Shown: in pieces, positions 1-64,000 of the stretch
How positions within the stretch are numbered: position 1 is the stretch's first letter
How the letters are laid out: every line of letters starts with the position of its first letter
Source of the DNA: an uncultured Candidatus Saccharibacteria bacterium
Lineage (GTDB): Bacteria; Patescibacteriota; Minisyncoccia; UBA6257; UBA11618
Reading direction: 5' to 3'
NCBI GenBank assembly: GCA_964362125.1
Contig: CAYICS010000001.1
Location: 18,052-82,051 of the forward strand
Length of the DNA stretch: 64,000 nucleotides
Program-made: the position numbers and the translations under genes
The notes under the pieces: generated by a model
Seen by the model: the letters and a program-made list of their open reading frames with translations, nothing else
What the model was told of the DNA's origin: nothing
The model's database searches: none

Positions 1-206
1 TTCCGATTTTCTTTAGTAGGCGGCCTAACGCCGCTATTTTTCAAAGCCGAGCTGACCCGCTCTTTAGCCTCAGAAAGCGCCTTATCAGCTAAGCCAACGA
101 TATTAAAAGCATGAAGACCGACATGCAAGTCGGTCTCCACTTCTACCAGTCTGGCTTCAACTCCTTCCAGCGCCGCGGCATAAACCCGCGAGAAATTAGT
201 GCCCAT
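1..206 (-). CDS. comM: Mg-chelatase-like AAA ATPase ComM/YifB family, N-terminal part only (gene continues beyond window start)
   Basis: Minus-strand translation from the ATG at 204-206 gives MGTNFSRVYAAALEGVEARLVEVETDLHVGLHAFNIVGLADKALSEAKERV, the characteristic ComM/YifB N-terminus. Not in the ORF track because it is a partial, edge-truncated ORF. Confidence 0.6.
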   Translation of the reverse strand, partial: MGTNFSRVYAAALEGVEARLVEVETDLHVGLHAFNIVGLADKALSEAKERVSSALKNSGVRPPTKENR

Positions 207-534
207 TTTTACACTGCTTGCAGTACCAGGACTCGGGATCGGCTTCTAAAACATCCATCCCAATCTCGCCCCGACACTTCTCACAGCGGCCGTAACCACC
301 CTGATCAATTTTCCTCAAAGCGTCATTAACAGCGCCCAGGCGCTGTTTTAAAGAGAGGCGGGTGGCGTTATTAACTGTCAATTCCTCGGCCTGATCAGCT
401 TCTTCATCATAAGAACGACCTTCGACATCAGTGCCCATATTAGTCACCATCGGATGATGACCCAATTCTTCTTCAAGATAGGCCTTAGTTTTAAGCAAAG
501 TTGTTTTAAATTTTTCCAGATCCTGAGGCGTCAT
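196..534 (-). CDS. DksA/TraR-family C4 zinc-finger protein
   Basis: 112 aa with a C-terminal CxxC...CxxC motif (CEKCRGEIGMDVLEADPESWYCKQC) and a DksA-like coiled-coil N-terminus. Confidence 0.6.
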   Translation of the reverse strand: MTPQDLEKFKTTLLKTKAYLEEELGHHPMVTNMGTDVEGRSYDEEADQAEELTVNNATRLSLKQRLGAVNDALRKIDQGGYGRCEKCRGEIGMDVLEADPESWYCKQCKNGH

Positions 535-743
535 AGAGTTATGTCAATAACTTTAATCAAGTAAACGATTTTGTCAATGGTTTGTTACAGTTTTATCGAT
601 AATAATCGACGCTCTTTGCTCCTCACTGGCAAAAATGTAACCTAAAGCAAAAGCCAAAGAGATAATTAAAATTAATAACAAAATTTTATAAAGCCGCGCC
701 TGCTCCAATTTCAGCCATTGCCAGAGTAAGTGGAGGCGCCGCC

Positions 744-1328
744 TCATCGCCAGGCAAAAGGATTGTCGATGCCGCTGGCGCTGAAGTGAACATGGCAACC
801 GGTTTCGCCCGTAACATTGCCAGTCCGCCCCACCAAAGCAATTGGTTCACCAGCTACCACATACTGCCCCACTGCTGCCAAATTTTTCTGATTGTGGGCG
901 TAACTGGTGCCAATACTATGACCGTGATCGATGGCCACCAGATTGCCATAGCCATGATTCCAGCCGATACTGGCTTCACTAACCAAACCACTGGCGGCGG
1001 CGTAGATAGGATTGCCGCAGCGGCTGGCGATATCAACTGCATTGCCATCGTGCAACTCACCCCAATTGCGGCCAGTAGTGGGAATAGCCAAAGCCACCTC
1101 TTTGGTCACAGGATTAATAAATTCTGCCGGGCCGCTGGTGGCTTCAAGGGCTGCCGGCGTGCTCTCTAAAGAAAGAATGGCCTCTGTCTCTCCCGGCCCG
1201 CCCAACTTAACAGCAGTTGCCGGTTGCTGGAAGTATCCAAAAAATAGTAAATTTAAGAAAGAGGCGGCTAAGACAAAAACAGCCACTAAAACGGCTTTCC
1301 TCGCCAAAAAACCTAATTTTCTGATCAA
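744..1328 (-). CDS. M23 family metallopeptidase (murein endopeptidase) with signal/TM anchor
   Basis: Hydrophobic N-terminus; M23 motifs HGHSIGTSYAH and GETGCHVHF (the HxH motif). Confidence 0.65.
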   Translation of the reverse strand: MIRKLGFLARKAVLVAVFVLAASFLNLLFFGYFQQPATAVKLGGPGETEAILSLESTPAALEATSGPAEFINPVTKEVALAIPTTGRNWGELHDGNAVDIASRCGNPIYAAASGLVSEASIGWNHGYGNLVAIDHGHSIGTSYAHNQKNLAAVGQYVVAGEPIALVGRTGNVTGETGCHVHFSASGIDNPFAWR

Positions 1329-1340
1329 CTTACTAATACC

Positions 1341-3278
1341 TTGAAATCTAGCAAATTAAACCCGAAACAGCAAGAAGCGGTCAGCCACGGCTCTGGGCCG
1401 CTTTTGATTGCCGCCGGCGCCGGCTCAGGCAAGACCCAGACCCTCACCAACCGCCTCCAATACCTGATTAATACCCTCAAAATACCACCGGGAAATATTC
1501 TCGCCATTACTTTCACCAATAAAGCCGCTGATGAGATGAGAAAAAGGGTTCACATTGGTCAATTGTCAAATACTAAAGGTCAAATGTCATTTATAGGGAC
1601 TTTTCATTCTTTTGGAGCGAAAGTTCTCCGGGAAAACTGTCATCATTTCAACCGCACGCCCCGGTTCACCATCTTTGATGAAGACGACTCGCTGACGCTC
1701 TGCCGGCAAGTCTGCCGGAATCTTAATCTGGATAAGGAGAAATATAACCCCATCGATCTGGCGGGGCAGATTACTGAATTTAAAAATGAGTTGATCCGGC
1801 CTGACCCGACCACAGTCGAAGGCAAAGTCTTCTACGATTATGAAGCTAGTTTGGAAGAAAATAACGGCTTTGATTTTGATGACCTGATTGAAAAGCCGAT
1901 TAAACTATTGCGGGAGAAAGCCGGGATTTTAAAAAAATATCAGGAGCAGTATCAATATATTTTGATTGATGAATATCAGGATGTGAACGCGGCCCAGTAT
2001 CAGTTGGTGAAATTGCTGGCGGGAGAGCGAGCCAACCTCAGTGTTGTCGGCGATGATCAGCAGGCCATTTACGGCTGGAGAGGCGCCGACTTCCGCAACT
2101 TTCTTAACTTTGACAAAGACTGGCCAGCGGCCAAGGTGGTCCTGCTGGAAGAAAACTACCGCTCCACTCCCAATATTCTCCGGGCAGCCAACGAAATCAT
2201 AAAAAACAATAAATTTCAGCGACCGAAGCGCCTCTGGACGCAAAAACCAGAAGGGGAGCCGATCGTCCTTTTCGCTGCTCAAGAAGAACACGAAGAGGCC
2301 GATTGGCTAGCCGGAAAAATCCGTCAACTTTGGCAAAACCAAGGCCATGCGCTGGAAGGCATCGCCCTTATTTACCGCACCAATGCTCAATCGCGGGCCC
2401 TGGAACAGGCTCTGATTGCTGAAGAAGTCCCCTATCGTATTTTCGGCGGCATCAGATTTTACGAACGCAAAGAAATTAAAGATATCCTCGCCGGCCTGCG
2501 CCTGGCCCAAAACCCCAAAGACCAATTAAGTATCGAGCGGCTAGTCAAAAATTTCCCTCAAAGCAAAACCAAATTGCTGGTGGAACAATTGCCGCGGCTG
2601 GCTCAGGAACTAACCCTGATCCAGTTAATCAACTACTTTCTCAACCACACCGACTATTTTCAATATCTGGAACGCCGCTTCCGCAACTCTGAAGAACGAG
2701 AAGAAAACGTCAAAGAGTTAATCAATTTTGCCGCCAGCTTTGTCGACCGGGGCTTAACCGCTTTCTTGGAGCAGGTAAGTTTGGCTCAGGCCCAAGATGC
2801 TCCGGCCGGGGAGCGGGGAGTGAACTTGATGACCATTCACCTGGCTAAGGGGCTGGAATTTGATACGGTTTTTATCGCCGGCTGCAACGAAGGCACCCTG
2901 CCTCACCATCGCTCTTATAACACCGAAGAAGAATTGGAAGAAGAGCGGCGGCTGATGTATGTGGCCGTCACCCGGGCCAGCCAGCGGCTCTTTCTCTCTT
3001 TTAATAAAATCCCCTCTCGCTTTCTCTATGAAATCCCGCCGGAGCTGGTTCTCTTCATCAACCAAAATGGCCGGGCGCCGGCTCGCGGCCGCGAAGGCTG
3101 GTCAGCCGGCCGAAGCCCTGGCGAAGGTTGGTCAGCCAGCCGAAGCAGTGACGGGGGCTGGCCTGCCAGCCGAAGCGATGACGGGGGCTGGCCTGCCAGC
3201 CGAAGCGATGACGGGGGCTGGCCTGCCAGCCGAAGCCTTGGCGAAGGCTGGGAGGAAGAACTGTGGATTGATTATTAA
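1341..3278 (+). CDS. uvrD: ATP-dependent DNA helicase UvrD/PcrA with a repetitive C-terminal extension
   Basis: TTG start; Walker A GAGSGKTQTLTNR, UvrD motifs (DEYQD, GDDQQAIYGWRGA, YRS, VAVTRA). The C-terminal ~60 aa is built from 30-nt tandem repeats. Confidence 0.85.
   Translation: MKSSKLNPKQQEAVSHGSGPLLIAAGAGSGKTQTLTNRLQYLINTLKIPPGNILAITFTNKAADEMRKRVHIGQLSNTKGQMSFIGTFHSFGAKVLRENCHHFNRTPRFTIFDEDDSLTLCRQVCRNLNLDKEKYNPIDLAGQITEFKNELIRPDPTTVEGKVFYDYEASLEENNGFDFDDLIEKPIKLLREKAGILKKYQEQYQYILIDEYQDVNAAQYQLVKLLAGERANLSVVGDDQQAIYGWRGADFRNFLNFDKDWPAAKVVLLEENYRSTPNILRAANEIIKNNKFQRPKRLWTQKPEGEPIVLFAAQEEHEEADWLAGKIRQLWQNQGHALEGIALIYRTNAQSRALEQALIAEEVPYRIFGGIRFYERKEIKDILAGLRLAQNPKDQLSIERLVKNFPQSKTKLLVEQLPRLAQELTLIQLINYFLNHTDYFQYLERRFRNSEEREENVKELINFAASFVDRGLTAFLEQVSLAQAQDAPAGERGVNLMTIHLAKGLEFDTVFIAGCNEGTLPHHRSYNTEEELEEERRLMYVAVTRASQRLFLSFNKIPSRFLYEIPPELVLFINQNGRAPARGREGWSAGRSPGEGWSASRSSDGGWPASRSDDGGWPASRSDDGGWPASRSLGEGWEEELWIDY
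3091..3250 (+). repeat. About 5 tandem copies of a 30-bp repeat (ggctggcctgccagccgaagcgatgacggg-like) encoding GGWPASRSDD units at the UvrD C-terminus
   Basis: Direct reading: three perfect copies and two degenerate ones. Confidence 0.8.
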
Positions 3279-3293
3279 ATACGCTATAATAAA

Positions 3294-3980
3294 ATGATGC
3301 TCAAAAGAATTCTGATTATTACTCTAATTTTAACAACCACTGTTTTTATCGCCTTTGCTCAACCCGGCAGTCAGATCCAAAAAACGACAATCGAAAAAAA
3401 CATCGAGGAAATACAGTACCTAGGAGATTCTCTAAAAGAAAGAGTTAAATTAGTGGTCGACGGACAAATAACTGAGGCCAGAGAAAGAAAAGAGATGATG
3501 GAGGCCGGACGACCTCAAACTAATATCATTGGTCACGAAAGGGTTTTAGACAACTTCATCAAAAAATTACCCCAACCAAAAACAATCGATCAGCGACTGG
3601 CTTGGTGGAAAAAAGTAAAGGAGAAAATTGATCAATTAACCGAGGATAAATCTTTGGCCAATCACCTCCAAGCCCATGCTAATCGATATCTGCTCAATAA
3701 AGAATTTGATGAGGATGTGGGCCGCTATAACAATCTCCTTCGCGAACTCCAGACAAGGGGTTATCTTAAAGGCCTCTCCCCAATGCTAAAGTCTGATTTA
3801 ATAAAAACTGCTCAAGAGGCAGAAATAGCCCGCCTCCGCGCTGAACAAAGACGGCTGGCCCGACAGCAAGCAATCTCTCCACCAGCTACACCCAATATTT
3901 TCCAAAGATTTTTTAACTTCTTCACCAGACCGCCGGCCTTGCCCGGCGGCGGAGGCGGCCCCCGGCGGATTGGGAGATAA
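3294..3980 (+). CDS. hypothetical secreted coiled-coil protein with C-terminal PALPGGGGGPRRIGR tail
   Basis: N-terminal signal peptide, helical charged body, Gly5 and basic C-terminus. A protein with the same C-terminal motif is at 46423-47205. Confidence 0.4.
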   Translation: MMLKRILIITLILTTTVFIAFAQPGSQIQKTTIEKNIEEIQYLGDSLKERVKLVVDGQITEARERKEMMEAGRPQTNIIGHERVLDNFIKKLPQPKTIDQRLAWWKKVKEKIDQLTEDKSLANHLQAHANRYLLNKEFDEDVGRYNNLLRELQTRGYLKGLSPMLKSDLIKTAQEAEIARLRAEQRRLARQQAISPPATPNIFQRFFNFFTRPPALPGGGGGPRRIGR

Positions 3981-4084
3981 TGCCGCACCGACTTGGTCAA
4001 CATTCCAAAGCTGATTAAATTTGTTAATGAGAAAGGCTTTGATGAAAAACGGGCCTGGAAGACAGAATTTGAAAAAAATGCGGC

Positions 4085-4576
4085 CTAGGAATCTAGACCG
4101 CCTCTCTCTCGAATCTCTGCTATGATCTCAGAACAAGGAGCGAATCCAAGAGAGAGAAAATTCTCTAGACAATCGCCCTCAAAATCTGGCAATCGTCCCT
4201 CTCTATCTAGATCCAGCTTCTGCCGGGCTTCAGAAAAGAATTTCTCCCAAGATTTGAGAAAAAGTTCAGCAATGGCGATTACTTGTTCTTCACCACCACG
4301 ATTGATGATTTCGGGGATTATCCCCTGATCATCTTTCTCAATCTCGGGAATCGGGTCAGTCTCAAACGGCGGCACTCCGCCTAATTTGATAAGCCGACCC
4401 AAGTCAACCCTGTTTTCCTGAGACAGTCCTTCACCTAACGCTATTCTTGGCTTTAGTTCGTTCAAGAAAGAAAGCCAAGAGGCGCACCAGCCGGTCGCGA
4501 GATTAAGCAAAATCTCGTTTCCTTCCCGAAGCACAATGTCAATCTTTCTCTCCCAAACTGTCATGTCAATAGTCAT
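4085..4576 (-). CDS. hypothetical cytoplasmic protein (163 aa)
   Basis: Long ORF with no recognisable motif; divergent promoter-like TTGTCA/TATGAT sequence in 4637-4665. Confidence 0.3.
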   Translation of the reverse strand: MTIDMTVWERKIDIVLREGNEILLNLATGWCASWLSFLNELKPRIALGEGLSQENRVDLGRLIKLGGVPPFETDPIPEIEKDDQGIIPEIINRGGEEQVIAIAELFLKSWEKFFSEARQKLDLDREGRLPDFEGDCLENFLSLGFAPCSEIIAEIRERGGLDS

Positions 4577-4680
4577 AAACGATTCCTCCCTTATTCGAGA
4601 TTGGTTGAGAAGTACTAATTTAATTATAACAGAGAATCTGGCTTTGTCAATTGCAAAACGTGTGGTATGATTAAAATCTA

Positions 4681-5031
4681 ATGAGATGTTATTTCCTCCT
4701 TCTATTGTCTATAACGTTGTTTTTCTTATTATCTATACCACTACCAATTCACTCCCAAGGAAGTAAGCAGACTGAACAACCCGGCCGGCCCCTCAGACCA
4801 AAAGACTCTCTTGACGATATTGAAACAGCCCGGAAGGCACGCCTGCGTCATGAAATTGAATACAAAAAGAAGCTCGCGGAAATTAACGAATTAAAAGATC
4901 GCGAAAAAAATTTAAAGCAAAGTATCGCGGCTCGTATCAGGTATCGTGAGGAATATTTGAAAACGGTGCGCGGTATTTCAGAAAAAGAGAGGGTAAAGCA
5001 AATATCTTTACTTAATAAAGAGATAGGGTAA
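4681..5031 (+). CDS. hypothetical small secreted coiled-coil protein
   Basis: Signal-peptide-like N-terminus (LLLLSITLFFLLSIPLPIHSQG), Lys/Glu/Arg-rich helical remainder. Confidence 0.35.
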   Translation: MRCYFLLLLSITLFFLLSIPLPIHSQGSKQTEQPGRPLRPKDSLDDIETARKARLRHEIEYKKKLAEINELKDREKNLKQSIAARIRYREEYLKTVRGISEKERVKQISLLNKEIG

Positions 5032-5113
5032 TATCAAAAACAGTTTGAGAATCTCACAAGTGATATAGCAGACATTGAAGTTAGGACTGCGCCGCGATTA
5101 AAATCTCTAGAAG

Positions 5114-5143
5114 TTGACAAAAGCTGCCTTTTTTATTATAGTT
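5114..5143 (+). promoter_or_regulatory. sigma70-like promoter (TTGACA, then TATTAT/TATAGT) upstream of the 5180 gene
   Basis: TTGACA at 5114-5119 and AT-rich -10 candidates at 5134-5143; a strong SD (AGGAGG, 5167-5172) precedes the ATG at 5180. Confidence 0.3.
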
Positions 5144-5179
5144 CTGAATAGAACAACCAACAAACTAGGAGGTGATTAG

Positions 5180-5755
5180 ATGACAACCGCTATGATAAAG
5201 TCGCCGGGAGGCTACTACTACGATGCGGCTACCGACGGCAAAGGCGAAACGGGGATTGGTGTTTTGTGGCTGGCGGCATATGCTGATCCGGCTCGCATTA
5301 CCGATCTGCTTATCGAGCTCATTAGCTTGATGACAGAGCCACTGACCGTAACCTTGGAGGCCGAGATCCCTAATCTAAGCCTCAAGGAAAAGTTTACCTG
5401 CCGGAAAACGTCAGGCCAGAAAATCAAAGCCGCCCTAAAGGACCATCGCCAACTTATCGAAGGAGACTTCCATTTCAGTCTTCTTGTAGAAGAAAACAGG
5501 GATGAGGGCCGGGCCGTCTACCTTACCCAAGAAAAGTTCTTCTACATCTGGAGCGACGAAGCCGATTCAAAAAATCCCCTTCCCAGCTATCAGCCTTTTG
5601 AGACGGCGTTTTCCCGAAAAGGATTAGTGCCGAACGAAGTCAATTTTGAACTTTACGATGGCTTCGATGGCCGCCGTCTCCTGCAGAATCAGCCTTGGCT
5701 GTTCTCTGCTGAATTTCACGATCTGGTGCAAAGACTGAAGGCAGAAAAAGTCTGA
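5180..5755 (+). CDS. hypothetical protein (191 aa)
   Basis: Clear RBS aggagg, ATG start, followed by an intrinsic terminator. Confidence 0.5.
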   Translation: MTTAMIKSPGGYYYDAATDGKGETGIGVLWLAAYADPARITDLLIELISLMTEPLTVTLEAEIPNLSLKEKFTCRKTSGQKIKAALKDHRQLIEGDFHFSLLVEENRDEGRAVYLTQEKFFYIWSDEADSKNPLPSYQPFETAFSRKGLVPNEVNFELYDGFDGRRLLQNQPWLFSAEFHDLVQRLKAEKV

Positions 5756-5757
5756 CG

Positions 5758-5798
5758 TCAGTCCATCTCAGAGAAAGGAGGGTGGACTGATTTTTTAT
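5758..5798 (+). terminator. rho-independent terminator
   Basis: tcagtcca ... tggactga stem followed by TTTTTTAT. Confidence 0.5.
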
Positions 5799-5816
5799 AT
5801 TTGTCATAATTAGCTT

Positions 5817-6800
5817 GTGAGACTAAAAGCGGTCTTTTTGTTGGCTCTAATTTTTATATTCTTACTCTCGAACTCTTTTTTTATAGCGGTAGTGAGAGCT
5901 GATGACTATGTTTTCCCCAAAGAGCTGGATATGTGGTTAGAGAGAAAAATTGTTGAATTAGAAAGGGCCAAGCAGCCCTTGCTAAAAAACTATCGGGAAA
6001 ATAGAAGGAGGATCGAGGCTATTAATCAGACAATTAAAGACCTGCGAGAAGCTAAGGGGGTCACCGAATTTCTGCTCGATCCCAGCGCGGCTGCTGGAAT
6101 GGACTTGAAAAATATAAAAGACCCCCAAGAAAGAAAACGACAATTGGACTTACTTCAAGAACGATTGAATAAAGATCTTGCTCAATCAGATAAACAAGAA
6201 AGGAATCTGCTAAGGAGCGACAAAGCCACGTCTCATCAAATAGAGAATCTTCACCGAAGCCGAGCTCAAGCAGATGGTTTAAGAAAATATTTGGAAAAAT
6301 TTAAGTCGGGATTGGCCAGTCTCGATCCAGATCAATGGAAATTTAATGCCAATACTAATTGGATAATTGAGGGTCTGGATGATGCCTTGGGAAGAATTGG
6401 CTCGGGCCCCGGCGGTTTTGTTGAAGGAGTTCGCCATGGTTTAAGAAACTTGGCTTTTGGTGAAGAGGGTTTTATTGATCTTAAAGTGGTCCAAGCTGAA
6501 TTAAAAAAGTTGACTGATGGTCTGAGGAAAGCCGGAGAATATAATGTTGGCAAACCGATTATTAAGGTAATTCGTGTGGGCGGAAGAGCTCTTCTGGTTG
6601 TCGGAGTTATTGCTGACGCCGGCTTTACCATCCTTGATATCTATACCTTTGAAGGAGATTTCCTTCACAAATTGGCCTACGCCGGCGACCAATTTTTCTA
6701 TATTCCTTTTACCCCGAAGATTGGACTGACTGAGAATTTATTTAAAATCAGCGCCGGGGGCGGGATTTGGATTCACTTAGACAAAAAAAAGAGTGGTTGA
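5817..6800 (+). CDS. hypothetical secreted protein: N-terminal TM/signal, long coiled coil, Gly-rich C-terminal domain
   Basis: Hydrophobic N-terminus LLALIFIFLLSNSFFIAVVRA; a charged heptad-like middle; GSGPGGF...GGGIWIH near the C-terminus. Confidence 0.4.
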   Translation: MRLKAVFLLALIFIFLLSNSFFIAVVRADDYVFPKELDMWLERKIVELERAKQPLLKNYRENRRRIEAINQTIKDLREAKGVTEFLLDPSAAAGMDLKNIKDPQERKRQLDLLQERLNKDLAQSDKQERNLLRSDKATSHQIENLHRSRAQADGLRKYLEKFKSGLASLDPDQWKFNANTNWIIEGLDDALGRIGSGPGGFVEGVRHGLRNLAFGEEGFIDLKVVQAELKKLTDGLRKAGEYNVGKPIIKVIRVGGRALLVVGVIADAGFTILDIYTFEGDFLHKLAYAGDQFFYIPFTPKIGLTENLFKISAGGGIWIHLDKKKSG

Positions 6801-7197
6801 GTTATTGAAACAAATCGAAAATTTGGAAAAATGCCTTAAGGCCTATGAAGGCTCGGGCGGCGGCTATTGTGAAACTCCGCCTCTTTTTGGTATTGGCGAA
6901 AAACGAACCAAATTTATTAATACCAAAGAGGAGGCGGCTGAACAAGAAGAATACCTAGACCGCTACTATGAACAATTGCTTAAGGCACTTGACGATTTGA
7001 AAAAACATAATGCTGAAAAAGAAAAGCCGACGTCAGAATCGTCGCGTCAAGAAAAAGAGGACGACCCGCCCTTAAAAGACCAAAACCTGATGCCCCCTAT
7101 TCCAGCTTATCCATCTAAATCACCAGGATTAACAACTTACAATCAAGATCGGCTTGGACGCTGGCTTAACTTCTTTGATCGTCTGTTGTTTAAATGA
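6793..7197 (+). CDS. hypothetical acidic protein
   Basis: ORF overlapping its neighbours by 4-8 nt (operon-like coupling). Confidence 0.3.
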   Translation: MVELLKQIENLEKCLKAYEGSGGGYCETPPLFGIGEKRTKFINTKEEAAEQEEYLDRYYEQLLKALDDLKKHNAEKEKPTSESSRQEKEDDPPLKDQNLMPPIPAYPSKSPGLTTYNQDRLGRWLNFFDRLLFK

Positions 7198-7940
7198 AAC
7201 ATCTCGGTCAGCATTTCCTTAGAAATCACTCTGCTATTAAAAAAATAGCGGCGGCTTTGGAATTAAAAGAAGGTGATGTCGTTGTTGAAATCGGCTCCGG
7301 ACACGGGGAGTTGACCAACGAATTAATAAACCACCCTATCGAAGTCACCGCCATAGAAAGAGATAAAAACTTGGCGAAAACCCTTGAGTCAAATGTCAAA
7401 AGTCAAAGGTTAAAGGTTATTGAAGGCGACATTCTAAAACTCCTCCCGCAACTCACCTACAACCTACAACCTATCACCTACAAGCTTGTCGGCAACATTC
7501 CCTATTACCTCACCGGCTATTTATTGCGCCTAATAGGGGAGCTGGAATACAAGCCGTCGCTCATAGTTTTCACTCTTCAAAAAGAAGTAGCCGAACGGAT
7601 TGCGGCTAAACCGCCCAAGATGAATAAATTAGCCGCCTCGGTTCAATTCTGGGCTGAGCCGGCAATTATTGATTATCTCCAGCCCGCTGATTTTTCCCCG
7701 CCGCCAAAAGTACATTCGGCTATAATCCGTTTACGCCCTAAACCCCATACCCTAAACCCTAAACCCTATTATCAAATGATTAATCTGCTATTCAAACAGC
7801 CAAGAAAAACAATCAAAAACAACCTCCGCGGCACAGGACTGGAAAACCATTTTAAAACACTTAACCTCACCGGCCAAGAAAGACCGCAGGACTTAGATTT
7901 AGAAAAATTAATACAACTATCTCAGTTTATAAAACTCTAA
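7194..7940 (+). CDS. rsmA: 16S rRNA (adenine1518/1519-N6)-dimethyltransferase KsgA/RsmA
   Basis: HFLRNHSAIKKI...VVEIGSGHGELT SAM motif, NIPYY motif, C-terminal RKTIKNNL. Contains in-frame heptamer arrays (cctacaa-like at ~7458-7490; CCCTAAA at 7736-7769). Confidence 0.85.
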   Translation: MKHLGQHFLRNHSAIKKIAAALELKEGDVVVEIGSGHGELTNELINHPIEVTAIERDKNLAKTLESNVKSQRLKVIEGDILKLLPQLTYNLQPITYKLVGNIPYYLTGYLLRLIGELEYKPSLIVFTLQKEVAERIAAKPPKMNKLAASVQFWAEPAIIDYLQPADFSPPPKVHSAIIRLRPKPHTLNPKPYYQMINLLFKQPRKTIKNNLRGTGLENHFKTLNLTGQERPQDLDLEKLIQLSQFIKL

Positions 7941-8160
7941 ACTCTAAATAAAAGATTTAGGGTATAGGGTTTAGGGTTTAGGGTATAGGGTATTTATAAA
8001 GCTCTAAACTCCAAGCCCTAAGCTCTAAACAAACTCAAAACTCAAAAACGTTTTTGGATTTTGGATTTTGGTTTTTGGAATTTGTTTAGGATTTAGAGCT
8101 TTAGTTTATTTAAGGTTATCCACTAACTACTCACTGCTTCTTAACTTATAATTAAGAGTA
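7937..8160. repeat. Intergenic spacer built entirely of degenerate heptamer tandem repeats (ctctaaa, tttaggg/tataggg x5, aaaactc, attttgg x3 ...) arranged as a long imperfect palindrome
   Basis: 7-bp register holds for about 180 bp. Symmetry centre at aaaaacg|tttttgg (~8048). Contains a telomere-like TTTAGGG run. Confidence 0.8.
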
Positions 8161-8904
8161 ATGGGGCTAACAACAAGATTTGGCCTGGTATTTGGTATTG
8201 CCCTAGGACTTTTTGTTGTCTTAGTAATTTTTGGCAACCTCATTGGCCCGCCCACCCGACCCAATTTAGATCGGGTAGCCGGCGCCCCCGGCCTCCAGAC
8301 TGTGTATAACTTCCAGCAGATTGTTGCTCCCAGCCGTTACTTTAATCCTGTTACCAATCAAAACCTGACTAAAAGCTTGGCGGCTGTTATTGGCCGCAAT
8401 ATCGTAGAATTAAACCCGAAGGGGCCGCGGGCCTTCGATAGTCAGGGACAATTTTTAGGGGTGGCGGAAGCTGATGACGTGGCTGAAGCGGCACTGGCTG
8501 AAGCGCTCAAAAATTTTGACCAAAGTTCCTTCCGGCCGGCCATTGACCGGGAGCAAATAAAAATCAGTGATCAGCAGACAAAAGACAGCTACAAAAAATC
8601 CTTAGCCGCCATTCTTGAAAATCACTTCCTCAACTCTCCTTTGCCTTGGCGCAATACTTCTCCGGAAACGGCTGTACAAATCATCGGCACCTATAACGTT
8701 CTCCTCAACCAACTTTATAAATTACCAGCGCCGCCGGAACTGGTTGATTATCATCGGGAATTACTAAGTGTTTTCACTGGCCAGAAATTGGTGCTGGAAG
8801 CTTTTAAAAATTCCGAAGCTGATCCGCTGCGGGCAATTTTGGCAGCTGAAATGGTGAAAAATCTTAATCAGGAACTAAAGAGTCTGCTAAAAAACCGACT
8901 ATGA
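8161..8904 (+). CDS. hypothetical membrane-anchored protein (first gene of the T4SS-like cluster)
   Basis: N-terminal TM helix LVFGIALGLFVVLVIFGNLIG. Confidence 0.4.
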   Translation: MGLTTRFGLVFGIALGLFVVLVIFGNLIGPPTRPNLDRVAGAPGLQTVYNFQQIVAPSRYFNPVTNQNLTKSLAAVIGRNIVELNPKGPRAFDSQGQFLGVAEADDVAEAALAEALKNFDQSSFRPAIDREQIKISDQQTKDSYKKSLAAILENHFLNSPLPWRNTSPETAVQIIGTYNVLLNQLYKLPAPPELVDYHRELLSVFTGQKLVLEAFKNSEADPLRAILAAEMVKNLNQELKSLLKNRL

Positions 8905-10322
8905 TCAAAAAAACCCTGACAATTTTTCTCCTGCTGACGATCTTGATTCCGGGAATCATCCGGCCTCACCCAGCCGAAGCTGGGCTGGATGATGTGGTGG
9001 AAAAACTGGCCAATGCCGCTGATGCCATCACCGGCGGCATGGGATTCTTTGTGGACTTTTTTGTGAAAACAGCGGTGGAGGTGGCTAAAAAACGGCTTTT
9101 AGATGCAGTCGTGGACCAAATTATTGTTTCGATTGAAGGCGGCGGCCAGCCAATGTTTGTTCAGGATTGGAAGGGCTTCTTGGAACAATATGTCAATGTC
9201 GCCACCGGCGATGTAGTAGAGGCCCTGGGTTTAGGGGCTGTCTGTCGGCCCTTCGGCATCCAACTCCAGCTGGCCTTGTTTCAACCACCCCGCTTCAGCA
9301 ACCAGATTACTTGTACCCTTGATCAAATTGTCGGCAACATCGTTAATTTCTATGAAGATTTCCGCCATGGCGGTTTCATCGCCTACCGCGAGATCTGGCA
9401 GCCGCAAAATAACTTCTACGGCGCCCTGCTGATGGCGATGAACGAAAAGAATAAAAGAATCTTTGCCAACATCTACGCCGCCACCCAAGAGGCGGCGGCC
9501 GGCAGTGGTTATCTGGGCATCAGAAAATGTGATGCCACTGGCCGCTTCTGCTACATCCAAACTCCCGGCACCCAAGTGGGCGCTCTATTGGCTAAGGCCT
9601 ATGGCTCTAAAATCGACTGGCTGATTAATACCCGCGACTTGGCTGGCTACACCGCGGCTGTGGCTGATGCCTTAATCATCCGCCTGACCCGCGAAGGCGT
9701 CTTCGCTCTGCGCAGTTACGCCCAAGACCTGCCTTCTTCTCAAGAAATCTACGCCCGGGCCACTGGAGAAATTCCTGACGACCGCGATCGCTGTGCCAAC
9801 TTAACCGGCACCTTCCTTGAAGACTGCCGTGCCGCCCAAATTATTGAAGAAGGTAATCTGCAAAGCAACCGACGCGCTCTCATTAACCAAATTAACCTCA
9901 CTCTCAGACCACTGCAGTCAGCTGAAGAAAGTTTGCGACAGTCTTTAGCTAAACAAGAAAGTCTGGTTAACGGCCTGACTGAATTAAGACAATGCCAACT
10001 GGGACGGGGCCAGCAGCGAGGCGATACAGAAACTGAACTGGAAACAGCCAACAATCAATTGGGCTCTATTACTCTGGAATTAAGTGATATCAACAGCATC
10101 ACTACCAGCATCTTGAACACCCGGCTGGAACTGGAAAACCCGCCCACCCCCAACCCCTATGTCTTAACTCAAATCTTCAGGCAAGCCGAACCCCTGCTTA
10201 ACCCGCCTGAAGCTAATCGTCTCAAAATTGATAAACAAGCCCAACTGACAACTATCACTGCTCAAGTTAACCCCCGTCTTCAGAAGATACCTGTAGAAAT
10301 ACAACGATGCGCCAACAACTAG
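8901..10322 (+). CDS. hypothetical secreted protein (473 aa) of the T4SS-like cluster
   Basis: Signal peptide MIKKTLTIFLLLTILIPGII...AEA; multiple Cys; C-terminal coiled coil; start overlaps the previous stop. Confidence 0.4.
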   Translation: MIKKTLTIFLLLTILIPGIIRPHPAEAGLDDVVEKLANAADAITGGMGFFVDFFVKTAVEVAKKRLLDAVVDQIIVSIEGGGQPMFVQDWKGFLEQYVNVATGDVVEALGLGAVCRPFGIQLQLALFQPPRFSNQITCTLDQIVGNIVNFYEDFRHGGFIAYREIWQPQNNFYGALLMAMNEKNKRIFANIYAATQEAAAGSGYLGIRKCDATGRFCYIQTPGTQVGALLAKAYGSKIDWLINTRDLAGYTAAVADALIIRLTREGVFALRSYAQDLPSSQEIYARATGEIPDDRDRCANLTGTFLEDCRAAQIIEEGNLQSNRRALINQINLTLRPLQSAEESLRQSLAKQESLVNGLTELRQCQLGRGQQRGDTETELETANNQLGSITLELSDINSITTSILNTRLELENPPTPNPYVLTQIFRQAEPLLNPPEANRLKIDKQAQLTTITAQVNPRLQKIPVEIQRCANN

Positions 10323-13264
10323 TTTTCAGTTTAATATTGCTTTTACTGATACCCCTGACAGCCTTGGCCGCTCAAGACAGTGTGGCTAGTTTGGCCAGTG
10401 AAGCGGCCGGCGGCTTGATGGGTATTTTTGGCGGGCTGACACTGGAGATGCTGGAATTTATCCTCTCTTATGTCAATCTGGCCATCAGCTTTATTGGCGG
10501 AGCGGTCTTTGTCCTGGCCGGGCTGTTCATTCAAACAGCTCTCTTACTCAACGCCACCATCCTTGATAACGAATGGGTACTGGTCGGCTGGCGCATTGTC
10601 CGCGATCTGGCCAACCTTGGTTTTGTCATTGCCATCATCATTATTGCCTTTGCCACCATGCTTCAGTTGGAAAACTACGGAGCGAAAAAAATGTTGGTGA
10701 TATTAGTGATGGCGGCGGTCTTGATTAATTTCAGTTTGGCCATCGCCGGCGTCTTTATTGACTTCTCCAATGTCTTTACTGCCTTGTTTGTGAAAAAAGC
10801 CATCGGCGGCGGGTCGGCCGATGCCTTTTCTTTGGATAATCTCAATCGTTTTGCCGGCAATCTGGCCTATGCCTTCTCCCCCCAAAAACTGCTCGAGACC
10901 AATGATAATCCCGATATCTACAAATCTATTGGGACTTCAATGGCAGGGATGATATCGCTTTTTGCCTCAACCTTTTTTCTTTTTCTTTTTACCACCCTGG
11001 CCGCCTTGTCAATGCTGGCAATCGCTTTAATGCTGTTGGTGCGCTATGTCAATCTCAGCCTCCTGCTGATTCTTCTGCCCGGAGCGGTGCTGGCCCTGAC
11101 CCTGCCTAAAATGGAAAAGTACTGGAGTCTTTGGGTTAATAAATTCTTCAGTCAGATCATCTATCTCCCGGCAGCTACTTTCTTTATTTACCTGACTATT
11201 ATCTTTGTTGATCTTAAAGCCCAAGCGGAAAAATCAGGGATGGCGGCTGAGAGTCGCCAACATCTGGCTTTTCTGGTTGATCAGCAGAGCGGCAATGCTT
11301 TTTCTGGTTTTCTCGGCTTAATGGCCCAACCCTTTGCTCACATTGCCCAGATGATTGTGGTGATCTTTATCCTGACTTTGGGAATGAAAACAGCCGCGGC
11401 TGTTGGTGATGGCGGCGCCGCCGCTATTGTTGGTATGTTCAATACTGCCCGGGGCTGGGTGATGGGTCAGGTTAAGGGTCGGGCCAAACAAGCTGGCGGA
11501 CTGGCCGCCCGAGCGGCTCTGCGGACCGGCGGCCCGGAGAAAGGGCTGGGCGCCCGGATGACCAACTTGATGGCCCGCATTCCCGGCTTGCGCCGCCTAG
11601 CAGCGCCCTTACAAGGATTTATCTCCGGCTCTAAAGAAAATATTGATCGCTACGCTAAAGAATACGAACAAATGGGCAAGCAGGGCGCTCTTAATATTGC
11701 CCGCAGTCCGGGATTGTTGGGTGAACAGAATCCGGAGCGGCGAACGGCTCTGGCCCGGGTGATTGCTGAAAAAGGCTGGCTTAGTGAAGAAGGTGGTGGT
11801 AAAGGCCTAACTGCCAAAGAATTTGAGCCGTTCCTGACCACTGCTGAAAAATGGGGGGTGAAGAAAGAAGATTTGCTAAGAGTGGCTCCCCAGCTTTATT
11901 CAGCTTTTGGTTACAAATCTGATCCAGCTGAGCTGGATAAGCTGGTGGCTGAGCTTTATAGAACTGACGAAGATGTTGACAAGATTAGCGCCGGCGCTTT
12001 GGAGAACCTGGAAATTGTCAGTCGCCTCACATCTCAACAAACCAAGCGAATTATTCAGCGCGGCAGTTATGAAAAGAGACGGACTTTAATTAGAACCCTC
12101 AATCGGCTCGATGAGCCGCTAATGCCTGTGGAGATGAGCCGGAAACTAGCCATTATGGTTCAAGGATTCAAAAATCTGAGAACCACCCCTAACTTAAGCG
12201 GGATTAGAGAGGTGCCGGACTTGATTACCAAAGCTGAGGCAGCGGCAGGAGCGGTTTGGCCGGCAACGACAGCGGCAACTCCGCCGCCAACCCTGCCTCT
12301 GCCGCCGGCGCCGCCAGTTCCAACCAGACCAGATACCACGCCGGCGACGCCATTAGCCGGCTGGCCGGCTGGCAGGCCCACAGTCCTGCCTCAACCTGAA
12401 CCAACCCCACCAATCTTGCCTCTACCCCCAACCCCGCCGACTGCAGGCCCGGCGCCGACCCCCCCAGCTCCGCCAACACCACCTCTGCCGCCAATAGCGC
12501 CACCTCTACCACCGGCGCCAACGACGCCGCCAGCCCCTCCCAGCAGACCAATTCTATCAACACCTCCGGCTTCTCCTACTGCGCCGCCGGCAACACCACC
12601 CGGGCCTCCGGCACCGCCACTACCACCAACACCGCCAACACCAACACCACCAGCTCCAACTACTCCACCCACTCCACCGGTCCCGCCAGCTCCGCCTGCC
12701 TCTCCGACACCCTTAAGACCGCCTGCGCCCCCAACTCCACCGACTGCGCCGCCAGCTCCGCCAGTACCACCTACTGGGGGGCCGCCTACTCCTCCAACTC
12801 CGCCGGCTCCAGTAAGGCCGGGACCACCGGCTCCTCCACCAGCGCCGCCAACGCCAACGCCGCCGACACCACCACCCCCACCAGCGCCAATACCGCCGGC
12901 GCCGCCAGTTCCAACCAGACCAGATACCACGCCGGCGACGCCATTAGCCGGCTGGCCGGCTGGCAGGCCCACAGTCCTGCCTCAACCTGAACCAACCCCA
13001 CTCACTCCACCAACCCCACTCACTCCCCCGACTCCACCAGCTCCTCCTCCAGCAGTTAGGCCGGCCGCTACTCTTCAAGAACGAATTGAATATGCTCGCT
13101 GGAAAGTTAACGCCTCGCGTCAAGATCTAGAACACTTGCAAGAAACTGTGCCCAATCCCCAGCACACAGTCATTACCTCAGCCCGCCAAAACCTGCGCCG
13201 GGCAGAAAGAGAATTAGCCCGACTCCAACAACAAACCTCCCCTGATGGTTTACCAATCCAATGA
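10307..13264 (+). CDS. VirB6/TrbL-like polytopic membrane protein with a ~270-aa Pro/Thr/Ala-rich linker and C-terminal coiled coil
   Basis: Signal peptide plus about 7-8 TM helices in the first 400 aa; low-complexity PTPP/PAPP region 12240-13060 containing a perfect 107-bp internal direct repeat. Confidence 0.45.
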   Translation: MRQQLVFSLILLLLIPLTALAAQDSVASLASEAAGGLMGIFGGLTLEMLEFILSYVNLAISFIGGAVFVLAGLFIQTALLLNATILDNEWVLVGWRIVRDLANLGFVIAIIIIAFATMLQLENYGAKKMLVILVMAAVLINFSLAIAGVFIDFSNVFTALFVKKAIGGGSADAFSLDNLNRFAGNLAYAFSPQKLLETNDNPDIYKSIGTSMAGMISLFASTFFLFLFTTLAALSMLAIALMLLVRYVNLSLLLILLPGAVLALTLPKMEKYWSLWVNKFFSQIIYLPAATFFIYLTIIFVDLKAQAEKSGMAAESRQHLAFLVDQQSGNAFSGFLGLMAQPFAHIAQMIVVIFILTLGMKTAAAVGDGGAAAIVGMFNTARGWVMGQVKGRAKQAGGLAARAALRTGGPEKGLGARMTNLMARIPGLRRLAAPLQGFISGSKENIDRYAKEYEQMGKQGALNIARSPGLLGEQNPERRTALARVIAEKGWLSEEGGGKGLTAKEFEPFLTTAEKWGVKKEDLLRVAPQLYSAFGYKSDPAELDKLVAELYRTDEDVDKISAGALENLEIVSRLTSQQTKRIIQRGSYEKRRTLIRTLNRLDEPLMPVEMSRKLAIMVQGFKNLRTTPNLSGIREVPDLITKAEAAAGAVWPATTAATPPPTLPLPPAPPVPTRPDTTPATPLAGWPAGRPTVLPQPEPTPPILPLPPTPPTAGPAPTPPAPPTPPLPPIAPPLPPAPTTPPAPPSRPILSTPPASPTAPPATPPGPPAPPLPPTPPTPTPPAPTTPPTPPVPPAPPASPTPLRPPAPPTPPTAPPAPPVPPTGGPPTPPTPPAPVRPGPPAPPPAPPTPTPPTPPPPPAPIPPAPPVPTRPDTTPATPLAGWPAGRPTVLPQPEPTPLTPPTPLTPPTPPAPPPAVRPAATLQERIEYARWKVNASRQDLEHLQETVPNPQHTVITSARQNLRRAERELARLQQQTSPDGLPIQ
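12304..12410 (+). repeat. 107-bp perfect direct repeat, copy 1 (encodes PAPPVPTRPDTTPATPLAGWPAGRPTVLPQPEPTP)
   Basis: Identical to 12895-13001. Confidence 0.85.
12895..13001 (+). repeat. 107-bp perfect direct repeat, copy 2
   Basis: Identical to 12304-12410, 591 bp downstream, inside the same CDS. Confidence 0.85.
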
Positions 13265-13994
13265 TTACTCTGATTACTCTCCAAAAAAGCAAAAATCAAT
13301 GTTTGGGGGTGAGACCCCCAAACATTCATTCAAACAAATGATTGCTCAAGAGAAAGTAGAAAAACTTCATCTGGTCTTCAGCGCCCTCCCCCAAGAGGCG
13401 CAGGATTGGCTGGGCTCAGAAGAAGCGGCCCGGCTGACTGAAGAAATTAACAGCCGCCATGGCCTGACCAGCGGCCAGGAGTATCTGATCCCGGAATTAT
13501 TATTCCGCTTGGTCACTGATGATTTAGCGCCTTCAGAATTTACCGCTGCCCTAAAAGATGCGCTAAAACTCGACCTTGAAACCAGCCGGGTTGTCACCAA
13601 AGAAATCAGAGAGAAAATTCTTGAACCCATTGCCCAGCCGCTGGGAATTTTAGGCATTGACTTGGGGCAGATGGCTTATGTAAACCTGACCCCGCAACCT
13701 CCCACAGCACCCGCACCGAGCGCCCCACCCCCAACCATCAACCAACCTCCGTCATTTCCGCCCCCTGATCAACCATTCATTATCCACCAAGAAGGCGTGG
13801 TGGCGCCGATTGGACCAATCAGACCCATCAATCCCATTGGTCCAACGGGCCGGACACCGCCCGCCAATCCTCCTAAAGTTATTATTGAACGAGTGGTCCA
13901 TTACAATCCCCACCTCACGCCCCTCACCCGGATGCAACCCCAAATAAAGGTCGGAGGGAAAATAAAAGTTCCTAAGTCGAGATGGTTTGTTTAA
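13245..13994 (+). CDS. hypothetical protein with Pro-rich C-terminal half
   Basis: ORF; likely true start at MFGGETPK (~13299). Confidence 0.35.
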   Translation: MVYQSNDYSDYSPKKQKSMFGGETPKHSFKQMIAQEKVEKLHLVFSALPQEAQDWLGSEEAARLTEEINSRHGLTSGQEYLIPELLFRLVTDDLAPSEFTAALKDALKLDLETSRVVTKEIREKILEPIAQPLGILGIDLGQMAYVNLTPQPPTAPAPSAPPPTINQPPSFPPPDQPFIIHQEGVVAPIGPIRPINPIGPTGRTPPANPPKVIIERVVHYNPHLTPLTRMQPQIKVGGKIKVPKSRWFV

Positions 13995-14010
13995 AAGCGA
14001 CACCAATGCG

Positions 14011-14064
14011 CACACGAATACACACGAATGACACGAAAATTTTCGTGTGTGCCCTTTCGTGTGG
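14011..14064. promoter_or_regulatory. Array of CACACGAA motifs in both orientations, including the perfect palindrome acacgaaaattttcgtgt, upstream of the virB3-like gene
   Basis: cacacgaat acacacgaat gacacgaaaattttcgtgtgtg ccctttcgtgtgg; candidate operator/promoter for the virB3-virB4 operon. Confidence 0.45.
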
Positions 14065-14088
14065 GCTTTAGCCGGGCTATTCGCATAC

Positions 14089-14553
14089 ATGCAGTACCAA
14101 GTTCCCCAATTTATCGATGTTGAAGAAAAAATTGTCGGCCCACTGACCCTGAAACAATTCTTCTACCTGGCCGGCGCCTTCCTCATTCTTTTCTTTCTTT
14201 TCTTCATCTTTAAATTATGGCTGTGGCTGATTTTGGCGGTGATTATCGGCGGCGGCGCCATCGCCTTGGCTTTTGTCAAATACAACGGCCGGCCGTTGAC
14301 GATCATGATCAGGGCGATGCTGAGCTATTTCTGGCGGCCCCGCCGTTACAGCTGGCAGACCACCGGGCGTCCTTTAGGCGGGAAATTGGGGGAATTGGAA
14401 CTACAGCTAAAAACTTCCACTCAACCCATTGCTAAAAGAGAGCGGGGGTGGCTGGGTCGGATTTTTGGCGGCGGCAAAGCCGAAGAAAAATTCGAAATTT
14501 TAAGAAAAATCAGCGGCGAAAAAGAAGTCGCCCGGAGAATAGATTACAGATAG
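14089..14553 (+). CDS. VirB3-like T4SS protein (PrgI family; two TM helices)
   Basis: VPQFIDVEEKIVGPLTLKQFFYLAGAFLILFF matches the PrgI/ConD/VirB3-like signature (kI.GpltlrQf.yl), and it sits immediately upstream of virB4. The ORF-track start at 14047 is probably an over-extension. Confidence 0.5.
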   Translation: MQYQVPQFIDVEEKIVGPLTLKQFFYLAGAFLILFFLFFIFKLWLWLILAVIIGGGAIALAFVKYNGRPLTIMIRAMLSYFWRPRRYSWQTTGRPLGGKLGELELQLKTSTQPIAKRERGWLGRIFGGGKAEEKFEILRKISGEKEVARRIDYR

Positions 14554-14830
14554 ATGTACTAAGCCATAAGCCATAAGCCGTAAGCCATAAATCCTAAACT
14601 CTAAATCCTAAACAAATGACAATCATCCAAACTACAAATTCTAAACCCGAGTTTGGGATTTATGATTTAGATATTAGAATTTGTTTAGAGATTACCTGCC
14701 CGCCATCGGCCTGAGCCGAAGGCACTGGCAGGCGGGGAGATTAGAGCTTAGAGCTTTATAAATACCCTACCCCCTAAACGCTAAACCCTAAACGCTAAAC
14801 CCTAAACCCTAAACCCTAAACCACATACCC
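14554..14830. repeat. Heptamer-periodic spacer between virB3-like and virB4: (TAAGCCA)4, (TAAATCC/TAAACTC), ... (CCCTAAA/CGCTAAA)7, with an embedded 44-nt GC-rich hairpin element
   Basis: 7-bp register maintained. The telomere-like CCCTAAA run at 14786-14825 is the reverse complement of the 7965-8000 run. Confidence 0.8.
14694..14738. repeat. 42-44-nt GC-rich palindromic element, copy 1 (cctgcccgccatcggcctgagccgaaggcactggcaggcgggg), flanked by gagatta direct repeats
   Basis: Near-identical copy at 48027-48068 (2 substitutions plus a compensatory change in the inner stem). Confidence 0.7.
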
Positions 14831-15445
14831 TTGACCAAAGAAACTTTACCCACTCAAGAGCTGATCCCAATTGAAGATATCAAAAACGATACCCTGATTT
14901 TAAACAATGGCGGCCTGCGGAAAATTCTGCTGGTCTCGGGAGTGAATTTAGAATTGAAGTCAGAACAGGAACAGGAACTGACGATTCTCACTTACCAGGA
15001 TTTGATTAACTCCCTTGATTTTCCTATCCAGCAGCTGATTCACACCCGGAAACTTAATATTGAAGACTACCTGCGGAAAATTGGTCTGCGTCAGCAAAAC
15101 GAAAAACAACCCCTCTTGAAAAATCTTATTGAAGACTACCAGAAATTTGTCGGTGATTTTGTCAGCCAAAATCCCATTATGACCAAAAGTTTTTTCCTGG
15201 TTGTCCCTCATCAACCCCTGGCCAGCTTAAAACAAACAGGGAGGGCAGTCCGGAAAGGAGTCCTCGGCATCTTCCGCCGCCAGCCAGGGACTTTGATTGA
15301 AGCCGCTGAAGAAGACTTCCGGCAATTAGAACAAAAAGTTGAAAAAATTATCAATAACTTGGCCCAGATCGGTCTGCGCGCCCTGCCCCTTAATCGCGAA
15401 GAAATTTCCGAACTGCTTTACAATCTCTATAACCCAACTAATTAA
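14831..15445 (+). CDS. VirB4/TraE-like protein, N-terminal domain fragment (204 aa)
   Basis: IEDIKNDTLILNNGGLRKILLVSGVNLELKSEQEQELTILTYQDLINSLDFPIQQLI matches the N-terminus of Gram-positive VirB4 homologues (PrgJ/TrsE/ConE). Ends at TAA 15446-15448, 3 nt before the ATPase ORF. Confidence 0.5.
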   Translation: MTKETLPTQELIPIEDIKNDTLILNNGGLRKILLVSGVNLELKSEQEQELTILTYQDLINSLDFPIQQLIHTRKLNIEDYLRKIGLRQQNEKQPLLKNLIEDYQKFVGDFVSQNPIMTKSFFLVVPHQPLASLKQTGRAVRKGVLGIFRRQPGTLIEAAEEDFRQLEQKVEKIINNLAQIGLRALPLNREEISELLYNLYNPTN

Positions 15446-15448
15446 ACC

Positions 15449-17144
15449 CATGCCTGAACCACAACCCATTAAAGACATCATTGCTCCACCCGAGATTGTC
15501 ATCCAATCCAACCAACTGCAGGTAGGGAAGAAATTGGTGCGGACACTGTTCTTCTTTACTTATCCTCGTTATTTGGCAGCCGGCTGGTTTCTGCCTATCA
15601 TCAACGCTCCAGAATTGATGGATGTCGCCATCTACCTCCACCCCATTGATACCGCCACCGCTCTCAAGAACTTGCGGCGCAAGGCCGCCCACATTGAGGC
15701 CCAGGTTATTGAGCAGGAAGAAAAAGGACTGGTGCGCAGCCCGATGCTGGAAACCGCCCTGCGGGATGTCGAGAGTCTGCGGGACACCTTGCAACAGGCC
15801 ACGGAACATTTGTTTAATGTGGCTGTCTATATCAGTTTCTATGCTGATACAGCCGAAGAATTAGACAAAGTCGAGGCCCGGGTTACCAATCTCCTCGAAA
15901 GCAAGTTGGTGGTGGTAAAAAATGCCCTCTTCCAGGAGAAAGAGGCTTGGCAATCAGTCCTGCCCTTGGCCAACGACCAATTACTAATTCATCACCCGAT
16001 GAACTCCGGGCCGGCCTCCACTTTATTCCCCTTTGTCTCGGCTGATCTAACTGGCGCTGACGGCATCCTTTACGGCATCAACCGCCACAACAACACCCTG
16101 ATTATTTTCGACCGCTTCTCTTTGGAAAATGCCAATATGGTGATTTTTGCCAAATCCGGCGCTGGCAAATCTTACGCCACCAAACTGGAAGCCCTGCGCC
16201 AGTTAATGTTTGGCGTGGATATTCTCATCATCGACCCGGAGGATGAATACCAAAGTCTGGCTGAGGCGGTGGCTGGCAGTTATTTCAAAATTTCCCTGGC
16301 TTCCCAACACCACATTAATCCTTTTGATATTCCGGTTCTGCCTGAAGGCGAAGATCCGGGCGATATTTTAAAATCACATCTGGTCACTTTGGCTGGTCTG
16401 ATCAAAATAATGGTGGGCAAAGTCAAGCCTGAAGAAGAGGGGATTTTAGACCGGGCCCTGATTGAAACCTACGCTCTCCAAGACATTGTTCCGGGAAAAG
16501 ATTTTAGCCGCAAAGAAGCGCCCCGCCTTTCCCAACTCCAGTCAGTTTTGGAAAATATGGAAGGCGGAAAAAGCCTGTCCCAGCGCCTCTACCGCTTTAC
16601 CGAAGGCACCTATGCCGGCTTCACCAACCTCCCCACTAATGTCGATTTGAAAAATCGCTTTATTGTTTTTTCTATTCGCGATTTGGAAAACGAATTGCGG
16701 CCGATCGCTATGTACCTGATCACTCATTATATCTGGAATATTATTAAAGCTCAGCAGAAAAAACGGATTCTCATCATCGATGAGGCCTGGTGGCTGATGC
16801 AGTACCCCGATGGCGCCGCCTTCCTTTTTGGTTTGGTGAAACGGGCGCGTAAATATCTCTTGGGGGTGACCACCATCACCCAAGATGTTGAAGATTTCCT
16901 GCTCTCGGCCTATGGCCGGCCAATTATCACCAACTCTTCTCTGCAATTGTTATTGAAACACTCGCCGGCGATGATGGATGTGGTGGCTAAAACTTTCAAT
17001 CTCACTGAGGGGGAACGGAATTTCCTTTTGGAAACAGCTGTGGGGCAGGGCTTATTCTTCGCCGGCCTCCAGCATGCCGTCATCCAGGTGCTGGCCTCGC
17101 CTTTAGAAAATCAAATTATCACTAAAAAACAAACCAGCCCATGA
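15449..17144 (+). CDS. VirB4-like T4SS ATPase, central and C-terminal domains
   Basis: VRTLFFFTYPRYLAAGWFLPII signature; Walker A FAKSGAGKSYATK; Walker B ILIIDEAWW; C-terminal TTITQDVEDF. Confidence 0.75.
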
Positions 17145-17464
17145 GCAACAATAAAATTTCAGGAATTGAGGCCTTCTTCTTAATCAGTCTCTGCCTGATT
17201 TTTGACCTAATAGATTTAGTGGCCTTAGGCATTGATTTGATACCGGTGGTGGGATTGCCTATAGGAGAAAGTTTGAAATTTATCAATAACTTATTAATCT
17301 CGCTGACGGTGATTTTTTGGCTTACAATTAGAGGAGTTCGCTCTTATTGGTTTTGGGCCGGCAGTCTCGTGGAAACTATCCCGGGCATTAATAGTCTCCC
17401 CACCAGAACTATCACTGTGGTTATTACTCTCTATGCAAATAACAAAGAAGTGGCAACAACTTAG
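17141..17464 (+). CDS. small hydrophobic membrane protein (107 aa)
   Basis: Three predicted TM segments; translationally coupled to virB4 (overlap ATGA). Confidence 0.35.
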   Translation: MSNNKISGIEAFFLISLCLIFDLIDLVALGIDLIPVVGLPIGESLKFINNLLISLTVIFWLTIRGVRSYWFWAGSLVETIPGINSLPTRTITVVITLYANNKEVATT

Positions 17465-17474
17465 TTTAGTTTCT

Positions 17475-17520
17475 CTTATGGCTTATGGCTTATGGCTTAT
17501 CTATGGCTTATGGCTTATAG
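17475..17520 (+). repeat. (TTATGGC) heptamer tandem repeat, 3 perfect and about 3 degenerate copies, covering the start codon and N-terminus of the next gene
   Basis: tcttatggcttatggcttatggcttatctatggcttatggcttatag; each unit contains an ATG. The reverse complement (GCCATAA)4 is present at 14560-14590. Confidence 0.85.
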
Positions 17521-18032
17521 CTTCTGCCGGCGAGCCGCCTGTCTTAATCCTCACCTGGCAGGCTGATAATTATGCTCCCAGCCCCTATCAAGGCAAAAAA
17601 CTGCCCAGCGCCGGCACCCCCATCAAGGTGGCTTTGCAAGTTTTTCAACATCGATTGGTCGGTGACATTACTAATAAAGAAATCCGCTGGTTTTTAAATA
17701 ATCAGCTGGCGGCCGCTGGCATTGGCCGCACCACTTTTACTTTCAATGCCCCCGGCTTAGGTGAAGACGGGGTGGTGGTCAGGGCTCAGGTGCGGGATTA
17801 CCACGGTCAGGAGGAAGATGGTTTTGCGGCTATTCCCATTGTCCAGCCTGAAGTGGTGATTGATCAATCGGCCCTACCCACCCTGCAGGGGCTTTTCTAC
17901 TTTTTTAACATCAACAGCGAAGCAGAACTGGAAACCAGCTGGCAGGACAATAATCATAACATCACTCTCAGAGCCCACCGTCGGACCAATCCCTTAGAGT
18001 CGGCCCAAGCCACCCTTTTGAAAAAACAATGA
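17478..18032 (+). CDS. hypothetical protein with repeat-encoded hydrophobic N-terminus (MAYGLWLIYGLWLIASAG)
   Basis: First in-frame ATG lies inside the heptamer array; the ORF-track start at 17433 overlaps the upstream gene. Confidence 0.4.
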   Translation: MAYGLWLIYGLWLIASAGEPPVLILTWQADNYAPSPYQGKKLPSAGTPIKVALQVFQHRLVGDITNKEIRWFLNNQLAAAGIGRTTFTFNAPGLGEDGVVVRAQVRDYHGQEEDGFAAIPIVQPEVVIDQSALPTLQGLFYFFNINSEAELETSWQDNNHNITLRAHRRTNPLESAQATLLKKQ

Positions 18033-19090
18033 GAACTACCATCGCCGTCATTGTCACTGTCATTGTCATGGTCGTGGTCGTAATCACGCCTGCCTTCGCT
18101 TTGGCTCAAGTGGAAACCTGCGGCCCCACACCTCAAGGCAACTACCGCCTTTGTTCGGCCATCCCGGGCATTGAAGAAGTCACTGGCATAGCTGATTTGA
18201 TTAAACAGTTTTTCAGATTTGCCTTGGTGGCTGGCGGGACAGTGGCTTTTATACTGGTCATCATCGGCGGCATCACTCTGATTTTGGAGAGCGGCAATGT
18301 GGTCAAACAGGGTCAGGCCCGGGCCCGGATTACCAGCGCCATTGTTGGTTTGCTGCTGCTGATGGGCTCAACCTTAATTCTCTACAATCTCAACCCCGAG
18401 TTAATTACCATCGAGGAGCCGGGCCTACCCGAACCTTCAGAAGCCAGGGATTTAGAAGAGATGGCTGGGGCCTTGGGGAAAAATTTGACGGGCAGGGCGG
18501 TGATGATTGAAGCACGGCACCAACAGTTTATTGAAACTCAGCTTACAAAAAGAATGGATGAGGAAAAAAATTTATCAGAACAAGCGACTTTAATGAGACA
18601 GGAGATTACTGTTTTGGAAAATGCCGAGGGACTGACTGCTGACCAAAGACAACGGCTGGCCCAATTAAAAACTGAAGCTCCAGCCGCTGAAAACAAATTA
18701 TTACGACTCAAACAAGATCGTCTTTCTGCCCAATTAACCCAAGTTCAAGATCAAATTAACCAGATGGTGGATAAATCACAGCAGAACTGGAAAGGAAGAT
18801 CAGTGGGTTTCTTTGGTCAGTGGTTAGGTGGCGGGCGCTCTTTCACCCAAGCCGCCCATTATGCTGGTTTGAAAGAAACGGAACGGGCAAAGTTTGATCA
18901 ACTATTGGGAAACAGAGCGAGTTTGGTAAAAGAACTGCGCCAAGTGGAACAACAATTGGGTATTCCCCAAGCCGAGGATTTGGGCAGGCAAGAATCAGAG
19001 CAGGCTGTAGAGCGAGCTCGGGAGTTAATGCGAAGTATCCCACCATCTAAATACGAAGGGGGTCGTCCTGGTAGTAGAAGTCTCTATTAA
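18029..19090 (+). CDS. putative T4SS pilin-like (VirB2/TrbC-like) membrane protein with a long C-terminal coiled coil
   Basis: Long signal peptide; Cys pair CGPTPQGNYRLC; two hydrophobic helices separated by a short charged loop (FALVAGGTVAFILVIIGGITLILESGNVVKQGQARARITSAIVGLLLLMGSTLIL); then about 200 aa Gln/Glu/Arg-rich coiled coil. Confidence 0.35.
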   Translation: MRTTIAVIVTVIVMVVVVITPAFALAQVETCGPTPQGNYRLCSAIPGIEEVTGIADLIKQFFRFALVAGGTVAFILVIIGGITLILESGNVVKQGQARARITSAIVGLLLLMGSTLILYNLNPELITIEEPGLPEPSEARDLEEMAGALGKNLTGRAVMIEARHQQFIETQLTKRMDEEKNLSEQATLMRQEITVLENAEGLTADQRQRLAQLKTEAPAAENKLLRLKQDRLSAQLTQVQDQINQMVDKSQQNWKGRSVGFFGQWLGGGRSFTQAAHYAGLKETERAKFDQLLGNRASLVKELRQVEQQLGIPQAEDLGRQESEQAVERARELMRSIPPSKYEGGRPGSRSLY

Positions 19091-19092
19091 AA

Positions 19093-19872
19093 ATGAGAAA
19101 GTGGTTAATTATTATCGTCATTATTCTGATCCTGATCTTTTTAGGAGTTATTTTTTACCTGGGCTTAAAACAAACCAGGGTAGAGTTGCCGGCGCAAGTG
19201 GTCGGCCAGCCGACACCAGAACCGCCCCTGATCCCAGTAGTGACCAACCTCAAAGAAGCGACGCTAGATGAAAAAAAGACCTATCAAATAGAACTGGCCC
19301 AGAAGGCAGTAGAGCTCCCCCCAACACTGAATCTGCTTGATGTCGCCGCTCGCCCCTATAAAAAGGACCAGTTGTTAATCATTGAAAAACCCTCGGGATT
19401 TTTAGAAACCAACGCTTGGGTTTATCACCAAAAAAACGGGGTTTCAATTCCGCTTTTCCAAGGAATTATTGGTCTGTCCTTAAACTGGTCAACTGATGGC
19501 GAGCAAATGCTTAAGTTTCAAATTGAACCCGAGACGCGGCGGCCTAATTTAACTTTAATTAACCAAAGCGACAACTTAGAATTGGAATTGCCTTGGGTGA
19601 CATTCCCAGAGAAATGTTTAATAGAAAAAGAGGCCCTCTACTGCGCTGTGCCCTTGGAACTGCCGGCTAATCTGAGGTGGCCTGACGATTATTGGAAGCG
19701 CCGCTTTTATCCGCAAGACCGCTTGGTCAAGCTGGTGATCAAAAATTCCTCGATTGAGACACTCGACGACGGCCTTAGCCAACTAATTGACGCTGTTGAT
19801 TTAAAGCTGATTAAAAACGAACTCTACTTCACCAACCGCCGCAACGGCAAGGTTTATAAAATAAATATTTAA
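19093..19872 (+). CDS. hypothetical single-pass membrane protein (last gene of the cluster)
   Basis: N-terminal TM helix WLIIIVIILILIFLGVIFYLGL. Confidence 0.35.
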   Translation: MRKWLIIIVIILILIFLGVIFYLGLKQTRVELPAQVVGQPTPEPPLIPVVTNLKEATLDEKKTYQIELAQKAVELPPTLNLLDVAARPYKKDQLLIIEKPSGFLETNAWVYHQKNGVSIPLFQGIIGLSLNWSTDGEQMLKFQIEPETRRPNLTLINQSDNLELELPWVTFPEKCLIEKEALYCAVPLELPANLRWPDDYWKRRFYPQDRLVKLVIKNSSIETLDDGLSQLIDAVDLKLIKNELYFTNRRNGKVYKINI

Positions 19873-20309
19873 AGCAGTGGTTTCACCACCACACTCCGTT
19901 CTGACCTTTCGCCGGCGCTTTCGGTAGTGACATCGGGTCTGGTGGCTAATTCAGTGTGGATAAGACGGCGCTCGTAAGCATTCATTGCCGGCAACTTGAC
20001 CTCGGTTCTGGTCAGCATCACTTTTCGGGCGGCGGCCCGGGCCAGATCAATAATAATCCGCTCCCGCTCCCGGCGGTAATTGTTGATATCAATAAAAACA
20101 TTCTGCTCTAAACCCTGCTTCCTGCCCGCCAACCGCGCCAAATGAGTCAGGTCACCAATCAGCTTGGGCACCCAGTCTCTGAACCAGTCGCCTTCATTAA
20201 TAAAAATCGCCAAGCGCCGGCTCTCTTTTTCCAAATCAACTTTAAAATCACGAAAACCGGCCAGTGCCAACATCTTTTGAATTGCTTCTTGAATCTGTTC
20301 CATAGCCAT
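19869..20309 (-). CDS. jag: Jag/KhpB RNA-binding protein (KH plus R3H domains)
   Basis: R3H motif MNAYERRLIHTELA; located downstream of yidC as in most bacteria. Confidence 0.7.
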   Translation of the reverse strand: MAMEQIQEAIQKMLALAGFRDFKVDLEKESRRLAIFINEGDWFRDWVPKLIGDLTHLARLAGRKQGLEQNVFIDINNYRRERERIIIDLARAAARKVMLTRTEVKLPAMNAYERRLIHTELATRPDVTTESAGERSERSVVVKPLL

Positions 20310-20934
20310 AAACTATTTTATTGATATACAACTGCTGGCCGATCGAGAATAAGGTGGTGGTTAACCAGTAGAAACCGACAGCTGAAGGCAGGTAGGCAAG
20401 AATAGTCAATGTCAAAACCGGACCGATAAAAACCATATTTTTAGCCATTGGATCAGCCTTTTGTTTGGGGAGACTCAACCGGCCCTGAAAATACTGAGCC
20501 ACAACCGACAAAACCACTACCATTATACTGGTTTCTTTTAAATCTATCAAGCCCAGCGACCAACTGTTTAAATCCGGCGGCGGCTGTAAGAAAACCCGGT
20601 AGAGGGCGATGAGAATCGGCAGTTGAATTAAAAGCAAAAGAAAGGTGGTGAGGGGATTGATTTGGTGACGGCGATAAAGCTCCAGCATAGCCTGGGCCTG
20701 CTTCTCCCGATTGTCTTTATGTTGGTTTTGGATTTTTTCTAACTCCGGCCGCAGTTTCTGGAGGGCGGCCTGACTCTTAAAACTTTTATAAAAAAGCGGG
20801 AAGAGCACAATTCTCACAACCAAGGTTAATAAAATAATCGCCACCCCCAAGTCCTGGAAGGCCAGATTATTATAAAGCCAAACTAAAAGATAAAATAACG
20901 GCTCAACTAGGATTTTGTGAAATAAACCACTCAT
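20248..20934 (-). CDS. yidC: membrane protein insertase YidC/Oxa1 (short form)
   Basis: LLVWLYNNL...VAIILLTLVVRIVLFPL...ELYRRHQINPL conserved YidC core; rnpA-yidC-jag synteny. Confidence 0.8.
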   Translation of the reverse strand: MSGLFHKILVEPLFYLLVWLYNNLAFQDLGVAIILLTLVVRIVLFPLFYKSFKSQAALQKLRPELEKIQNQHKDNREKQAQAMLELYRRHQINPLTTFLLLLIQLPILIALYRVFLQPPPDLNSWSLGLIDLKETSIMVVVLSVVAQYFQGRLSLPKQKADPMAKNMVFIGPVLTLTILAYLPSAVGFYWLTTTLFSIGQQLYINKIVYGYGTDSRSNSKDVGTGRFS

Positions 20935-21208
20935 TGATTTCTTTTTGACTTAAACGATCAGCCCTAGTCTGGGCAATAATGAGATAATCAGCCACCGGCC
21001 ACTGTTTTAATACTAACTCAGCAGCCTGAAATAACCTACGCCGCAGACGATTTCTCTCAACACTATTTTTAGCCGAGACGATGACGCTCAGGCGGCTAAA
21101 AGAGCGGGGGGAAGAGAAGATTTTGATGGTAAAATAAGGGCCGCGAACTACCCGGCCTTTTTGATGAGCAACTTCAAGGATGGGCAAACGAAATTTTTTA
21201 GACAACAT
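20903..21208 (-). CDS. rnpA: ribonuclease P protein component
   Basis: KKFRLP...RNRLRRRL motif; position between rpmH and yidC. Confidence 0.8.
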   Translation of the reverse strand: MLSKKFRLPILEVAHQKGRVVRGPYFTIKIFSSPRSFSRLSVIVSAKNSVERNRLRRRLFQAAELVLKQWPVADYLIIAQTRADRLSQKEINEWFISQNPS

Positions 21209-21221
21209 TTTTTAGACAATA

Positions 21222-21356
21222 TTACAAAGCCAAACGATACCGGCCTTTACGGCGCCGCCTTCTTAAAACCCGCTGGCCGGTGCTTTTCCGCATTCTTTTA
21301 AGAAAGCCGTGACTGCGGCTTCTTTTTCTTTTACTGGGTTTAGTAATTCTAGTCAT
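21222..21356 (-). CDS. rpmH: 50S ribosomal protein L34
   Basis: Translates to MTRITKPSKRKRSRSHGFLKRMRKSTGQRVLRRRRRKGRYRLAL (44 aa). Absent from the ORF track because it is under 60 aa. Confidence 0.85.
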   Translation of the reverse strand: MTRITKPSKRKRSRSHGFLKRMRKSTGQRVLRRRRRKGRYRLAL

Positions 21357-21449
21357 AAAAACGAGCTTAGCAGGTTATCCCCAACTTATCAACATTTTTT
21401 CCCAACCTGTCACTCTTGACCAACTCTTAACCCCATCTAAAATGAACTT
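21357..21449. promoter_or_regulatory. dnaA upstream region with adjacent DnaA-box variants TTATCCCCA (21375-21383) and TTATCAACA (21386-21394)
   Basis: Each is one mismatch from the TTATCCACA consensus. Confidence 0.5.
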
Positions 21450-22811
21450 GTGGATCTTAATCAGCTTTGGCAAAAAGCGTTAGGTGAGATAGAACTGCAA
21501 ATTTCCCGACCAAATTTTGCCACCTGGTTAAAAAACAGCTCTATTATTGATCGACGGGAGGGAACGGTGGTTATTGGTCTGCCTAATAACTTCGCCAAAA
21601 CCTGGGTAGAAGACAAATATCATAAAATTATCTTGGGGACCTTGAGGAATTTAGATGAAAATATCCGCCGGGTAGAGTTCATCCTCATCACCAGCCAAGT
21701 CCAACCAATGATTATCAGTCAAAAATTTAATATTGAAACCGGTCCCCAATTGGCTTTTAACGAATTAAATATCGACCCCAGCACCAATCTGAATCCCCGT
21801 TATAATCTCCAGTCGTTTATTGTTGGCTCTTCCAATGAAATGGCCTTTGCGGCGGTAACAGCAGTGATTAGGGAGGTGGGCAAGAAATACAACCCGCTTT
21901 TTATCTACGGCGGCGTGGGGGTAGGGAAGACTCATCTCATGCAGGGCCTAGGTAATGACATAGTGAAGGTTTATCAAGATAAGATAAAGGTGAAATACAT
22001 CTCATCGGAAAAATTCACCAATGAGGTGATTTGGGCGATTAAAAACAAAAGAATGGAGACAATGAAGGAAAAATACCGCACCGTCGATGTTTTGATTATT
22101 GATGATATTCAATTTATCGGCGGCAAGGCCAGTACCGAACAAGAATTCTTTCACACCTTTAACGCCCTTTATGAAATCAATAAACAAATAGTGATTTCCT
22201 CCGACCGCTCCCCCAAATTTATTCCTATTTTAGAGGATCGTTTGAAATCAAGATTTGAGGGAGGAATGGTGGTGGACGTCGGCTTTCCCGATTTTGAATT
22301 GAAGGTGGCGGTTTTAAAAGAAAAACTAACAGAGAGGGGGACGAGCCTCAATGAAGATGTGGTTAACACCATTGCCCATAAGGTGAAAAAGAGTTTTCGG
22401 GAGTTGGAAGGTATTCTTAATAGAATCCTTTTCTATCAACAAGTGAAAAATTTAGAAATTACCTCCCGGGTAGCGGAACAAATAATGAGTGAGGTGGTAA
22501 AAACCCCCCAACGAAACATCAGTCCGGATTTTATCATCAAAACCGTGGCCGATTATTTCGAAATCTCTGTGGCTGATTTAATCGGCCACTCCCGCAAACG
22601 ACAGGTGGTGGAGCCAAGGCAAATTTCCATTTACCTCTTGCGCGATCTCCTTGATTTGTCGTATCCCTTTATTGGGGAGAAGCTGGGGAAACGTGATCAC
22701 ACCACCATTCTCTACGCTTACGACAAAATGTCCCAAGAATCAGTTAAAAACCAAATTCTTAATCAAAAAATAATGATGATTAAAGATATTTTGGAAAAGT
22801 CTTATATATAA
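21450..22811 (+). CDS. dnaA: chromosomal replication initiator protein DnaA
   Basis: AAA+ Walker A GGVGVGKTHLMQ, box VII, C-terminal DNA-binding helix-turn-helix (HTTILYAYDKM). Confidence 0.9.
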   Translation: MDLNQLWQKALGEIELQISRPNFATWLKNSSIIDRREGTVVIGLPNNFAKTWVEDKYHKIILGTLRNLDENIRRVEFILITSQVQPMIISQKFNIETGPQLAFNELNIDPSTNLNPRYNLQSFIVGSSNEMAFAAVTAVIREVGKKYNPLFIYGGVGVGKTHLMQGLGNDIVKVYQDKIKVKYISSEKFTNEVIWAIKNKRMETMKEKYRTVDVLIIDDIQFIGGKASTEQEFFHTFNALYEINKQIVISSDRSPKFIPILEDRLKSRFEGGMVVDVGFPDFELKVAVLKEKLTERGTSLNEDVVNTIAHKVKKSFRELEGILNRILFYQQVKNLEITSRVAEQIMSEVVKTPQRNISPDFIIKTVADYFEISVADLIGHSRKRQVVEPRQISIYLLRDLLDLSYPFIGEKLGKRDHTTILYAYDKMSQESVKNQILNQKIMMIKDILEKSYI

Positions 22812-22988
22812 CTTAATAAAACTTAATAAAATGTGAATAAAAACTATAACCCACAACCTATAACATAAAGATTATAATTACTTACCCAATTTATCCCCAA
22901 GTTTAAAAATTAAAAAAGCTGAAAAATATAAGAAAAAATAACTTATCAACAAATTCAAGTACTACTACTACGACTACTAATTAAATAT
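22812..22988. promoter_or_regulatory. candidate oriC: AT-rich dnaA-dnaN spacer with DnaA-box-like 9-mers
   Basis: TGTGAATAA (22832-22840), TAACCCACA (~22848), TTATCCCCA (22891-22899), TTATCAACA (22943-22951); AT-rich tracts; gene-strand switch at rpmH|dnaA. Confidence 0.55.
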
Positions 22989-24101
22989 ATGAAAGTAATA
23001 TTGTTTAAAGAAAATTTAAAAAATGGTTTAATGGTGGCGGAGAAGGCTGTGGCCGAAAATGCCAACCTCCCCATTCTTAAAAATATTTTACTAAAAACCA
23101 CTGATAATAAAATTCAGATTGTCAGCACCAATCTTGAATTAGCTATTACCAAATTAATTTCCGGAAAAATTATTGAAAATGGCTCTCTTACCATTCCCTT
23201 TAACACTTTTTATAATATTGTTAATAACACCACTCACGATCGCATTAACTTAGAAAAAAACAATAACAATTTTATTTTTAAAACCGATAACTACCAAGCT
23301 AAAATTCAAGGGGTGGCCGAGGATGAATTTCCCATCATTCCCAAATTAGAAAACACCGATCACTACCTGGAGATGGATCCGGTAATTTTTAAGGACGCTC
23401 TTAGTCGGGTGATTCATGCCGCTCAAATTTCGGAAATCAGACCAGAAATCAGCGGTATCCTCTTCGATTTTCAGATGACCATTTTGAAACTAGTGGCCAC
23501 TGATAGTTTTCGTTTGGCGGAGAAAACTTTAAATAGCAGCCAGTTTAAACATAATCTCACTAAAAATTTTCGGGTGATTGTCCCTCTCAAAACTGTTCAG
23601 GAGTTGGTGCGGGTTTTTCCCAACGACCAAAATATCAAAATTTATCTTGATAGCAACCAAATCCTTTTTCGCAACAATGATATTGAGGTTATTTCCCGGC
23701 TCATTGATGGCACCTATCCCGATTATGAACCAATTCTTCCCAAAGATATTGAGACAGAATTGCTGGTTAATCGTGATCATTTCATTAACGCCATTCGTTT
23801 GGTTAATAATTTTAGCGGTAAAACCAACGATATCCGGTTGGCAGTTAGAGACGATCAAAAGGTTTTGGATGTCTATTCTGTTAATCAGTTTTTGGGAGAA
23901 AATAACTATCTCATTCCCACTAAAACCACCGGCAGTAATTTCCAGGACACCGCCTTTAATTGGCGCTACCTCCTCGATGGTCTGAGGGCGATTGGTGAAG
24001 AAAATGTTTTCTTTGGGGTGAATGGTAATAATCGGCCGGCCATTCTTAAACCAATTGAGGACAAAAGTTTCTTTTATGTCTTAATGCCCATTAGGACTTA
24101 G
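22989..24101 (+). CDS. dnaN: DNA polymerase III beta subunit (sliding clamp)
   Basis: Three-domain clamp; N-terminus MKVILFKENLKNGL...; immediately downstream of dnaA. Confidence 0.85.
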   Translation: MKVILFKENLKNGLMVAEKAVAENANLPILKNILLKTTDNKIQIVSTNLELAITKLISGKIIENGSLTIPFNTFYNIVNNTTHDRINLEKNNNNFIFKTDNYQAKIQGVAEDEFPIIPKLENTDHYLEMDPVIFKDALSRVIHAAQISEIRPEISGILFDFQMTILKLVATDSFRLAEKTLNSSQFKHNLTKNFRVIVPLKTVQELVRVFPNDQNIKIYLDSNQILFRNNDIEVISRLIDGTYPDYEPILPKDIETELLVNRDHFINAIRLVNNFSGKTNDIRLAVRDDQKVLDVYSVNQFLGENNYLIPTKTTGSNFQDTAFNWRYLLDGLRAIGEENVFFGVNGNNRPAILKPIEDKSFFYVLMPIRT

Positions 24102-26416
24102 GATCTAAAGAAGAAAATCACCTCTTTAGTTTGAGAGTTATTACTGCTATCAAAGGCTTTAATTAAAAGTTTATTTTGATTTTCCAGGGGGGCGGCGATG
24201 GTGTTTTGGTAGTGGACTTCTCGTCCCAAGCCCGAGCTTTTTTGCTCAATCAACTGATTGTTAAGATAAATTTCCATTTTAATCAGTTCATTTTGAGTTT
24301 TAATGATGGTGTCGATGTTTAGGTTGCCGCTGACTAAAAATTGTCCGCTTTGCGGCGAGACAATTTCAATACTGATAGGGCCGCCGGGACCAGTGGGGCT
24401 AATCAGTCCGGCGTTTTCCCGCGCCCATTCCAAAACCGGCTTTTCCCAATTTTCAAATTGAGGATCTTTTTTGGGGTCGGCGGGGGCCGCTCCTTGAGGA
24501 TTATTTTTACTGACATGATAAAGGATTTCGTGAATTTCGTTGTTGACCAGATATTGGCCGTTGAGCGCTGGTTTATCAGTTAAAATAATTTCCGGGCGCA
24601 GGAAGGTTTCCTGAGAATAATTTTTTAAAACTTCATTCATAAAAGCCGACCAAATTGGCACTGCCGCCAAAATACTGCCGCCTCGGCGCTGCATGGGGGC
24701 GTTGTCATTGTTGCCGGCCCAAACTCCCGCCACCAAAGATGGGGTGTAGCCAATGGCCCAGGCATCGCGGTAGTCATCGGTGGTGCCGGTTTTTAAAGCC
24801 ACCTCCTGATTGGGGAAGATGGTTAGGGCCAAACTGTTTTGAAAAAGGGGCGACCGGGCTTGGGTGTCACTTAAAATATCGTTGATTAAACGGACTAATT
24901 GCGGTTCCACTACCGGCTCTGGCTGATCTTTAAATTCCTCAATAATCTTTCCCTGCGAATCCATCACTTGAAGAATAATTGATTGTCGACGCCTCACCCC
25001 ATCCTGACTAAAAATTGAATAGGCGCTGACTAATTCGGCTAATTTCACCTCACCTCCGCCTAAAGCCAAAGATAGTCCATAACGGCTTTTTTCAGTGAGG
25101 GTGGTTATTCCCATTTTTTTGACGGCGGCCAAAGTCTCATCAAGGCCAGCTAGGTACAGAGTCTTGACCGAGGGAATGTTAATTGATTGAGCCAGTCCCT
25201 GCCGCATGGTGACTGGCCCCCGGAATTTTTCGTCAAAGTTTTGGGGCTTATAACTTTTCTCGGGTTTTTCCGTGGTGTCAAATTCTGTTTCCAGATCGAA
25301 AAGTACTGTCTCAGGAGTGTAACCCTTACTAAAAGCGGTTAAATAAGCAAAGGGTTTAATGGCTGAGCCGGGCTGGCGCAGGCCTTGAGTAGCCACATTG
25401 AAGTTGCCGTCAATTTCTGTGTCAAAGTAGTTGCGCGAGCCCACCATAGCCAGTACCTGCCCGGTTTTGCCGTCTTCAGCTACCAAAGCGGCGTTGGTGC
25501 CTTGATATAATTCGGTGTTGCGGCTGGCGCCGTCAGCCGCCACCTTTTCTGCCAACTCCTGCAGCGGCCAGTCAAGAGTGGTAGTTACTTTCAAACCAGC
25601 GCCGCGCACATAATCTTCTCCATATTGATTGATTAAATAATCTTGAACAGCAATGACAAAATGGGGCGCCTTAATCCTCACTGCCGGCGGCGCCAGAGGA
25701 ATTTCTTTGTCTTTGTCTGCGGCTAATTGCAATTGGTCCAAAACAAAATCTTTTCTGGTCAGTAATTCGTCCCGGTGGGCGCCCCAAGGTGAATAGTAGC
25801 TGGGGGCTTTAGGCAGACTGACTAATAAAGCAATTTCCTGCGGCTCTAAATCTCTAGCGCTTTTATTAAAATAAGTTTGGGCAGCCGCCTCGATGCCATA
25901 GGCATTACTGCCATAGGGGATCTGGTTGAGGTAGAGTTCTAAAATCTCGTCCTTATTATATTTTTGTTCCAGGCGCCAGGCGAGAACCAGCTCTTTAATT
26001 TTTCTAACCAAAGTCCGCTCTGGTTTGAGAAAGACGTTTTTGGCTAATTGCTGGGTGATAGTCGAGCCGCCTTGGACGACCCGGCCGGAACGAAGGTTGG
26101 CCAAAGTCGCTCGAAACACCGCCCGCCAATCCACCCCGCCGTGTTTATAGAAATTTTGATCTTCGATGGCCAGGGTGGCCTTTTTCACTAGTTCAGGAAT
26201 CCGGTCAAAAGGCACCACCGTCCTTTTTTGCTCGCCATAGAGCTCGTAAAGTAAAATTTCACCAGTGCGATCGTAAATTTTAGTTGATTGAGCGATTTGG
26301 CGTTCATCAAAAATCTCCGGATTAGGGAGGGTCTTAAATAAAAAGGCGGCGTAACCAGCAATCATCAGTCCTGTAAGAATTATTAATCCCGCCAGTCCTA
26401 TGAGAATTTTTTTCAT
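24098..26416 (-). CDS. class A penicillin-binding protein (transglycosylase plus transpeptidase), PBP1A-like
   Basis: N-terminal TM; GT51 motifs EDQNFYKHGGVD, GGSTITQQLAKN; transpeptidase SAIKPF (SxxK), SxN and KTGT motifs. Confidence 0.85.
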   Translation of the reverse strand: MKKILIGLAGLIILTGLMIAGYAAFLFKTLPNPEIFDERQIAQSTKIYDRTGEILLYELYGEQKRTVVPFDRIPELVKKATLAIEDQNFYKHGGVDWRAVFRATLANLRSGRVVQGGSTITQQLAKNVFLKPERTLVRKIKELVLAWRLEQKYNKDEILELYLNQIPYGSNAYGIEAAAQTYFNKSARDLEPQEIALLVSLPKAPSYYSPWGAHRDELLTRKDFVLDQLQLAADKDKEIPLAPPAVRIKAPHFVIAVQDYLINQYGEDYVRGAGLKVTTTLDWPLQELAEKVAADGASRNTELYQGTNAALVAEDGKTGQVLAMVGSRNYFDTEIDGNFNVATQGLRQPGSAIKPFAYLTAFSKGYTPETVLFDLETEFDTTEKPEKSYKPQNFDEKFRGPVTMRQGLAQSINIPSVKTLYLAGLDETLAAVKKMGITTLTEKSRYGLSLALGGGEVKLAELVSAYSIFSQDGVRRRQSIILQVMDSQGKIIEEFKDQPEPVVEPQLVRLINDILSDTQARSPLFQNSLALTIFPNQEVALKTGTTDDYRDAWAIGYTPSLVAGVWAGNNDNAPMQRRGGSILAAVPIWSAFMNEVLKNYSQETFLRPEIILTDKPALNGQYLVNNEIHEILYHVSKNNPQGAAPADPKKDPQFENWEKPVLEWARENAGLISPTGPGGPISIEIVSPQSGQFLVSGNLNIDTIIKTQNELIKMEIYLNNQLIEQKSSGLGREVHYQNTIAAPLENQNKLLIKAFDSSNNSQTKEVIFFFRS

Positions 26417-26424
26417 AATATTTT

Positions 26425-26466
26425 AATTTATAAATCAAAACCCGCCCCGATGTCCATCGGGGCGGG
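26425..26466 (-). terminator. intrinsic terminator for the small acidic ORF (perfect 12-bp stem cccgccccgatg/catcggggcggg, then a T-run on the minus strand)
   Basis: Perfect inverted repeat at 26441-26466; minus strand reads hairpin then TTTTGATTTAT. Confidence 0.55.
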
Positions 26467-26489
26467 TTGGGTGTCAATTTTAGGTGTTG

Positions 26490-26615
26490 TTAGGTACCGT
26501 CGCCATCGCTGTAATCGTCTTCTTGAAAATCATCTTCGTAGGCAGTTTCGTCTTCGAGTTCTTCCTCATTATCAGTTCCCTCCTCCACATCTTCATTGTA
26601 GTAGTTGTAGACCAT
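26490..26615 (-). CDS. very small, highly acidic hypothetical protein (41 aa, MVYNYYNEDVEEGTDNEEELEDETAYEDDFQEDDYSDGDGT)
   Basis: ORF bracketed by a 3x10-bp repeat at its 5' end and an intrinsic terminator at its 3' end. No obvious SD, so it may be non-coding. Confidence 0.25.
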   Translation of the reverse strand: MVYNYYNEDVEEGTDNEEELEDETAYEDDFQEDDYSDGDGT

Positions 26616-26645
26616 ATGACACAGTATGACACAGTATGACACAGT
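26616..26645. repeat. 3 perfect tandem copies of the 10-bp unit ATGACACAGT abutting the small ORF start
   Basis: Direct reading. Confidence 0.85.
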
Positions 26646-26703
26646 TGGTTAACGACCTTTAAAATTTCGAATTATCAGAAGTATAGTAGGATGATTTTGT
26701 TTG

Positions 26704-27180
26704 TCAATACTTCTGTGGATAACCCCCCGCACCAGTGATGGCAATGGCAATAGCGTCCGAGGTATCATCAAGTACTTTTAAACGGGGTTGGCCAAGGATT
26801 AAAGCTGTCATCTTGGCCACCGCTTTTTTGTCAGCGCCGCCATAGTTGGTGACCGCTTGTTTTATTTGTTGGGGAGTGTATTCTAACAGGTCGGCGCCAA
26901 AATTCAAGATGCCGGCAATAATAACCCCCCGGGCCTGGGCCACTTCAATGCCGGTTTTAATATTTTTGGTAAAAAATAGTTTTTCCACCACCACTGCCTC
27001 GGGCCTGGTTTTTTGGAGAAGTTTTTGGAAATCTTTGGCTAAATAAAACAGCTTTTGGTTGGGGTTTTTAGTTTTGATTTCAATGGCGCCGGCCGCCAGT
27101 AATTTTAAATGACTGCCTTGTTTTTCAATCAGCCCCCAACCAGTTCGGGAACTGCCCGGATCAATGCCTAAAATTTTCAT
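26704..27180 (-). CDS. ruvC: crossover junction endodeoxyribonuclease RuvC
   Basis: MKILGIDPGSSRTGWGLIE start; catalytic Asp/Glu spacing typical of RuvC. Confidence 0.85.
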   Translation of the reverse strand: MKILGIDPGSSRTGWGLIEKQGSHLKLLAAGAIEIKTKNPNQKLFYLAKDFQKLLQKTRPEAVVVEKLFFTKNIKTGIEVAQARGVIIAGILNFGADLLEYTPQQIKQAVTNYGGADKKAVAKMTALILGQPRLKVLDDTSDAIAIAITGAGGYPQKY

Positions 27181-27240
27181 ATTAATACCTGATTTGATGC
27201 CGCTTGCTATGTTCGGCCATTGCTATGCTAAAATTATAGT

Positions 27241-28314
27241 ATGCCCAGGAGATCTTTGGCTACCCTTGTTATTTTTATTTTTATTTTTAATCTAGGCAAT
27301 GGTTTTTTATTAGTTAAAGCCCAGACCGCCGCGGTTAAGGAATTTGATAGGAAATTGAGTCGATTCGAAGCTGAGTTGAGTGGAGCTCCAGATATTGAGG
27401 CGGCGAAAAAAATTATTTTTGGTTCAGGGTTAAGTCTTGAAGATTTTCAGCGGGCGCTTGAAGCTGCCAGCTCTGAAGAATTAACTCCGAAGGAAAAGGC
27501 GGCGATTAGGGAATTAGAGAGACTGACTGATGAATATAATAAAAGCCAGATTACTCAACAACAAATTACTCAACAACAATATGAGCAGTCAATTTTTAAT
27601 TTAAAAGATTTGCCTTGGTATATTAAGGCCTATATTGTTTTTTCTGGGATTGTTGTCGCTAGCAAACTTTCCAAGGAGGTTGCCCTGAAATTAATCCCGG
27701 GGCTAAATAATTTTTTTGAAAACCGGAATTTTGCCAGACAATACGAACAGATGAAGCGTTTTTATGATTTTGCCAAAGCGCGGCAGTTAACCGAGATGGT
27801 GAGCGAGGCCGAACGGTCCCGGGCCTTTGTCAGGCCGCCTCGTCGTCTTTCGGGGCCAGCCAAACCTAGTTGGCTCTCAAAATTGGGAAGGTTTGGTAAA
27901 GGCTTAAAATTGTTGGGAAAGGCGGTGGGTGTGGTGGGGGCAGTTACTGCTCCACCGTTAGTGGCGTTGGATCTAAAAAATTGTCAGGAGTTAAATAACG
28001 AAGTAAGGGTTATTAGAAATCGGTGGGGATTAATCTTATTGGATTTAGAAAATTTTCCTGAGAGGCGGGAGGAAATAATAGCCAATCTAAACACAGTTAA
28101 AGAACAAATCAAAAGTCTTGAATTAGATATGTTTTTGACTAGCTGTTTCCTCCAGCCGGGCTTTGATAGAACCAAAGACGATTTCTTTAAAATTCCCAAG
28201 ATTAAATCACCCAAAGAAAGAGAAGCAGAACTTTGGCAAGAAGAACAGAAGAAGATCCAGGAATTTGTAGAATATTTAAGAATAAATGGTTTGAAACCCA
28301 AAACTAGAAGATAG
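27241..28314 (+). CDS. hypothetical secreted/membrane coiled-coil protein
   Basis: Signal-like N-terminus; QITQQQITQQQ encoded by an 18-bp duplicated unit; an internal TM segment. Confidence 0.35.
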   Translation: MPRRSLATLVIFIFIFNLGNGFLLVKAQTAAVKEFDRKLSRFEAELSGAPDIEAAKKIIFGSGLSLEDFQRALEAASSEELTPKEKAAIRELERLTDEYNKSQITQQQITQQQYEQSIFNLKDLPWYIKAYIVFSGIVVASKLSKEVALKLIPGLNNFFENRNFARQYEQMKRFYDFAKARQLTEMVSEAERSRAFVRPPRRLSGPAKPSWLSKLGRFGKGLKLLGKAVGVVGAVTAPPLVALDLKNCQELNNEVRVIRNRWGLILLDLENFPERREEIIANLNTVKEQIKSLELDMFLTSCFLQPGFDRTKDDFFKIPKIKSPKEREAELWQEEQKKIQEFVEYLRINGLKPKTRR

Positions 28315-28370
28315 AATAGAACTATTTTTTTCCACTTCAAATATTTACCAGCCGATGATAGGGTAAAGTT

Positions 28371-29714
28371 GTGTTTCCTATTGAGGGCAAACTTTCCGGT
28401 CTGCAGAAAGAAGCTGAGGAGCGGCAACGGCGGCGCTTGGAAGATCAGCTGGCCGTCCTTCAGCAAAAACTAGTTAATTTGCCTTTAGTTAAAGAAGCTA
28501 TTGCCGCCTTTGATTTTCAAAATCAGCCCATCTCTGCCCTCTTGGACATTACTTTTGCCGGCGCTTTGGCCAACCGCGCCTCAGATGCGCATTTTGAGGT
28601 TGAGGCCGACAGCATCAAAATTCGCTTTCGCATTGATGGTCAGCTTAATGATGTGGCGGCCATCTCTCTGGAGTACTACAAACTTCTTCTTTCTCGAATT
28701 AAAATTCTTTCCAATTTAAAACTCAATGTCACTGATCGGCCCCAAGATGGCCGCTTTAGTTTTCATTTGCCTGATAAAGATGTGGAGATTCGGGTATCAG
28801 TGGTGCCGTCAGAATACGGCGAGACGGTGGTTATGCGGTTGTTGGATCCTGATGCCATTGGGATCAAGTTGGAAGATTTGGGTTTGCGGCCAGACGACCT
28901 GTTGGCGCTTGAGGAAGAATTATTTGCGCCCAACGGCATGATTCTTAACACCGGTCCCACTGGTTCGGGGAAAACCACCACCCTCTACGCCTTTCTTAAA
29001 AAACGGCAGACACCGGAAATCAAAATCATTACCATCGAAGACCCGATTGAATACCATCTGCCGGGCATCGAGCAGACCCAGGTTTTTCCTGATGGTGAAT
29101 ACAGCTTTGCTAATAGTCTGCGTTCAATTATTCGGCAGGACCCGGATGTGATTTTGGTGGGGGAGATTCGCGATCAGGAAACCGCTGAGATCGCCACTCA
29201 GGCCGCTTTAACCGGCCATCTGGTTTTTTCCACTGTCCACGCCAATGAGGCCGCTGGCGCCATTCCCCGACTGCTTGACTTGGGTATAAAAAATACCAGC
29301 ATCGGTCCGGCTCTGAATTTGGTAATGGCTCAGCGCTTGGTGCGGCGGCTTTGTCAGCAGTGCCGGCGGCCAAAAGACCCGGCGCCAGAGCTGAAAATCA
29401 GTTTAGAAAAATTTTTGGCCAGCCTGCCGGCGGCTGTGGATAAGTCTGGATTGGAAATTAAAATTTTTGAGGCTGTTGGTTGTCCTCAATGCAATCACTC
29501 CGGCTACTTAGGCCGGATTGGCGTCTTTGAATTGCTGAAAATTGAGGCCAATATCGAAAGTTTAATTGAAAGACAGGCCAGCGAAACAGAAATTCAGGAG
29601 TTTGCTCTAAAACAGGGGATGATTACCCTCCAAGGCGATGGTCTGATCAAAGCCCTTCGTGGTATAACCACATTAGAGGAGGTGGAGATGGTGACTGGCA
29701 AATTGAAAATTTAA
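28371..29714 (+). CDS. GspE/PilB-family type II/IV secretion ATPase (short, lacks N1 domain)
   Basis: GTG start; Walker A TGPTGSGKTTTLYA; Asp box; Walker B VILVGEIRD; His box; C-terminal tetracysteine CQQCRRP...CPQC. Confidence 0.8.
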   Translation: MFPIEGKLSGLQKEAEERQRRRLEDQLAVLQQKLVNLPLVKEAIAAFDFQNQPISALLDITFAGALANRASDAHFEVEADSIKIRFRIDGQLNDVAAISLEYYKLLLSRIKILSNLKLNVTDRPQDGRFSFHLPDKDVEIRVSVVPSEYGETVVMRLLDPDAIGIKLEDLGLRPDDLLALEEELFAPNGMILNTGPTGSGKTTTLYAFLKKRQTPEIKIITIEDPIEYHLPGIEQTQVFPDGEYSFANSLRSIIRQDPDVILVGEIRDQETAEIATQAALTGHLVFSTVHANEAAGAIPRLLDLGIKNTSIGPALNLVMAQRLVRRLCQQCRRPKDPAPELKISLEKFLASLPAAVDKSGLEIKIFEAVGCPQCNHSGYLGRIGVFELLKIEANIESLIERQASETEIQEFALKQGMITLQGDGLIKALRGITTLEEVEMVTGKLKI

Positions 29715-29721
29715 AAAAATA

Positions 29722-29872
29722 AAAGAGCCATCTCTCTGGGGGCGCGCTCCAGTCTTGGCTGGAGCTTTGGTTCCCTTTTAGATAAAAGAGTTTAGAATTA
29801 TCCCGAGGAGTGACCCAGCCGGAGCCGAGCCATCCAGAAAGCTAAGAATAACTCCTGCCCCCAGAGAGATGA
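29722..29872. other. candidate structured element/ncRNA: perfect 15-bp long-range inverted repeat (catctctctgggggc / gcccccagagagatg) enclosing about 120 nt with internal hairpins
   Basis: Arms at 29725-29739 and 29858-29872; inner stems gctccag/ctggagc and aggagt/actcct. Intergenic between pilB-like and ruvB. Confidence 0.3.
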
Positions 29873-29932
29873 CCCTTTCAAACTATAGGATTATAACATA
29901 CTCATTCCCCAAAAGTCAAGGGGATAATTTTC

Positions 29933-30910
29933 ATGACTGAATTACCCATCGATAGTCTGCTCCGGCCCAGTTATTGGCAAGACTATGTCGGTCAGGAGAA
30001 AATCAAGCAAAATCTCCAGATAATTCTTGAAGCTGCCAAAAAGCGCGGTGAAGCCTGCGACCACCTATTATTTTATGGTCAGGCCGGTCTTGGCAAGACC
30101 ACCCTCGCCTACCTCGCCGCCAAGGAGTTGGACTGCAATCTCAAGGTCACTTCTGGCCCGGCCATTGAGAAAATGGGAGATTTGGCGGCGATTTTAAGCA
30201 ACCTTGAAAATAATGATGTCCTTTTTATTGACGAGGTCCATCGTTTAAATAAGACGATTGAAGAGGTGCTTTATCCGGCGATGGAGAGCCGCAAACTGCA
30301 TCTGGTGATCGGCAAAGGACCGGGGGCGCGCTCAGTAGCCATTGATTTGCCGCCCTTCACTCTCATTGCCGCCACCACCAAGGTTCATTTGATCTCCGGG
30401 CCCCTAAGATCGCGCTTTGGCGCTTCTTTCAAGCTGGATTTCTATGAATTAAATGATATTGAAGCTATTATTCGCCGCTCGGCCAAAATTCTCAATATGC
30501 GTCTGAGCCCAGAAGCAGTGACGATGATTGCCCGGGCGGCTCGTTTCACTCCCCGGGTGGCTAACCGTCTTCTCAAGCGAGTCCGCGACTATGCTGAGGT
30601 TCACAATCAGCCCCAAGTTGATCTGGCGGTAACCAGTAAGACTTTTGATCTCTTGGAGATTGATGAGTTGGGACTGGAGCCGGCTGACCGGCGGCTTTTG
30701 GAAATCATTATCAGAAAATTTAATGGGGGGCCGGTGGGAATTAATTCTCTGGCGGCCGCCCTCAATGATGAGGCGGAGAATATCGAGGAAATTTCCGAGC
30801 CGTATTTAATGTCTCTGGGATTTTTATTACGAACCTCTTCAGGCCGGATGGTGACCCCGGCCGCTTATCAACATCTCAGTCTGCCGCCGCCCTCTAGTGC
30901 CTTGATTTGA
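29933..30910 (+). CDS. ruvB: Holliday junction branch-migration ATPase RuvB
   Basis: Walker A GQAGLGKTTLA, DEVHRL, sensor motifs and winged-helix C-terminus. Confidence 0.9.
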   Translation: MTELPIDSLLRPSYWQDYVGQEKIKQNLQIILEAAKKRGEACDHLLFYGQAGLGKTTLAYLAAKELDCNLKVTSGPAIEKMGDLAAILSNLENNDVLFIDEVHRLNKTIEEVLYPAMESRKLHLVIGKGPGARSVAIDLPPFTLIAATTKVHLISGPLRSRFGASFKLDFYELNDIEAIIRRSAKILNMRLSPEAVTMIARAARFTPRVANRLLKRVRDYAEVHNQPQVDLAVTSKTFDLLEIDELGLEPADRRLLEIIIRKFNGGPVGINSLAAALNDEAENIEEISEPYLMSLGFLLRTSSGRMVTPAAYQHLSLPPPSSALI

Positions 30911-30982
30911 CAAATCCCTTTAATTTACCTATAATATATATAGGACTTCAAACTTAACCAATCAAGAGAAAGGAGCTTAGCC

Positions 30983-31717
30983 GTGTTTGGCAGAAACAAG
31001 GACAGGGGGTTTTACTTGTCTGATCCGGAGTCGGGGAGTTCGCTCAAGTTGATGATGGTTCATGTTCCACCTGAAAAATTGTCTGAACTGTTCTCGGAAA
31101 TGGCCCGCCGGTTGGGTCAAACAGTGGAGGTGGTTTTATATTCCACTCATCATATAGAGCCATACCGTCGCCGCTTCTACGAGTTGCTGGCCGGGTTTCA
31201 TTGTTCTTCTAAGGAACGCCGTCAGGCCCAGAACAAGTTTGGGTCGGTGTTGGAGTATCAGATCTGGCAGCGAGACGCTGTCGACACTGATTTTCTTATG
31301 AAGACCTTGATGCGTTCCCGGCTGTTGTTCCTCAATGACAGTCATTGCGAAATTCAGGTCAGTGGTGTCGCTGAGGGAAATCTCGACGAAAAAACCCCGG
31401 CCTTCATCAAGTTGCTCAGCGAGCGCTATCTCCACGTCTTTGATGTTGACTTTGGCCCTTACTACCCTCTCCTGCGCCGGTTTCGTCTCAAGTCTGATCC
31501 CAACTTCGGTGAGCGGGAGCCTTTCTTGGGGCGAGGTTTCTTGGAGAGAGCTCATGGTTCTTACCAGCAGGAATTCCAGGCGCTAGTGAGACGCCTTGAT
31601 GCTGAGTGGCAGGGAGGACTTAGTCGCCGCACTCTCCTTGGGATGGAGCCGCTCTCGATTAAACAGCTCTTCCGCGAGCCCTCCAGTCTCCACCGGTTCC
31701 TACGGGAAGTCTCGTAG
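30983..31717 (+). CDS. hypothetical protein (244 aa)
   Basis: GTG start after an AAAGGAG RBS and a TATAAT-like box. Confidence 0.4.
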   Translation: MFGRNKDRGFYLSDPESGSSLKLMMVHVPPEKLSELFSEMARRLGQTVEVVLYSTHHIEPYRRRFYELLAGFHCSSKERRQAQNKFGSVLEYQIWQRDAVDTDFLMKTLMRSRLLFLNDSHCEIQVSGVAEGNLDEKTPAFIKLLSERYLHVFDVDFGPYYPLLRRFRLKSDPNFGEREPFLGRGFLERAHGSYQQEFQALVRRLDAEWQGGLSRRTLLGMEPLSIKQLFREPSSLHRFLREVS

Positions 31718-31728
31718 GAGCCTTTTTT

Positions 31729-32184
31729 TTGTTGCTCAATAGTCGGGGTTCTATTAATATATCAAGAATGGTTTCGGAATCAGTTGGTGATACCAAAAAA
31801 TTAGCCCAAAAATTAGCCCGATCTAAAAAAAGGATTTTTGCGCTGGTGGGAGAATTGGGATCGGGCAAAACCACTTTTGTTCAGGCATTTTTGCGCGCCC
31901 AAGGCGTCCGCAGCCGCATCACCAGCCCGACATTCGTGATTATAAAAAGATTTAAGATTTATGATTTAAGATTTAAGAACGCCTACCATATTGATTGCTA
32001 TAGATTAAAAAATTCCAAAGAACTGCTCAAGCTCGGCCTAAAAGAAATTCTCGCTAATAAGCACAACATTGTCTTAATTGAATGGGCGGATAAGATTAAA
32101 AGTTTATTACCCAAACGCGGCGTTCAGTGGATTTATTTTGAGCACAGCAGGATTGCTAAAGAAAGGAGAATTATTATAAAATAA
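31729..32184 (+). CDS. tsaE: tRNA threonylcarbamoyladenosine biosynthesis protein TsaE
   Basis: P-loop GELGSGKTTFVQ, SPTF, IEWAD motifs. Contains an in-frame (GATTTAA)4 heptamer array at 31949-31976. Confidence 0.75.
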   Translation: MLLNSRGSINISRMVSESVGDTKKLAQKLARSKKRIFALVGELGSGKTTFVQAFLRAQGVRSRITSPTFVIIKRFKIYDLRFKNAYHIDCYRLKNSKELLKLGLKEILANKHNIVLIEWADKIKSLLPKRGVQWIYFEHSRIAKERRIIIK

Positions 32185-32188
32185 AGCA

Positions 32189-32449
32189 ATGCCGGTTATC
32201 ACTAAGAAATTTATAAAAGAGGCTGTTTTAGAGGCGGTTGAGCCGTTAGCTAAGTCGGTTCAAAAAGACTTCCATCAAGTTAATCAAAGGCTGGATATCT
32301 TGGAGAATAAATTTACCGATTTACTAACGAAATTAGACGAGATACTGACTCTTTTTAAGAAACTTGACGAAGAAAATACCTTTCTTTCTGTTCAACTGCG
32401 AAGATTAGAAGATCGGGTGGCTCGTCTGGAATCTCAATACCGGAAATAA
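32189..32449 (+). CDS. hypothetical small coiled-coil protein
   Basis: ORF between tsaE and the polA 5'-nuclease; heptad-like Leu spacing. Confidence 0.3.
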   Translation: MPVITKKFIKEAVLEAVEPLAKSVQKDFHQVNQRLDILENKFTDLLTKLDEILTLFKKLDEENTFLSVQLRRLEDRVARLESQYRK

Positions 32450-32451
32450 AA

Positions 32452-33324
32452 GTGAAAACCCTCCTTTTAATAGATGCTCACGCTCTGATTTATCGTTTTT
32501 TTCATGCCTTGCCGGCTCTAACCACGCCCGACAACCAGCCCATCGGCGCTGTTTATGGTTTAGCCAATGTCATTTTAAAAATCCTCCGCGAGCATCAACC
32601 TGATTATCTGGCCGCCTGTTTTGACCGGCCGGAAGAGACTTTTCGGCGAAAAGAATATGCGCAATACAAAGCCACCCGGCAGGCGCCGCCTGATGAGCTG
32701 ATCTCCCAATTTAAGATCAGCCGTGAGCTTTTGGATAAATTCCAGATTCGGGTGGTGGAGATGCCGGGCTTTGAAGCTGATGATTTAATCGGCACTTTGG
32801 CGGAGAAATTTAAAAAGGAACCCAATCTGAAAATTGTGATATTTTCCGGCGACCTCGATCTTCTGCAGTTGGTGGAAAACGATAAAGTAGTGGTGGAATT
32901 TCTCAAAACCGGCATCAGCGACACCATGACCTATGATGAAAAAGCCGTGGCAGCCCGCTATGATTTAAGGCCTGAACAACTGCCCGATCTCAAGGGTTTA
33001 TTGGGCGATGTTTCTGATAATATTCCCGGGGTAAAGGGAGTGGGGCCGAAAACCGCAGGCCCCTTGATTAAAAAATACGGCACGCTGGAAAATCTTTTTG
33101 AAAATCTTTGGCAGGTGTCGGATAAAATTGGTCTGAAATTAACTGATAAAAAAGAGGAGGCGTTGTTTTCTAAAAAACTGGCCACTATTAAAAGAGATGT
33201 GCCGCTGTTTGTCCAGTCGCTTAATGACTTGAAATTAGAAGCGATTGATAGGGGTGGTTTAGTTAAATATTTCGAAAATTTGGGATTTATCAGTTTGATA
33301 AAAAGATTGAACTCAACTAATTAA
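32452..33324 (+). CDS. polA: DNA polymerase I 5'-3' exonuclease (FEN) domain as a stand-alone ORF
   Basis: LLLIDAHALIYRFFHA, GFEADDLIGT, helix-hairpin-helix GVKGVGPKTA motifs of Pol I 5'-nuclease; stop at 33322-33324. Confidence 0.8.
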   Translation: MKTLLLIDAHALIYRFFHALPALTTPDNQPIGAVYGLANVILKILREHQPDYLAACFDRPEETFRRKEYAQYKATRQAPPDELISQFKISRELLDKFQIRVVEMPGFEADDLIGTLAEKFKKEPNLKIVIFSGDLDLLQLVENDKVVVEFLKTGISDTMTYDEKAVAARYDLRPEQLPDLKGLLGDVSDNIPGVKGVGPKTAGPLIKKYGTLENLFENLWQVSDKIGLKLTDKKEEALFSKKLATIKRDVPLFVQSLNDLKLEAIDRGGLVKYFENLGFISLIKRLNSTN

Positions 33325-33345
33325 ACGATCGTCTAATTAGTTGAG
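33309..33345. repeat. palindromic element centred on CGATCG (actcaactaatta-aacgatcgtc-taattagttgagt) overlapping the 5'-nuclease stop codon
   Basis: Perfect 13-bp arms; related CGATCG-core palindromes at 40113, 47552 and 63441. Confidence 0.6.
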
Positions 33346-33398
33346 TAGTTGAGTAATAGTAAGTAATAGTAAAATAATTAGGTAACTAGGCTTCTAGT

Positions 33399-33442
33399 AA
33401 AAATAAAAAACCCCGGGTCGCGGCTCGATAGCCGCGCCCGGG
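33399..33442 (-). terminator. intrinsic terminator for the antisense small gene (ccccgggtcgcggct / agccgcgcccggg stem, then a T-run on the minus strand)
   Basis: Hairpin at 33411-33442 preceded on the plus strand by AAAAATAAAAAA. Confidence 0.55.
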
Positions 33443-33463
33443 ACCGCCGGTGGTCGTCCCGCA

Positions 33464-33670
33464 TCAGGCGCCCCATTTTCTTTTTGTAGGGGCTTCTGCT
33501 TGCAAAAAATCTGCAATCCGGAAGGCCGCTGGGTTGTTATCGGCGATCAATTCCACCGATTCAAAATCCCAATGACCTTCTTTCTCTTCACTTCGACTTA
33601 CATAAACAGTCATTTTGCCCTTTTCCCCGGGCACAGCCGTCAGGATTCTAAGAATCACTGGCGTGTTCAT
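33464..33670 (-). CDS. hypothetical small protein (68 aa) encoded antisense between the two polA halves
   Basis: ORF with its own terminator; no homology recognised. Confidence 0.3.
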   Translation of the reverse strand: MNTPVILRILTAVPGEKGKMTVYVSRSEEKEGHWDFESVELIADNNPAAFRIADFLQAEAPTKRKWGA

Positions 33671-33741
33671 CTCTGTCCTCCAAAGAACTTTGATATCTTG
33701 CCGAAAGTTCCGAATTCCGGCATTATATTAAGACTAGCAAT

Positions 33742-34869
33742 ATGGTTAAAAGTTTGTCAATAGGCCCGGTTTTAGAGGCAATGCGCCGGCGTGGAATCTT
33801 GGTTGACCGCGAAAAGTTAAAAGTCAAAAGTGAAAAGTTAAGAAAAGAAATTAGGAAATTGGCGGCAGAAATTAAGAAATTAGCGGGCGAAGATTTTAAT
33901 CTCAATTCGCCCCGGCAGTTGTCGCGGATTCTTTTTGAGAAATTAAAGTTGGTTAAAGGCGGCCGCCGCACCAAAACCGGCCTCCGCTCCACCAGCGAGG
34001 CGGCTTTGGATAATTTGCGCGGCAGCCATCGGATTATTGACAAGATTCTCCAATACCGCGAGCAATTCAAACTACTTTCCACCTATCTTGAGCCGTGGCT
34101 GAAATATAGTCGGGCCAGCCGCGACGGCCGCATCCACCCCACTTTTCTTCAGGATGCCACCGCTACCGGCCGCCTCACTTGCCAAAATCCCAATCTGCAG
34201 AATGTCCCCTCACAATTACGTGAGGTTCTCGTGGCGGCTGCTGGCCACACTTTGATTTCTGTTGATTATTCCCAGATTGAACTGCGGGTGCTGGCTACTG
34301 TCACCAAAGACCCGGCTTTGCTTGAGGCCTTTGCCAAAGATTTGGATATTCACCAGCTGACAGCCAGTAAGGTTTTTAATGTACCACTGGAGAAGGTCAC
34401 TAAAGAGCAGCGCAATCTGGCCAAGACTTTAAACTTTGGCGTCATCTATGGAATGGGAGCAGCTGCCTTTGCCCGCGTCTCTGGCTTGAGTCGCAAAGAG
34501 GCCGAACAGTTTATCGAAGAGTATTTTCTGGAGTTTAAAAAGGTTCGGCAGTGGCAGGAGAAAGTAAAATGGGAATTGCAACAGAATGGTTATGTTGAGA
34601 ATTTAGAAGGCCAGCGGCGAGAGCTTGGCCCGGGAGAGGAACGAGCGGCTATCAATTTCCCTATTCAGAGTTTGGCAGCTCATATTATCAAGCTAGCGAT
34701 GATCAAAACCGCTAAATATCCTTTATTGCTTTCCATTCACGACCAATTGGTCTTTGAGATAGAAAAAGGTAAAATAAAAGGGAGCAGCGCCGCCATTAAA
34801 GAAATTATGGAATCAGTTTATAAACTGGCAGTGCCGCTCAAGGTTAATGTCACTTTGGGGAGTTGGTAA
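33742..34869 (+). CDS. polA: DNA polymerase I polymerase domain (no 3'-5' exonuclease domain) as a separate ORF
   Basis: Family A polymerase motifs: DYSQIELRVLA (motif A), RNLAKTLNFGVIYGMGA (motif B), SIHDQLVFE (motif C). Confidence 0.8.
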   Translation: MVKSLSIGPVLEAMRRRGILVDREKLKVKSEKLRKEIRKLAAEIKKLAGEDFNLNSPRQLSRILFEKLKLVKGGRRTKTGLRSTSEAALDNLRGSHRIIDKILQYREQFKLLSTYLEPWLKYSRASRDGRIHPTFLQDATATGRLTCQNPNLQNVPSQLREVLVAAAGHTLISVDYSQIELRVLATVTKDPALLEAFAKDLDIHQLTASKVFNVPLEKVTKEQRNLAKTLNFGVIYGMGAAAFARVSGLSRKEAEQFIEEYFLEFKKVRQWQEKVKWELQQNGYVENLEGQRRELGPGEERAAINFPIQSLAAHIIKLAMIKTAKYPLLLSIHDQLVFEIEKGKIKGSSAAIKEIMESVYKLAVPLKVNVTLGSW

Positions 34870-35953
34870 AACAGAAACAGCGCCGGCGGCCGCACTGGAA
34901 AAAGCTTTATTTGGAGCTTTGGTGGCGGTAATGGGCGAGGCGATTGTTGTTTATGACCGGAGTTTTAAGGTGAGTGTTTTCAATCAGCGGGCCGAGGATA
35001 TTTTTCGGATTAAGGCCAGTGAGATAGTCGGCCAGAATTTTACCCTCGAGCGCGCCCAGGAAGCAAAATGGCAGGCTCTGTCACCGGTGATTTATGCGTC
35101 GCTGGCGCCAACCGTAGTGCGATTGTCAGAGGTGGGTGTTTCTCCTGAGGTTTTAAAAATTATTTTAGAAAATCCCCACCGCGAGTTGGAGACGGCCACG
35201 ATTGAGGTGGGCGATCACTTTCTAAAAATTATTAAAGATAAGAGCCGCGAGGCCGAACTTTTAAAAGCCAAAAGCGAGTTTATCACCATTGCCGGGCATC
35301 AATTACGGACACCGACGACGGCAGCTAATTGGGCTTTTGAAAATCTTAAAAAAGTTTCTGGATTAGATACTGAGGCCCAACAATTAATTGACACTGGCTA
35401 TAAAGCCGTCCAAGCGGCTTTGAAAATAATTAATGATTTATTAAACGCCGCTCAGATTGAAGAGGGCAGATTTGGTTTTCAGTTTCAAGATGTCAATCTG
35501 GTGGAATTTTTGGATCAGGTTTTAGCCGGGGCTTTGCCAGCGGCCAAAGAGTCCAAAATAAATATTTACTTCGATCGCCCCGAGGAAAATGAAGTAATAA
35601 TTTCAGCTGACTCCAACCGGCTGGCGATGGCGGTTACTAACCTGATTGATAATGCTATTAAATATAATGTTTCTGGGGGTGAGGTGACAGTGAAATTAGA
35701 GGTAAAAGACAGTCAGGCGCAGGTGAGCGTCAAAGACACTGGCGTCGGAGTTAAAGAAGAAGACATTGCTAAACTGTTCAGCAAATTTTTCCGTGGCGAA
35801 AATATTAAGAAAACCGTTCCCACTGGCTCTGGGCTAGGTCTTTACATCGCGAAAAACATTATTGAGGCGCATAAGGGTAAAGTTTGGGTGGAGTCAGTGC
35901 CAAATAGAGGCTCTACTTTTTATTTCTCCATCCCTCTAAAAGTTAAAAGTTGA
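34847..35953 (+). CDS. sensor histidine kinase (PAS-like N-terminus, HisKA plus HATPase_c)
   Basis: H-box ITIAGHQLRTPTT, N-box NLIDNAIKYN, G1 DTGVGV, G2 GSGLGL. Confidence 0.75.
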   Translation: MSLWGVGKTETAPAAALEKALFGALVAVMGEAIVVYDRSFKVSVFNQRAEDIFRIKASEIVGQNFTLERAQEAKWQALSPVIYASLAPTVVRLSEVGVSPEVLKIILENPHRELETATIEVGDHFLKIIKDKSREAELLKAKSEFITIAGHQLRTPTTAANWAFENLKKVSGLDTEAQQLIDTGYKAVQAALKIINDLLNAAQIEEGRFGFQFQDVNLVEFLDQVLAGALPAAKESKINIYFDRPEENEVIISADSNRLAMAVTNLIDNAIKYNVSGGEVTVKLEVKDSQAQVSVKDTGVGVKEEDIAKLFSKFFRGENIKKTVPTGSGLGLYIAKNIIEAHKGKVWVESVPNRGSTFYFSIPLKVKS

Positions 35954-35962
35954 AAGTTTAAA

Positions 35963-36334
35963 GTGAAAAATGACAATTTAAAATTTAAAAATGAGTTTAA
36001 AATCAGGCTTTATAGATGGGTTTTGAGATTAGTTAAATTCATTGACAAATTACCAAGAGATTCTACTTGTGAGATTATGGGCAAACAATTACTTAGGAGT
36101 GGAACGAGTATCCTTGCTAATTATATAGAAGCTCTTTCTGCGAGTTCAAAGCGTGATTTTATCAATTTTTTCACTCATTCCTTGAAATCTGCCAATGAAT
36201 CAAAGCTTTGGCTTACTCTCTTAAGAGATATGATCAAGGGCGACGAGAAAGAATTAGCTTGGTTATTGAAAGAATTGGTAGAGATTGCTAATATTTTAGC
36301 TTCAAGTTTGTTGACCTTGAAAGGCAAGAGGTGA
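35963..36334 (+). CDS. four-helix-bundle protein (TIGR02436 / 23S rRNA intervening-sequence-protein family)
   Basis: Characteristic LRSGTSILANYIEA...SLKSANESKLWLTLL motifs; the gene is flanked by matching 9-10-mers. Confidence 0.6.
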   Translation: MKNDNLKFKNEFKIRLYRWVLRLVKFIDKLPRDSTCEIMGKQLLRSGTSILANYIEALSASSKRDFINFFTHSLKSANESKLWLTLLRDMIKGDEKELAWLLKELVEIANILASSLLTLKGKR

Positions 36335-36391
36335 TTTTTTAACTTTAAACTGTCATTTTTAATTTTAATTTTTCAATTTTTAACTAAATTT

Positions 36392-37243
36392 ATGCCCGAG
36401 CTGCCGGAAGTACAAACAACTGTTGATTTTTTAAATAAAACTGTCCGGGGGAGGAAGATTGTTGCTGCTTGGTATGATTGGAAAAAACTGAAGCCGGTTG
36501 AAAAAGCGGTTGGTTATAAGATTAAAAACGTCCGTCGTGTTGGGAAGAATATATTGTTTTATCTCGGGGATTCGGATCGGGTCCTATTGGTTCATCAGAA
36601 GATGACCGGGCATATTTTGATTGGCAAGTGGAAAGTTGACGGCAAAAAAATCACGCCAATCTCGCCGCTGGCCTTAAAAGAACGCGTCAATGACTATATC
36701 CACTTTATTTTGACTTTAGATAATGGTCAGATGATTGGCTTGTCAGATTTGCGCAAATTCGGCAAAGTGGCTTTTGGTTCGCGCGAGGAAATTGAAAAGT
36801 CTAAAGAATTGCGTCAGCTCGGCCCGGATGTCTTAGCGGTTTCTTTTGAAGAATTTGCCAAGCGAGTCGCCAGCCGCAACAAAACCATTTACCAAGTTTT
36901 AATGGATCAGACAGTTATATCAGGTATCGGCAATATCTATGCCAGCGAAATTTTGTTTGTGGCGCGGATCCATCCTTTCAAATCAGCCCGCCGGTTGAGT
37001 AGGAAAGAATTAAAAGCTCTTTGGCAAGCCAGCAGAAAAATTCTTAAGCTGGCTCTCAAGCTCGGCGGCACTTCCATTGCCGACTATCGTATGCCCTCCG
37101 GCGAGTCCGGTTATTATCAGAAAAAGCGGTTGATCTATCAGCGCGAAGGCGAAAAGTGCTTCAAGGGTTGCGGCGGGGTCATCAAACGCGCTAAAAAAGG
37201 AGGGCGGTCGGCGTTTTATTGTCCTAGATGCCAGAGGTTATGA
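36392..37243 (+). CDS. mutM: formamidopyrimidine-DNA glycosylase (Fpg/MutM)
   Basis: MPELPEV N-terminus (catalytic Pro2, Glu3), H2TH motif, C-terminal zinc finger CPRCQ. Confidence 0.85.
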   Translation: MPELPEVQTTVDFLNKTVRGRKIVAAWYDWKKLKPVEKAVGYKIKNVRRVGKNILFYLGDSDRVLLVHQKMTGHILIGKWKVDGKKITPISPLALKERVNDYIHFILTLDNGQMIGLSDLRKFGKVAFGSREEIEKSKELRQLGPDVLAVSFEEFAKRVASRNKTIYQVLMDQTVISGIGNIYASEILFVARIHPFKSARRLSRKELKALWQASRKILKLALKLGGTSIADYRMPSGESGYYQKKRLIYQREGEKCFKGCGGVIKRAKKGGRSAFYCPRCQRL

Positions 37244-37959
37244 TTATCTTTCTCTATGGCCCCGACAGCTATCGGCGCCAGCAAAAACAGCGGGAAATAA
37301 TAGAAAAATACAAAGCCAAACACTCGGCTTTGACTATTGACAGGTTTGATTTGGACGAGGAAGGCGCCCCTGACCGATTGAAAGAATTTTTAGAAGCTCG
37401 GTCGCTTTTTGGCGGGAAGAAACTAGCTATAATTTCCGGCTGGGATGATCAGGCGGCTGTTTTAGACGATGAAAGTCTGGTTTTATTAGTCTCAACTGAA
37501 AAAGGCGATCCGCCCAAAGGCGCAAAAGCCGAAGAATTCAAAAATTTAGAAGGGGCTGCTTGGGAAAAGTTTATTAATCAACAGGCTGTTAGCCGGCAGT
37601 TAACATTAAGTCCACAGGTTATCAACGGTTTAGTCACAGCTTATCAAGGGGATTCGTGGGGGCTGATTACAGAGCTTGATCAGCTTACTCTGTGCAATTT
37701 TCAATTACCAATTTTCAATTTTCAATTAAGGTATGATTTTATAGATTTAATCAAACAAATTTCTTGGAAAGGCGACTTATCCACAAAAATACCGGCTTTG
37801 GAAATCCTTCTCCACAACGAGGATCCCGGCAAAATCTTTAATCTCTTGGCCGCTTTCACCGGCAGCAGCCAAAAAATCCAGATGGCTGACTATGATGTAG
37901 CGGTAAAATCGGGAAAATTAGATTATGAAGCGGCGCTTATTGATTTTGTATTAAATTAG
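37228..37959 (+). CDS. putative DNA polymerase III delta subunit (HolA-like, short)
   Basis: N-terminus IIFLYGPDSYRRQQ resembles holA (iyllyGed.yl). Contains an in-frame (AATTTTC)5 heptamer array at 37696-37730. Confidence 0.35.
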   Translation: MPEVMIIFLYGPDSYRRQQKQREIIEKYKAKHSALTIDRFDLDEEGAPDRLKEFLEARSLFGGKKLAIISGWDDQAAVLDDESLVLLVSTEKGDPPKGAKAEEFKNLEGAAWEKFINQQAVSRQLTLSPQVINGLVTAYQGDSWGLITELDQLTLCNFQLPIFNFQLRYDFIDLIKQISWKGDLSTKIPALEILLHNEDPGKIFNLLAAFTGSSQKIQMADYDVAVKSGKLDYEAALIDFVLN

Positions 37960-37974
37960 CATTATAATTATAAT

Positions 37975-38187
37975 ATGCCCGCAAAAATAACAACCACTAA
38001 TTTTGTTGAGGCCAAGAGGGCTGTAAATAAAATTAAACAACTATTGCCTAAACTTACAGAGTCAGAAAAGTTGACCCTGGAGTTGCTTCTAGACCAAGAA
38101 GCAATGGATAACTTAGAAAAAAGCCTGAAAGATGCTAAAGCGGGAAGGATTATATCTTTAGATGAGGCCAAGAGGCAGCTGCTTTAA
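37975..38187 (+). CDS. putative antitoxin (70 aa) of a type II TA pair
   Basis: Small helical protein immediately upstream of, and coupled to (ATG overlaps the stop), the RelE/ParE-like ORF. Confidence 0.45.
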   Translation: MPAKITTTNFVEAKRAVNKIKQLLPKLTESEKLTLELLLDQEAMDNLEKSLKDAKAGRIISLDEAKRQLL

Positions 38188-38471
38188 TGGGTTATTTTAT
38201 TGCTTTTACTAAACACGCGATTAGATTTATGAAAAAATTAGACCCGCAGACGCGGGCTTTTTTGTTAAAAGAAGTCGAGAGATTAAAATTCAATCCTCAT
38301 CAATTTCCAAAACTTTCAGGTAGAGCATCATTTCTCCGCTCCTATCATACTAATTTTCGGGGAGTTGCTTACAGAATCGTTTTTGAAATACGAGAATCTG
38401 CGAAGGAGATTTTAGTTTATTTGGCCGCGCCCCGGAGCAGAGTGTATGAGTTGCTTAAAAGGCTTTTTTAA
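38187..38471 (+). CDS. RelE/ParE-family toxin
   Basis: 94 aa; typical RelE/ParE fold signature (FTKHAIRFMKKLDPQTRAFLLKEVERL ... YRIVFEI...EILVYLAAPRSRVY). Confidence 0.6.
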   Translation: MGYFIAFTKHAIRFMKKLDPQTRAFLLKEVERLKFNPHQFPKLSGRASFLRSYHTNFRGVAYRIVFEIRESAKEILVYLAAPRSRVYELLKRLF

Positions 38472-38505
38472 TATAATTTGACAAATTTGTAGCCCCCCCT
38501 CTACG

Positions 38506-38652
38506 CCGCTTTCTCCGGTGAGGCGGCCCGTGATGGCTTTACAATGGCCATTGAGGATGCGGGAATGGATGTGGATTATGTTATAGAGGACTATAATTCC
38601 GATACCAAAACTTCAGTGACGGCCGCGTTGTCGCTCCTGAAGAGATTGTGAT
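38506..38652 (+). pseudogene. remnant fragment of a LivJ-like ABC substrate-binding protein gene
   Basis: Translates to PLYAAFSGEAARDGFTMAIEDAGMDVDYVIEDYNSDTKTSVTAALSLLKRL, resembling the N-terminal region of the intact SBP at 48989-50110; no start codon and only 49 codons. Confidence 0.35.
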
Positions 38653-38668
38653 TAAGAGGGTGGAGTAA

Positions 38669-38911
38669 TTATTTAGCCGCGGCTACTAACTTACTCAGCC
38701 TCGATTTCAATCTGGCAGCTTTGTTGGAGTGGATGATGTGAGTTTTAGCCGCCTTGTCCAATTTTTTGAAAGCCAAAGACAAATCCCCGGGGGAGAGGGA
38801 TTTTTTGAATTTTTTAATGGCTTCCTTCATAGCCTTCTTTTTGGCCAAGTTGCGTTCATAGCGCCGTTGGCTTTGGCGCAAAGCTTTTTGGGCTGATTTA
38901 GTAATCGGCAT
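38669..38911 (-). CDS. rpsT: 30S ribosomal protein S20
   Basis: Lys/Arg-rich 80 aa; KSAQKALRQSQRRYERN signature. Confidence 0.8.
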   Translation of the reverse strand: MPITKSAQKALRQSQRRYERNLAKKKAMKEAIKKFKKSLSPGDLSLAFKKLDKAAKTHIIHSNKAARLKSRLSKLVAAAK

Positions 38912-38925
38912 AAGTTTATATAGGT

Positions 38926-40740
38926 TTATACAATATCAGAAAGATGTGGTTCATGCAACTTCTTAATGATGGAGGCCGGGATGATGCCCAGCTTCTTGTT
39001 ATAGCGAGCCTGAATTTTTCGGCGCCGCTCAGTTTCAGTAATTGTTTTTTTAATGGAGTCAGTGAGGAAGTCGGCGTAGAGGATTACCTCGCCTTTGATG
39101 GAACGTGAAGCTCGGCCAGCCATTTGCATCAAACTGCGGTGATTGCGCAAAAAACCCTCTCGGTCCGCGTCAAGAATCGCAACCAGAGAAACTTCCGGCA
39201 GATCCAGCCCCTCCCGTAAAAGATTGATGCCCACCAACACATCGACATCGCCCCGCCGCAATTGATTGAGAATTTTCGGTCGCTGCAGAGTTTTGATTTC
39301 CGAGTGCATATAATTGGCGCGGATGCCCCGGGCCAAGAGAAATTCTGTGAGGTTTTCCGAGGCGCGTTTGGTGAGAGTGAGAGCCAGGACTCGTTCGTTG
39401 TTGCGGACACGCTTGGTGATTTCTTCAATCAGATTAGCTACTTGAGAAACCGCCGGCCGGACAATAATTTTTGGATCAAGGATGCCGGTGGGGCGAACCA
39501 ATTGTTCCGCCACCCGGCCGCGCTCTAATTCATATGACCCGGGAGTGGCCGAGACACAAATTGTCTGGCCAATGCGTTGGTTGAATTCTTTAAAAGCGAG
39601 CGGCCGGTTATCAAAGGCTGAAGGCAGACGAAAACCATAATTCACTAAAGTCTGCTTGCGGCGCCGGTCGCTTTCCTGCATCGCCCGCAGTTGAGGAATG
39701 GCAATGTGGGATTCGTCAATAAAGAGCAGAAAGGGGCGGGGGAAGTAGTCAAGTAATGTCAGCGGCGGCTCGCCGGGCTGGCGAAAATCTAAATGGCGGG
39801 AGTAATTTTCAATTCCGTGGACATAGCCTTTTTTCTTAAGCATCTGCAGATCAAAAAGAGTACGGCGTTCCAGCCGGTCGGCTTCTTCAAATTTGCCGGC
39901 GGCCTGCAGTTCGTCCATTCTCTCTTCCATTTCAGTCTTAATGTTGCGCAGAGAGAGATTAAAGAGATGCTGGGGAGTGACCCAAAACTTTGCTGGATAA
40001 ATATCCAGCAAAGTTTGACTTTTGACAGTTGACAATTGATCATTGACCAATTGAATTGTTTTAATTCTTCTTTTTTTGATCTCGATTTCTAGTTTTTCAT
40101 CGGTTACCAAATGTACTTTTACTAAAGTAATTCTACGATCGTGGAGATAGTTTAGTAGAGCGAATTGACCGAGCGCGGGTTCTTGGTTGGGGCGAGCTTT
40201 TTCATAACGGAGGAATTGCAGATGGCGCTCAATGTCTTTTTCGTTGATTATTTGCCCGACGCGCATTTTCAAGCGGGCTTTGCGATAGTTTTCCGGACTG
40301 CCGAGGCCGTAGATGCAGGAAACAGAAGCGATCACAATTGCATCCGGCCGCGACAAAACACTTTGAATGGCGGCGTGGCGCAGTTTATCAATATCCAGAT
40401 TAATCCGGGCGTCTTTTTGAATATAGGTTTGAGTCAGCGGTAGATAGGCCTCGGGTTGGTAGTAGTCGTAAAAAGAAACAAAATAGTGGACAGCATTGCT
40501 GGGGAAGAAGTTTTTGAATTCCTGATAGAGCTGGGCGGCGAGAGTCTTGTTGGGAGAAATGATCAGTGTTGGCAGGTCGGTTTTGGCAATCACCGAAGCC
40601 ATGGTGTAGGTTTTGCCTGATCCGGTGACGCCCAAAAGCACCTGGTCTTTCAGGTTTTCGTCGAGGCCGCCAATTAGCTTTTTAATAGCTTGAGGCTGGT
40701 CGCCTTTGGGCTGAAATTGAGAAATTAGATGGAAACTCAT
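38926..40740 (-). CDS. uvrB: excinuclease ABC subunit B (UvrB)
   Basis: Walker A GVTGSGKTYTMA, beta-hairpin region, DESH box (IDESHIAIPQ), helicase C motifs. Contains half of a CGATCG palindromic element in frame at ~40113-40140. Confidence 0.9.
   Translation of the reverse strand: MSFHLISQFQPKGDQPQAIKKLIGGLDENLKDQVLLGVTGSGKTYTMASVIAKTDLPTLIISPNKTLAAQLYQEFKNFFPSNAVHYFVSFYDYYQPEAYLPLTQTYIQKDARINLDIDKLRHAAIQSVLSRPDAIVIASVSCIYGLGSPENYRKARLKMRVGQIINEKDIERHLQFLRYEKARPNQEPALGQFALLNYLHDRRITLVKVHLVTDEKLEIEIKKRRIKTIQLVNDQLSTVKSQTLLDIYPAKFWVTPQHLFNLSLRNIKTEMEERMDELQAAGKFEEADRLERRTLFDLQMLKKKGYVHGIENYSRHLDFRQPGEPPLTLLDYFPRPFLLFIDESHIAIPQLRAMQESDRRRKQTLVNYGFRLPSAFDNRPLAFKEFNQRIGQTICVSATPGSYELERGRVAEQLVRPTGILDPKIIVRPAVSQVANLIEEITKRVRNNERVLALTLTKRASENLTEFLLARGIRANYMHSEIKTLQRPKILNQLRRGDVDVLVGINLLREGLDLPEVSLVAILDADREGFLRNHRSLMQMAGRASRSIKGEVILYADFLTDSIKKTITETERRRKIQARYNKKLGIIPASIIKKLHEPHLSDIV
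40113..40140. repeat. degenerate copy (left arm plus core) of the CGATCG-centred palindromic element (tactaaagtaattctacgatcgt), in frame inside uvrB
   Basis: 22-mer identical to the left half of the 63441-63478 palindrome; followed by tttagtagag as in the other copies. Confidence 0.6.
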
Positions 40741-40780
40741 AGAAATTGAATTTTAAGCGGCGATTTGTTTTACTATTATA

Positions 40781-41365
40781 GTGATTTACAGCCTCAGGGG
40801 CAATCTGGCGGCTAAAAAAGAAGGATTTGTTGTAGTTGACGTAGCTGGCTTGGGGCATAAAGTTTATGTGGCGCCGCGGATTTTAGAGAAACTGCCGGGG
40901 ATCGGGGAGCCGGTACAGCTTTATTCCTATCTTAATGTCAGGGAAGATGCTTTGGATCTCTATGGCTTTCTTCGGGAAACAGAGTTGTATTTTTTTGAAA
41001 AATTATTGACCATCAGCGGTGTCGGTCCCAAGTCGGCTTTGGCAGTGATGGCAGTGGCAACGGTTGACCAGTTGGCGGCGGCCATTAACGAAGGCAAGCC
41101 GGATCTGCTGGTGCGGGCGCCCGGGGTTGGCAAAAAGACGGCCGAGAGGATAGTCTTAGAGCTGCGCGGTAAACTGCCGACTCTGAAATCTGAAGAAACA
41201 GTCCGGCTGATGGAGGCTGATATTGATGTTGAGGAGGCGTTGGTGGGGTTGGGCTACAGCCGTTCTGACGCCCGGAAGGCAATTGAGAAGCTGGATGGGA
41301 AGACGAAGGGATTGGAAAGTCGGCTGAAAGGCGCTCTCCGGCTTTTGCAGACGAGAAACATCTAA
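40781..41365 (+). CDS. ruvA: Holliday junction DNA helicase RuvA
   Basis: OB-fold N-terminus MIYSLRGNL..., two HhH motifs (ISGVGPKSALAV, APGVGKKTAERI), C-terminal domain. Confidence 0.8.
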   Translation: MIYSLRGNLAAKKEGFVVVDVAGLGHKVYVAPRILEKLPGIGEPVQLYSYLNVREDALDLYGFLRETELYFFEKLLTISGVGPKSALAVMAVATVDQLAAAINEGKPDLLVRAPGVGKKTAERIVLELRGKLPTLKSEETVRLMEADIDVEEALVGLGYSRSDARKAIEKLDGKTKGLESRLKGALRLLQTRNI

Positions 41366-41384
41366 ACATTTAAAGATTTAAAAA

Positions 41385-42626
41385 ATGCGCGATTTTTTTA
41401 ATCGTCTTTTAGAGAAATTTAGAGATATTCCCCTCCTAAAAGTTTTGTATAAACTGCCGTTGGCGCCGTGGTTTTATCATACCTTTCTGGCTTTTATCGG
41501 CGCCTGCATTTATGGATTTCCCGCCAGTAAAATTTTTGTGATTGGCGTGACTGGCACCAAAGGCAAATCAACTGTCATTGAGTTGATTAATGCTATTCTT
41601 GAGGCGGCCGGTAAAAAAACCGCTCTCCTTTCTTCGATTTGGGTGAAAGTCGGCGATAGTTCCCAGCTTAATCCTTTTGGCAATACCATGCCCGGCCGTT
41701 TTTTTATTCAAAACTTTTTAAGTGAGGCGGTAGAGGCTGGTTGCCAGTACGCAATTGTGGAAACAACTTCCCAAGGCGTGGCTTTGAACCGCCATCTGTT
41801 TATTTATTGGCGGGCCGGCGTCTTTACTAATCTCTCGGCCGAACATATTGAGGCCCACGGGTCTTTTGAAAAATACCGCGAGCAGAAACTAAAATTTTTC
41901 CGCTATGTCCATTCATTGGGCGGCAGGATTTTTGTTAATCAAGACGACCGCAACCATCGATACTTTAAGGAAGTGGTTGGCAACAAAACTTGGTTGTATG
42001 GTAAAAGTGATTTGGGAAGCACGTTGGTGGGGGATTTTAATAGATATAATGTCGGAGCGGCGGTGACGGTGGGGCAGTGGTTAGGAGTTAGTGAAGAGGT
42101 TATTAAAAAAGCAGTTGCGGAATTCCCGGGCGTGCCGGGACGGATGGAGTTTATTCAAAAAAAGCCCTTTGTGATAGTGGTGGATTATGCCCACACCCCA
42201 GATTCTTTGCGTAAAGTTTATGAAACTCTGCGGGCGATTAGTCATCCGGAAATTCCTACAAAACTAATCTGTGTTTTGGGGTCGGCTGGCGGCGGCCGCG
42301 ATCGGTGGAAGCGACCGGAGCTGGGCAGAATTGCCAGCGAAATGTGCGATCAGATTATTTTAACCAACGAGGATCCTTATGATGAACCACCTAGCCAGAT
42401 TTTATCTGAGATAAAATCTGGAATTTCTAATGTCCAATTTTTAATTTCTAATGTTCACGAAATTTTAGACAGACAGGAGGCGATTAGAAAAGCTATCAGC
42501 TTGGCCCAGCCGCGGGATACAGTGGTGATCACTGGCAAAGGTAGTGAGCAGTTTATTCATTTAGCCAACGGTCAGAAGCTGCCCTGGAGTGATAAAGAAA
42601 CTGTTAAGGCAGTGATTAAGGGATAG
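41385..42626 (+). CDS. Mur ligase family protein (MurE-like UDP-N-acetylmuramoyl-tripeptide synthetase, lacks the N-terminal domain)
   Basis: P-loop VIGVTGTKGKSTV; middle and C-terminal Mur ligase domains (DYAHTPDSL, GSAGGGRDRWKRPELG). Confidence 0.6.
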   Translation: MRDFFNRLLEKFRDIPLLKVLYKLPLAPWFYHTFLAFIGACIYGFPASKIFVIGVTGTKGKSTVIELINAILEAAGKKTALLSSIWVKVGDSSQLNPFGNTMPGRFFIQNFLSEAVEAGCQYAIVETTSQGVALNRHLFIYWRAGVFTNLSAEHIEAHGSFEKYREQKLKFFRYVHSLGGRIFVNQDDRNHRYFKEVVGNKTWLYGKSDLGSTLVGDFNRYNVGAAVTVGQWLGVSEEVIKKAVAEFPGVPGRMEFIQKKPFVIVVDYAHTPDSLRKVYETLRAISHPEIPTKLICVLGSAGGGRDRWKRPELGRIASEMCDQIILTNEDPYDEPPSQILSEIKSGISNVQFLISNVHEILDRQEAIRKAISLAQPRDTVVITGKGSEQFIHLANGQKLPWSDKETVKAVIKG

Positions 42627-42644
42627 TTTTGTTATAATTGAATA

Positions 42645-43970
42645 ATGAAGTTGACTTTCTATGGCGGTGTTAAAGAAGTCACCGGCGCCAATTATTTGCT
42701 GGAGTCCGGAGATACGAAAATTTTAATTGATTGCGGCCTGAAGCAGGGCAGTAATTATGTGGAAAGACAGAACTGGGAGCCGTTTCCTTATAAACCAACA
42801 GAGATCGAGGCGGTTTTTGTGACGCATACCCATATTGATCACATCGGCCGCCTCCCCCTGCTTTCCAAGAGGGGATTTAGAGGGAAAATTTATTCCACCC
42901 CGCCGACTAAAGAGGCCGCCGCCCTACTGTTGCTGGATTCAATTCATGTCTTGGAGCAGGAGGCCAGGAAGCATAATAAACCGCCCCTTTGCACCGAGGG
43001 TGACGCCCGGGTGGTGATGGAGGCTTGGCAGACAATTGATTACTACCAACCGCTGACCATTGGGAATTTAAAAGTTTCCCTATATAACTCCGGCCATATT
43101 CTCGGTTCGGCCAGTATTCTTTTTGACGATGGTAAAACTAAAATTGTTTTTTCCGGCGATCTGGGTAATAGTCCGGCGCCTCTGCTTGGTGATAAAGATA
43201 ATCTGCCGGAATGCGATTATGCGGTGATGGAATCAGCTTATGGCGGCCGGACGCATGAGGATTTGGAACAGCGCCAGGAAATTTTGGAGGATTTAATAGA
43301 GGAAACTGCCAAGGCCGGCGGGGTTTTAATGATTCCGGCTTTTGCCATGGAGCGGACGCAGGAGATGCTTTATGAAATTGACAAGCTGGCTGATGAGGGG
43401 CGGATCCCCCGGGTGCCGATATTTTTGGATAGTCCCTTGGCCATCCGCCTCACTGATGTTTACAACCAATACAAAAATTATCTTAAAGCTGATGGGGAAA
43501 TCCATTTCAAATTTAAAGATTTAAAAATGACGATGACTACCGAAGAGTCAAAGGCCATCGCCCGGACGCCGCCGCCTAAAGTAATCATCGCCGGTTCTGG
43601 TATGTCCAATGCCGGCCGGATTTTATTTCATGAGAAAAATTATCTATCAGACTCCCACAACACTTTATTGATTATCGGCTATCAAGCCACCGGATCGCTG
43701 GGCCGGCAATTACTTGACGGCGCCAAAGAAGTAAAAATTCTTGGCGAAAAAGTGCCGGTGCGGGCGCGGATTAAAGCCATCGGCGGCTATTCAGCTCATG
43801 CTGACCAGCCGCAGTTGCTCGACTGGCTTAAACCCCAACGGCAACTGCTTAAAAAAATTTTCGTGGTGCAGGGCGAAGATGATCAAAGCGCGGCTTTAGT
43901 CCGGAAAGTCAGAGACGATCTGGCTATTGAGGCAATAATTCCTGATATCGGGGTGAAGTATGAATTATGA
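42645..43970 (+). CDS. MBL-fold beta-CASP family hydrolase (RNase J/CPSF-like RNA-metabolising metallo-beta-lactamase)
   Basis: HTHIDHIG (HxHxDH) motif, Asp/His beta-CASP motifs, about 440 aa. Confidence 0.6.
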   Translation: MKLTFYGGVKEVTGANYLLESGDTKILIDCGLKQGSNYVERQNWEPFPYKPTEIEAVFVTHTHIDHIGRLPLLSKRGFRGKIYSTPPTKEAAALLLLDSIHVLEQEARKHNKPPLCTEGDARVVMEAWQTIDYYQPLTIGNLKVSLYNSGHILGSASILFDDGKTKIVFSGDLGNSPAPLLGDKDNLPECDYAVMESAYGGRTHEDLEQRQEILEDLIEETAKAGGVLMIPAFAMERTQEMLYEIDKLADEGRIPRVPIFLDSPLAIRLTDVYNQYKNYLKADGEIHFKFKDLKMTMTTEESKAIARTPPPKVIIAGSGMSNAGRILFHEKNYLSDSHNTLLIIGYQATGSLGRQLLDGAKEVKILGEKVPVRARIKAIGGYSAHADQPQLLDWLKPQRQLLKKIFVVQGEDDQSAALVRKVRDDLAIEAIIPDIGVKYEL

Positions 43971-43995
43971 ATTATGAATTAGGAATTATGGTATA
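43961..43995 (+). repeat. (ATGAATT)3-AGGAATT-ATGGTAT heptamer array spanning the stop codon of the MBL gene and the TGGTATAAT promoter of the next gene
   Basis: Direct reading; an extended -10 TGGTATAAT at ~43988-43996. Confidence 0.7.
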
Positions 43996-44003
43996 ATTTT
44001 TGT

Positions 44004-44576
44004 ATGCCAACGCGGCACAAAATAAAATATAAAATTTGTATTTCCGGAGCGGCGGAAACCGGCTACTGTTCAGCCGACGCTTTAGAAAAAGCTGAAGAGT
44101 TAGGCAAGTTGGTGGCGCAGGCTGATATGGTGCTGGTTACCGGCGCCACCACTGGCACGCCCTATTGGGCAGCCAAGGGCGCCAAGTCAGCTGGCGGCAC
44201 GGTTATTGGTTTTTCACCGGCGGCCTCGGAAACGGCCCACATCAAGACCTATCATCTGCCCATTGATTATCATGACACCATTGTTTTTACCGGCTTTGAA
44301 TACTCCGGCCGCAATCTTCTTTTAACCCGCGCCGCTGACGCAGTGATTATTGTCTGCGGCCGGATGGGCACACTCAATGAATTCACCATTGCCTTTGAAG
44401 ATCAAAAACCAATTGGGGTGCTGGAAGGAACAGGCATTACTGCTGATCATATCCGGGAGATAGTGGAGAGATCGCATCGCGGCCCGGGCAAGATTGTCTA
44501 TTCTCGCAACCCCAAAGAATTACTGAAAGAGGTCGTACAGCTGATTGATAAGGATAAAGCGATTAATCATCGATGA
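44004..44576 (+). CDS. TIGR00725/LOG-like (SLOG) Rossmann-fold protein
   Basis: ICISGAAETG...LVTGATTGTPYWAAKGAKSAGGTVIGFSP pattern typical of TIGR00725/LOG-family proteins. Confidence 0.45.
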   Translation: MPTRHKIKYKICISGAAETGYCSADALEKAEELGKLVAQADMVLVTGATTGTPYWAAKGAKSAGGTVIGFSPAASETAHIKTYHLPIDYHDTIVFTGFEYSGRNLLLTRAADAVIIVCGRMGTLNEFTIAFEDQKPIGVLEGTGITADHIREIVERSHRGPGKIVYSRNPKELLKEVVQLIDKDKAINHR

Positions 44577-45703
44577 GAAGGCAAACATTTTTATCGGCCG
44601 GATTGCTTTCTGGAGCGATGGTGGGCGCCGGAGTTTTTTCTTTGCCTTATGCTTTTTCTCAATTGGGATTGGCGCGGGGTGTGCTGTGGCTTACTTTTTT
44701 TGCTTGGGTGATGATTGTTTTTCACCTGATGTACGCTGATATTTTATTGCGCACTCCCGGAAAACATAATTTTGTTAGCTTGGCCAAAATTTATCTGGGC
44801 GATTTGGGAGAGTGGGTGGGTTTTATCCTGACAGTGATTCAGATGGTGCTGATTATGGTGATTTATTTGATTTTATTTCTGCGCTTTGTCGGGTTGATTA
44901 TCTCTTTTAGCAATCCTCTGGTTGAACTGGCGGCAGTCTTACTTTTCTGGCTGGGCGGTTCTTTGGCTATTTATGCTGGCCTGCGGCAGTTGGCTTTAGT
45001 GGAAGCCGTGACTTCTGGAGCCATCGCTGTTGTTGTGGCTCTAATCTTCCTTTATGGCTTGCCCAATATCGACGTGGCGGCTGGCTTGCAGCCGGTTGTT
45101 GGCGGCTTGGGTTTGGTAGTGGGGCCATTGTTATTCGCCCTCTCCGGCCGGGCGGCGGTGGTGGAGTTGATTAATTACGCCCGCAAGCAGGATGTGAAAA
45201 AAGTCATCGTCGGCACCGTCATTACCGTCGCCATCTTTTATTTCCTGTTCGTGCTGGGAGTTTTGGCGCTGACTGGCGGAGTAGTCAGTGATGATACAGT
45301 TTCTGGTTTGGTGGGGAAACTGCCGCTGGGCTCAATAGTTTTTATCAGTTTAATGGGACTCTTAGCTCTTTGGCATGCCTATATCATTATCGGTTTTGAC
45401 ATTAATAATATCTTGACAGTGGATTTTCGCTGGCCGCGCTGGTTGGGTTTGGTGGTGGTGGTGATTTTACCAATTTTTATTTATTTGAGCGGCTGGCGGG
45501 ATTTTTTTGGTTTGGTGTCCTTGGTGGGCGGTTCGTTTTTGGCAGCCGAAGGGATTTTTGTGGGAACGATGTGGCTGAAGTTGAAGCGTCACGGCCCCAA
45601 AACAATTTTGCTCAAAGGCGTGCCGGCTTGGTGGATTTATTTGCCGATAATTGTTTTTGTTTTGGTTTTTGTTAATCAATTGACGATTCAGTTTTTGAAA
45701 TAA
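44573..45703 (+). CDS. amino-acid permease-like membrane transporter (about 11 TM)
   Basis: N-terminus LSAGLLSGAMVGAGVFSLPYAF typical of aromatic/amino-acid transporter families. Confidence 0.45.
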   Translation: MRRQTFLSAGLLSGAMVGAGVFSLPYAFSQLGLARGVLWLTFFAWVMIVFHLMYADILLRTPGKHNFVSLAKIYLGDLGEWVGFILTVIQMVLIMVIYLILFLRFVGLIISFSNPLVELAAVLLFWLGGSLAIYAGLRQLALVEAVTSGAIAVVVALIFLYGLPNIDVAAGLQPVVGGLGLVVGPLLFALSGRAAVVELINYARKQDVKKVIVGTVITVAIFYFLFVLGVLALTGGVVSDDTVSGLVGKLPLGSIVFISLMGLLALWHAYIIIGFDINNILTVDFRWPRWLGLVVVVILPIFIYLSGWRDFFGLVSLVGGSFLAAEGIFVGTMWLKLKRHGPKTILLKGVPAWWIYLPIIVFVLVFVNQLTIQFLK

Positions 45704-45707
45704 AAAA

Positions 45708-45734
45708 GCGCGGCTAGGCGAGCCTAGCCGCGGC
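45708..45734 (-). terminator. hairpin (cgcggctagg cgag cctagccgcg) followed on the minus strand by a T-run; overlaps the stop of the minus-strand gene
   Basis: Perfect 10-bp stem; minus strand continues CTTTTTTATTTC. Confidence 0.45.
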
Positions 45735-46313
45735 GGTGATCTCTTTGGCGATGGTGCCGGGTCTTTCCTTTGGCACTCGGTCCAGCGCCGGGCGCTTGAT
45801 GCCATTGCGCCAGATGATGGGCGTGAATCGATCCAGGTATTGCGAGCCGGTGAGCAGGAGGTGTTGCTTAATTATCGTTTCCGGGTAATGGGTGACTACT
45901 GCAATACCCTCGTCAACAGTCAGGGGAAGCCGGCAGTTGCCAACCGACTCGAAGGTGACACCGAAAAGAAGATAGACAGTGGTTTTGGGTAATTGGATTT
46001 TCGGGCAGTTGCTGAGACTCTCGATGCTAATCATCATTTCTCCCCGTTCACCATCGAGTACCACCCGCCTCATCTTCTTCGGAATTGACATCAGCCGTTC
46101 AGTAACGACTATTAGCAGCGGAATAGAATTTTTTATTTCTATTCCCTCTGTTTTTCTCAGGTAGTCGTCTATTACTGATCGCAATGGCTCAATGAATTCT
46201 GTCAGGAATTGACTTTGACTGAAACCGGCGGCTCGATGGTAGTTGCGTTCAATCAATGTCTTAGTCTGACGTTCAAAGGCCGAAATAAGGCGCTCTCTGA
46301 TTTCCATCGCCAA
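45714..46313 (-). CDS. hypothetical protein (199 aa)
   Basis: ORF converging on the permease gene; no recognised motif. Confidence 0.35.
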   Translation of the reverse strand: MAMEIRERLISAFERQTKTLIERNYHRAAGFSQSQFLTEFIEPLRSVIDDYLRKTEGIEIKNSIPLLIVVTERLMSIPKKMRRVVLDGERGEMMISIESLSNCPKIQLPKTTVYLLFGVTFESVGNCRLPLTVDEGIAVVTHYPETIIKQHLLLTGSQYLDRFTPIIWRNGIKRPALDRVPKERPGTIAKEITAAARLA

Positions 46314-46422
46314 TCTCCTTGTTTTGTGAGACGTCTACTTGTTAAATTATAAAGATATTTTTTATAAAAGTCAAGTCTTTTGTTTTCTATGATAAAAATA
46401 TATATGCCGCTATAATAAAGGC

Positions 46423-47205
46423 ATGGGTCGCTTCATCCTGATAATTGTTTTGAGTCTGGTTTCTACTTTAGTTTTTACTTTCCGGGTGTTGGGGCAGGAA
46501 AGCGGCCCCAAGCGAACGCCGCCCCATCCAGATTATTTTTTTGAAAAGCTCGAGAAGATATTAGGTATCGCTTTCGAGAGGGGCCAAGTCTCCTACTTTT
46601 TTTATATCGATGATGAGGGCACAATTACCCATATTGAATATAATGATCTAGATTCGGAAATGAGATTTATAATGCCTTTGGAAACTTTTATAGAACGCCG
46701 CTTGTCAACTGAAGAAGATCGGGCAAGCTTCAGGCGGCTGCTTGGTCAATACCGGGACGCTGTTCGCTACCAGAATTTAGTTGAGGCTTATAATCAAGGG
46801 GGACAGCTGTTAAGGAATTTGCAAGGCAGATTAAAAAATATGAGGAAAATGATTATAAGAATTATCGGAATAGAAAATACAGAAAATCTTCAAGAATTAT
46901 TTGATTCGGCCAAGGTAGGTAATAAGGCTTTTGAGAAGTACTTGTCTAAACTGCTGAATCCTCGTACCGATGAGCCGTTGGCAGAGGAGGATAAACAGAG
47001 ACTGCGTGATTATTTTCGGATTTTAGAATTGGGAAATCAAATAGAGGCATCAAGACAGAAGCTCCTACCAAGAATTGACTGGTTAAGAGCAAGAATTCTG
47101 GGATTGCCGCCTCCGCCACCATCCAGAAATCAACCAGCTATTCCTCGACGTCGGCCGCCGAATCTGCCCGGTGGCGGTGGTGGTGGTATACCGAGATTAA
47201 GGTGA
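46423..47205 (+). CDS. hypothetical secreted coiled-coil protein with C-terminal PPNLPGGGGGGIPRLR tail
   Basis: Signal peptide; same unusual C-terminal motif as the 3294-3980 protein; its stop overlaps the start of the downstream Wzy_C-like gene. Confidence 0.4.
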   Translation: MGRFILIIVLSLVSTLVFTFRVLGQESGPKRTPPHPDYFFEKLEKILGIAFERGQVSYFFYIDDEGTITHIEYNDLDSEMRFIMPLETFIERRLSTEEDRASFRRLLGQYRDAVRYQNLVEAYNQGGQLLRNLQGRLKNMRKMIIRIIGIENTENLQELFDSAKVGNKAFEKYLSKLLNPRTDEPLAEEDKQRLRDYFRILELGNQIEASRQKLLPRIDWLRARILGLPPPPPSRNQPAIPRRRPPNLPGGGGGGIPRLR

Positions 47206-48299
47206 TTAAATTACTAGTCTGGATTGGCTTAGCAATTGTTATCGGATTATATATCAGGCCTAAGTGGATTTATGGTTTTTTGGCGATTGGGGGAGTGATT
47301 GAGGCGTTAATTGGTTTTGGCCAATTTCTTCAGCAGAAAAGTTTGGGCTTGCAATTTTTCGGCGAGCCGGTTTTAAGTCCGCTTAATCCAGATGTGGCGC
47401 GGATTTTTATTGACACCGGCGGCTGGCTTGCCAGCCGCGGCCTTGGCGAAGGCTGGGGGAGATTACTGCGCGCCTACGGCACCTTTCCTCACCCTAATAT
47501 CTTGGCGGCATTTCTTGTTCTCGCTATAATTTCTTTTAACTATCTATCTACTAAACTTATTCGACGATCGTCGAATAAGTTTAGTAGCGGTGGATTATTT
47601 TTTGGGACAGCAGGGATTTTTATTTTATGGCTTGGCCTGATTCTCACTTTTTCCCGCGCCGGCTGGCTGGCGGCTTTGATTATCACTTTGTTTTACCTGA
47701 TTGACCGCTGTCCGACAGTGGTCAGATGGCGGCTGGCTGCCATAGTTATTATCACAGTCATTGGTCTTGTTGTTATTTTCCATTGGGCTGTTTTGCCGCG
47801 GCTGGCTTTTACCGACAGTTTTGTTATTCAGGAAAGAATTAGTGATTACCAGCGCGCTTGGCAATTAATTAAAGAAAAGCCGTTCTTTGGTCATGGTTTG
47901 ACTTTGGCAATGGCAGAGAGGCCGATTCATAATTTGTATCTGACTATTGCTGTTGAAATTGGTCTTTTCGGTCTGGCGGTGTTTTTGGTTTTTGTGATTT
48001 TTACATTAATTGAAAATTGGAAATTGCCTGCCCGCCATCGGTCTGAGCCTCAGGCACTGGCAGGCGGGAAAATTGGAAATTCCCCAGCAGCAATAATGCT
48101 CGTGGCATTATTGCTGCTGGGTCTGTTTGATCATTTTCTCTGGACTTTGCGGCCGGGCTTGGCTATGCTGTGGTTGGTAATTGGATTGCTATGGCAGTCT
48201 GATCGCTCTCGTAGTTCAATGGATAGAATATCTCCCTCCGAAGGAGGTGATGCAGGTTCGATTCCTGCCGAGAGCACAAACAAAAATACGGATGTCTGA
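47202..48299 (+). CDS. O-antigen ligase/Wzy_C-family polytopic membrane protein; the 3' part of the ORF reads through two palindromic repeat elements and the tRNA-Arg gene
   Basis: Multiple TM helices; FSRAGWLAALIITLFYLI Wzy_C-type motif. The true stop is uncertain: the ORF covers 48205-48276, which folds as a canonical tRNA. Confidence 0.5.
   Translation: MIKLLVWIGLAIVIGLYIRPKWIYGFLAIGGVIEALIGFGQFLQQKSLGLQFFGEPVLSPLNPDVARIFIDTGGWLASRGLGEGWGRLLRAYGTFPHPNILAAFLVLAIISFNYLSTKLIRRSSNKFSSGGLFFGTAGIFILWLGLILTFSRAGWLAALIITLFYLIDRCPTVVRWRLAAIVIITVIGLVVIFHWAVLPRLAFTDSFVIQERISDYQRAWQLIKEKPFFGHGLTLAMAERPIHNLYLTIAVEIGLFGLAVFLVFVIFTLIENWKLPARHRSEPQALAGGKIGNSPAAIMLVALLLLGLFDHFLWTLRPGLAMLWLVIGLLWQSDRSRSSMDRISPSEGGDAGSIPAESTNKNTDV
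47552..47591. repeat. perfect 40-bp palindrome ctactaaacttattcgacgatcgtcgaataagtttagtag (CGATCG core), in frame inside the Wzy_C-like CDS
   Basis: Variant of the 63441-63478 palindrome with compensatory changes on both arms; encodes STKLIRRSSNKFSS. Confidence 0.8.
48027..48068. repeat. 42-nt GC-rich palindromic element, copy 2 (cctgcccgccatcggtctgagcctcaggcactggcaggcggg), in frame inside the CDS and flanked by a 13-bp direct repeat aaaattggaaatt
   Basis: Copy of 14694-14738; the flanking direct repeat resembles a target-site duplication. Confidence 0.7.
48205..48276 (+). tRNA. tRNA-Arg (anticodon CCG)
   Basis: Manual fold: acceptor gctctcg/cgagagc; D-arm gttc-aatggata-gaat; anticodon stem tctcc/ggagg with loop cTCCGaa; variable loop tgat; T-arm gcagg-TTCGATT-cctgc; discriminator A. 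No encoded CCA. Confidence 0.8.
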
Positions 48300-48318
48300 C
48301 ATCCGTATTTTTGTTTGT
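48277..48318 (+). terminator. perfect 21-bp hairpin (acaaacaaaaatacggatgtc tga catccgtatttttgtttgt) immediately after the tRNA
   Basis: Perfect inverted repeat with T-rich descending arm. Confidence 0.5.
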
Positions 48319-48475
48319 CTAGGAATCGAACGGAAAGGGGTCGGGAAACGGGAGTTTCCCGTGTCGGAAGGCAGCGACCCCGACCGCAGTCGGGGGAGTG
48401 CTGGGAAACCGAGGGTTTCCAGATGGTGAGATAGCGAAGCCCCGCAGGGCGGGGCGAGCGTCCTGCCGAGAGCGC
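48319..48475 (+). other. GC-rich multi-hairpin region ending in a degenerate copy of the tRNA-Arg 3' end (tcctgccgagagcgca); candidate ncRNA or integration-site remnant
   Basis: Stems gggaaa/tttccc, ctgggaaacc/ggtttccag, gccccgc/gcggggc. 14/17 match to the tRNA 3' end at 48456-48472. Confidence 0.25.
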
Positions 48476-48568
48476 ATAATATAAAAAAGCTTGACTTCTG
48501 GCTTAAATTATGCTATACTTATATATAGCAGTAGTTTTGACAGGAAACTCTTTTTGGAGGCTCTGAAG

Positions 48569-48901
48569 ATGAGAAACGTTTTGGCGGTGCTGTTGCTTTT
48601 GGCCGGCAGTGTCGAAGCCCAAGAACGGCGGTTCCGGGATTGGGTCTTGACCAGCGAGGCGCCCCAGCAATTCCGGGTGCGGCGTCCCCAGAGACCGCCG
48701 CGGCTGTTGGGGATTATTCCTCATCGGGCGGAAAAGGGCTGGGGCGGTCTGGGCTGGCATGGCAGCTGGCACAGCTACAACCCTTTCTGGGATACCCGCA
48801 AGTCCTTTGACGGCTACGATGGTCAAGGAGGAAAATGGCGGGAAGTGGTCGAATTCAAAAATGGTTTTCCCCGCCGCAACTTCAGGCGCGTTGCCCGGTA
48901 G
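48569..48901 (+). CDS. small secreted Arg/Gly/Trp-rich hypothetical protein
   Basis: RBS GGAGG, ATG 48569, signal peptide MRNVLAVLLLLAGSVEAQ, terminator right after the stop. The ORF-track minus-strand ORF 48503-48928 is the mirror frame. Confidence 0.45.
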   Translation: MRNVLAVLLLLAGSVEAQERRFRDWVLTSEAPQQFRVRRPQRPPRLLGIIPHRAEKGWGGLGWHGSWHSYNPFWDTRKSFDGYDGQGGKWREVVEFKNGFPRRNFRRVAR

Positions 48902-48907
48902 CAGGTG

Positions 48908-48958
48908 AGGCGTCCCCTCTCCAACCAAGGTCGGAGAAGGGAGCGCCTCTTTTTTTTC
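48908..48958 (+). terminator. rho-independent terminator (aggcgtcccctctcc ... ggagaagggagcgcct then T9)
   Basis: Imperfect 15-bp stem followed by TTTTTTTTT. Confidence 0.55.
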
Positions 48959-48988
48959 TCCGCCGATTCTTTTATATTAAAGCTCATC

Positions 48989-50110
48989 ATGCGTTATCTC
49001 CTAGGCCTGATTGTTTTAGCAGTAATTGCCGCTGGCGCTTACTATCTTTTAACTTTCTCCCCCGCTCTTGAAGCCCCTCCAGAAACTAAAGCGTCATCGC
49101 GTCTGGGCTTTGTCGGCCCGCTTAGCGGCGAGTCAATGCCTTTTGGTCTGCCAATAAAAAATGCTGTCTCTTTGGCAGTTAATGATTTAAAAACTCAAGG
49201 CCGGGACATTGAGGTTTTTTATGAAGATGGTCAGTGCTCTGGCGAAGCGGCTATCCAAGCCATCAATAAATTGATCTCTACTTATCAAGTTAATCTGGTA
49301 ATCGGCGGTGTCTGCAGTGGTGAGACAACCGCTATGGCGCCGCTGGCCGAACAAAACAGATTGATTCTATTTTCTCCTTCAGCTTCCAGCGCCAACATAT
49401 CCCATCTGGGTGATTTTGTTTTTCGCAATGTACCTTCGGATAGTCAGAGCGGCTTCACTATGGCCGAAATACTTGGCCCTCAATACAAAAAAGTCGCCGT
49501 CTTTTCCGATAACAGTGAAGAATCTTTAGTTTTTCGGGGTATTTTTAAAGATCGTTTTACGGAATTGGGCGGGGAGTTGACTATTGATAATGTAATTCCG
49601 CCAGACACTAAAGAAAAAGATTTAAAGAAGTCGATTAAGACCAAGTTCAAAGAAGCCACTACCACCGAAGCCATTATTATTAATCAACATACCGAGCGGC
49701 TGGCGGGATTTTTGGCAAAAGAGATTAGGGCGCAGAAAATTAAGTTGCCGATTTATGGTACACCTATTTTCGCCAGCCCCAAGTTTTTGGAGGCAGTCGG
49801 CAATGCCACCAGTTCCATCGCTTATCTGGCTCTGCCTGAATTAGACCAAGGCAACTTACGCGTTCAAGCTTTTCTTCAGGACTATCAGCGCTTCTACGGC
49901 CCGCCCTTTCAGGAATTTTATATGGCGGCTGCTTATGATGCAGTCAATCTCTTGGTTCAGGCAGTGGCCGTGGCAGGCAATGACAGTTTGAAAATCCGCG
50001 ATTATCTTTATAACCTAGCCCAATATGATGGTCTAATTGGTAAATACTCCTTTGATCTTAATGGCGATGTTGTCGGCATCAAGTTTGTTTTAAAAGAATT
50101 AGGGCAATGA
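48989..50110 (+). CDS. ABC transporter substrate-binding protein, LivJ/branched-chain amino-acid-binding (type 1 periplasmic binding fold) family
   Basis: Signal/TM N-terminus, then GFVGPLSGESMPFGLPIKNAVSLAVNDLKTQG...QVNLVIGGVCSGETTAM pattern of Leu/Ile/Val-binding proteins. No adjacent permease or ATPase genes. Confidence 0.6.
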   Translation: MRYLLGLIVLAVIAAGAYYLLTFSPALEAPPETKASSRLGFVGPLSGESMPFGLPIKNAVSLAVNDLKTQGRDIEVFYEDGQCSGEAAIQAINKLISTYQVNLVIGGVCSGETTAMAPLAEQNRLILFSPSASSANISHLGDFVFRNVPSDSQSGFTMAEILGPQYKKVAVFSDNSEESLVFRGIFKDRFTELGGELTIDNVIPPDTKEKDLKKSIKTKFKEATTTEAIIINQHTERLAGFLAKEIRAQKIKLPIYGTPIFASPKFLEAVGNATSSIAYLALPELDQGNLRVQAFLQDYQRFYGPPFQEFYMAAAYDAVNLLVQAVAVAGNDSLKIRDYLYNLAQYDGLIGKYSFDLNGDVVGIKFVLKELGQ

Positions 50111-50514
50111 CTTTTCGTTTTCTTATCTACCTTCTTATCGTGGCCTTCTTATTGAATTTTGCTTGGGAGTTTTTTCAGGCATCCTTGTTTAGCTTTGGTA
50201 CCCCTAAGAGTTTTTGGTGGTGCGCCCTGCGTGATGCCTTGATGGTGCTGGCGCTTTATTTGGCAGTGGCGGCGGTGGTGAAGAACTGGCGCTGGGGCCG
50301 CCGGTTGTCGCGGCCGCGGCTGATCTTGCTTTGGGTTTTAGGCGCGGTCTGGGCAATTGCTTTAGAGTATTTTTCTTTGGAGTCAGGCCGCTGGGCTTAC
50401 ACCAGCGCTATGCCGCTGATCCCGTTTTTGAAAGTGGGATTACTGCCAGTACTGCAGTTAATTATTTTGCCGATTGCGGCTATTTTATTAACCCGGAGAA
50501 ATTTAGTTGATTAA
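50107..50514 (+). CDS. hypothetical small membrane protein (4 TM)
   Basis: Hydrophobic ORF coupled to the SBP gene (ATGA overlap). Confidence 0.35.
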   Translation: MTFRFLIYLLIVAFLLNFAWEFFQASLFSFGTPKSFWWCALRDALMVLALYLAVAAVVKNWRWGRRLSRPRLILLWVLGAVWAIALEYFSLESGRWAYTSAMPLIPFLKVGLLPVLQLIILPIAAILLTRRNLVD

Positions 50515-50516
50515 CT

Positions 50517-51794
50517 ATGAAATTCATCGCTGACCTGCAAATTCACTCCAAATATTCTCGGGCAGTGTCGCCGGAGATGATTTTGGAAGAATTAGACCGC
50601 TGGGCTGATGATAAGGGGATTTTGGTGATGGGCACCGGTGATTTCACTCATCCTGCCTGGTTCACCGAGTTAAAAGAAAAACTGGAGCCGGCTGAACCCG
50701 GACTTTTTAAGTTAAAGCCGCAGTATAAACGCAAGACCATCAAAGGCACTTTAGCCGAGACTCGTTTTATGCTGACAGCCGAGACCTCTCATATTTATAA
50801 AAGAGGCGGTAAGACACGAAGGGTGCATCAACTGATTTTCGCGCCTGACATCAAAACCGCGGAAAAATTAAATACGCAACTGGGCTGGATTGGCAATCTT
50901 AAGTCAGATGGCCGGCCGATTCTGGGGATGGATTCCGAGGAGTTGGTGAAGGTGGCGGTTGGTATTAATCCGGACATTACTATTATCCCTGCCCATATTT
51001 GGACACCCTGGTTCAGTGTTTTTGGTTCTATGTCCGGCTTTGACACCTTGGAGGAATGTTTTGGTGATCACGCCAAATATATTTTTGCTATTGAAACTGG
51101 TCTCTCCAGCGACCCACCAATGAATTGGCGACTTTCCAAATTAGATAATATCTCCATTGTTTCAAATTCCGATTCCCATTCCCTCCAAAAAATCGGCCGC
51201 GAAGCCAATGTTTTTGATTGCGAGCTGTCATACAAAAACATCATCGATGCTATTAAGAATCGCGATCTTAAAAAATTTTTATACACCATTGAATTTTTTC
51301 CGGAAGAAGGCAAGTATCACTATGACGGTCACCGGCTTTGTGGTATTTGTTTTTCTCCGGAAGAGTCAAAGCAAAATAGCAACAACTGTCCTAAGTGCGG
51401 CCGGCCATTGACTATCGGGGTTTTAAATCGGGTGGAGCAGCTGGCCGATCGGCCTGAAGGTTATCGCGACCCCAACCGCGTCCCCCACAAAAGTCTAATT
51501 CCTCTCGATGAAGTGATTGCCGAAGCTTTGGCTGTTGGGGTTAATACTAAAAGCGTCGAGAAAGAATATGAGAACTTGATTAAAGCCTTCACTTCGGAGT
51601 TTAATACTTTATTAGAGGCGCCGGTTAGTCAGATCGCCGCTGTCTGTGGCCGGGCAGAAATTGCCGAAGCCATTGATCGCCTCCGCCAGGGGCGGGTTAA
51701 GATTAAACCGGGTTTTGATGGTGAGTTTGGTAAAATAAAGATCTTCGATGAATCAGAAAGAAGAGCTATTCAATCACATCAGAGGCTTTTTTAA
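50517..51794 (+). CDS. PHP-domain nuclease, endonuclease Q-like (TIGR00375 family) with C-terminal zinc ribbon
   Basis: N-terminus MKFIADLQIHSKYSRAVSP...GILVMGTGDFTHPAW matches the EndoQ/PHP N-terminus; CGIC...CPKCGRP zinc finger near the C-terminus. Confidence 0.5.
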   Translation: MKFIADLQIHSKYSRAVSPEMILEELDRWADDKGILVMGTGDFTHPAWFTELKEKLEPAEPGLFKLKPQYKRKTIKGTLAETRFMLTAETSHIYKRGGKTRRVHQLIFAPDIKTAEKLNTQLGWIGNLKSDGRPILGMDSEELVKVAVGINPDITIIPAHIWTPWFSVFGSMSGFDTLEECFGDHAKYIFAIETGLSSDPPMNWRLSKLDNISIVSNSDSHSLQKIGREANVFDCELSYKNIIDAIKNRDLKKFLYTIEFFPEEGKYHYDGHRLCGICFSPEESKQNSNNCPKCGRPLTIGVLNRVEQLADRPEGYRDPNRVPHKSLIPLDEVIAEALAVGVNTKSVEKEYENLIKAFTSEFNTLLEAPVSQIAAVCGRAEIAEAIDRLRQGRVKIKPGFDGEFGKIKIFDESERRAIQSHQRLF

Positions 51795-51936
51795 AGATCT
51801 GGCTACTTACGCCGGCTATGGTCTTTTAATTGCCTTGGTGGTGGTCTGGATTTTTTCCGAAACACCTTGGATGCGGATTTTAGCTATCGCCGTACTCTTA
51901 TTTTTATTAGTACAATTTGTTAAGATAAAGAAGTAA
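51748..51936 (+). CDS. hypothetical small membrane protein (62 aa)
   Basis: Two hydrophobic helices; low confidence. Confidence 0.2.
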   Translation: MNQKEELFNHIRGFFKDLATYAGYGLLIALVVVWIFSETPWMRILAIAVLLFLLVQFVKIKK

Positions 51937-52661
51937 TGCGCTTCTTTAATTTTTTCGACTTTCGTTTCCGTCAGATTAAAATCAACCAGATTATTCGGCA
52001 TTTTATTTGGGCGGATTTGGCTTTGCTGGCCGGCTGGGGTTTGATTGAGCCGGTGTTTGCCATTTTTATTTTAGAAAGGATTGCCGGAGCGACGGTGGTG
52101 ACTATTGGTATTGCCGCCGCCATCTACTGGCTCACCAAGTCTGTACTCCAAGTGCCGATTGCGGTGATGCTGGATAAAACTGATGGTGAGAAAGATGAAT
52201 ATTGGGTGTTAACTACTGGTCTTTTGTTGGCTGGCTTAACTGCCTTTAGTTTTGCGTTAATTGACCAGATTTGGCAATTGTATTTAGTGAAGGTGCTGCA
52301 TGCCGCCGCCTTTGCCCTTTATATTCCTTCTTGGTACAGCATCTTTTCCAATCACTTGGATAAAGGCCATCGCTCTCTGGAATTTTCTTTAGACAGTACT
52401 GCCATCGGCATTGCTGCCGGCATCACTGGTTTTTTCGGCAGTATCTTAGTAAAATACTTTGGTTTTGCCACAATTTTCATTATTGCCGGTGTAATGTGCC
52501 TTCTTTCTGCGAGCATCATTTTTTTTAGTCCGGAGATGATTTACCCAAACGCTCATACCAGAGGTAGGGGCAAGCCAGGCGGCAGACGCCGAGTCAGATT
52601 AGGCAGGCGTGGTAATAGCGCCATTCTCGGCGACCACACCCCGAAGAATATTAATAAATAA
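51936..52661 (+). CDS. MFS-like half-transporter/truncated membrane protein (6 TM) with Arg-rich tail
   Basis: Six TM helices with the spacing of an MFS half; possibly a truncated remnant. Confidence 0.3.
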   Translation: MRFFNFFDFRFRQIKINQIIRHFIWADLALLAGWGLIEPVFAIFILERIAGATVVTIGIAAAIYWLTKSVLQVPIAVMLDKTDGEKDEYWVLTTGLLLAGLTAFSFALIDQIWQLYLVKVLHAAAFALYIPSWYSIFSNHLDKGHRSLEFSLDSTAIGIAAGITGFFGSILVKYFGFATIFIIAGVMCLLSASIIFFSPEMIYPNAHTRGRGKPGGRRRVRLGRRGNSAILGDHTPKNINK

Positions 52662-52680
52662 TATAAATAGATTGTTAATA

Positions 52681-54432
52681 ATGGATAACAGCGAGATTGC
52701 TAAAATTTTGAGAGAGATTGCGGGATATCTGGAGATGCAGGAGGAGTTGGTGTTTAAGGTTAAGGCTTACGATAAAGCCGCCCAGACGATTGGTAGCTTG
52801 AAGGAACCGGTGGTCGATATTTACAGCCGGGGCGGCGTTAAAGCTCTGACAGAAATTCCGGGCGTGGGGCAGGGTATTGCCGAAAGAATTGAAGAACTGC
52901 TGAAAACCGGAAAATTAAAATACTACCAACAATTAAAAAAGAAAGCGCCAGTAGATTTATCAGAGCTGTTGGCAGTGGAGGGACTGGGGCCGAAGAATAT
53001 CAAAAAACTTTATCAAAAGCTGGGCATTACCAATCTTAGAGAGTTGGAGAGAAAAGCGCGCAAGGGCCGAATTCGCCAGCTTGAGGGTTTTGGTATAAAA
53101 AGCGAGCAGAAAATTTTGCGAGCTATTGAATTTTTAGAAAAATCCAGCGGCCGGTTTTTACTGGGCAGCATTATCTCGATTATCCGAGATATCGAGGCCA
53201 GGTTGAAGAAGCTGAGATTTGTAAAAAAAGTGGTGGTAGCCGGTTCTTTTCGACGGCGCAAGGAAACAATTGGTGATATTGATTGGTTGGTAACAGCCGC
53301 CTCGGAAAAAGATACTGAGAGGATCTCGGAGTTTTTTGTTAAACTGCCAGAGGTGAAAGCAGTGATAGCTCAAGGGCCTACCAAATCGATGGTGCGTCTA
53401 AAAAACGGTTTGGGTATGGATTTGCGGGTGGTGCCGGAAGAATCTTACGGCGCCGCTCTCAATTATTTTACTGGCTCCAAAGACCATAATGTGGCGATGA
53501 GGCAGATAGCCATTGAAAAAGGGATGAAACTCAACGAGTATGGTTTATTCAGGGGCAAACGCCGGGTAGCGGGAAAAACCGAGGCAGAAATTTATGAAAA
53601 ACTGGGCTTGCGCTATATCGAGCCGGAACTGCGGGAGATGACTGGGGAGATAGAAGCCGCTCGTGAAAATAAATTGCCTAATTTAATCGGATTTAAAGAT
53701 TTAAAAGGCGACCTGCAGGTGCAGACTAATTGGACTGACGGCGCCCATTCGATTGAGGCAATGGCTCAGGCGGCTGTGGCCGCCGGATTAGAGTATATTG
53801 CCATCACTGACCACACCAAGCGGCTGGCTATGACCGGCGGGCTAAATGAGAAACAAGTACTGAAGCAGGGAGAAGAAATAGATAGGATAAATTCCCGCCT
53901 TCGCCAAGGATTCGGCGGGCAAGCAAAATTCCGGATCCTGAAGGGCTCTGAATGCGACATTCTCAAAGACGGCTCAATGGATTTGGAGGATGAGGCGCTG
54001 GCCAAGTTGGATGTGGTGGGTGGCTCGATCCATTCTTATTTTAATTTACCTAAAGCCGAGCAGACCAAACGGCTTATCAGGGCAATGCGTAATCCGCATG
54101 TGGATATTATTTTTCACCCTAACGGCCGGATCATTAACCAGCGGCCGGCTTATGAATTGGATTGGGATGAGATTATTAAAGTGGCTAAAGAAACGGGGAC
54201 GGTGATAGAGATCAATGCCTATCCTGACCGCTTGGATATCTGGGACGAATTGATCCGCAAATGCGTTACAGCTGGCGTGAAAATGGCCATTGATTCTGAT
54301 GGTCACTCTCAGCATCACTTTTCTGTGTTAGAATACGGCATTGCGCAGGCCAGAAGGGGTTGGGCGAGTAAGAACGATATTATCAACGTCTGGCCCGTGG
54401 AAAAGATGCTAAAAATGCTGAAAAATCGGTGA
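52681..54432 (+). CDS. DNA polymerase X family protein with C-terminal PHP (3'-5' exonuclease) domain (PolX)
   Basis: HhH motifs (IPGVGQGIAERI, VEGLGPKNIKK); Pol beta-like nucleotidyltransferase GSFRRRKETIGDIDWLV; PHP motifs (HTKRL..., HPNGRI, DSDGHS). Contains an in-frame copy of the 17-mer atttaaagatttaaaag at 53693-53709. Confidence 0.8.
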   Translation: MDNSEIAKILREIAGYLEMQEELVFKVKAYDKAAQTIGSLKEPVVDIYSRGGVKALTEIPGVGQGIAERIEELLKTGKLKYYQQLKKKAPVDLSELLAVEGLGPKNIKKLYQKLGITNLRELERKARKGRIRQLEGFGIKSEQKILRAIEFLEKSSGRFLLGSIISIIRDIEARLKKLRFVKKVVVAGSFRRRKETIGDIDWLVTAASEKDTERISEFFVKLPEVKAVIAQGPTKSMVRLKNGLGMDLRVVPEESYGAALNYFTGSKDHNVAMRQIAIEKGMKLNEYGLFRGKRRVAGKTEAEIYEKLGLRYIEPELREMTGEIEAARENKLPNLIGFKDLKGDLQVQTNWTDGAHSIEAMAQAAVAAGLEYIAITDHTKRLAMTGGLNEKQVLKQGEEIDRINSRLRQGFGGQAKFRILKGSECDILKDGSMDLEDEALAKLDVVGGSIHSYFNLPKAEQTKRLIRAMRNPHVDIIFHPNGRIINQRPAYELDWDEIIKVAKETGTVIEINAYPDRLDIWDELIRKCVTAGVKMAIDSDGHSQHHFSVLEYGIAQARRGWASKNDIINVWPVEKMLKMLKNR

Positions 54433-54489
54433 AGTGATGGGGACGCCCGTTGCTTTTTGCGATGATCAGGAATAAAATCAAATAGATTA

Positions 54490-54972
54490 ATGATGATTGA
54501 TACTCGGAGATCTGAAAGTTATACCAAAATCATCTCTGCCGGCATTATAGTTTTTCGGCGCACCCAAGAAGGGCCGCGGTTTTTGCTTTTGTATCGGGGT
54601 CGGGGGATTTGGGATTTTGCCCGGGGGCGGATGGAAGGTGGAGAGAGAAGTTGGCAGACCGCTTTCCGCGAAGTGCAGGAGGAAACCGGCCTGTTGCGGT
54701 CGCGGCTGAAAATGCTGCCCAACTTTAAGGTTTATGAAAAATTCCCTTACAAACGCGGCAAGCAGAATGTTTTTAAGATAGTAATTTTTTATTTAGCGGA
54801 AACCAGACAGATGGAAATTAAAGTTTCTTTTGAGCATCAGGGCTATGGCTGGTTTTCTTATAATGAAGCCCGCCGTTTGCTTTCCCGTTATCGCCAGCGT
54901 CAGGAAATTTTACACAAGGCCTTTGATTATATCAGACGAATATTCCCGGAGAGGCCAGAGAAGTTAGTATAG
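54490..54972 (+). CDS. NUDIX hydrolase
   Basis: Nudix box GRMEGGERSWQTAFREVQEETGL. Confidence 0.75.
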   Translation: MMIDTRRSESYTKIISAGIIVFRRTQEGPRFLLLYRGRGIWDFARGRMEGGERSWQTAFREVQEETGLLRSRLKMLPNFKVYEKFPYKRGKQNVFKIVIFYLAETRQMEIKVSFEHQGYGWFSYNEARRLLSRYRQRQEILHKAFDYIRRIFPERPEKLV

Positions 54973-55528
54973 AAATACTGACAAAATTGGAGGTGTAAGA
55001 GATGGCGGTGAAGTACCTATTTTTGATATGGGCCGCGCCTAAAACGCTGATGGCTAATTCATCAGGGATGATGGGGGCGGCAATCATTAAGCCGCCGATG
55101 ATGGCCAAAGAGTAGCGCATCATCCGCGAGCGGAAAACGTGGCGGAGGCGGTGCCAGATAGTTTGGTGCGCCAGCAGTTCCACCACGTCTTCCGAGAGAT
55201 GATTACTGACAAATCGGAAAATCATCAGGTCTCCCAAAACAGCGCCGGCCGCTCCCAAGGCCGCCACTAAAAAAATCGGGTTTGTTTTAGCCAGTTCCAG
55301 AAGGGCGATTAAGGCGGGAAAACCGGTGAAGATGGAAGTAAAAAACATTCCGGCGATAAAAGCCGTAATTAATCCGGCGTTGGGAAAGATAGCCAGTAGT
55401 TTTGAAATCAAGCCCTGCTGCCAGATGAAAATGCCGATGGCAATGCCAAAACCGGCAATGACCAAATCTTTTTTAAGATTAGGATGATGTGACTGTTTGG
55501 ACGATTTTTTTGAACGCTTGCGGCTCAT
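54932..55528 (-). CDS. hypothetical polytopic membrane protein
   Basis: About 5 TM helices; the 5' end overlaps rplT, so the true start is probably an internal Met. Confidence 0.35.
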   Translation of the reverse strand: MSRKRSKKSSKQSHHPNLKKDLVIAGFGIAIGIFIWQQGLISKLLAIFPNAGLITAFIAGMFFTSIFTGFPALIALLELAKTNPIFLVAALGAAGAVLGDLMIFRFVSNHLSEDVVELLAHQTIWHRLRHVFRSRMMRYSLAIIGGLMIAAPIIPDELAISVLGAAHIKNRYFTAISYTSNFVSISILTSLASPGIFV

Positions 55529-55829
55529 TTTGGGCCAGCTCGGCCAGCATCTTCCGGTTGAGTTGGATATTTTTGGCTTTGAGGCCGGCTATCAATTTAT
55601 TATAACTCAAACCTTCAGACCGCGCACCAGCGCCAATCTTCACCTGCCAAAGTCGTCGGAAGTTACGCTTTTTTTCCTTGCGGCCGCGGAAGGCATGAGA
55701 CCAGGCGTGGAGCAGGGCCTCTTTAGCCGCCCGCTCTTTGGATTTGCGGCTCCAGCGAAAACCCTTGACATATCTTAATAGTTTTTCACGTTTCTTAGTG
55801 GCGATTTTTCCCCGTTTGACTCTAGTCAT
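55479..55829 (-). CDS. rplT: 50S ribosomal protein L20
   Basis: MTRVKRGKIATKKREK...FRRLWQVKIGAGAR conserved L20 sequence. Confidence 0.85.
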   Translation of the reverse strand: MTRVKRGKIATKKREKLLRYVKGFRWSRKSKERAAKEALLHAWSHAFRGRKEKKRNFRRLWQVKIGAGARSEGLSYNKLIAGLKAKNIQLNRKMLAELAQNEPQAFKKIVQTVTSS

Positions 55830-55847
55830 GTTGTTAGGGTATAGGGT

Positions 55848-56024
55848 TTAGTTTAGATAGGATAGGATTGCTTTTCGCATTTGGCCCTCAAGGGCGACTG
55901 TGCCCTTTTTTCGATTGAGTTGCTTGCCGGATTTTTTGGCGCGAAAGTGATCTTGCGCCATTTTCCGGCGCAGGATTTTTCCGGTTTTAGTTATTTTAAT
56001 CCGACTACTTACAGATTTACGCAT
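55848..56024 (-). CDS. rpmI: 50S ribosomal protein L35
   Basis: MRKSVSSRIKITKTGKILRRK...; infC-rpmI-rplT operon order. Confidence 0.75.
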   Translation of the reverse strand: MRKSVSSRIKITKTGKILRRKMAQDHFRAKKSGKQLNRKKGTVALEGQMRKAILSYLN

Positions 56025-56526
56025 GTTTATCATTAACAATTTGAATATTGATGCCGCGGCCGCCAAATTTAGGCGACGAGATGACTCGATGGGGGCCGAT
56101 CATTTTGAGAAATTTTGATAATCGTTGATAAGCCCAGTCCCGGTTGTATTTTTCCCGGCCTCGTAAGACTAAGACGATATTGATGGGATGGTGTTCGGCT
56201 AAAAATTTTTTAGTTTGGTTAGCTTTCGTTTCTAAATCATGATGAGCGGCGCGGGCTGTGACCTGAATCTGTTTGATCGCCTGGACCTTATGACCAACCC
56301 GCTGCTTCTTTTCTTTCTTTTCCTGAAGATAACGGAATTTGTCATAGTTCATTATCCGCGCCACCGGCGGCTTGGCCAGGGGCGCGATTTCAATTAAATC
56401 CAGGCGGCGCTCTTTGGCCAGTTGTAAAGCCGCGTCGCGCGGCATTACCCCCAGGCTTTTTCCCGCCTCATCAATGGTCAGCAATTCCGGAGCGGTAATT
56501 TGGTTGTTGATTCTCAGTTGGTGGAT
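56017..56526 (-). CDS. infC: translation initiation factor IF-3, probably initiating at a non-canonical ATC codon
   Basis: Conserved IF-3 N-terminus LRINNQITAPELLTIDEAGKSLGVM lies upstream of the ORF-track start (56484) and in frame back to ATC 56524-56526, just after an in-frame TAA. Confidence 0.7.
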   Translation of the reverse strand: MHQLRINNQITAPELLTIDEAGKSLGVMPRDAALQLAKERRLDLIEIAPLAKPPVARIMNYDKFRYLQEKKEKKQRVGHKVQAIKQIQVTARAAHHDLETKANQTKKFLAEHHPINIVLVLRGREKYNRDWAYQRLSKFLKMIGPHRVISSPKFGGRGINIQIVNDKHA

Positions 56527-56581
56527 AAAGAAAAGTTAGCAGAGATTGATTTTTTAGTCAAGGGCGGTTAAAGTCAGAAGC

Positions 56582-57499
56582 ATGCCTAAGTATGTTTTTC
56601 TTCATTTATTACTGATGGCCGCGCTTTATACCAGCGTCTTTGGCTTTATTTCGCTTTTATTCGGCTTGATTGATTATGCCATTCCCGATCCATTAGTTCA
56701 TTTTTATCAGGGTATCCCCGGGGGCTTCCATTGGGCCTTGGCGTCGCTGTTAATAGTTTTTCCAGTTTATCTGTTGGTTAGTTGGTTGCTGCAGTGGGAG
56801 TTTCGACGTCAGTCCCAATGGCAGCAGGGTCTGTTTCGGCGCTGGCTGATTTATTTCACTTTGTTTCTAGCGGCGTTGGTGATTATCGGCGACCTGATTG
56901 TTCTAATTTCCAACCTTTTGGAAGGGGATTTAACCAGCCGGTTTGTGCTCAAGGCGCTGGTAGTTTTGGCAGTGGCAGCGGTGGTTTTTGTCTATTATAT
57001 TTTTGACCTGCGCCGGCGGGAGACGGCTTTCAGCGCCGGGGTTAAAACTTTTCATTGGCTGGTAATAGCGGCGGCGGTGGTTTCAGTGGCAGGCGGGTTT
57101 CTGGTAGCCGGCTCTCCATTGCAGCAGCGGGCAATGCGCTTTGACGAGCGGCGAGTGAGCGATTTGCAAAACATCCAGTGGCAGATTGTTAATTATTGGC
57201 AGAGGAAAGGGGGATTACCGGCGGCTTTGGAGGACTTGCGTGACGAAATATCCGGCTTTGTGCCGCCAGCCGATCCTCGCAGCGCCGAGGCTTATGAATA
57301 CAAAATTCTTGGAGATTTATCTTTTGAATTTTGCGCGGTCTTTGAAACCGAAGCGATGGGCGGGACGATAAGCGGCGCGGCCAAGCCGTTTCCAGTCAGC
57401 CAGTCTGACGTTTGGAGTCATGGCCGAGGCCGGGTTTGTTTCCAGCGGACTTTGGATCCGGAATTATACCCGCGTGCGCCGAAAAGAGAAAAATTTTAA
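56582..57499 (+). CDS. hypothetical polytopic membrane protein (305 aa)
   Basis: 6-7 TM helices in the first 190 aa, soluble C-terminal domain. Confidence 0.4.
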   Translation: MPKYVFLHLLLMAALYTSVFGFISLLFGLIDYAIPDPLVHFYQGIPGGFHWALASLLIVFPVYLLVSWLLQWEFRRQSQWQQGLFRRWLIYFTLFLAALVIIGDLIVLISNLLEGDLTSRFVLKALVVLAVAAVVFVYYIFDLRRRETAFSAGVKTFHWLVIAAAVVSVAGGFLVAGSPLQQRAMRFDERRVSDLQNIQWQIVNYWQRKGGLPAALEDLRDEISGFVPPADPRSAEAYEYKILGDLSFEFCAVFETEAMGGTISGAAKPFPVSQSDVWSHGRGRVCFQRTLDPELYPRAPKREKF

Positions 57500-57508
57500 T
57501 AAGCGAAG

Positions 57509-57829
57509 TGGTGGAAGTGGGGAGTTTGACCTCCCGTCCGAAACTTTTCCGCCAGATAGTTCTACAAGCTTAGTCCTTCGATAAACTCGGGACAAATTTT
57601 GCCGCTCAACTTCTGTTTTCAGCCACGGCCCTCTGAAAACATAGCTTGATTTATAACACCGCTGAATCGCCTATCAAGCTTCAGCGAGCGATGCCGCTTT
57701 AGGCAAAAGCCAAAGCGGGAGTTCGATTAAATGCGTTGGCAAATAATCTTTTTGCAACGGATTTAGGAGACGTTGCCGCTCCGCTTGCCTATCTGGTTTC
57801 AATGTTCCGTCGAAGCCTTTGCCACTCCC
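57509..57829 (-). ncRNA. ssrA: tmRNA (ssrA)
   Basis: Minus strand: 5' GGGAGUGGCAAAGGCUUCGACGG (canonical GGGG.UGA..GGNUUCGACGG), 3' GGACGGGAGGUCAAACUCCCCACUUCCACCA (T-arm plus acceptor plus encoded CCA; G3:U70 pair). Internal tag frame GCCAACGCAUUUAAUCGAACUCCCGCUUUGGCUUUUGCCUAA gives ANAFNRTPALAFA*. Confidence 0.85.
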
Positions 57830-58232
57830 TTTGTTTGATGGCGGCGCGCTTGTCCTGTTTCTTTCTGCCCCGCCCCAAGCCCAATTCAATTTTGATCAGG
57901 CGGTTCTTATTATACACCCGCAAGGGGAGCAGAGTCAAGCCGGCGCGCTGGATTTTTCCGATCAATTCTTTAATCTCGGATTTTTTCAAAAGCAGGCGGC
58001 GCGATCTCTTGGGGTCATAGTCAGCTGGAGTATTGGCTGGCTGATAAGGCGGGATATCGGCGTTGATCAGCCAAAGCTGATTGTCTTTGACCGCGGCAAA
58101 AGATCCGGCCAGATTGATCCGGCCGGTTTTAACGGCTTTAACCTCAAATCCTTTTAGTTCAATCCCCGCTTCGTAGGTTTCCAGAATCTGATAGTCAAAG
58201 CGTGCCCGTCGGTTTTCAGCGATGACTTTCAT
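57789..58232 (-). CDS. smpB: SsrA-binding protein SmpB
   Basis: Conserved SmpB core (ENRRARFDYQILETYEAGIELKGFEVKA...) and basic C-terminal tail. The last 41 nt overlap the tmRNA 5' end. Confidence 0.85.
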   Translation of the reverse strand: MKVIAENRRARFDYQILETYEAGIELKGFEVKAVKTGRINLAGSFAAVKDNQLWLINADIPPYQPANTPADYDPKRSRRLLLKKSEIKELIGKIQRAGLTLLPLRVYNKNRLIKIELGLGRGRKKQDKRAAIKQREWQRLRRNIETR

Positions 58233-58256
58233 GGTTATTTCGATTATAATGGGAAA

Positions 58257-58988
58257 ATGCGTTTATCGCCATCCACACTCAATCTTTTCTTGGAGTGCCC
58301 CAAGTGTTTTTATATGGAGTTGAAAATGGGCATTCACCGGCCCCAGGGGCCGTTTCCGTCTTTGCCCGGCGGCATGGATGGTTTGATTAAAAAATATTTT
58401 GATAAATATCGGCTCTTGGGTCAAATGCCGCCGGAAATTGAAGGCCGAGTGGAGGGAGCCCAGCTTTTTCCCGATGTGGAGGTTTTGAATCAATGGCGCA
58501 ACTGGCGCACCGGTTTGTCTTATCAAGATAAAGAAACAGGAGCTACTTTAAGCGGCGCCTTGGATGATTGTTTGGTGCAGGATAAAAAGTATATGCCGAT
58601 GGATTATAAAACCCGCGGCTATGATGTAAAAGAAGGCGGGGAGAGATTTTATCAAAATCAGATGGACAGCTATGATCTGCTCCTGCAAAAAAACGGCTTT
58701 AAGACCGCGGGTTGGGCGTGGTTGATATATTGGATTCCAAAAGAAATTCAAAACTCAAAAGGCAAAACTCAAAACTACAACTCAAAGATTAAAAATACGG
58801 CCAGTCTTTTTGAAGAAAATAATAGCAATAGCGCTTGGGTAAGGTTTGTGATTGATCCCAAGAAAATGAAAACCGATGCTGATTCGGCTCTAAAGGTTTT
58901 TCGCGATGCGGTGAAGTTATTGGAGGGGCCGATGCCCAAAGCTCATTCGGTTTGTACATTTTGCTCTTGGGCCAGCGCGCCCAGCTAG
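58257..58988 (+). CDS. PD-(D/E)XK nuclease superfamily protein, Cas4-like with 4 Cys (stand-alone; no CRISPR array nearby)
   Basis: N-terminus SPSTLNLFLECPKCFY; catalytic D...D / MDYKT (D/E-x-K) motifs; C-terminal CTFC. Contains an in-frame (CAAAACT) heptamer array at 58749-58787. Confidence 0.5.
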   Translation: MRLSPSTLNLFLECPKCFYMELKMGIHRPQGPFPSLPGGMDGLIKKYFDKYRLLGQMPPEIEGRVEGAQLFPDVEVLNQWRNWRTGLSYQDKETGATLSGALDDCLVQDKKYMPMDYKTRGYDVKEGGERFYQNQMDSYDLLLQKNGFKTAGWAWLIYWIPKEIQNSKGKTQNYNSKIKNTASLFEENNSNSAWVRFVIDPKKMKTDADSALKVFRDAVKLLEGPMPKAHSVCTFCSWASAPS

Positions 58989-59075
58989 CAAGTTATTGAT
59001 ATAGGTAAGCCGGTATGCTATCCTATTTAAAGTTCTGTATTTCAAGCGTTGCGGCGAATATGAGATGAAATTTAT

Positions 59076-59090
59076 TTGACACGTTGTCAA
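59076..59090. promoter_or_regulatory. perfect palindrome TTGACAcgtTGTCAA (candidate operator overlapping a -35-like TTGACA) upstream of the 59127 gene
   Basis: Direct reading; followed by the RBS AAGGAG at 59113. Confidence 0.4.
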
Positions 59091-59126
59091 TAAATTTAAG
59101 TCCGGCGCCGCAAAAGGAGTTTGGCC

Positions 59127-59756
59127 ATGAGTACAGTTTCTGTGGATCAGCGGTTCGCTTTACTGGCTGCCATTGGCGCCAACGCCCACTGGGACGATCT
59201 TTCAAGAGATGGGGTCCAGTTGGGCATCAAAGAAGCGCAACGGGCAGGAGAGGAATTCACCAGGTTTGTGAAGAATGGTTTTCGGATGCAAATAGTAGGT
59301 GATTTCTTCACCCGAACAGAAGATTTTACCATCTCAATCCCAGCCCTTACCCGCCCCACCCTCGAGGAGATTCGGGCAAGATATGATTGGGTCAGAAAGA
59401 TCACAAGAGACCTGTCGCCAACCGAGGCAATAATGATGGAGTTGGGGACTCTTCTTCGTCCCAACGAAGAAGAGATTAACAGAAAGGAATATCGCCCCCG
59501 TCATATCCCCTTCACTTATTTGGGGCTTCAGCAGGGAATGTGGCTTATTGAGCATCAGGATGACCAAGAATTAGCTCCTGTCAAGGCTCTTTGCGGCAAG
59601 GTTTCTATTGACCTTCTTGGTATAGAAGTGCTTAGCTCAAAAGGCTTTAGTTTCTTCCCGTGCCTCGATGGTAATAGCGGGCCGTGGGAGTTGATTTGGA
59701 GTTATGCTGAGGTTGGTCTGTCCCGCAATATTCGCGTTGCCCGTCCTTGCCAGTAG
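59127..59756 (+). CDS. hypothetical protein (about 210 aa); codon usage appears AGA/AGG-rich relative to neighbouring genes
   Basis: RBS plus ATG, own palindromic operator and terminator; no recognised domain. Confidence 0.4.
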   Translation: MSTVSVDQRFALLAAIGANAHWDDLSRDGVQLGIKEAQRAGEEFTRFVKNGFRMQIVGDFFTRTEDFTISIPALTRPTLEEIRARYDWVRKITRDLSPTEAIMMELGTLLRPNEEEINRKEYRPRHIPFTYLGLQQGMWLIEHQDDQELAPVKALCGKVSIDLLGIEVLSSKGFSFFPCLDGNSGPWELIWSYAEVGLSRNIRVARPCQ

Positions 59757-59774
59757 CTCCTCCTCACGCTCTTT

Positions 59775-59818
59775 CGCCCTCGTCTCCGATCCAGTCGGAG
59801 GCGGGGGCCTATTTTTTA
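59775..59818 (+). terminator. rho-independent terminator (gccctcgtctccga ... tcggaggcgggggc then T6)
   Basis: Stem with one mismatch followed by TATTTTTT. Confidence 0.5.
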
Positions 59819-59837
59819 GTTTGCGCCAGCGGCTGTT

Positions 59838-60173
59838 TTGGGGTATTATTTTTTTATGACAACAGCCATCAAAACTCCGGAACTGGAGGCGGCGATTAAG
59901 AAAATAGTGGAAGAATATCAGCCGGAGAAGATTATTTTATTCGGCTCTCGGGTGCGGGGCGAGGATCGGCCGGACAGCGATTATGATTTTATTATCGTGA
60001 AAGATACCAAGACGCGTTGGATTCAGCGGGCTTTTGAGTTGCCGGATGTGCCGATTCATGCCGATTTTTTCATTTACACGCCAGAGGAATTTGAGCGGAT
60101 GAAGGAAGGAAGTATTTTTATGTTGAACGCTTTAAAAAATTATGTAGTTTTGTACGACAAAAATAAAAAATGA
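59838..60173 (+). CDS. minimal nucleotidyltransferase (MNT, NTP_transf_2)
   Basis: GSxxxG...DxD motif: LFGSRVRGEDRPDSDYDFIIV; overlaps the HEPN gene by 4 nt. Confidence 0.75.
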   Translation: MGYYFFMTTAIKTPELEAAIKKIVEEYQPEKIILFGSRVRGEDRPDSDYDFIIVKDTKTRWIQRAFELPDVPIHADFFIYTPEEFERMKEGSIFMLNALKNYVVLYDKNKK

Positions 60174-60589
60174 TTAACTATAGAGAAATAGCTCATCGTT
60201 GGTTATATCAAGCCCTTTTTGACCTTAATAACGCTAAGAAACTTTTCCCTGAAGGTAATTTTTCCTACACTTGTTTTTTCTCTGAACAATCGGCCCAAAA
60301 AGCTCTTAAGGGGTACTTGATTTTTAATAGAAATATAGATATTAATATTCACGCAATCAGTAAACTTCTGATGAGAGCCAGCCAGCTTGACGGGTCATTT
60401 AAAAATTTTATTGATGAAGGAAAAGGATTAGATAAGCATTATTTAAGCACTCGTTATCCTGATGCGCTTCCTGATCCTTTGGTACCATTTGAGGCTTATA
60501 CTAAAGAAGAAGCGCAGACAGCTATTGCTAGCGCGCAGAAGATTTTTGATCTCTGCCAAAAATTAACCGGCTATGCTAAAGATAAATAA
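60170..60589 (+). CDS. HEPN domain protein (partner of the upstream MNT; HepT/MntA-type module)
   Basis: pfam05168-like pattern CFFSEQSAQKALKGYL...NIHAISKLL and the conserved RY motif (LSTRYPD). Confidence 0.65.
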   Translation: MINYREIAHRWLYQALFDLNNAKKLFPEGNFSYTCFFSEQSAQKALKGYLIFNRNIDINIHAISKLLMRASQLDGSFKNFIDEGKGLDKHYLSTRYPDALPDPLVPFEAYTKEEAQTAIASAQKIFDLCQKLTGYAKDK

Positions 60590-63431
60590 AGATTTTAACC
60601 TGCCCAAAGTTGAGGAAGAGGTTTTAAGTTTTTGGAGAAAAAATAGGGTGTTTGAAAAATCGCTTGCCCTTCGACAGGCTCAGGGCAAAAAACACTACGT
60701 GTTTTTTGAAGGCCCGCCCACGGCCAATGCCAAGCCGGGGATTCATCATGTTCTGGCAAGGGTTTTCAAGGATATAATTCTTCGCTATAAAACGATGAGC
60801 GGTTTTTTTGTGGCGCGCCGCGCCGGCTGGGACACCCATGGCTTGCCGGTGGAAATTGAGATTGAAAAGAAACTGGGTTTTAAAAACAAACAGGATATTG
60901 AAAAATACGGCATTACCAAGTTCAATAAACTGGCGCGAGAGTCGGTCTGGCAATATAAAAAAGATTGGGAGGATTTAACCGAGCGCATCGGCTTTTGGCT
61001 GGATTTGGAACACCCTTATATCACTTACGAAAATCAATACATCGAAAAGCTCTGGGGGATTTTTAAAGAGATTGATAAGCGGGGATTGCTTTATAAAAGC
61101 CATAAGGTGGTGCCGTGGTGCAGCCGTTGCGGCACGGCTTTGTCTTCGCATGAATTGGCGCAAGGGTATGAAGAAACAAAAGACCTGGCGGTCTTTGTTA
61201 AATTTCCAATATCCAATTCCCAATTTCCAAAAACTTATATTTTTTCTTGGACGACGACGCCCTGGACTTTGCCGGGGAATGTGGCCTTGGCCATAAATCC
61301 GAAGCATAAATTTGTGAAGGTTCCTGATCCAGAGGAAAAGGGAAGTTGGTTAATTTTGGAAAAAGAAAGCGTCCACCGTCTCTGGCCCAAAATCGCTTCT
61401 TCGCAAGAAGCGATTATTGGGGTAAAAGAGTTGCTGGGATTAGAGTACGAGCCGTTGTTCAAAATCCCCGCCCTTCAATCCCCCACTTCTTATAAAATTT
61501 ATCCGGCGGATTTTGTGACAGCCGATGAAGGCACGGGCGTGGTCCATACAGCCGTGATGTATGGAGAAGATGACTATGAGTTGGGCAAAAAAGTCGGCTT
61601 GCCGCAATTTCATACTGTTGATGAGCAGGGCCGGTTCATTAAAGAGGTACCGGTTGTCGGGGGAATGTATGTGAAGGCGCCGGAGACGGAAAAGAAAATT
61701 ATTGAACACCTTAAAGCCCAGAGCTTATTGCTTAAGGTCGAACCATACACTCACGATTACCCTTTCTGTTGGCGCTGCGGCACACCCGTGCTTTATTATG
61801 CTCGCGATTCCTGGTTTATCGCGATGAGCAAATTACGCAAGGAGTTGCAGGCGGCCAATAAAAAAATCAACTGGATTCCCGGACATTTGCGCGAGGGTCG
61901 ATTTGGTGAATGGTTGAAAGAAGTGAAAGACTGGGCGATCTCGCGAGAACGATATTGGGCGACCCCGCTGCCAATTTGGATTTGTGTAAAATGTGACAAT
62001 AAAGTTGTAATAAGTAGTAGTAAAGAGATTGAGGAACGCGGCGGCAAGCCGCCCAAAGATTTACACCGTCCGTATATTGATGATGTTGTTTTGAAATGCC
62101 CGGAATGCGGCGGAGAAATGCGGCGGGTAAAAGAAGTGATGGATGTTTGGTTTGATTCGGGAGCAATGCCTTTTGCCAGCGGCGAATATCCGGAAAGATA
62201 TCCAGCTGATTATATTTGTGAAGCTATCGATCAAACCCGCGGCTGGTTTTATACGCTTTTGGCCGTCGGCGTTTTAATGAAAAAAGGGACGCCTTATAAA
62301 AATGTTATTTCTCTTGGGCATGTGCTTGATAAGCAGGGCCGGAAGATGTCTAAGTCGTTGGGCAACACCGTTGATCCTTGGCAGATGATTAATAAATACG
62401 GCATTGATGTTGTCCGTTGGTATTTCTACACCATCAACCCACCGGGGGAGCCAAAAAGATTTGATGAAGGAGATCTAAATTTGGTTTATAGAAGATTTCA
62501 TTCTTTGGTTTACAATTCTTATCTATTTTGGGCGTCTTATAGTATCGATGCTAATCTACGAATGAATGCGAATGATACGAATAGCAATGCGAATGTTTTA
62601 GATCGCTGGATTCTAGCGCGGCTTAACGAGACGACGGCCAAAGTTACAGAGCGGCTTGATGATTATGACATTGGTACAGCGGCTAAGGCGATTGAGCTGC
62701 TGGTAGATGATTTATCCCATTGGTATATTCGCCGCTCGCGGAGGCGACCGGAAGCATTGCCAGTGTTGGGCTATGTTTTACTGGAAATCAGCAAGCTGAT
62801 CGCTCCCTTTACGCCGTTTTTTGCCGAAGCATTATTTCAGTCTCTAAACCCTAAACCCTACACCCTAAACCCTTCTATTCACTTGACCGATTGGCCCAAG
62901 GCCGACAAAAAGCTGATTGATAAAAAACTGCTTGGTCAAATGGCCCAAATCCGGCAGTGGACCAGCCAGGCGTTAGCGGCGCGAGCAGAAGCCGGCATTA
63001 AGGTTCGTCAGCCGCTAGCTAAATTAAAAATTTCCGCCCGAGGCGGATCCCATGCCTACCGGCAGGCAGGCGTCTCTGGCGGAAAAAATGAAAAATTAAA
63101 AATTAATGAGGAGTTATTGAATATCTTAAAAGACGAAGTAAATGTAAAAGAAATTGTTTTTGACAATAAGATCAAAAATGAGATTGAGCTGGATATAAAA
63201 ATCACTCCCGAACTCCGTCAAGAGGGAATTTATCGAGAGCTGGTGCGGCTGATTCAGGATTTCCGCAAAGAGAAAAAACTAAAGCCGCAGGATAAGATTA
63301 AACTGCGCGCTGAATTGCCGGAAGATATGTTAGAAGTGGCGCAAAAGAATGATGAGCAACTACGAAAAGAAGTTAATGCTATTAAAATAGATTATAAGAA
63401 GGCTGGTAAGGTTGACTTAGAGTTGACTTAG
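60573..63431 (+). CDS. ileS: isoleucyl-tRNA synthetase
   Basis: HIGH-type motif PPTANAKPGIHH; KMSKS; CP1 editing domain; C-terminal zinc-binding region. Contains an in-frame CCCTAAA run at 62844-62872. Confidence 0.9.
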   Translation: MLKINKDFNLPKVEEEVLSFWRKNRVFEKSLALRQAQGKKHYVFFEGPPTANAKPGIHHVLARVFKDIILRYKTMSGFFVARRAGWDTHGLPVEIEIEKKLGFKNKQDIEKYGITKFNKLARESVWQYKKDWEDLTERIGFWLDLEHPYITYENQYIEKLWGIFKEIDKRGLLYKSHKVVPWCSRCGTALSSHELAQGYEETKDLAVFVKFPISNSQFPKTYIFSWTTTPWTLPGNVALAINPKHKFVKVPDPEEKGSWLILEKESVHRLWPKIASSQEAIIGVKELLGLEYEPLFKIPALQSPTSYKIYPADFVTADEGTGVVHTAVMYGEDDYELGKKVGLPQFHTVDEQGRFIKEVPVVGGMYVKAPETEKKIIEHLKAQSLLLKVEPYTHDYPFCWRCGTPVLYYARDSWFIAMSKLRKELQAANKKINWIPGHLREGRFGEWLKEVKDWAISRERYWATPLPIWICVKCDNKVVISSSKEIEERGGKPPKDLHRPYIDDVVLKCPECGGEMRRVKEVMDVWFDSGAMPFASGEYPERYPADYICEAIDQTRGWFYTLLAVGVLMKKGTPYKNVISLGHVLDKQGRKMSKSLGNTVDPWQMINKYGIDVVRWYFYTINPPGEPKRFDEGDLNLVYRRFHSLVYNSYLFWASYSIDANLRMNANDTNSNANVLDRWILARLNETTAKVTERLDDYDIGTAAKAIELLVDDLSHWYIRRSRRRPEALPVLGYVLLEISKLIAPFTPFFAEALFQSLNPKPYTLNPSIHLTDWPKADKKLIDKKLLGQMAQIRQWTSQALAARAEAGIKVRQPLAKLKISARGGSHAYRQAGVSGGKNEKLKINEELLNILKDEVNVKEIVFDNKIKNEIELDIKITPELRQEGIYRELVRLIQDFRKEKKLKPQDKIKLRAELPEDMLEVAQKNDEQLRKEVNAIKIDYKKAGKVDLELT

Positions 63432-63440
63432 ATTTGTTGT

Positions 63441-63478
63441 AAGCTTTGCTATTAAATTACTAAAGTAATTCTACGATC
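63441..63478. repeat. perfect 38-bp palindrome tactaaagtaattctacgatcgtagaattactttagta (CGATCG core) between convergent ileS and trpS, followed by tagtaga-type heptamers
   Basis: Direct reading; same family as the 47552 and 40113 copies. Confidence 0.8.
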
Positions 63479-63532
63479 GTAGAATTACTTTAGTAGATTA
63501 GTAGAGATTAGTAGAGTATAGTAGAGTAGTTT

Positions 63533-64000
63533 TTATAACAATCCAAACCTTTCTTTCACAACTTTAATTTTCTCGTTGGCAATTTTATTTGCCAGTTTAC
63601 TGCCGCGCAGGGCGATTTTTTCCAGCTTTTCCGGTTTAGCCAAGAGTCGCGCTTTTTTGCGCCGGAACGGCGCAAAATGTTTAGTAATTAATTTAGCCAG
63701 CGCTTTTTTGAAGCGGACATAAGACTTGCCTTCAAATTCTTTTTCAATCTCCGGGATTTCGCGGCCGGTTAAACCAGAATAGATTGTCAGCAGGTTGCTG
63801 ATCCCCGGCTTGAGTTCCGGGTCAAATTTAATTTCCTTGCCAGAATCAGTAACCGCCGCCTCAATTTTTCCGGCGATGGTTTCTGATTCGTCATCAAGAA
63901 AAAGACAGCCAGCCGAGTCAGACTTGGACATTTTCTTTTCCGGATCGGTTAAGCTCATCAAGCGCGTTACCTTGGTTTGCAGCGGTTGAGGTTCAATAAA
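63533..64000 (-). CDS. trpS: tryptophanyl-tRNA synthetase, C-terminal part (gene continues beyond window end)
   Basis: KMSKS motif (KMSKSDSAG) and the TrpRS C-terminal helical domain. Confidence 0.7.
   Translation of the reverse strand, partial: FIEPQPLQTKVTRLMSLTDPEKKMSKSDSAGCLFLDDESETIAGKIEAAVTDSGKEIKFDPELKPGISNLLTIYSGLTGREIPEIEKEFEGKSYVRFKKALAKLITKHFAPFRRKKARLLAKPEKLEKIALRGSKLANKIANEKIKVVKERFGLL

Follow-up and report, generated by a model that had tools for sequence, protein, structure and literature searches.

Why would intergenic DNA in an ultra-small bacterium be built of units seven nucleotides long? The question is raised by two spacers in a 64,000-nt stretch of DNA (hereafter the window) from a contig of groundwater Patescibacteria (CPR). 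Spacer 1 lies between ksgA (Pfam RrnaAD, E 8.7e-46), which ends at 7940, and an ORF starting at 8161; spacer 2 separates a PrgI-family ORF ending at 14553 from a TraC-like/VirB4 ORF starting at 14831. An earlier note on this DNA had described both spacers as series of degenerate heptamers, and both are present as described there, with matching flanking ORF ends (Table 1).

Table 1. Period-7 arrays, element copies and associated features in the window (TRF, Tandem Repeats Finder; detector, our own sliding detector)
Feature	Position	Strand	Remarks
In-frame array, ksgA	7387-7419	+	Encodes ..SNVKSQRLKV..; indel-variable loop, KsgA alignment A2
In-frame ACCTACA array, ksgA	7453-7480	+	Encodes QLTYNLQPITYKL; directly before conserved YKLVGNIPYY motif
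In-frame CCCTAAA array, ksgA	7742-7770	+	Encodes PKPHTLNPKPYY
Spacer 1, whole	7925-8165	+	Homologous along full length to reverse complement of spacer 2
AAACTCT array, 2.4 units	7932-7948	+	TRF; overlaps ksgA stop codon
TTTAGGG/TATAGGG array, ~5.5 units	7956-7994	+	TRF 7958-7993 (5.1 copies, 93% matches); detector
Unique 20-mer GGGTATTTATAAAGCTCTAA	7988-8007	+	Exact; 0 expected in 100 shuffles
Mirrored-heptad element, copy 1	7999-8107	-	Model R1, 70 bits (E 7.7e-21)
TTTTGGA array, ~4.7 units	8049-8084	+	TRF 8052-8084, detector; inner right arm of copy 1
Spacer 2, whole	14550-14835	-	Composite as in spacer 1, plus two insertions
TAAGCCA array, 4.4 units	14558-14590	+	TRF
Mirrored-heptad element, copy 2	14582-14694	+	Model R1, 73.3 bits (E 7.1e-22)
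GC-rich hairpin, 42 nt	14695-14736	+	Inserted between heptads relative to spacer 1 (alignment A1)
GAGCTTA array, 2.9 units	14737-14757	+	TRF
Unique 20-mer GGGTATTTATAAAGCTCTAA, second copy	14748-14767	-	Exact match
CCCTAAA/CGCTAAA array, 8.4 units	14764-14825	+	TRF score 90
TTATGGC array, ~7 units	17472-17525	+	TRF; encodes hydrophobic N-terminus of next called gene (L001)
In-frame AAGATTT array, tsaE	31946-31979	+	TRF, translation
In-frame AAAAGTT array, near start of polymerase-only Pol A gene	33811-33841	+	TRF, translation
TAAAAGT array	35936-35964	+	Histidine-kinase stop codon and junction to next gene
In-frame CAATTAT-type array, ORF without Pfam hit	37702-37729	+	TRF, detector
In-frame array, uvrB	40014-40034	-	Detector
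TGAATTA array, 5.3 units	43953-43990	+	Beta-CASP RNase stop codon and short junction to next gene
In-frame array, PD-(D/E)XK nuclease gene	58756-58776	+	TRF, detector
In-frame array, class-I aminoacyl-tRNA synthetase gene	61205-61225	+	TRF, detector
In-frame CCCTAAA array, class-I aminoacyl-tRNA synthetase gene	62842-62873	+	Encodes SLNPKPYTLNP
In-frame AAAAATT array, class-I aminoacyl-tRNA synthetase gene	63083-63107	+	TRF, detector

Authenticity and extent of the heptamer arrays

One explanation to consider is that the repeats are telomere-related sequence or an assembly artefact. TTTAGGG is the Arabidopsis-type telomere unit, and Logan contigs end within the heptamer arrays; we infer that such breaks are expected of a 31-mer graph at internally repeated k-mers. 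However, spacer 1 is identical at 100% in five independent assemblies (two from ENA and three from Logan, made with three assemblers or pipelines) and is bordered by genes at either end. One of the two ENA contigs, L001, covers spacer 2 too, at 99.96%, and in a further ENA replicate spacer 2 is again 277 nt long. Telomeric arrays would be expected at the end of a linear replicon and would be long and homogeneous; the arrays here are internal, contain at most 8 units and mix many different heptamers. The telomere or artefact reading, including the assembly error that the earlier note had allowed for, is contradicted by the internal arrays and the agreeing assemblies, and we find it hardly credible. 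In the collections searched, no relative exceeded 63% (KsgA) or 72% (VirB4) protein identity, and the contigs encoding the flanking proteins were identical and all came from one well.

The period itself is not in doubt. Using Tandem Repeats Finder, we obtained more than 25 period-7 rows in the window, including five in spacer 1 (7932-7948, 7958-7993, 7999-8028, 8031-8047 and 8052-8084) and four in spacer 2 (14560-14590, 14588-14612, 14737-14756 and 14764-14822). Exact lag-7 runs of at least 10 numbered 13, against 0.15 in dinucleotide shuffles. Our sliding detector called 17-19 period-7 arrays in the 64 kb and none in shuffles; periods that are not multiples of 7 gave 0-3 arrays, periods 5, 6 and 8 gave 0-9 depending on the threshold, and 50 kb of E. 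coli K-12 yielded no period-7 array with the same detector. Across the spacers, lag-7 identity was 0.58-0.72, compared with at most 0.42 at every other lag. The earlier note's contention that the periodicity is real and is not ordinary bent-DNA architecture stands. The check that it proposed in related genomes gave the same answer: in 1.26 Mb from relatives, period 7 was the dominant tandem period, with 142 arrays compared with 58 and 46 for periods 6 and 8, and the units were again highly diverse. The window arrays are thus head-to-tail 7-nt units in at least about three copies, in excess both over chance and over other unit lengths, as is expected of heptanucleotide simple-sequence repeats (SSRs). 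An excess of heptanucleotide tandem repeats, whatever their unit, characterizes this lineage; its putative origin is taken up below.

Several details of the earlier description need amending. The arrays do not keep a constant 7-nt register, as the CTAA/TTAG phase shifts from one array to the next, and spacer 2 does not consist almost entirely of heptamers, since 14613-14736 is the inner part of a palindrome plus a 42-nt GC-rich hairpin. Filling of whole spacers is true of these two but not of the others among about 14 spacers of at least 150 bp. The intergenic emphasis was overstated: 13 of 19 arrays lie mostly in coding DNA, although array density in the window is higher in noncoding DNA (11.8 per 10 kb, against 2.2 in coding DNA). 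Among the shorter arrays listed there, those near 43961-43995 and 17475-17520 have TRF period 7 (at 43954-43990 and 17475-17523), whereas that at 55830-55870 amounts to 2-3 degenerate units, below the TRF threshold, and that at 63479-63520 has periods of 10, 18 and 5.

Undue weight had also been placed on the telomere-like heptamer. TTTAGGG/CCCTAAA is the consensus unit in only 3 of the 161 arrays in the window and relatives, and in every assembly covering them the arrays sit internally, between genes. Because array units are so diverse, TTTAGGG is one heptamer among many and there is nothing telomeric about it; its identity to the plant telomere repeat is a coincidence. Nor are heptamers unexpected in the interior of a bacterial chromosome, as had been stated, given that a heptanucleotide excess was already published (PMC4679880, PMC4692102). 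A regular expression for G-quadruplex motifs (at least four G3+ tracts with short loops) matched at 7960-7990 (+), within an array holding six G3 tracts, and at 7736-7766 and 62849-62872 (both -). At 14772-14825 there are merely three adjacent C3 tracts with loops of at most 7 nt.

The spacers as copies of one element

The two spacers proved to be homologous end to end in opposite orientation, over about 200 nt with 75% mean column identity (alignment A1); blastn between them gave 59 nt at 88% and 76 nt at 76%. This homology had gone unnoticed in the earlier note. The 20-mer GGGTATTTATAAAGCTCTAA, which is unique rather than repetitive, is exact in both spacers and in spacer 1 sits between TTTAGGG-type and GCTCTAA-type arrays. 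Judged by their sequences, the spacers represent the same dispersed element in two homologous copies. An identity of only about 75% between the window's two copies gives no hint that the element moved here recently.

The element is 110-150 bp long; its variable centre is enclosed by two arms, each a run of about 7-9 units of 7 bp. Its left arm, (NN-CTAAA)n, grades inward to NN-CAAAA, and its right arm mirrors this, with TTTTG-NN grading outward to TTTAG-NN. Information per column follows a heptad G-n-n-t-T-T-a, mirrored in the opposite arm, and has a lag-7 autocorrelation of 0.37-0.44, including columns that were not used for selecting sequences. The copies in the window and relatives are AT-rich (16-37% GC). 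With a sequence model built from 39 family members (R1), exactly two strong copies were found in the window; among 80 relatives, 9 had copies, 10 in total, and scores overall were 50-77 bits. Copy 1, which contains inverted repeats I1 and I7, also scores 58.5 bits on the + strand; copy 2 has the opposite orientation and is collinear with the reverse complement of spacer 1. A family 17-mer, CTAAATCCTAAACAAAT, lies at 8080-8096 (-) in copy 1 and at 14601-14617 (+) in copy 2.

This 17-mer and its partner arm recur in three relatives (L024, L081 and L084). Among metagenome hits, the partner arm lies within 160 nt of the 17-mer in 64 of 124, on contigs of 31-65% GC, and the ordered series of heptad variants recurs in unrelated genomes over the same range; in the 65%-GC host the variable positions are now G or C and the core is retained. 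One host (L162, a 65%-GC contig with three copies) is a planctomycete, its RhaA being 75-76% identical to Thermoguttaceae proteins. The 17-mer also occurs on 27 viral contigs, including a phage with a Mu-like head gene and tail genes (L228/L214, with four half-copies on L228) and one with portal, scaffold and capsid genes (L225). Sequence comparison places one copy in each spacer, oppositely oriented, of a multi-copy family spread over several Patescibacteria, a planctomycete and phages.

Could all of this be microsatellite DNA, the palindromic parts included, arising by independent 7-nt slippage, with the likeness of the spacers due to similar units? The period-7 excess is lineage-wide and indifferent to the unit, heptanucleotides are in excess in many prokaryotes, and Xanthomonas has heptamer arrays in inverted pairs (PMC4692102). 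Yet slippage would not be expected to yield an exact non-repetitive 20-mer, collinearity across about 200 nt, the 17-mer with its partner arm and ordered heptad variants in genomes of 31-65% GC, or R1 scores of 50-77 bits. Slippage alone is contradicted for the core of the element and as a general explanation is very unlikely, but it accounts best for arrays at the periphery and inside genes. The converse notion, that free arrays are built of the element's heptad, was rejected: only 5 of the 142 arrays in relatives resemble that heptad at p<=0.05.

In several respects the element resembles a miniature transposable element with inverted repeats (MITE): it is short and lacks an ORF, has mirrored inverted repeats, and is present in multiple dispersed copies within and between genomes. 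Flanks inspected at L162 and at a small number of other copies showed no consistent direct repeat, and the ends are blurred by peripheral arrays. No transposase-bearing parent was found among six arm pairs 0.2-4.5 kb apart in the analysed contigs; one pair encloses a GNAT-like ORF (L129), another a phage scaffold gene (L225), and the largest ORFs between the other four are of 66-122 aa. REP/BIME sequences are defined as GC-rich palindromes of 20-40 bp with a GTAG/CGTC tag and a RAYT, whereas the heptad element is AT-rich and 110-150 bp long. As in omega-type operators, its 7-bp units are contiguous, have a conserved core and occur as direct and inverted copies. Neighbouring ORFs scanned for a candidate heptad-binding protein gave no Pfam hits or unrelated ones. 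A family-member query of PLSDB plasmids returned one short, chance-level match on an Enterococcus plasmid, a literature search with sequence strings found only unrelated primer matches, and a MITE survey (PMC11602168) does not mention Patescibacteria, CPR, tandem repeat, phyla or heptam-. The element is apparently an undescribed family of small palindromic DNA.

A second small repeat, a GC-rich hairpin, is found in mosaics with the element. The 42-nt hairpin in spacer 2 (DNA fold -15.3 kcal/mol, z -3.6) is flanked on both sides by GAGATTA direct repeats and matches 48017-48077 over 61 nt at 85%. CCTGCC...GGCAGG hairpins of like kind lie within or beside three family members (L162, L169 and L203), and a GC-rich palindrome of different sequence flanks another (L024). 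In addition, the TAAGCCA array of spacer 2 recurs as its reverse complement at 17475-17523 (blastn match to 17475-17517).

Genomic context and transcription

Just 1 of 75 copies lies inside an ORF. The neighbouring genes are in tandem in 33 cases, divergent in 8 and convergent in 7, which in our judgement, made without a computed control, is about what any intergenic site would show. Relative to transcription, 14 copies are sense and 12 antisense. The PrgI-TraC spacer carries the element in the window and in L019; in six relatives (L006, L008, L010, L014, L023 and L025) it measures 20-60 nt by tblastn match coordinates and is too short for an element of 110-150 nt, which points to presence/absence of the element. 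Copies recurring near prgI/traC and ksgA could mean a local function; the sampling covered +/-10 kb around virB4.

Such recurrence raises the possibility of an expression or regulatory cassette, in which heptad arrays would be functional parts of leaders or operators. They might form a promoter-proximal operator or a centromere-like array read by a host heptad-binding protein at ksgA and the type IV secretion-like cluster, or a module of the 5'-UTR that enhances translation or serves as a standby site for ribosomes. Consistent with this idea: (i) the four half-elements of phage L228 are co-oriented and three of them run via (ACGAGCG)n into an ATG; (ii) a CTCC-N2-5-GGAG mini-hairpin, which is a Shine-Dalgarno sequence paired with its complement and mostly lies upstream of phage capsid-like genes, abuts the arm and precedes a start codon in 8 of 150 copies, compared with a 0.4% background; (iii) the end of the CCCTAAA/CGCTAAA array is separated by 6 nt from the TTG that starts the TraC-like ORF, which lacks a Shine-Dalgarno sequence; (iv) copies recur at PrgI-TraC (window and L019), upstream of prgI (L060 and L081) and beside ksgA (window, L045 and L024); and (v) a similar proposal was made for TAACTGA repeats (MacGregor 2015, PMC4679880). 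However, there is no overall orientation bias (14:12), of 48 classifiable copies 7 have convergent neighbours, a position in which leaders do not exist, and in other phyla the element adjoins unrelated genes (rhaA, argG, a GNAT-like ORF). Sigma-70-like promoters in the region are not enriched (9 found, 10.1 expected), and the positional recurrence may reflect sampling of the virB4 neighbourhood only. On balance we regard a cassette as unlikely.

A related question is whether the unit of function is a transcribed long imperfect hairpin. It might, for instance, terminate transcription in both directions, be a site of RNase III processing, stabilise mRNA or act as a small RNA. The imperfect palindrome reported for spacer 1 was recovered, with 36-nt arms 75% complementary and 23-nt arms 83%, and both spacers fold far better as RNA than their shuffles: spacer 1 to -65 kcal/mol (z -4.75) and spacer 2 to -63.6 kcal/mol (z -4.71), with 0 of 200 shuffles as good in either case. 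Pairing across the arms was possible in 72% of cells at the true register and in 51-53% when slid by one column, and there is a parallel in ERIC and Correia sequences, which are transcribed palindromic repeats affecting mRNA. Set against this, variable heptad positions are mostly mismatched without compensation: on a manually specified helix, covariation was 0.096 compared with 0.107 in shuffled alignments, and 477-497 of 500 shuffles equalled or exceeded the observed value. RNAalifold returned 0 pairs and no consensus structure for the family alignment. Rfam recognized only tmRNA and one tRNA at gathering score in the whole window, and its best match to the spacers, at gathering and permissive thresholds, was a plant miRNA hairpin at 26 bits against a 90-bit cut-off. 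The spacers have no U-tail, a promoter/terminator scan called no canonical terminator, and there is no strand preference. A functional structured RNA thus appears distinctly unlikely.

Arrays within genes

In-frame arrays within housekeeping genes (Table 1) went unnoticed in the earlier note. They are imperfect, comprise 3-5 units and keep the reading frame, and units that would create stops are mutated; in the CCCTAAA array of ksgA, every third unit has TAA changed to CAT or TAT. The peptide encoded by the CCCTAAA array of the class-I aminoacyl-tRNA synthetase gene is also present in KsgA. A recurrent hot spot is ksgA, with 14 arrays in 25 kb as against none in about 223 kb of other conserved genes. 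The ksgA sites coincide with indel-variable loops, where L015 and P0002 have insertions. At the ACCTACA site, related units are present in four relatives (L023, L080, L029 and L038), and at the CCCTAAA site two homologs (P0003 and P0016) have a like peptide of equal length and P0002 a 23-aa insertion. Recent insertion of the window's ksgA arrays was rejected as an explanation, homologs being equally long there.

It is conceivable that such arrays are contingency (phase-variation) loci, in which gain or loss of one 7-nt unit would toggle nearby or host genes, ksgA by frameshift among them. Arrays do occur within ORFs and beside start codons, ksgA is a recurrent target, and heptanucleotide tracts can, according to one preprint, be frameshifting hypermutable sites (bioRxiv 10.1101/2024.05.01.592015). 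Nevertheless, independent assemblies are all identical, the affected genes are housekeeping genes, and short, imperfect, frame-keeping arrays with mutated stop-creating units are the opposite of a tuned switch. We consider phase variation highly improbable.

A working model

We favor, with a probability of roughly 0.5, a combination of two processes: a dispersed element of the MITE/BIME kind whose heptads would be protein-recognition units, and ordinary 7-nt slippage. According to this model a non-coding element akin to MITEs, BIMEs, ERIC and Correia sequences would enter, or persist at, intergenic sites whatever the orientation of the neighbouring genes, and its periodic core would be kept because a protein reads one unit per 7 bp. 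A protein reader, as opposed to a selected helix, fits the lag-7 information content, the pairing without covariation and the core's retention in the 65%-GC host. This reader might be a transposase, a recombinase or a DNA-binding protein of the host, the last resembling the pSM19035 omega repressor with its heptad operators. Slipped-strand mispairing with a 7-nt preference, as proposed by Mrazek et al. (2007), would create the heptanucleotide excess, lengthening and diversifying the arrays at the element margins (TTTAGGG, CCCTAAA, TAAGCCA and GAGCTTA) and making arrays elsewhere too, including in-frame ones in indel-tolerant loops of housekeeping genes. Of the roles suggested in the earlier note, the evidence favors two, arrays bound by a heptad-recognising protein and the outcome of a mobile or repeat-generating process, rather than the contingency loci also listed there. 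Slippage leaves the targeting of ksgA unexplained.

A bolder proposal is that the 7-nt periodicity is the footprint of one molecular machine common to these phyla and phages. In one form, a protein polymerising along DNA or RNA in 7-nt steps would use mirrored GNNTTTA arrays as sites, for instance for regulation, for partition or chromosome organisation, or for DNA uptake, the last being tied to the adjacent type IV secretion-like cluster. In the other, a dedicated repeat process would generate or homogenise 7-nt repeats even in essential genes and would repeatedly target ksgA. Either form, if true, would explain the heptanucleotide excess of prokaryotes, but we think a single machine unlikely.

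Relation to known repeats

MITEs, ERIC/IRU, the Correia sequences of Neisseria and the BIMEs of E. coli are non-coding, multi-copy, intergenic repeats of 100-150 bp with inverted-repeat arms that show no preferred orientation on insertion and combine into mosaics with other small repeats. The mirrored-heptad element shares their size, non-coding nature, copy number, intergenic location, inverted arms, indifference to orientation and mosaics. It differs from them in that its arms are 7-periodic arrays with conserved and free positions, in that members of the family come from different phyla and range over 34 points in GC content, and in that no target-site duplication was seen in the few flanks inspected and no parent IS in the analysed contigs. 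The omega repressor of pSM19035, a ribbon-helix-helix protein, binds plasmid-borne heptad operator/centromere arrays of contiguous 7-bp units, direct and inverted, to which the omega and delta genes are linked; a dimer binds one WATCACW unit and polymerises along the array. The element likewise has contiguous units with a conserved core in both orientations, but their sequence differs and the copies are many, both chromosomal and in phages.

The arrays at large have a counterpart of their own. In many prokaryotes, long simple-sequence repeats belong most often to the heptanucleotide class, for which a polymerase slipping with a 7-nt footprint was proposed as the source (Mrazek et al. 2007, as cited in PMC4679880 and PMC4692102). 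Like these repeats, including the STRR of Calothrix and Nostoc, the arrays here show a 7-nt excess, have many units per genome and are denser intergenically. They are set apart by their host, a patescibacterium, for which we found no earlier report; by the high density in the window (3 per 10 kb); by the roughly two thirds of window arrays that are mostly coding, with in-frame ones in housekeeping genes; and by the fact that part of the repeat DNA is a specific, conserved palindromic element.

Two specific cases can be compared. The G-rich heptamers GGGAATC and GGGGAYT of Xanthomonas and Nostoc (Rehm et al. 2015, PMC4692102) resemble the present ones in having a G3-4 tract and an A/T-rich remainder, hence G-quadruplex potential; in being intergenic and sometimes in inverted pairs able to form stem-loops; and in occupying the same intergenic sites in related species with differing length and sequence. 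Here, however, G3-type units (TTTAGGG/CCCTAAA) are a minority, and the element keeps a TT-G/C-AA core, not a G-tract. The TAACTGA direct repeats of marine Beggiatoaceae, some Cyanobacteria and Bacteroidetes (MacGregor 2015, PMC4679880) likewise represent one heptamer family across distant phyla, mostly intergenic and often just upstream of starts, with stop codons in all frames of the unit and suspected horizontal spread. They differ in sequence and hosts, phages being included here, and are simple direct arrays in contrast to the mirrored, graded heptad arrays with a variable centre.

Since 2007, heptanucleotide units have been recognised as the most over-represented long SSRs of many prokaryotes. 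The window adds a third major lineage, ultra-small CPR bacteria with ~1-Mb genomes, in which their density is high and in-frame repeats are tolerated within essential genes. The element offers a conserved object for study, with a periodic core common to CPR bacteria, a planctomycete and phages; the core, G-n-n-T-T-T-a in every 7 nt, could serve as bait for a putative binding protein, and its spread across phyla could mark gene flow between phages and hosts that are otherwise hard to link. Even as nothing more than a selfish repeat the element is a new family, and in practice it is troublesome, since assemblies from short reads break within it.

Periodicity and origin of the spacer repeats

Heptanucleotide periodicity in the window is well beyond chance by several measures: (i) Tandem Repeats Finder returned more than 25 period-7 rows; (ii) 13 runs of 10 or more bases matched exactly at lag 7, against 0.15 in dinucleotide shuffles; (iii) a sliding detector found 17 period-7 arrays, or 19 when set more loosely, where locally shuffled sequence gave 0, and 0-3 arrays at periods that are not multiples of seven; and (iv) the same detector, applied to 50 kb of E. 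coli K-12, found no period-7 arrays. Lag-7 identity reached 0.58-0.72 in the spacer downstream of ksgA (spacer 1) and the one at the PrgI/TraC-like (VirB4) junction (spacer 2), with every other lag at or below 0.42. The observation in the earlier note is therefore real, if partly overstated. The arrays do not keep the constant 7-nt register described there, as the phase changes from one array to the adjacent one. Of the approximately 14 long spacers, heptamers fill only these two. The heptamer array proposed at 55830-55870 is marginal, and the one at 63479-63520 has a period of 10.

The window contig derives from 0.1-µm-filtered groundwater from well H51 of the Hainich observatory, and its proteins are nearest to Patescibacteria of the Paceibacteria group (e.g. 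Harrisonbacteria, Wolfebacteria), the best database identities being 72% for VirB4 and 63% for KsgA. Because independent ENA and Logan assemblies match the window, the spacer repeats are not an assembly artefact: spacer 1 is 100% identical in two ENA and three Logan assemblies, and for spacer 2 there is one ENA contig with 99.96% identity and a further ENA replicate in which the spacer has equal length. The Logan contigs terminate inside arrays (7993, 8071, 8042), as would be expected of a short-k-mer graph at internally repeated words.

A mirrored-heptad element common to both spacers

Spacer 1 aligns over its full length with the reverse complement of spacer 2 (75% identity), and the two have in common a non-repetitive 20-mer, GGGTATTTATAAAGCTCTAA, for which 0 chance matches are expected. 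Relative to spacer 1, spacer 2 has two insertions, one of them a GC-rich hairpin of 42 nt with a further copy at 48027-48068. Each spacer holds a 110-150 bp palindrome in which NN-CTAAA units form the left arm and TTTAG-NN units the right, about 7-9 heptads in a row per arm. A profile built from 39 copies of this element (R1) found exactly two strong copies in the window and ten further copies in nine relatives. Copies in L019 (PrgI-TraC spacer) and L045 (just downstream of ksgA) occupy the window's own positions, and a left-arm 17-mer, CTAAATCCTAAACAAAT, with its partner, ATTTGTTTAGGATTTAG, is invariant among the copies of three other Paceibacteria genomes.

The element extends well beyond this group. 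At least 120 contigs matched in a JGI metagenome scan, and the partner arm lay within 160 nt in 64 of the 124 matches listed, at contig GC contents of 31-65%. The 65% GC contig (L162) has three copies and encodes a rhamnose isomerase with 75-76% identity to Thermoguttaceae proteins, on which ground it is assigned to a planctomycete. The 17-mer is also present in 27 viral contigs, including a phage with a Mu-like head gene and tail genes, where four copies sit at intergenic junctions, and a portal-scaffold-capsid phage. We found no description of the element sequence in the searchable literature and, as far as can be told, it represents an undescribed family with unusual, periodic conservation and a distribution that crosses phyla and includes phages. 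In three contigs (L089, L095 and L150) the left arm beside the 17-mer runs on into other heptamer arrays, (TAGCTAT/CAGCCTT/CTGACTG)n, so that the window genome is not alone in having composite mosaics of heptamers.

Per-column information content defines the right-arm unit as G-n-n-t-T-T-a, with the left arm as its mirror image, and conservation autocorrelates at lag 7 (0.37-0.44), also in columns that had no role in sequence selection. A structured RNA might be read from the pairing of the arms, as 72% of cells pair in a hand-specified helix versus 51-53% after a shift of the partner by one column. Against this, the variable positions are mostly mismatched, without compensation, and covariation in the element alignment was not above chance, 477-497 of 500 shuffles equalling or exceeding the measures. 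In the planctomycete copies the free positions are now G or C and the core is kept. The conserved object is a mirrored motif repeated every 7 nt, not a base-paired stem, and for this reason we consider it more likely that a protein recognises it than that it forms a structured RNA. Our best inference, to which we give a probability of about one half, is that this is a dispersed element whose heptads would be read by a protein.

Genomic context of the element

Only one of 75 copies lies inside an ORF. The neighboring genes are tandem, divergent or convergent in a ratio of 33:8:7, which in our judgement, made without a computed control, is roughly that of any intergenic site, and element orientation relative to transcription is 14:12. 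The PrgI-TraC spacer holds the element in the window and L019; in several close relatives it measures only 20-60 nt (from tblastn match coordinates), too short for the element. Nothing in Rfam and no canonical promoter or terminator explains the element. In these properties the element resembles small repeats dispersed through intergenic DNA, for example MITEs, ERIC, Correia elements and BIMEs. However, two defining features of MITEs were not found: no target-site duplications were recognised at a few flanks inspected, where peripheral arrays blur the element ends, and no transposase-bearing parent was found between widely spaced arm pairs in the sequence examined. We therefore describe the element as MITE-like in behavior and do not class it as a MITE.

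It is also possible that at least some copies serve as a leader or operator cassette, and our reasoning for this is threefold. First, in the phage contig L228 (Mu-like head gene) a near-identical cassette of about 105 nt stands before each of three structural genes, and in it a half-element passes through a second heptamer array, (ACGAGCG)n, straight into the ATG. The third cassette region has a fourth half-element in tandem, and all four are oriented alike. Second, in 8 of 150 copies the arm directly adjoins a CTCC-N-GGAG mini-hairpin followed by a start codon, versus a background of 0.4% (approximately 13-fold enrichment), mostly before phage capsid-like genes. Third, in the window only 6 nt separate the end of the CCCTAAA array from the TTG with which the TraC-like ORF begins.

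In the CTCC-GAA-GGAG form of the mini-hairpin a Shine-Dalgarno sequence is paired with its own complement, at a distance of exactly 19-20 nt to the 17-mer and of 5-8 nt to the start codon that follows; the gene that follows begins like a phage major capsid protein in L208, L225 and L226 and is argG-like in L205. The TraC-like ORF has no Shine-Dalgarno sequence. It encodes the N-terminal 204 aa of a VirB4-like ATPase whose P-loop part (564 aa) is a separate ORF, an arrangement conserved across 80 relatives.

A general 7-nt bias and its coding hot spot

Period-7 arrays are also in excess in the relatives: 1.26 Mb around virB4 from 80 genomes held 142, against 58, 46 and 81 at periods 6, 8 and 9. 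The array units are highly diverse, and CCCTAAA/TTTAGGG is the consensus in only 3 of the 161 arrays of window and relatives; the telomere-like reading of TTTAGGG is therefore wrong and the likeness coincidental. There is precedent for such an excess. As cited in PMC4679880 and PMC4692102, Mrazek et al. 2007 found that heptanucleotide units outnumber all other classes of long simple-sequence repeat in many prokaryotes, and proposed polymerase slippage with a 7-nt footprint. Rehm et al. 2015 (PMC4692102) described intergenic G-rich heptamers in Xanthomonas and Nostoc, at times as inverted pairs, with position but not length kept between species. The bias seen here matches this published, poorly understood excess and extends a known type of feature to a new lineage. 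Arrays outside the element are not built from its heptad, which 5 of 142 matched better than unit shuffles (p<=0.05). There are therefore two layers, a general 7-nt tandem bias and the specific mirrored-heptad element, although the element may itself have grown by the same general process.

In the window, 13 of 19 arrays are mostly coding; array density is five times higher in noncoding sequence (11.8 versus 2.2 per 10 kb). In-frame arrays occur in ksgA (three), tsaE, the Pol A polymerase gene, uvrB, a PD-(D/E)XK nuclease gene, a class-I aminoacyl-tRNA synthetase gene (three) and the N-terminus of a membrane protein. Since 7 and 3 have no common factor, stop codons occur in all frames of a pure CCCTAAA array; in the coding versions TAA is replaced by TAT, CAT or TAC in every third unit, and those of KsgA and the synthetase both encode LNPKPYTLNP.

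The three KsgA arrays coincide with three indel-variable loops of the family alignment, where relatives have insertions. Across the relatives, ksgA contained 14 period-7 arrays in 24.9 kb, versus none in approximately 223 kb of virB4, traC, prgI and four other neighboring genes; if length share alone decided, all 14 would fall in ksgA with a probability of about 1e-14. The gene is thus a coding hot spot across Paceibacteria, with arrays recurring at the same loops and, in L015, about 65 extra residues at these sites. Units before YKLVGNIPYY are related across lineages (acctaca, agctaca, agttaca, aactata) and homogenised within each, which suggests that the array is old and that slippage or conversion continues to keep its units uniform.

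Coordinates of elements, repeats and genes
Feature	Sequence	Position	Strand	Remark
Element copy	window	7999-8107		R1 70 bits
Element copy	window	14582-14694		R1 73 bits
Cassette regions	L228	2380-2500, 5690-5810, 6940-7180		also in L214, L209, L211
CTCC-GAA-GGAG	L205	941
CTCC-GAA-GGAG	L208	2569
CTCC-GAA-GGAG	L213	7715
CTCC-GAA-GGAG	L225	3542
CTCC-GAA-GGAG	L226	4901
ksgA arrays	window	7387-7770		relatives L007, L012, L015, L023, L029, L038, L061, L080
Hairpin module CCTGCCCGCC...GGCAGGCGGG	window	14685-14745, 48017-48077		42 nt, GC-rich
Tandem units CGAAGGCTGGCCTGCCAGCCGAAGCCATGA	window	3092-3251		five of 30 nt, GC-rich
CGAAGGCTGGCCTGCCAGCCGAAGCCATGA-type copy	window	47417-47457		41 nt, 90% identity
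Direct repeat	window	12261-12410, 12852-13001		150 nt, 89% identity
Palindrome CTAAAGTAATTCTACGATCGTAGAATTACTTTAG	window	63457-63497		41 nt, near-perfect
CTAAAGTAATTCTACGATCGTAGAATTACTTTAG copy	window	40119-40159		90% identity
DNA polymerase I, two genes	window	32452-33324, 33742-34869
VirB4-like ATPase, two ORFs	window	14831-17144
Heptamer array	window	35936-35964
PF05635 gene	window	35963-36334	+	23S rRNA intervening-sequence protein family
tRNA gene	window	48205-48276
tmRNA gene	window	57509-57829	-	125 bits

Other repeats and genes of the window

The 48-kb copy of the dispersed hairpin module lies in-frame within a Wzy_C (O-antigen ligase-like) ORF, with the direct repeat AAAATTGGAAATT on both sides, and this ORF continues across the tRNA gene. 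Similar CCTGCC...GGCAGG hairpins occur within or beside heptad elements of the unrelated metagenome contigs L162, L169 and L203. The hairpin-like CGAAGGCTGGCCTGCCAGCCGAAGCCATGA units are at the 3' end of a UvrD-like helicase ORF and their 41-nt copy is inside the Wzy_C ORF. The CTAAAGTAATTCTACGATCGTAGAATTACTTTAG palindrome, downstream of the synthetase (aaRS) gene, is followed by the period-10 array (AGATTAGTAG)n and has its copy inside the uvrB ORF.

The 150-nt direct repeat falls in a proline/threonine-rich ORF (985 aa) of the type IV secretion-like cluster. Unlike the heptamer spacers, this gene is polymorphic or assembly-collapsed, as independent assemblies, with contigs L001, L002 and L238 in the comparison, disagree on the protein length, at 874, 985 and 788 aa in no stated order. 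The PF05635 gene directly follows a heptamer array. DNA polymerase I is split between two genes, one for the 5'-3' exonuclease and one for the polymerase only, the latter lacking the 3'-5' exonuclease domain, with about 400 nt and a GC-rich hairpin between them; that this split architecture is tied to the 7-nt duplication bias would be pure speculation.

Follow-up and report, generated by a model that had tools for sequence, protein, structure and literature searches.

The T4SS of the Patescibacteria has been described in PMC12102498 (Quinonero-Coronel et al. 2025), in PMC10633639 (Wang et al. 2023) and in a review devoted to it (PMC12857230). According to the first, the VirB4 proteins of the Patescibacteria form a clade nested in MPF_FATA, virB4 is accompanied by adjacent genes for TrsD, PrgI, VirB6 and PF18895 pilins, relaxases are rare, and the clusters of Paceibacteria lie near dnaA, dnaN, rnpA, ksgA and rpmH. 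The second reports that the SEML1_0006-0019 cluster of Southlakia epibionticum is essential in co-culture, that is, for epibiotic growth; among the products tabulated in its supplement are VirB4 (612 aa), a neighbouring ORF of 293 aa, PrgI, VirB6, PF18895 pilins and an Ig-like protein that is both exported and essential. Essentiality is known from this Saccharimonadia species alone, whose cluster differs from the one described here in its pilin array and its lysozyme-like and NTF2-like proteins. A 2026 preprint on a cultivated Minisyncoccota parasite, which takes up RNA from its host, describes tubular structures, possibly T4SS pili, at the interface with that host, and finds VirB4 to be monophyletic.

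We find that the cluster at 8161-19872 of the window, by which we mean the whole 64-kb stretch of DNA analysed, is a genuine and typical copy of the known Patescibacteria T4SS; most of the ultra-small Patescibacteria (CPR bacteria) have this system next to the replication origin, and as it is described in the three publications above, no new kind of system is involved. Very probably, the locus is a copy of the monoderm (MPF_FATA-related) T4SS of the Patescibacteria clade that has been inherited vertically beside oriC. It had been presented as a contiguous same-strand cluster, and all 11 of its ORFs were indeed found on the plus strand with every coordinate confirmed, overlapping or tightly packed against their neighbours and flanked by housekeeping genes on both sides (ksgA at 7194-7940 upstream; jag/R3H at 19869-20309, minus strand, downstream). 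As in the Patescibacteria-clade systems of PMC12102498 and in the S. epibionticum ML1 cluster (SEML1_0005-0019; PMC10633639), a VirB4 ORF of about 560-610 aa stands next to a TrsD-like ORF, PrgI/VirB3, an extended VirB6, a PF18895 pilin and an exported Ig-like protein are encoded near VirB4, no relaxase or coupling protein (T4CP) is adjacent, and the position is chromosomal, by dnaA/dnaN/rnpA/rpmH/ksgA. Unlike those systems, which carry arrays of 2-11 short pilins, this locus has one long-tailed coiled-coil pilin gene; no lysozyme/VirB1-like and no NTF2 (VirB8-like) protein was recognised here, whereas the S. epibionticum cluster includes a lysozyme-like and an NTF2-like protein; and VirB6 bears a genome-specific Pro-rich insertion of about 270 aa. 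The preliminary description had taken the locus for a minimal Gram-positive-type T4SS-like machine of ultra-small epibionts, a reading with which the CD1110, 4AG5 and PrgI matches and the VirB6 and pilin families given below all agree.

The VirB4 motor and its putative membrane partners

The VirB4-family ATPase is encoded as a separate C-terminal motor part (15339/15450-17144, plus strand; 601/564 aa), which scores 362.3 bits against NCBIfam conju_CD1110 (cut-off 325) over model positions 184-728, matches P-loop_TraG (80.9 bits) and AAA_10 in Pfam, and retains intact Walker A (AKSGAGKS, readable in the translation) and Walker B (ILIIDE, at residue 440) motifs. Among solved structures, the VirB4 of the Firmicute Thermoanaerobacter (4AG5, E 1e-42) alone passes E<=1e-5, the best curated and the best solved match both being monoderm VirB4s, and among more than 586 species-level relatives the best 80 all belong to Patescibacteria-type loci, at 54-72% identity, which is consistent with the monophyletic Patescibacteria clade nested in MPF_FATA. 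Directly upstream (14831-15445, plus strand), a 204-aa TrsD-like protein represents the VirB4 N-terminal domain as its own polypeptide, with matches to NCBIfam TrsD/TraD (E 4.7e-10), to VirB4_plasma (E 7e-13, model positions 103-244), to VirB4_CagE (E 2.9e-7, positions 4-178) and to positions 1-105 of CD1110, which fall under the full-length cut-offs as expected of an ORF that is a fragment. The two genes lie in different frames, the stop at 15445 being followed by an ATG at 15450, and since 73 of 79 related loci share a stop between the N-domain and the ATPase ORF, the split is natural and no frameshift artefact; the TrsD-like gene itself is present in all 75 related loci of 75. The original assignment of VirB4 to an N-terminal and an ATPase ORF is borne out both by the above-cut-off CD1110 score and by the TrsD-like ORF upstream.

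Next to VirB4, the PrgI/VirB3-family membrane protein (longest ORF 14047-14553, plus strand, 168 aa) scores 41.7 bits against PF12666, exceeding the Pfam cut-off of 27 and upholding its naming as VirB3/PrgI-like; it has a TM hairpin at aa 33-80 and is found in 68 of 68 related loci. Because homologues start there, its true start is likely M15 (14089-14553) and not the GTG at 14047. Homologues likewise place the likely start of D249, the protein encoded just upstream (longest ORF 13245-13994, plus strand, 249 aa), at M32 (13338-13994). D249 is soluble, with zero TM segments, a conserved, helical-looking N-domain of about 115 aa and a Pro-rich tail. The window copy has no Pfam match, the 59 members of its family yield four marginal, scattered Pfam matches to four different families, and there is no significant match to the PDB, while the N-domain (aa 32-147) recovers 306 cluster representatives at E<=1e-3. 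In 57 of 64 related loci D249 is the gene immediately before PrgI, and in one of them (L002) the two are fused in frame, the window PrgI being 45% identical to the PrgI part of the fusion in an alignment that begins at the MQFQVPQFI start. Among the neighbours, D249 is the strongest case for consistent linkage to the machine.

The 985-aa VirB6/TrbL-family polytopic membrane protein (10307-13264, plus strand) has a signal-like N-terminus, several TM-like segments within aa 49-368 and the long hydrophilic C-terminal extension of an 'extended VirB6'; here and throughout, TM and signal calls come from the hydrophobicity and charge of the translations, and topology is read from these alone. The window copy by itself has no match in Pfam. 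Its identification as VirB6/TrbL-like is carried at the level of the family, in which 10 of 52 orthologues match PF04610 TrbL/VirB6 (best E 3.7e-10) and the profile matches TrwI, the VirB6 protein of R388 (7o3v_F, E 1e-5); an orthologue is found in 47 of 50 related loci. Within the gene, a low-complexity insertion (12284-13096, plus strand; about aa 660-930) has a core of more than 50% Pro, the successive hundreds of residues from 601 to 900 holding 22, 55 and 51 Pro, and it contains a 150-nt direct repeat (12261-12410 and 12852-13001, 89% identity); at the protein level, 32 residues recur without change at aa 670 and 867. With this tract the local GC of 0.58 and the GC skew of -0.28 are explained. 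In orthologues the Pro maximum is 3-22 per 100 aa, the top value belonging to the closest relative (L014), and comparison with them indicates that this tract of about 270 aa is a genome-specific insertion in VirB6 and not a property of the system. The 'giant Pro-rich' label of the preliminary description is to that extent an overstatement.

The VirB2-like T4SS pilin-domain protein (18029-19090, plus strand; 353 aa) combines a signal peptide and two TM helices, its TM-like segments spanning aa 1-32, 60-93 and 99-122, with a C-terminal coiled-coil extension of about 230 aa, and its gene is present in a single copy within the window. The window copy scores 22.2 bits against PF18895 T4SS_pilin (E 1.5e-4), under the cut-off of 26.6, and 46 of 52 family members match the model (best E 2.7e-12), which gives family-level support to the earlier call of a VirB2-like pilin with a coiled coil; the family occurs in 40 of 49 related loci. 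With such an extension, this protein may not polymerise like a VirB2 of about 70-120 aa. Furthermore, some members in other species carry fused SLT or VanY domains, suggesting that the PF18895 hairpin can serve merely as a membrane anchor.

The preliminary description had tied a failure of profile searches on VirB3, VirB6 or the pilin to a different reading, in which a DNA-pumping ATPase of the VirB4/HerA kind, belonging to a prophage or some other system, stands alone among unrelated genes. That four neighbours, A247, B473, D249 and H107, are without a recognisable family would suit such a reading. With PrgI above its cut-off, the VirB6 and pilin families supported, no phage genes and a conserved gene order, it is scarcely credible, all three profile-based calls having held.

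Seen against better known machines, the set of components is that of a T4SS related to those of MPF_FATA (TrsC-TrsD-TrsE of pGO1/pSK41, PrgH-PrgI-PrgJ of pCF10, and CD1110 of CTn2, the best curated VirB4 model here), with which it shares a PrgI-type VirB3 and the lack of VirB7/9/10; pGO1 likewise has a separate TrsD-type N-domain protein. Unlike those systems, no relaxase, coupling protein, PrgK/TrsG hydrolase, PrgL/TraM VirB8-like protein or PrgB adhesin was found here, the locus does not reside on a mobile element as conjugative MPF_FATA systems do, and it encodes a VirB2-like pilin, which Gram-positive MPF_FATA systems are without. The last feature is held in common with the Gram-negative MPF_T systems (R388 Trw, Agrobacterium VirB), whose VirB2 has the same layout of signal peptide and two-helix hairpin and to whose TrwI the VirB6 profile aligns; unlike in MPF_T, no VirB5, VirB7-10, VirB11 or VirD4 was found here, and VirB4 is much closer to monoderm VirB4s.

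Inheritance beside oriC and components absent from the window

The order ksgA - A247 - B473 - VirB6 - D249 - PrgI - TrsD - VirB4 - H107 - I199 - pilin - K259 - jag/yidC/rnpA - dnaA - dnaN is conserved, the whole array from ksgA through the cluster to jag/yidC/rnpA/rpmH and dnaA-dnaN being syntenic in dozens of Parcubacteria/Paceibacteria species, and because the same order recurs in so many of them the cluster is far beyond chance. The synteny with other Patescibacteria to which the preliminary description had looked is found in dozens of species. In the window, 4.3 kb separate VirB4 from dnaA downstream, rpmH sits between rnpA and dnaA, and the cumulative GC-skew minimum falls at about 22-24 kb; dnaA is within 10 kb in 32 of 42 related loci. 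VirB4 identity tracks DnaA identity (Spearman 0.83, p 3e-9, n=33), which argues for a vertically inherited core locus at oriC and against a mobile element.

Domain searches of the window's ORFs of at least about 190 aa recovered no VirD4/TraG coupling protein, no relaxase and no VirB11, and for ORFs of this size the absence reported earlier holds. The sole T2SSE-superfamily ATPase of the window (28371-29714) was considered as a VirB11 and rejected, since it scores 457 and 429 bits as a GspE/PilB-type ATPase and 49 bits as a VirB11. Pfam and NCBIfam searches of the cluster ORFs found neither the SLT, CHAP, NlpC or lysozyme domains of a VirB1-type hydrolase (PrgK/TrsG/TraG) nor domains of the outer-membrane core VirB7/9/10. 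No VirB8-like NTF2-fold protein (PrgL/TraM/TcpC) was recognised in the cluster, where I199 is predicted to fold Ig-like, and the A247 family profile matches none of the solved VirB8-like chains.

The lack of a relaxase and a coupling protein beside the cluster indicates that it is not an apparatus for self-transfer, that is, for conjugation. It could still be asked whether the locus is a functional or decaying conjugative element (an ICE or integrated plasmid) whose relaxase and coupling protein are encoded elsewhere: its components are homologous to Gram-positive conjugation machinery, and PMC12102498 records that many Patescibacteria genomes encode VirD4-like proteins, mostly at a great distance from virB4; a coupling protein could lie elsewhere in this genome. 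Such an element is nevertheless very improbable, given that the locus has no integrase, relaxase, T4CP or tRNA boundary (the window's only tRNA is at 48205), that ksgA and jag/yidC/rnpA/rpmH/dnaA flank it, their order unchanged across dozens of species, that VirB4 divergence follows DnaA, that base composition is like that of the surroundings outside the Pro tract, and that the same source counts relaxases in only 103 of 3,035 genomes.

The missing relaxase and T4CP also fit a non-conjugative machine for the import of nucleic acids, Ced-like or coupled to competence, that would bring host DNA or RNA into a nucleotide-auxotrophic epibiont. The archaeal Ced system (CedA/CedB) likewise relies on a VirB4/HerA-like ATPase, lacks a relaxase and has been proposed to serve a non-conjugative use, and VirB4 here has weak matches to the CedB (E 1.8e-7) and CedD (E 6.5e-4) models; the RNA uptake, tubular structures and monophyletic VirB4 of the 2026 preprint point the same way, as does the co-localisation of the cluster with comF, recG and radA in the ABY1 class, reported in PMC12102498. 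Against this, the Ced matches are far under their cut-offs (30 bits for CedB, cut-off 700) and reflect the shared P-loop only, no CedA-like protein was recognised, and com genes are not linked to the cluster in this window. In S. epibionticum, furthermore, comEC deletion ends competence and not viability, whereas the T4SS is essential (PMC12857230), so that the essential role of the T4SS is not ComEC-dependent DNA uptake. We consider import unlikely as the explanation, though less so than a conjugative element.

Companion proteins of the Paceibacteria arrangement

The remaining genes encode mostly exported or membrane proteins. A247 (8161-8904, plus strand; 247 aa), the first gene after ksgA, has one TM-like segment (aa 1-32) as an N-terminal membrane anchor and matches nothing in Pfam, NCBIfam or PDB sequences. 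Among 48 related loci with sufficient flanking sequence, 21 carry a family member in this place. A247 is followed by B473 (8901-10322, plus strand; 473 aa), a secreted protein with a signal-like N-terminus, 8 Cys, a conserved Cys-containing N-domain and a coiled coil at its C-terminus, which 22 of 49 related loci encode. None of its 32 homologues has a Pfam domain and only two bear names, both 'hypothetical protein'; the invariant residues include W90, C115, C138, C210, C217 and a T221-P222-G223 motif. In the AF2 model of B473 the N-domain is helical at low confidence and aa 320-473 form confident long helices, and searching the PDB with a profile yielded nothing beyond coiled-coil noise. In two related loci, L018 (705 aa) and L008 (650 aa), one ORF was recovered for both A247 and B473, which suggests a fusion. 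Gene fusions connect D249, A247 and B473, three conserved families of uncharacterised companions.

Of the two small membrane proteins of the preliminary description, H107 (17141-17464, plus strand; 107 aa), with about three TM segments, fits that label, and I199 does not. H107 has an invariant Asp22 in its first TM segment and a conserved E-x-IP...LP..T motif, matches nothing in Pfam or the PDB, and is found in 31 of 73 related loci, its start nearly always right after the VirB4 stop. I199 (17433-18032, plus strand; 199 aa) is predicted by AF2 (mean pLDDT 85.9) as one N-terminal helix followed by 12 strands, and the best Foldseek matches in the PDB are Ig, BIg (SiiE), PKD and FN3 domains, with weak family-profile matches to Ig-like surface proteins, PF06832 in one homologue and additional repeats in orthologues. 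On this model I199 is a surface protein, anchored at its N-terminus, in which two Ig-like beta-sandwich domains follow in tandem; it occurs in 24 of 61 related loci. A role for I199 as VirB8 was rejected, AF2 and Foldseek giving tandem Ig-like sandwiches and no NTF2/VirB8 match.

K259 (19093-19872, plus strand; 259 aa), the last gene before jag, had been described only as a TM protein; the membrane anchor stands, and profile search now places it in a TolB-like beta-propeller family (E about 1e-11 to 1e-10 against TolB propellers) with two invariant Cys. In the window, as in L014 and L003, K259 is shortened and lacks about the first 110 propeller residues of most orthologues. The family occurs in 25 of 45 related loci, and its membership in the machine is uncertain.

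The available text of PMC12102498 and PMC10633639 contains no discussion of A247, B473, D249, H107 or K259. It is a tentative but real possibility that these, together with I199, are Paceibacteria-specific parts of the T4SS organelle, with B473 possibly a new module and the pilin possibly forming a decorated filament. On this reading B473 could be a wall-spanning or host-contact module replacing the missing VirB1, VirB5 and VirB8 functions, and the long-tailed PF18895 protein could give a decorated filament unlike known conjugative pili. Since only about half of the related loci yielded A247, B473, H107, I199 and K259, these may alternatively be lineage-specific neighbours rather than parts.

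A model for the locus

We propose a model in which the copy of the Patescibacteria-clade T4SS at this locus is powered by a VirB4 motor of two polypeptides, the TrsD-like N-domain and the P-loop ATPase; their genes are separate and the Walker motifs intact, and the two would assemble into one unit. By analogy with the architecture of R388 and pKM101, this motor would dock at the membrane via its homologues of PrgI/VirB3 and the polytopic VirB6. Soluble D249 probably binds the cytoplasmic N-terminus of PrgI, given the constant adjacency of the two genes and their in-frame fusion in one species. Considering the role of VirB4 in pilus biogenesis, the motor would drive extraction of the VirB2-like pilin and its polymerisation into a surface filament or tube. 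Hydrophobicity and charge suggest that the coiled-coil C-terminus of the pilin faces outward together with A247, B473, I199 and K259, and these may span the wall or contact the host cell. By analogy with S. epibionticum, the cluster most likely mediates a contact-dependent exchange of macromolecules with a host bacterium that is needed for epibiotic growth.

What the present analysis adds to the known system is the genome specificity of the Pro tract, the Ig-like model of I199, the TolB-like assignment of K259 and the recognition of D249, A247 and B473 as conserved companions. In a huge bacterial radiation that is largely uncultivated, the Patescibacteria T4SS ranks with the most conserved envelope machines, and no T4SS before it had been shown to be essential for the growth of its owner. 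At this locus the Paceibacteria arrangement beside oriC is seen clean and complete, and comparison with related loci marks the neighbours that are consistently linked to the machine, offering concrete targets for structural and genetic work.

VirB4 motor and core components

We propose that the genes at 8161-19872 encode, in all likelihood, a T4SS of the Patescibacteria type. The preliminary description had seen here a T4SS-like machine of ultra-small bacteria, and this is correct in view of the profile support, the synteny and the published Patescibacteria system. All eleven of the same-strand ORFs it listed are found on the plus strand between 8161 and 19872, packed closely, with few-base overlaps at most junctions and a single sizeable gap (14553-14831). 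Homology is clear for four core parts. The VirB4 ATPase ORF (15450-17144, plus strand) matches the NCBIfam CD1110 VirB4 model at 362 bits (cut-off 325), covers positions 184-728 of that model, and also matches the TraG P-loop and AAA_10 domains. Its ATPase motifs are intact (Walker A, AKSGAGKS; Walker B, ILIIDE), and among solved structures it has one relative at E<=1e-5, the Firmicute VirB4 4AG5 (E 1e-42).

The missing N-terminal part is supplied by a TrsD-like ORF (14831-15445, plus strand; TrsD/TraD, E 4.7e-10), which aligns to ~180 N-terminal positions in several VirB4 models, lies in a reading frame different from that of the ATPase ORF and stops 5 nt short of the ATPase ATG. Joined to the ATPase ORF it makes up a complete VirB4, as the proposal of a split VirB4 had it. 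A frameshift or pseudogene would also divide the gene, and this is ruled out by retention of the stop after the N-domain in 73 of 79 related loci, the other six (L002, L004, L008, L018, L019, L020) carrying N-domain and ATPase in one ORF. The two-gene VirB4 is therefore a natural, conserved gene architecture and not an error. Directly upstream of the gap, the PrgI/VirB3 ORF (14047/14089-14553, plus strand) passes the Pfam PrgI cut-off of 27 with 41.7 bits, confirming its earlier assignment.

In VirB6 (985 aa, 10307-13264, plus strand) the N-terminus is signal-like, and residues 49-368 include several TM-like segments. A Pfam scan of the window copy itself gave zero matches; Pfam TrbL/VirB6 is matched individually by 10 of 52 orthologues (best E 3.7e-10), and a family profile built from the first 480 residues of all 52 matches the VirB6 protein of R388, TrwI (7o3v), with E 1e-5. 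The VirB6/TrbL-like call is therefore supported at family level. The giant proline-rich form that had been described is present in the window copy, where the core of residues ~660-930 exceeds 50% proline, but it does not extend to the family: most orthologues measure 640-800 aa, their C-terminal domains are rich in Lys, Glu and Ala, and none exceeds 22 Pro per 100 residues, a value reached in the closest relative. To judge by the orthologues, the tract is a genome-specific low-complexity expansion, and it accounts for the local GC and skew anomaly. It contains a 150-nt direct repeat (12261-12410 and 12852-13001, 89% identity, exact 32-aa core), which may have arisen by recent internal duplication or may mark a place where the assembly collapsed or expanded.

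Gene order and the replication origin

Scanning a single genome from each GTDB species with the VirB4 motor brought up more than 586 relatives, of which the best 80 loci, 54-72% identical to the window VirB4, were compared using tblastn and jackhmmer of the window proteins. Their record names are Parcubacteria, Harrisonbacteria, Paceibacterota, Wolfebacteria, Nealsonbacteria and similar. The synteny comparison suggested in the preliminary description found the order ksgA-A247-B473-VirB6-D249-PrgI-TrsD-VirB4-H107-I199-pilin-K259-(jag, yidC, rnpA)-dnaA-dnaN, with uncharacterised proteins named by length, in dozens of species. Among related loci with enough flank, PrgI is present in 68/68, TrsD in 75/75, VirB6 in 47/50, D249 in 57/64 and the pilin in 40/49; H107 occurs in 31/73, I199 in 24/61, K259 in 25/45, A247 in 21/48 and B473 in 22/49, and dnaA lies within 10 kb in 32/42. 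The closer a locus is to the window in VirB4, the closer it tends to be in DnaA (Spearman 0.83 between the two identities, p 3e-9, n=33), as expected under vertical inheritance. A mobile-element origin of the cluster is ruled out by the synteny together with this co-divergence with dnaA. A Patescibacteria-type VirB4/TrsD/PrgI cluster at 54-55% identity is also seen on contigs titled Gammaproteobacteria (L048, L057, L059, L063, L068), Bdellovibrionales (L077) or Nanoarchaeota (L049); the probable reason is that these MAG contigs were mis-binned or mislabelled.

In the window, the cluster is bordered upstream by ksgA/rsmA (7194-7940) and downstream by minus-strand jag/R3H (19869-20309), yidC (20248-20934), rnpA (20903-21208) and a small rpmH (L34) ORF, beyond which lie dnaA (21450-22811) and dnaN (22989-24101). 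Cumulative GC skew is lowest at about 22-24 kb, and DnaA-box-like 9-mers (one mismatch), of which the whole window holds 25 against 12 expected, are grouped just upstream of dnaA (21375, 21386) and in the dnaA-dnaN interval (22832, 22891, 22943). From these housekeeping genes, the skew minimum and the 9-mers it follows that the cluster is chromosomal and directly beside the replication origin, a synteny that is conserved. Promoter and terminator consensus scans of 7000-21500 performed no better than on shuffled sequence.

Conjugation-specific genes are absent nearby: Pfam or NCBIfam scans detected no VirD4/TraG coupling protein, relaxase, integrase or VirB7-11 among window ORFs of at least about 190 aa, in agreement with the earlier remark that VirD4, relaxase and VirB11 are missing. 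The sole T2SSE-superfamily ATPase in the window (447 aa, 28371-29714) is, by its scores, a type II/type IV-pilus ATPase (GspE 457 bits, PilB 429, VirB11 49). In the region 27241-29714, between ruvC and ruvB, it comes after a 357-aa ORF that matched no family, and no other pilus genes were recognised beside it.

Three further regions of the window deserve mention. Between uvrD and ksgA, a block at 3294-7197 holds predicted secreted, coiled-coil or unknown ORFs (3294-3980; 4085-4576, minus strand; 4681-5031; 5180-5755; 5817-6800; 6793-7197) with no significant Pfam or NCBIfam match; tblastn of the last three against the 80 related loci gave zero matches, and the block appears lineage-specific. 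DNA polymerase I appears to be in pieces at 32452-34869, as a 290-aa 5'-3' exonuclease ORF (32452-33324) and a 375-aa family-A polymerase-domain ORF (33742-34869), with no 3'-5' exonuclease domain detected in that region. Finally, the window's only tRNA, tRNA-Arg (CCG) at 48205-48277, overlaps the 3' end of the longest ORF there (47202-48299, Wzy_C/O-antigen ligase-like), whose end is probably over-called.

Companion and pilin-domain proteins

D249 (13245/13338-13994) lies directly upstream of PrgI almost everywhere. It has no TM segment, its homologues begin at Met32, and its N-domain of ~115 aa has 306 cluster-level relatives. A Pfam scan of 59 family members and 10 distant D249-domain proteins returned nothing relevant, the one large match, P0129, being a low-complexity artefact. 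In L002 (8571-9425) D249 and PrgI are fused in frame, which argues for action of D249 at the cytoplasmic face of PrgI. A second link joins A247 (8161-8904), a TM anchor with a hydrophilic domain, to B473 (8901-10322), a secreted coiled-coil protein whose conserved N-domain contains Cys: one ORF matches both families in L018 (3759-5873) and in L008 (115-2064), suggesting fusion. Among 32 B473 homologues there are no Pfam domains and only two bear a name, both 'hypothetical protein'; the AF2 model from these homologues is confident only in the C-terminal helices (N-domain pLDDT about 40-65), and a profile search of the PDB gave coiled-coil noise only. Equivalent PDB searches with the A247, D249 and H107 families found nothing significant. 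H107 (17141-17464) is small and has no known relatives; of its ~3 TM segments, the first carries an invariant Asp.

Two neighbours have recognisable folds. The AF2 model of I199 (17433-18032; pLDDT 86) consists of an N-terminal helix and two Ig-like sandwiches, its alignment being thin because word-indexed homologue searches gave only 1 and 9 proteins; Foldseek matches are to Ig, BIg, PKD and FN3 domains, and orthologues have extra repeats. I199 might have been the missing VirB8, a TM anchor with an NTF2-like domain, and this is ruled out by the tandem Ig-like model and by Foldseek, in which the NTF2 fold is absent. Wang et al. describe an essential exported Ig-like protein, SEML1_0005, adjoining the S. 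epibionticum cluster (PMC10633639). The K259 family profile (window copy, 19093-19872) matches TolB beta-propellers at about 1e-11, the window copy being without roughly the first 110 propeller residues.

The pilin-domain protein (353 aa, 18029-19090, plus strand) has a signal peptide, then two TM helices that flank a basic loop, and after them a ~230-residue coiled coil. It scores 22.2 bits against PF18895 (T4SS pilin), just under the cut-off of 26.6, and 46 of 52 family members match (best E 2.7e-12), so the pilin-like assignment stands. A search of the window with family HMMs turned up neither a second pilin nor a paralogue of any other cluster protein. Related species carry the PF18895 hairpin joined to C-terminal regions that are long and varied, giving ORFs of 500-1200 aa (L029, L062, L051, L070, L078, L050, L042, L072 and others), and in a few members these regions include domains of the SLT lytic transglycosylase or VanY peptidase type. 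It would seem from this that the 'pilin' domain frequently acts to tether extracellular modules to the membrane.

Working model and published context

By analogy with R388/pKM101 and Gram-positive T4SSs, VirB4 would assemble on PrgI and VirB6 at the membrane. On established T4SS architecture, it would then drive extraction and polymerisation of the VirB2-like protein, and the extracellular proteins may cross the wall or touch the host. The machine may export effectors or take up macromolecules of the host, nucleic acids or others; a specifically import-type function we regard as unlikely. What may be T4SS pili are described in a 2026 preprint for the host interface of a host-RNA-consuming parasite. 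A 2025 FEMS review, which recognises Patescibacteria T4SSs as a new branch of the superfamily, gives comEC as dispensable for viability and the T4SS as indispensable (PMC12857230). Wang et al. 2023 showed by Tn-seq that the homologous S. epibionticum cluster SEML1_0006-0019, without recognisable coupling or relaxase proteins, is essential in host co-culture (PMC10633639).

In the 2025 survey by Quinonero-Coronel et al., VirB4 occurs in 2,417 of 3,035 Patescibacteria genomes as a monophyletic clade nested in MPF_FATA, with TrsD homologues adjoining virB4 in 1,664 cases (PMC12102498). The same authors list PrgI/VirB3, VirB6 (detected mostly via the MPF_T profile) and PF18895/VirB2-like pilins as parts, relaxases as very rare, T4CP genes as usually distant and VirB8 homologues as few, and place Paceibacteria T4SSs near dnaA, dnaN, rnpA, ksgA and rpmH (PMC12102498). 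The kind of system, its composition, the split VirB4 and the location are thus all already published, and the window locus is a typical member. What remains of interest are the companions, conserved yet uncharacterised, and the pilin-domain protein with its unusual long tail.
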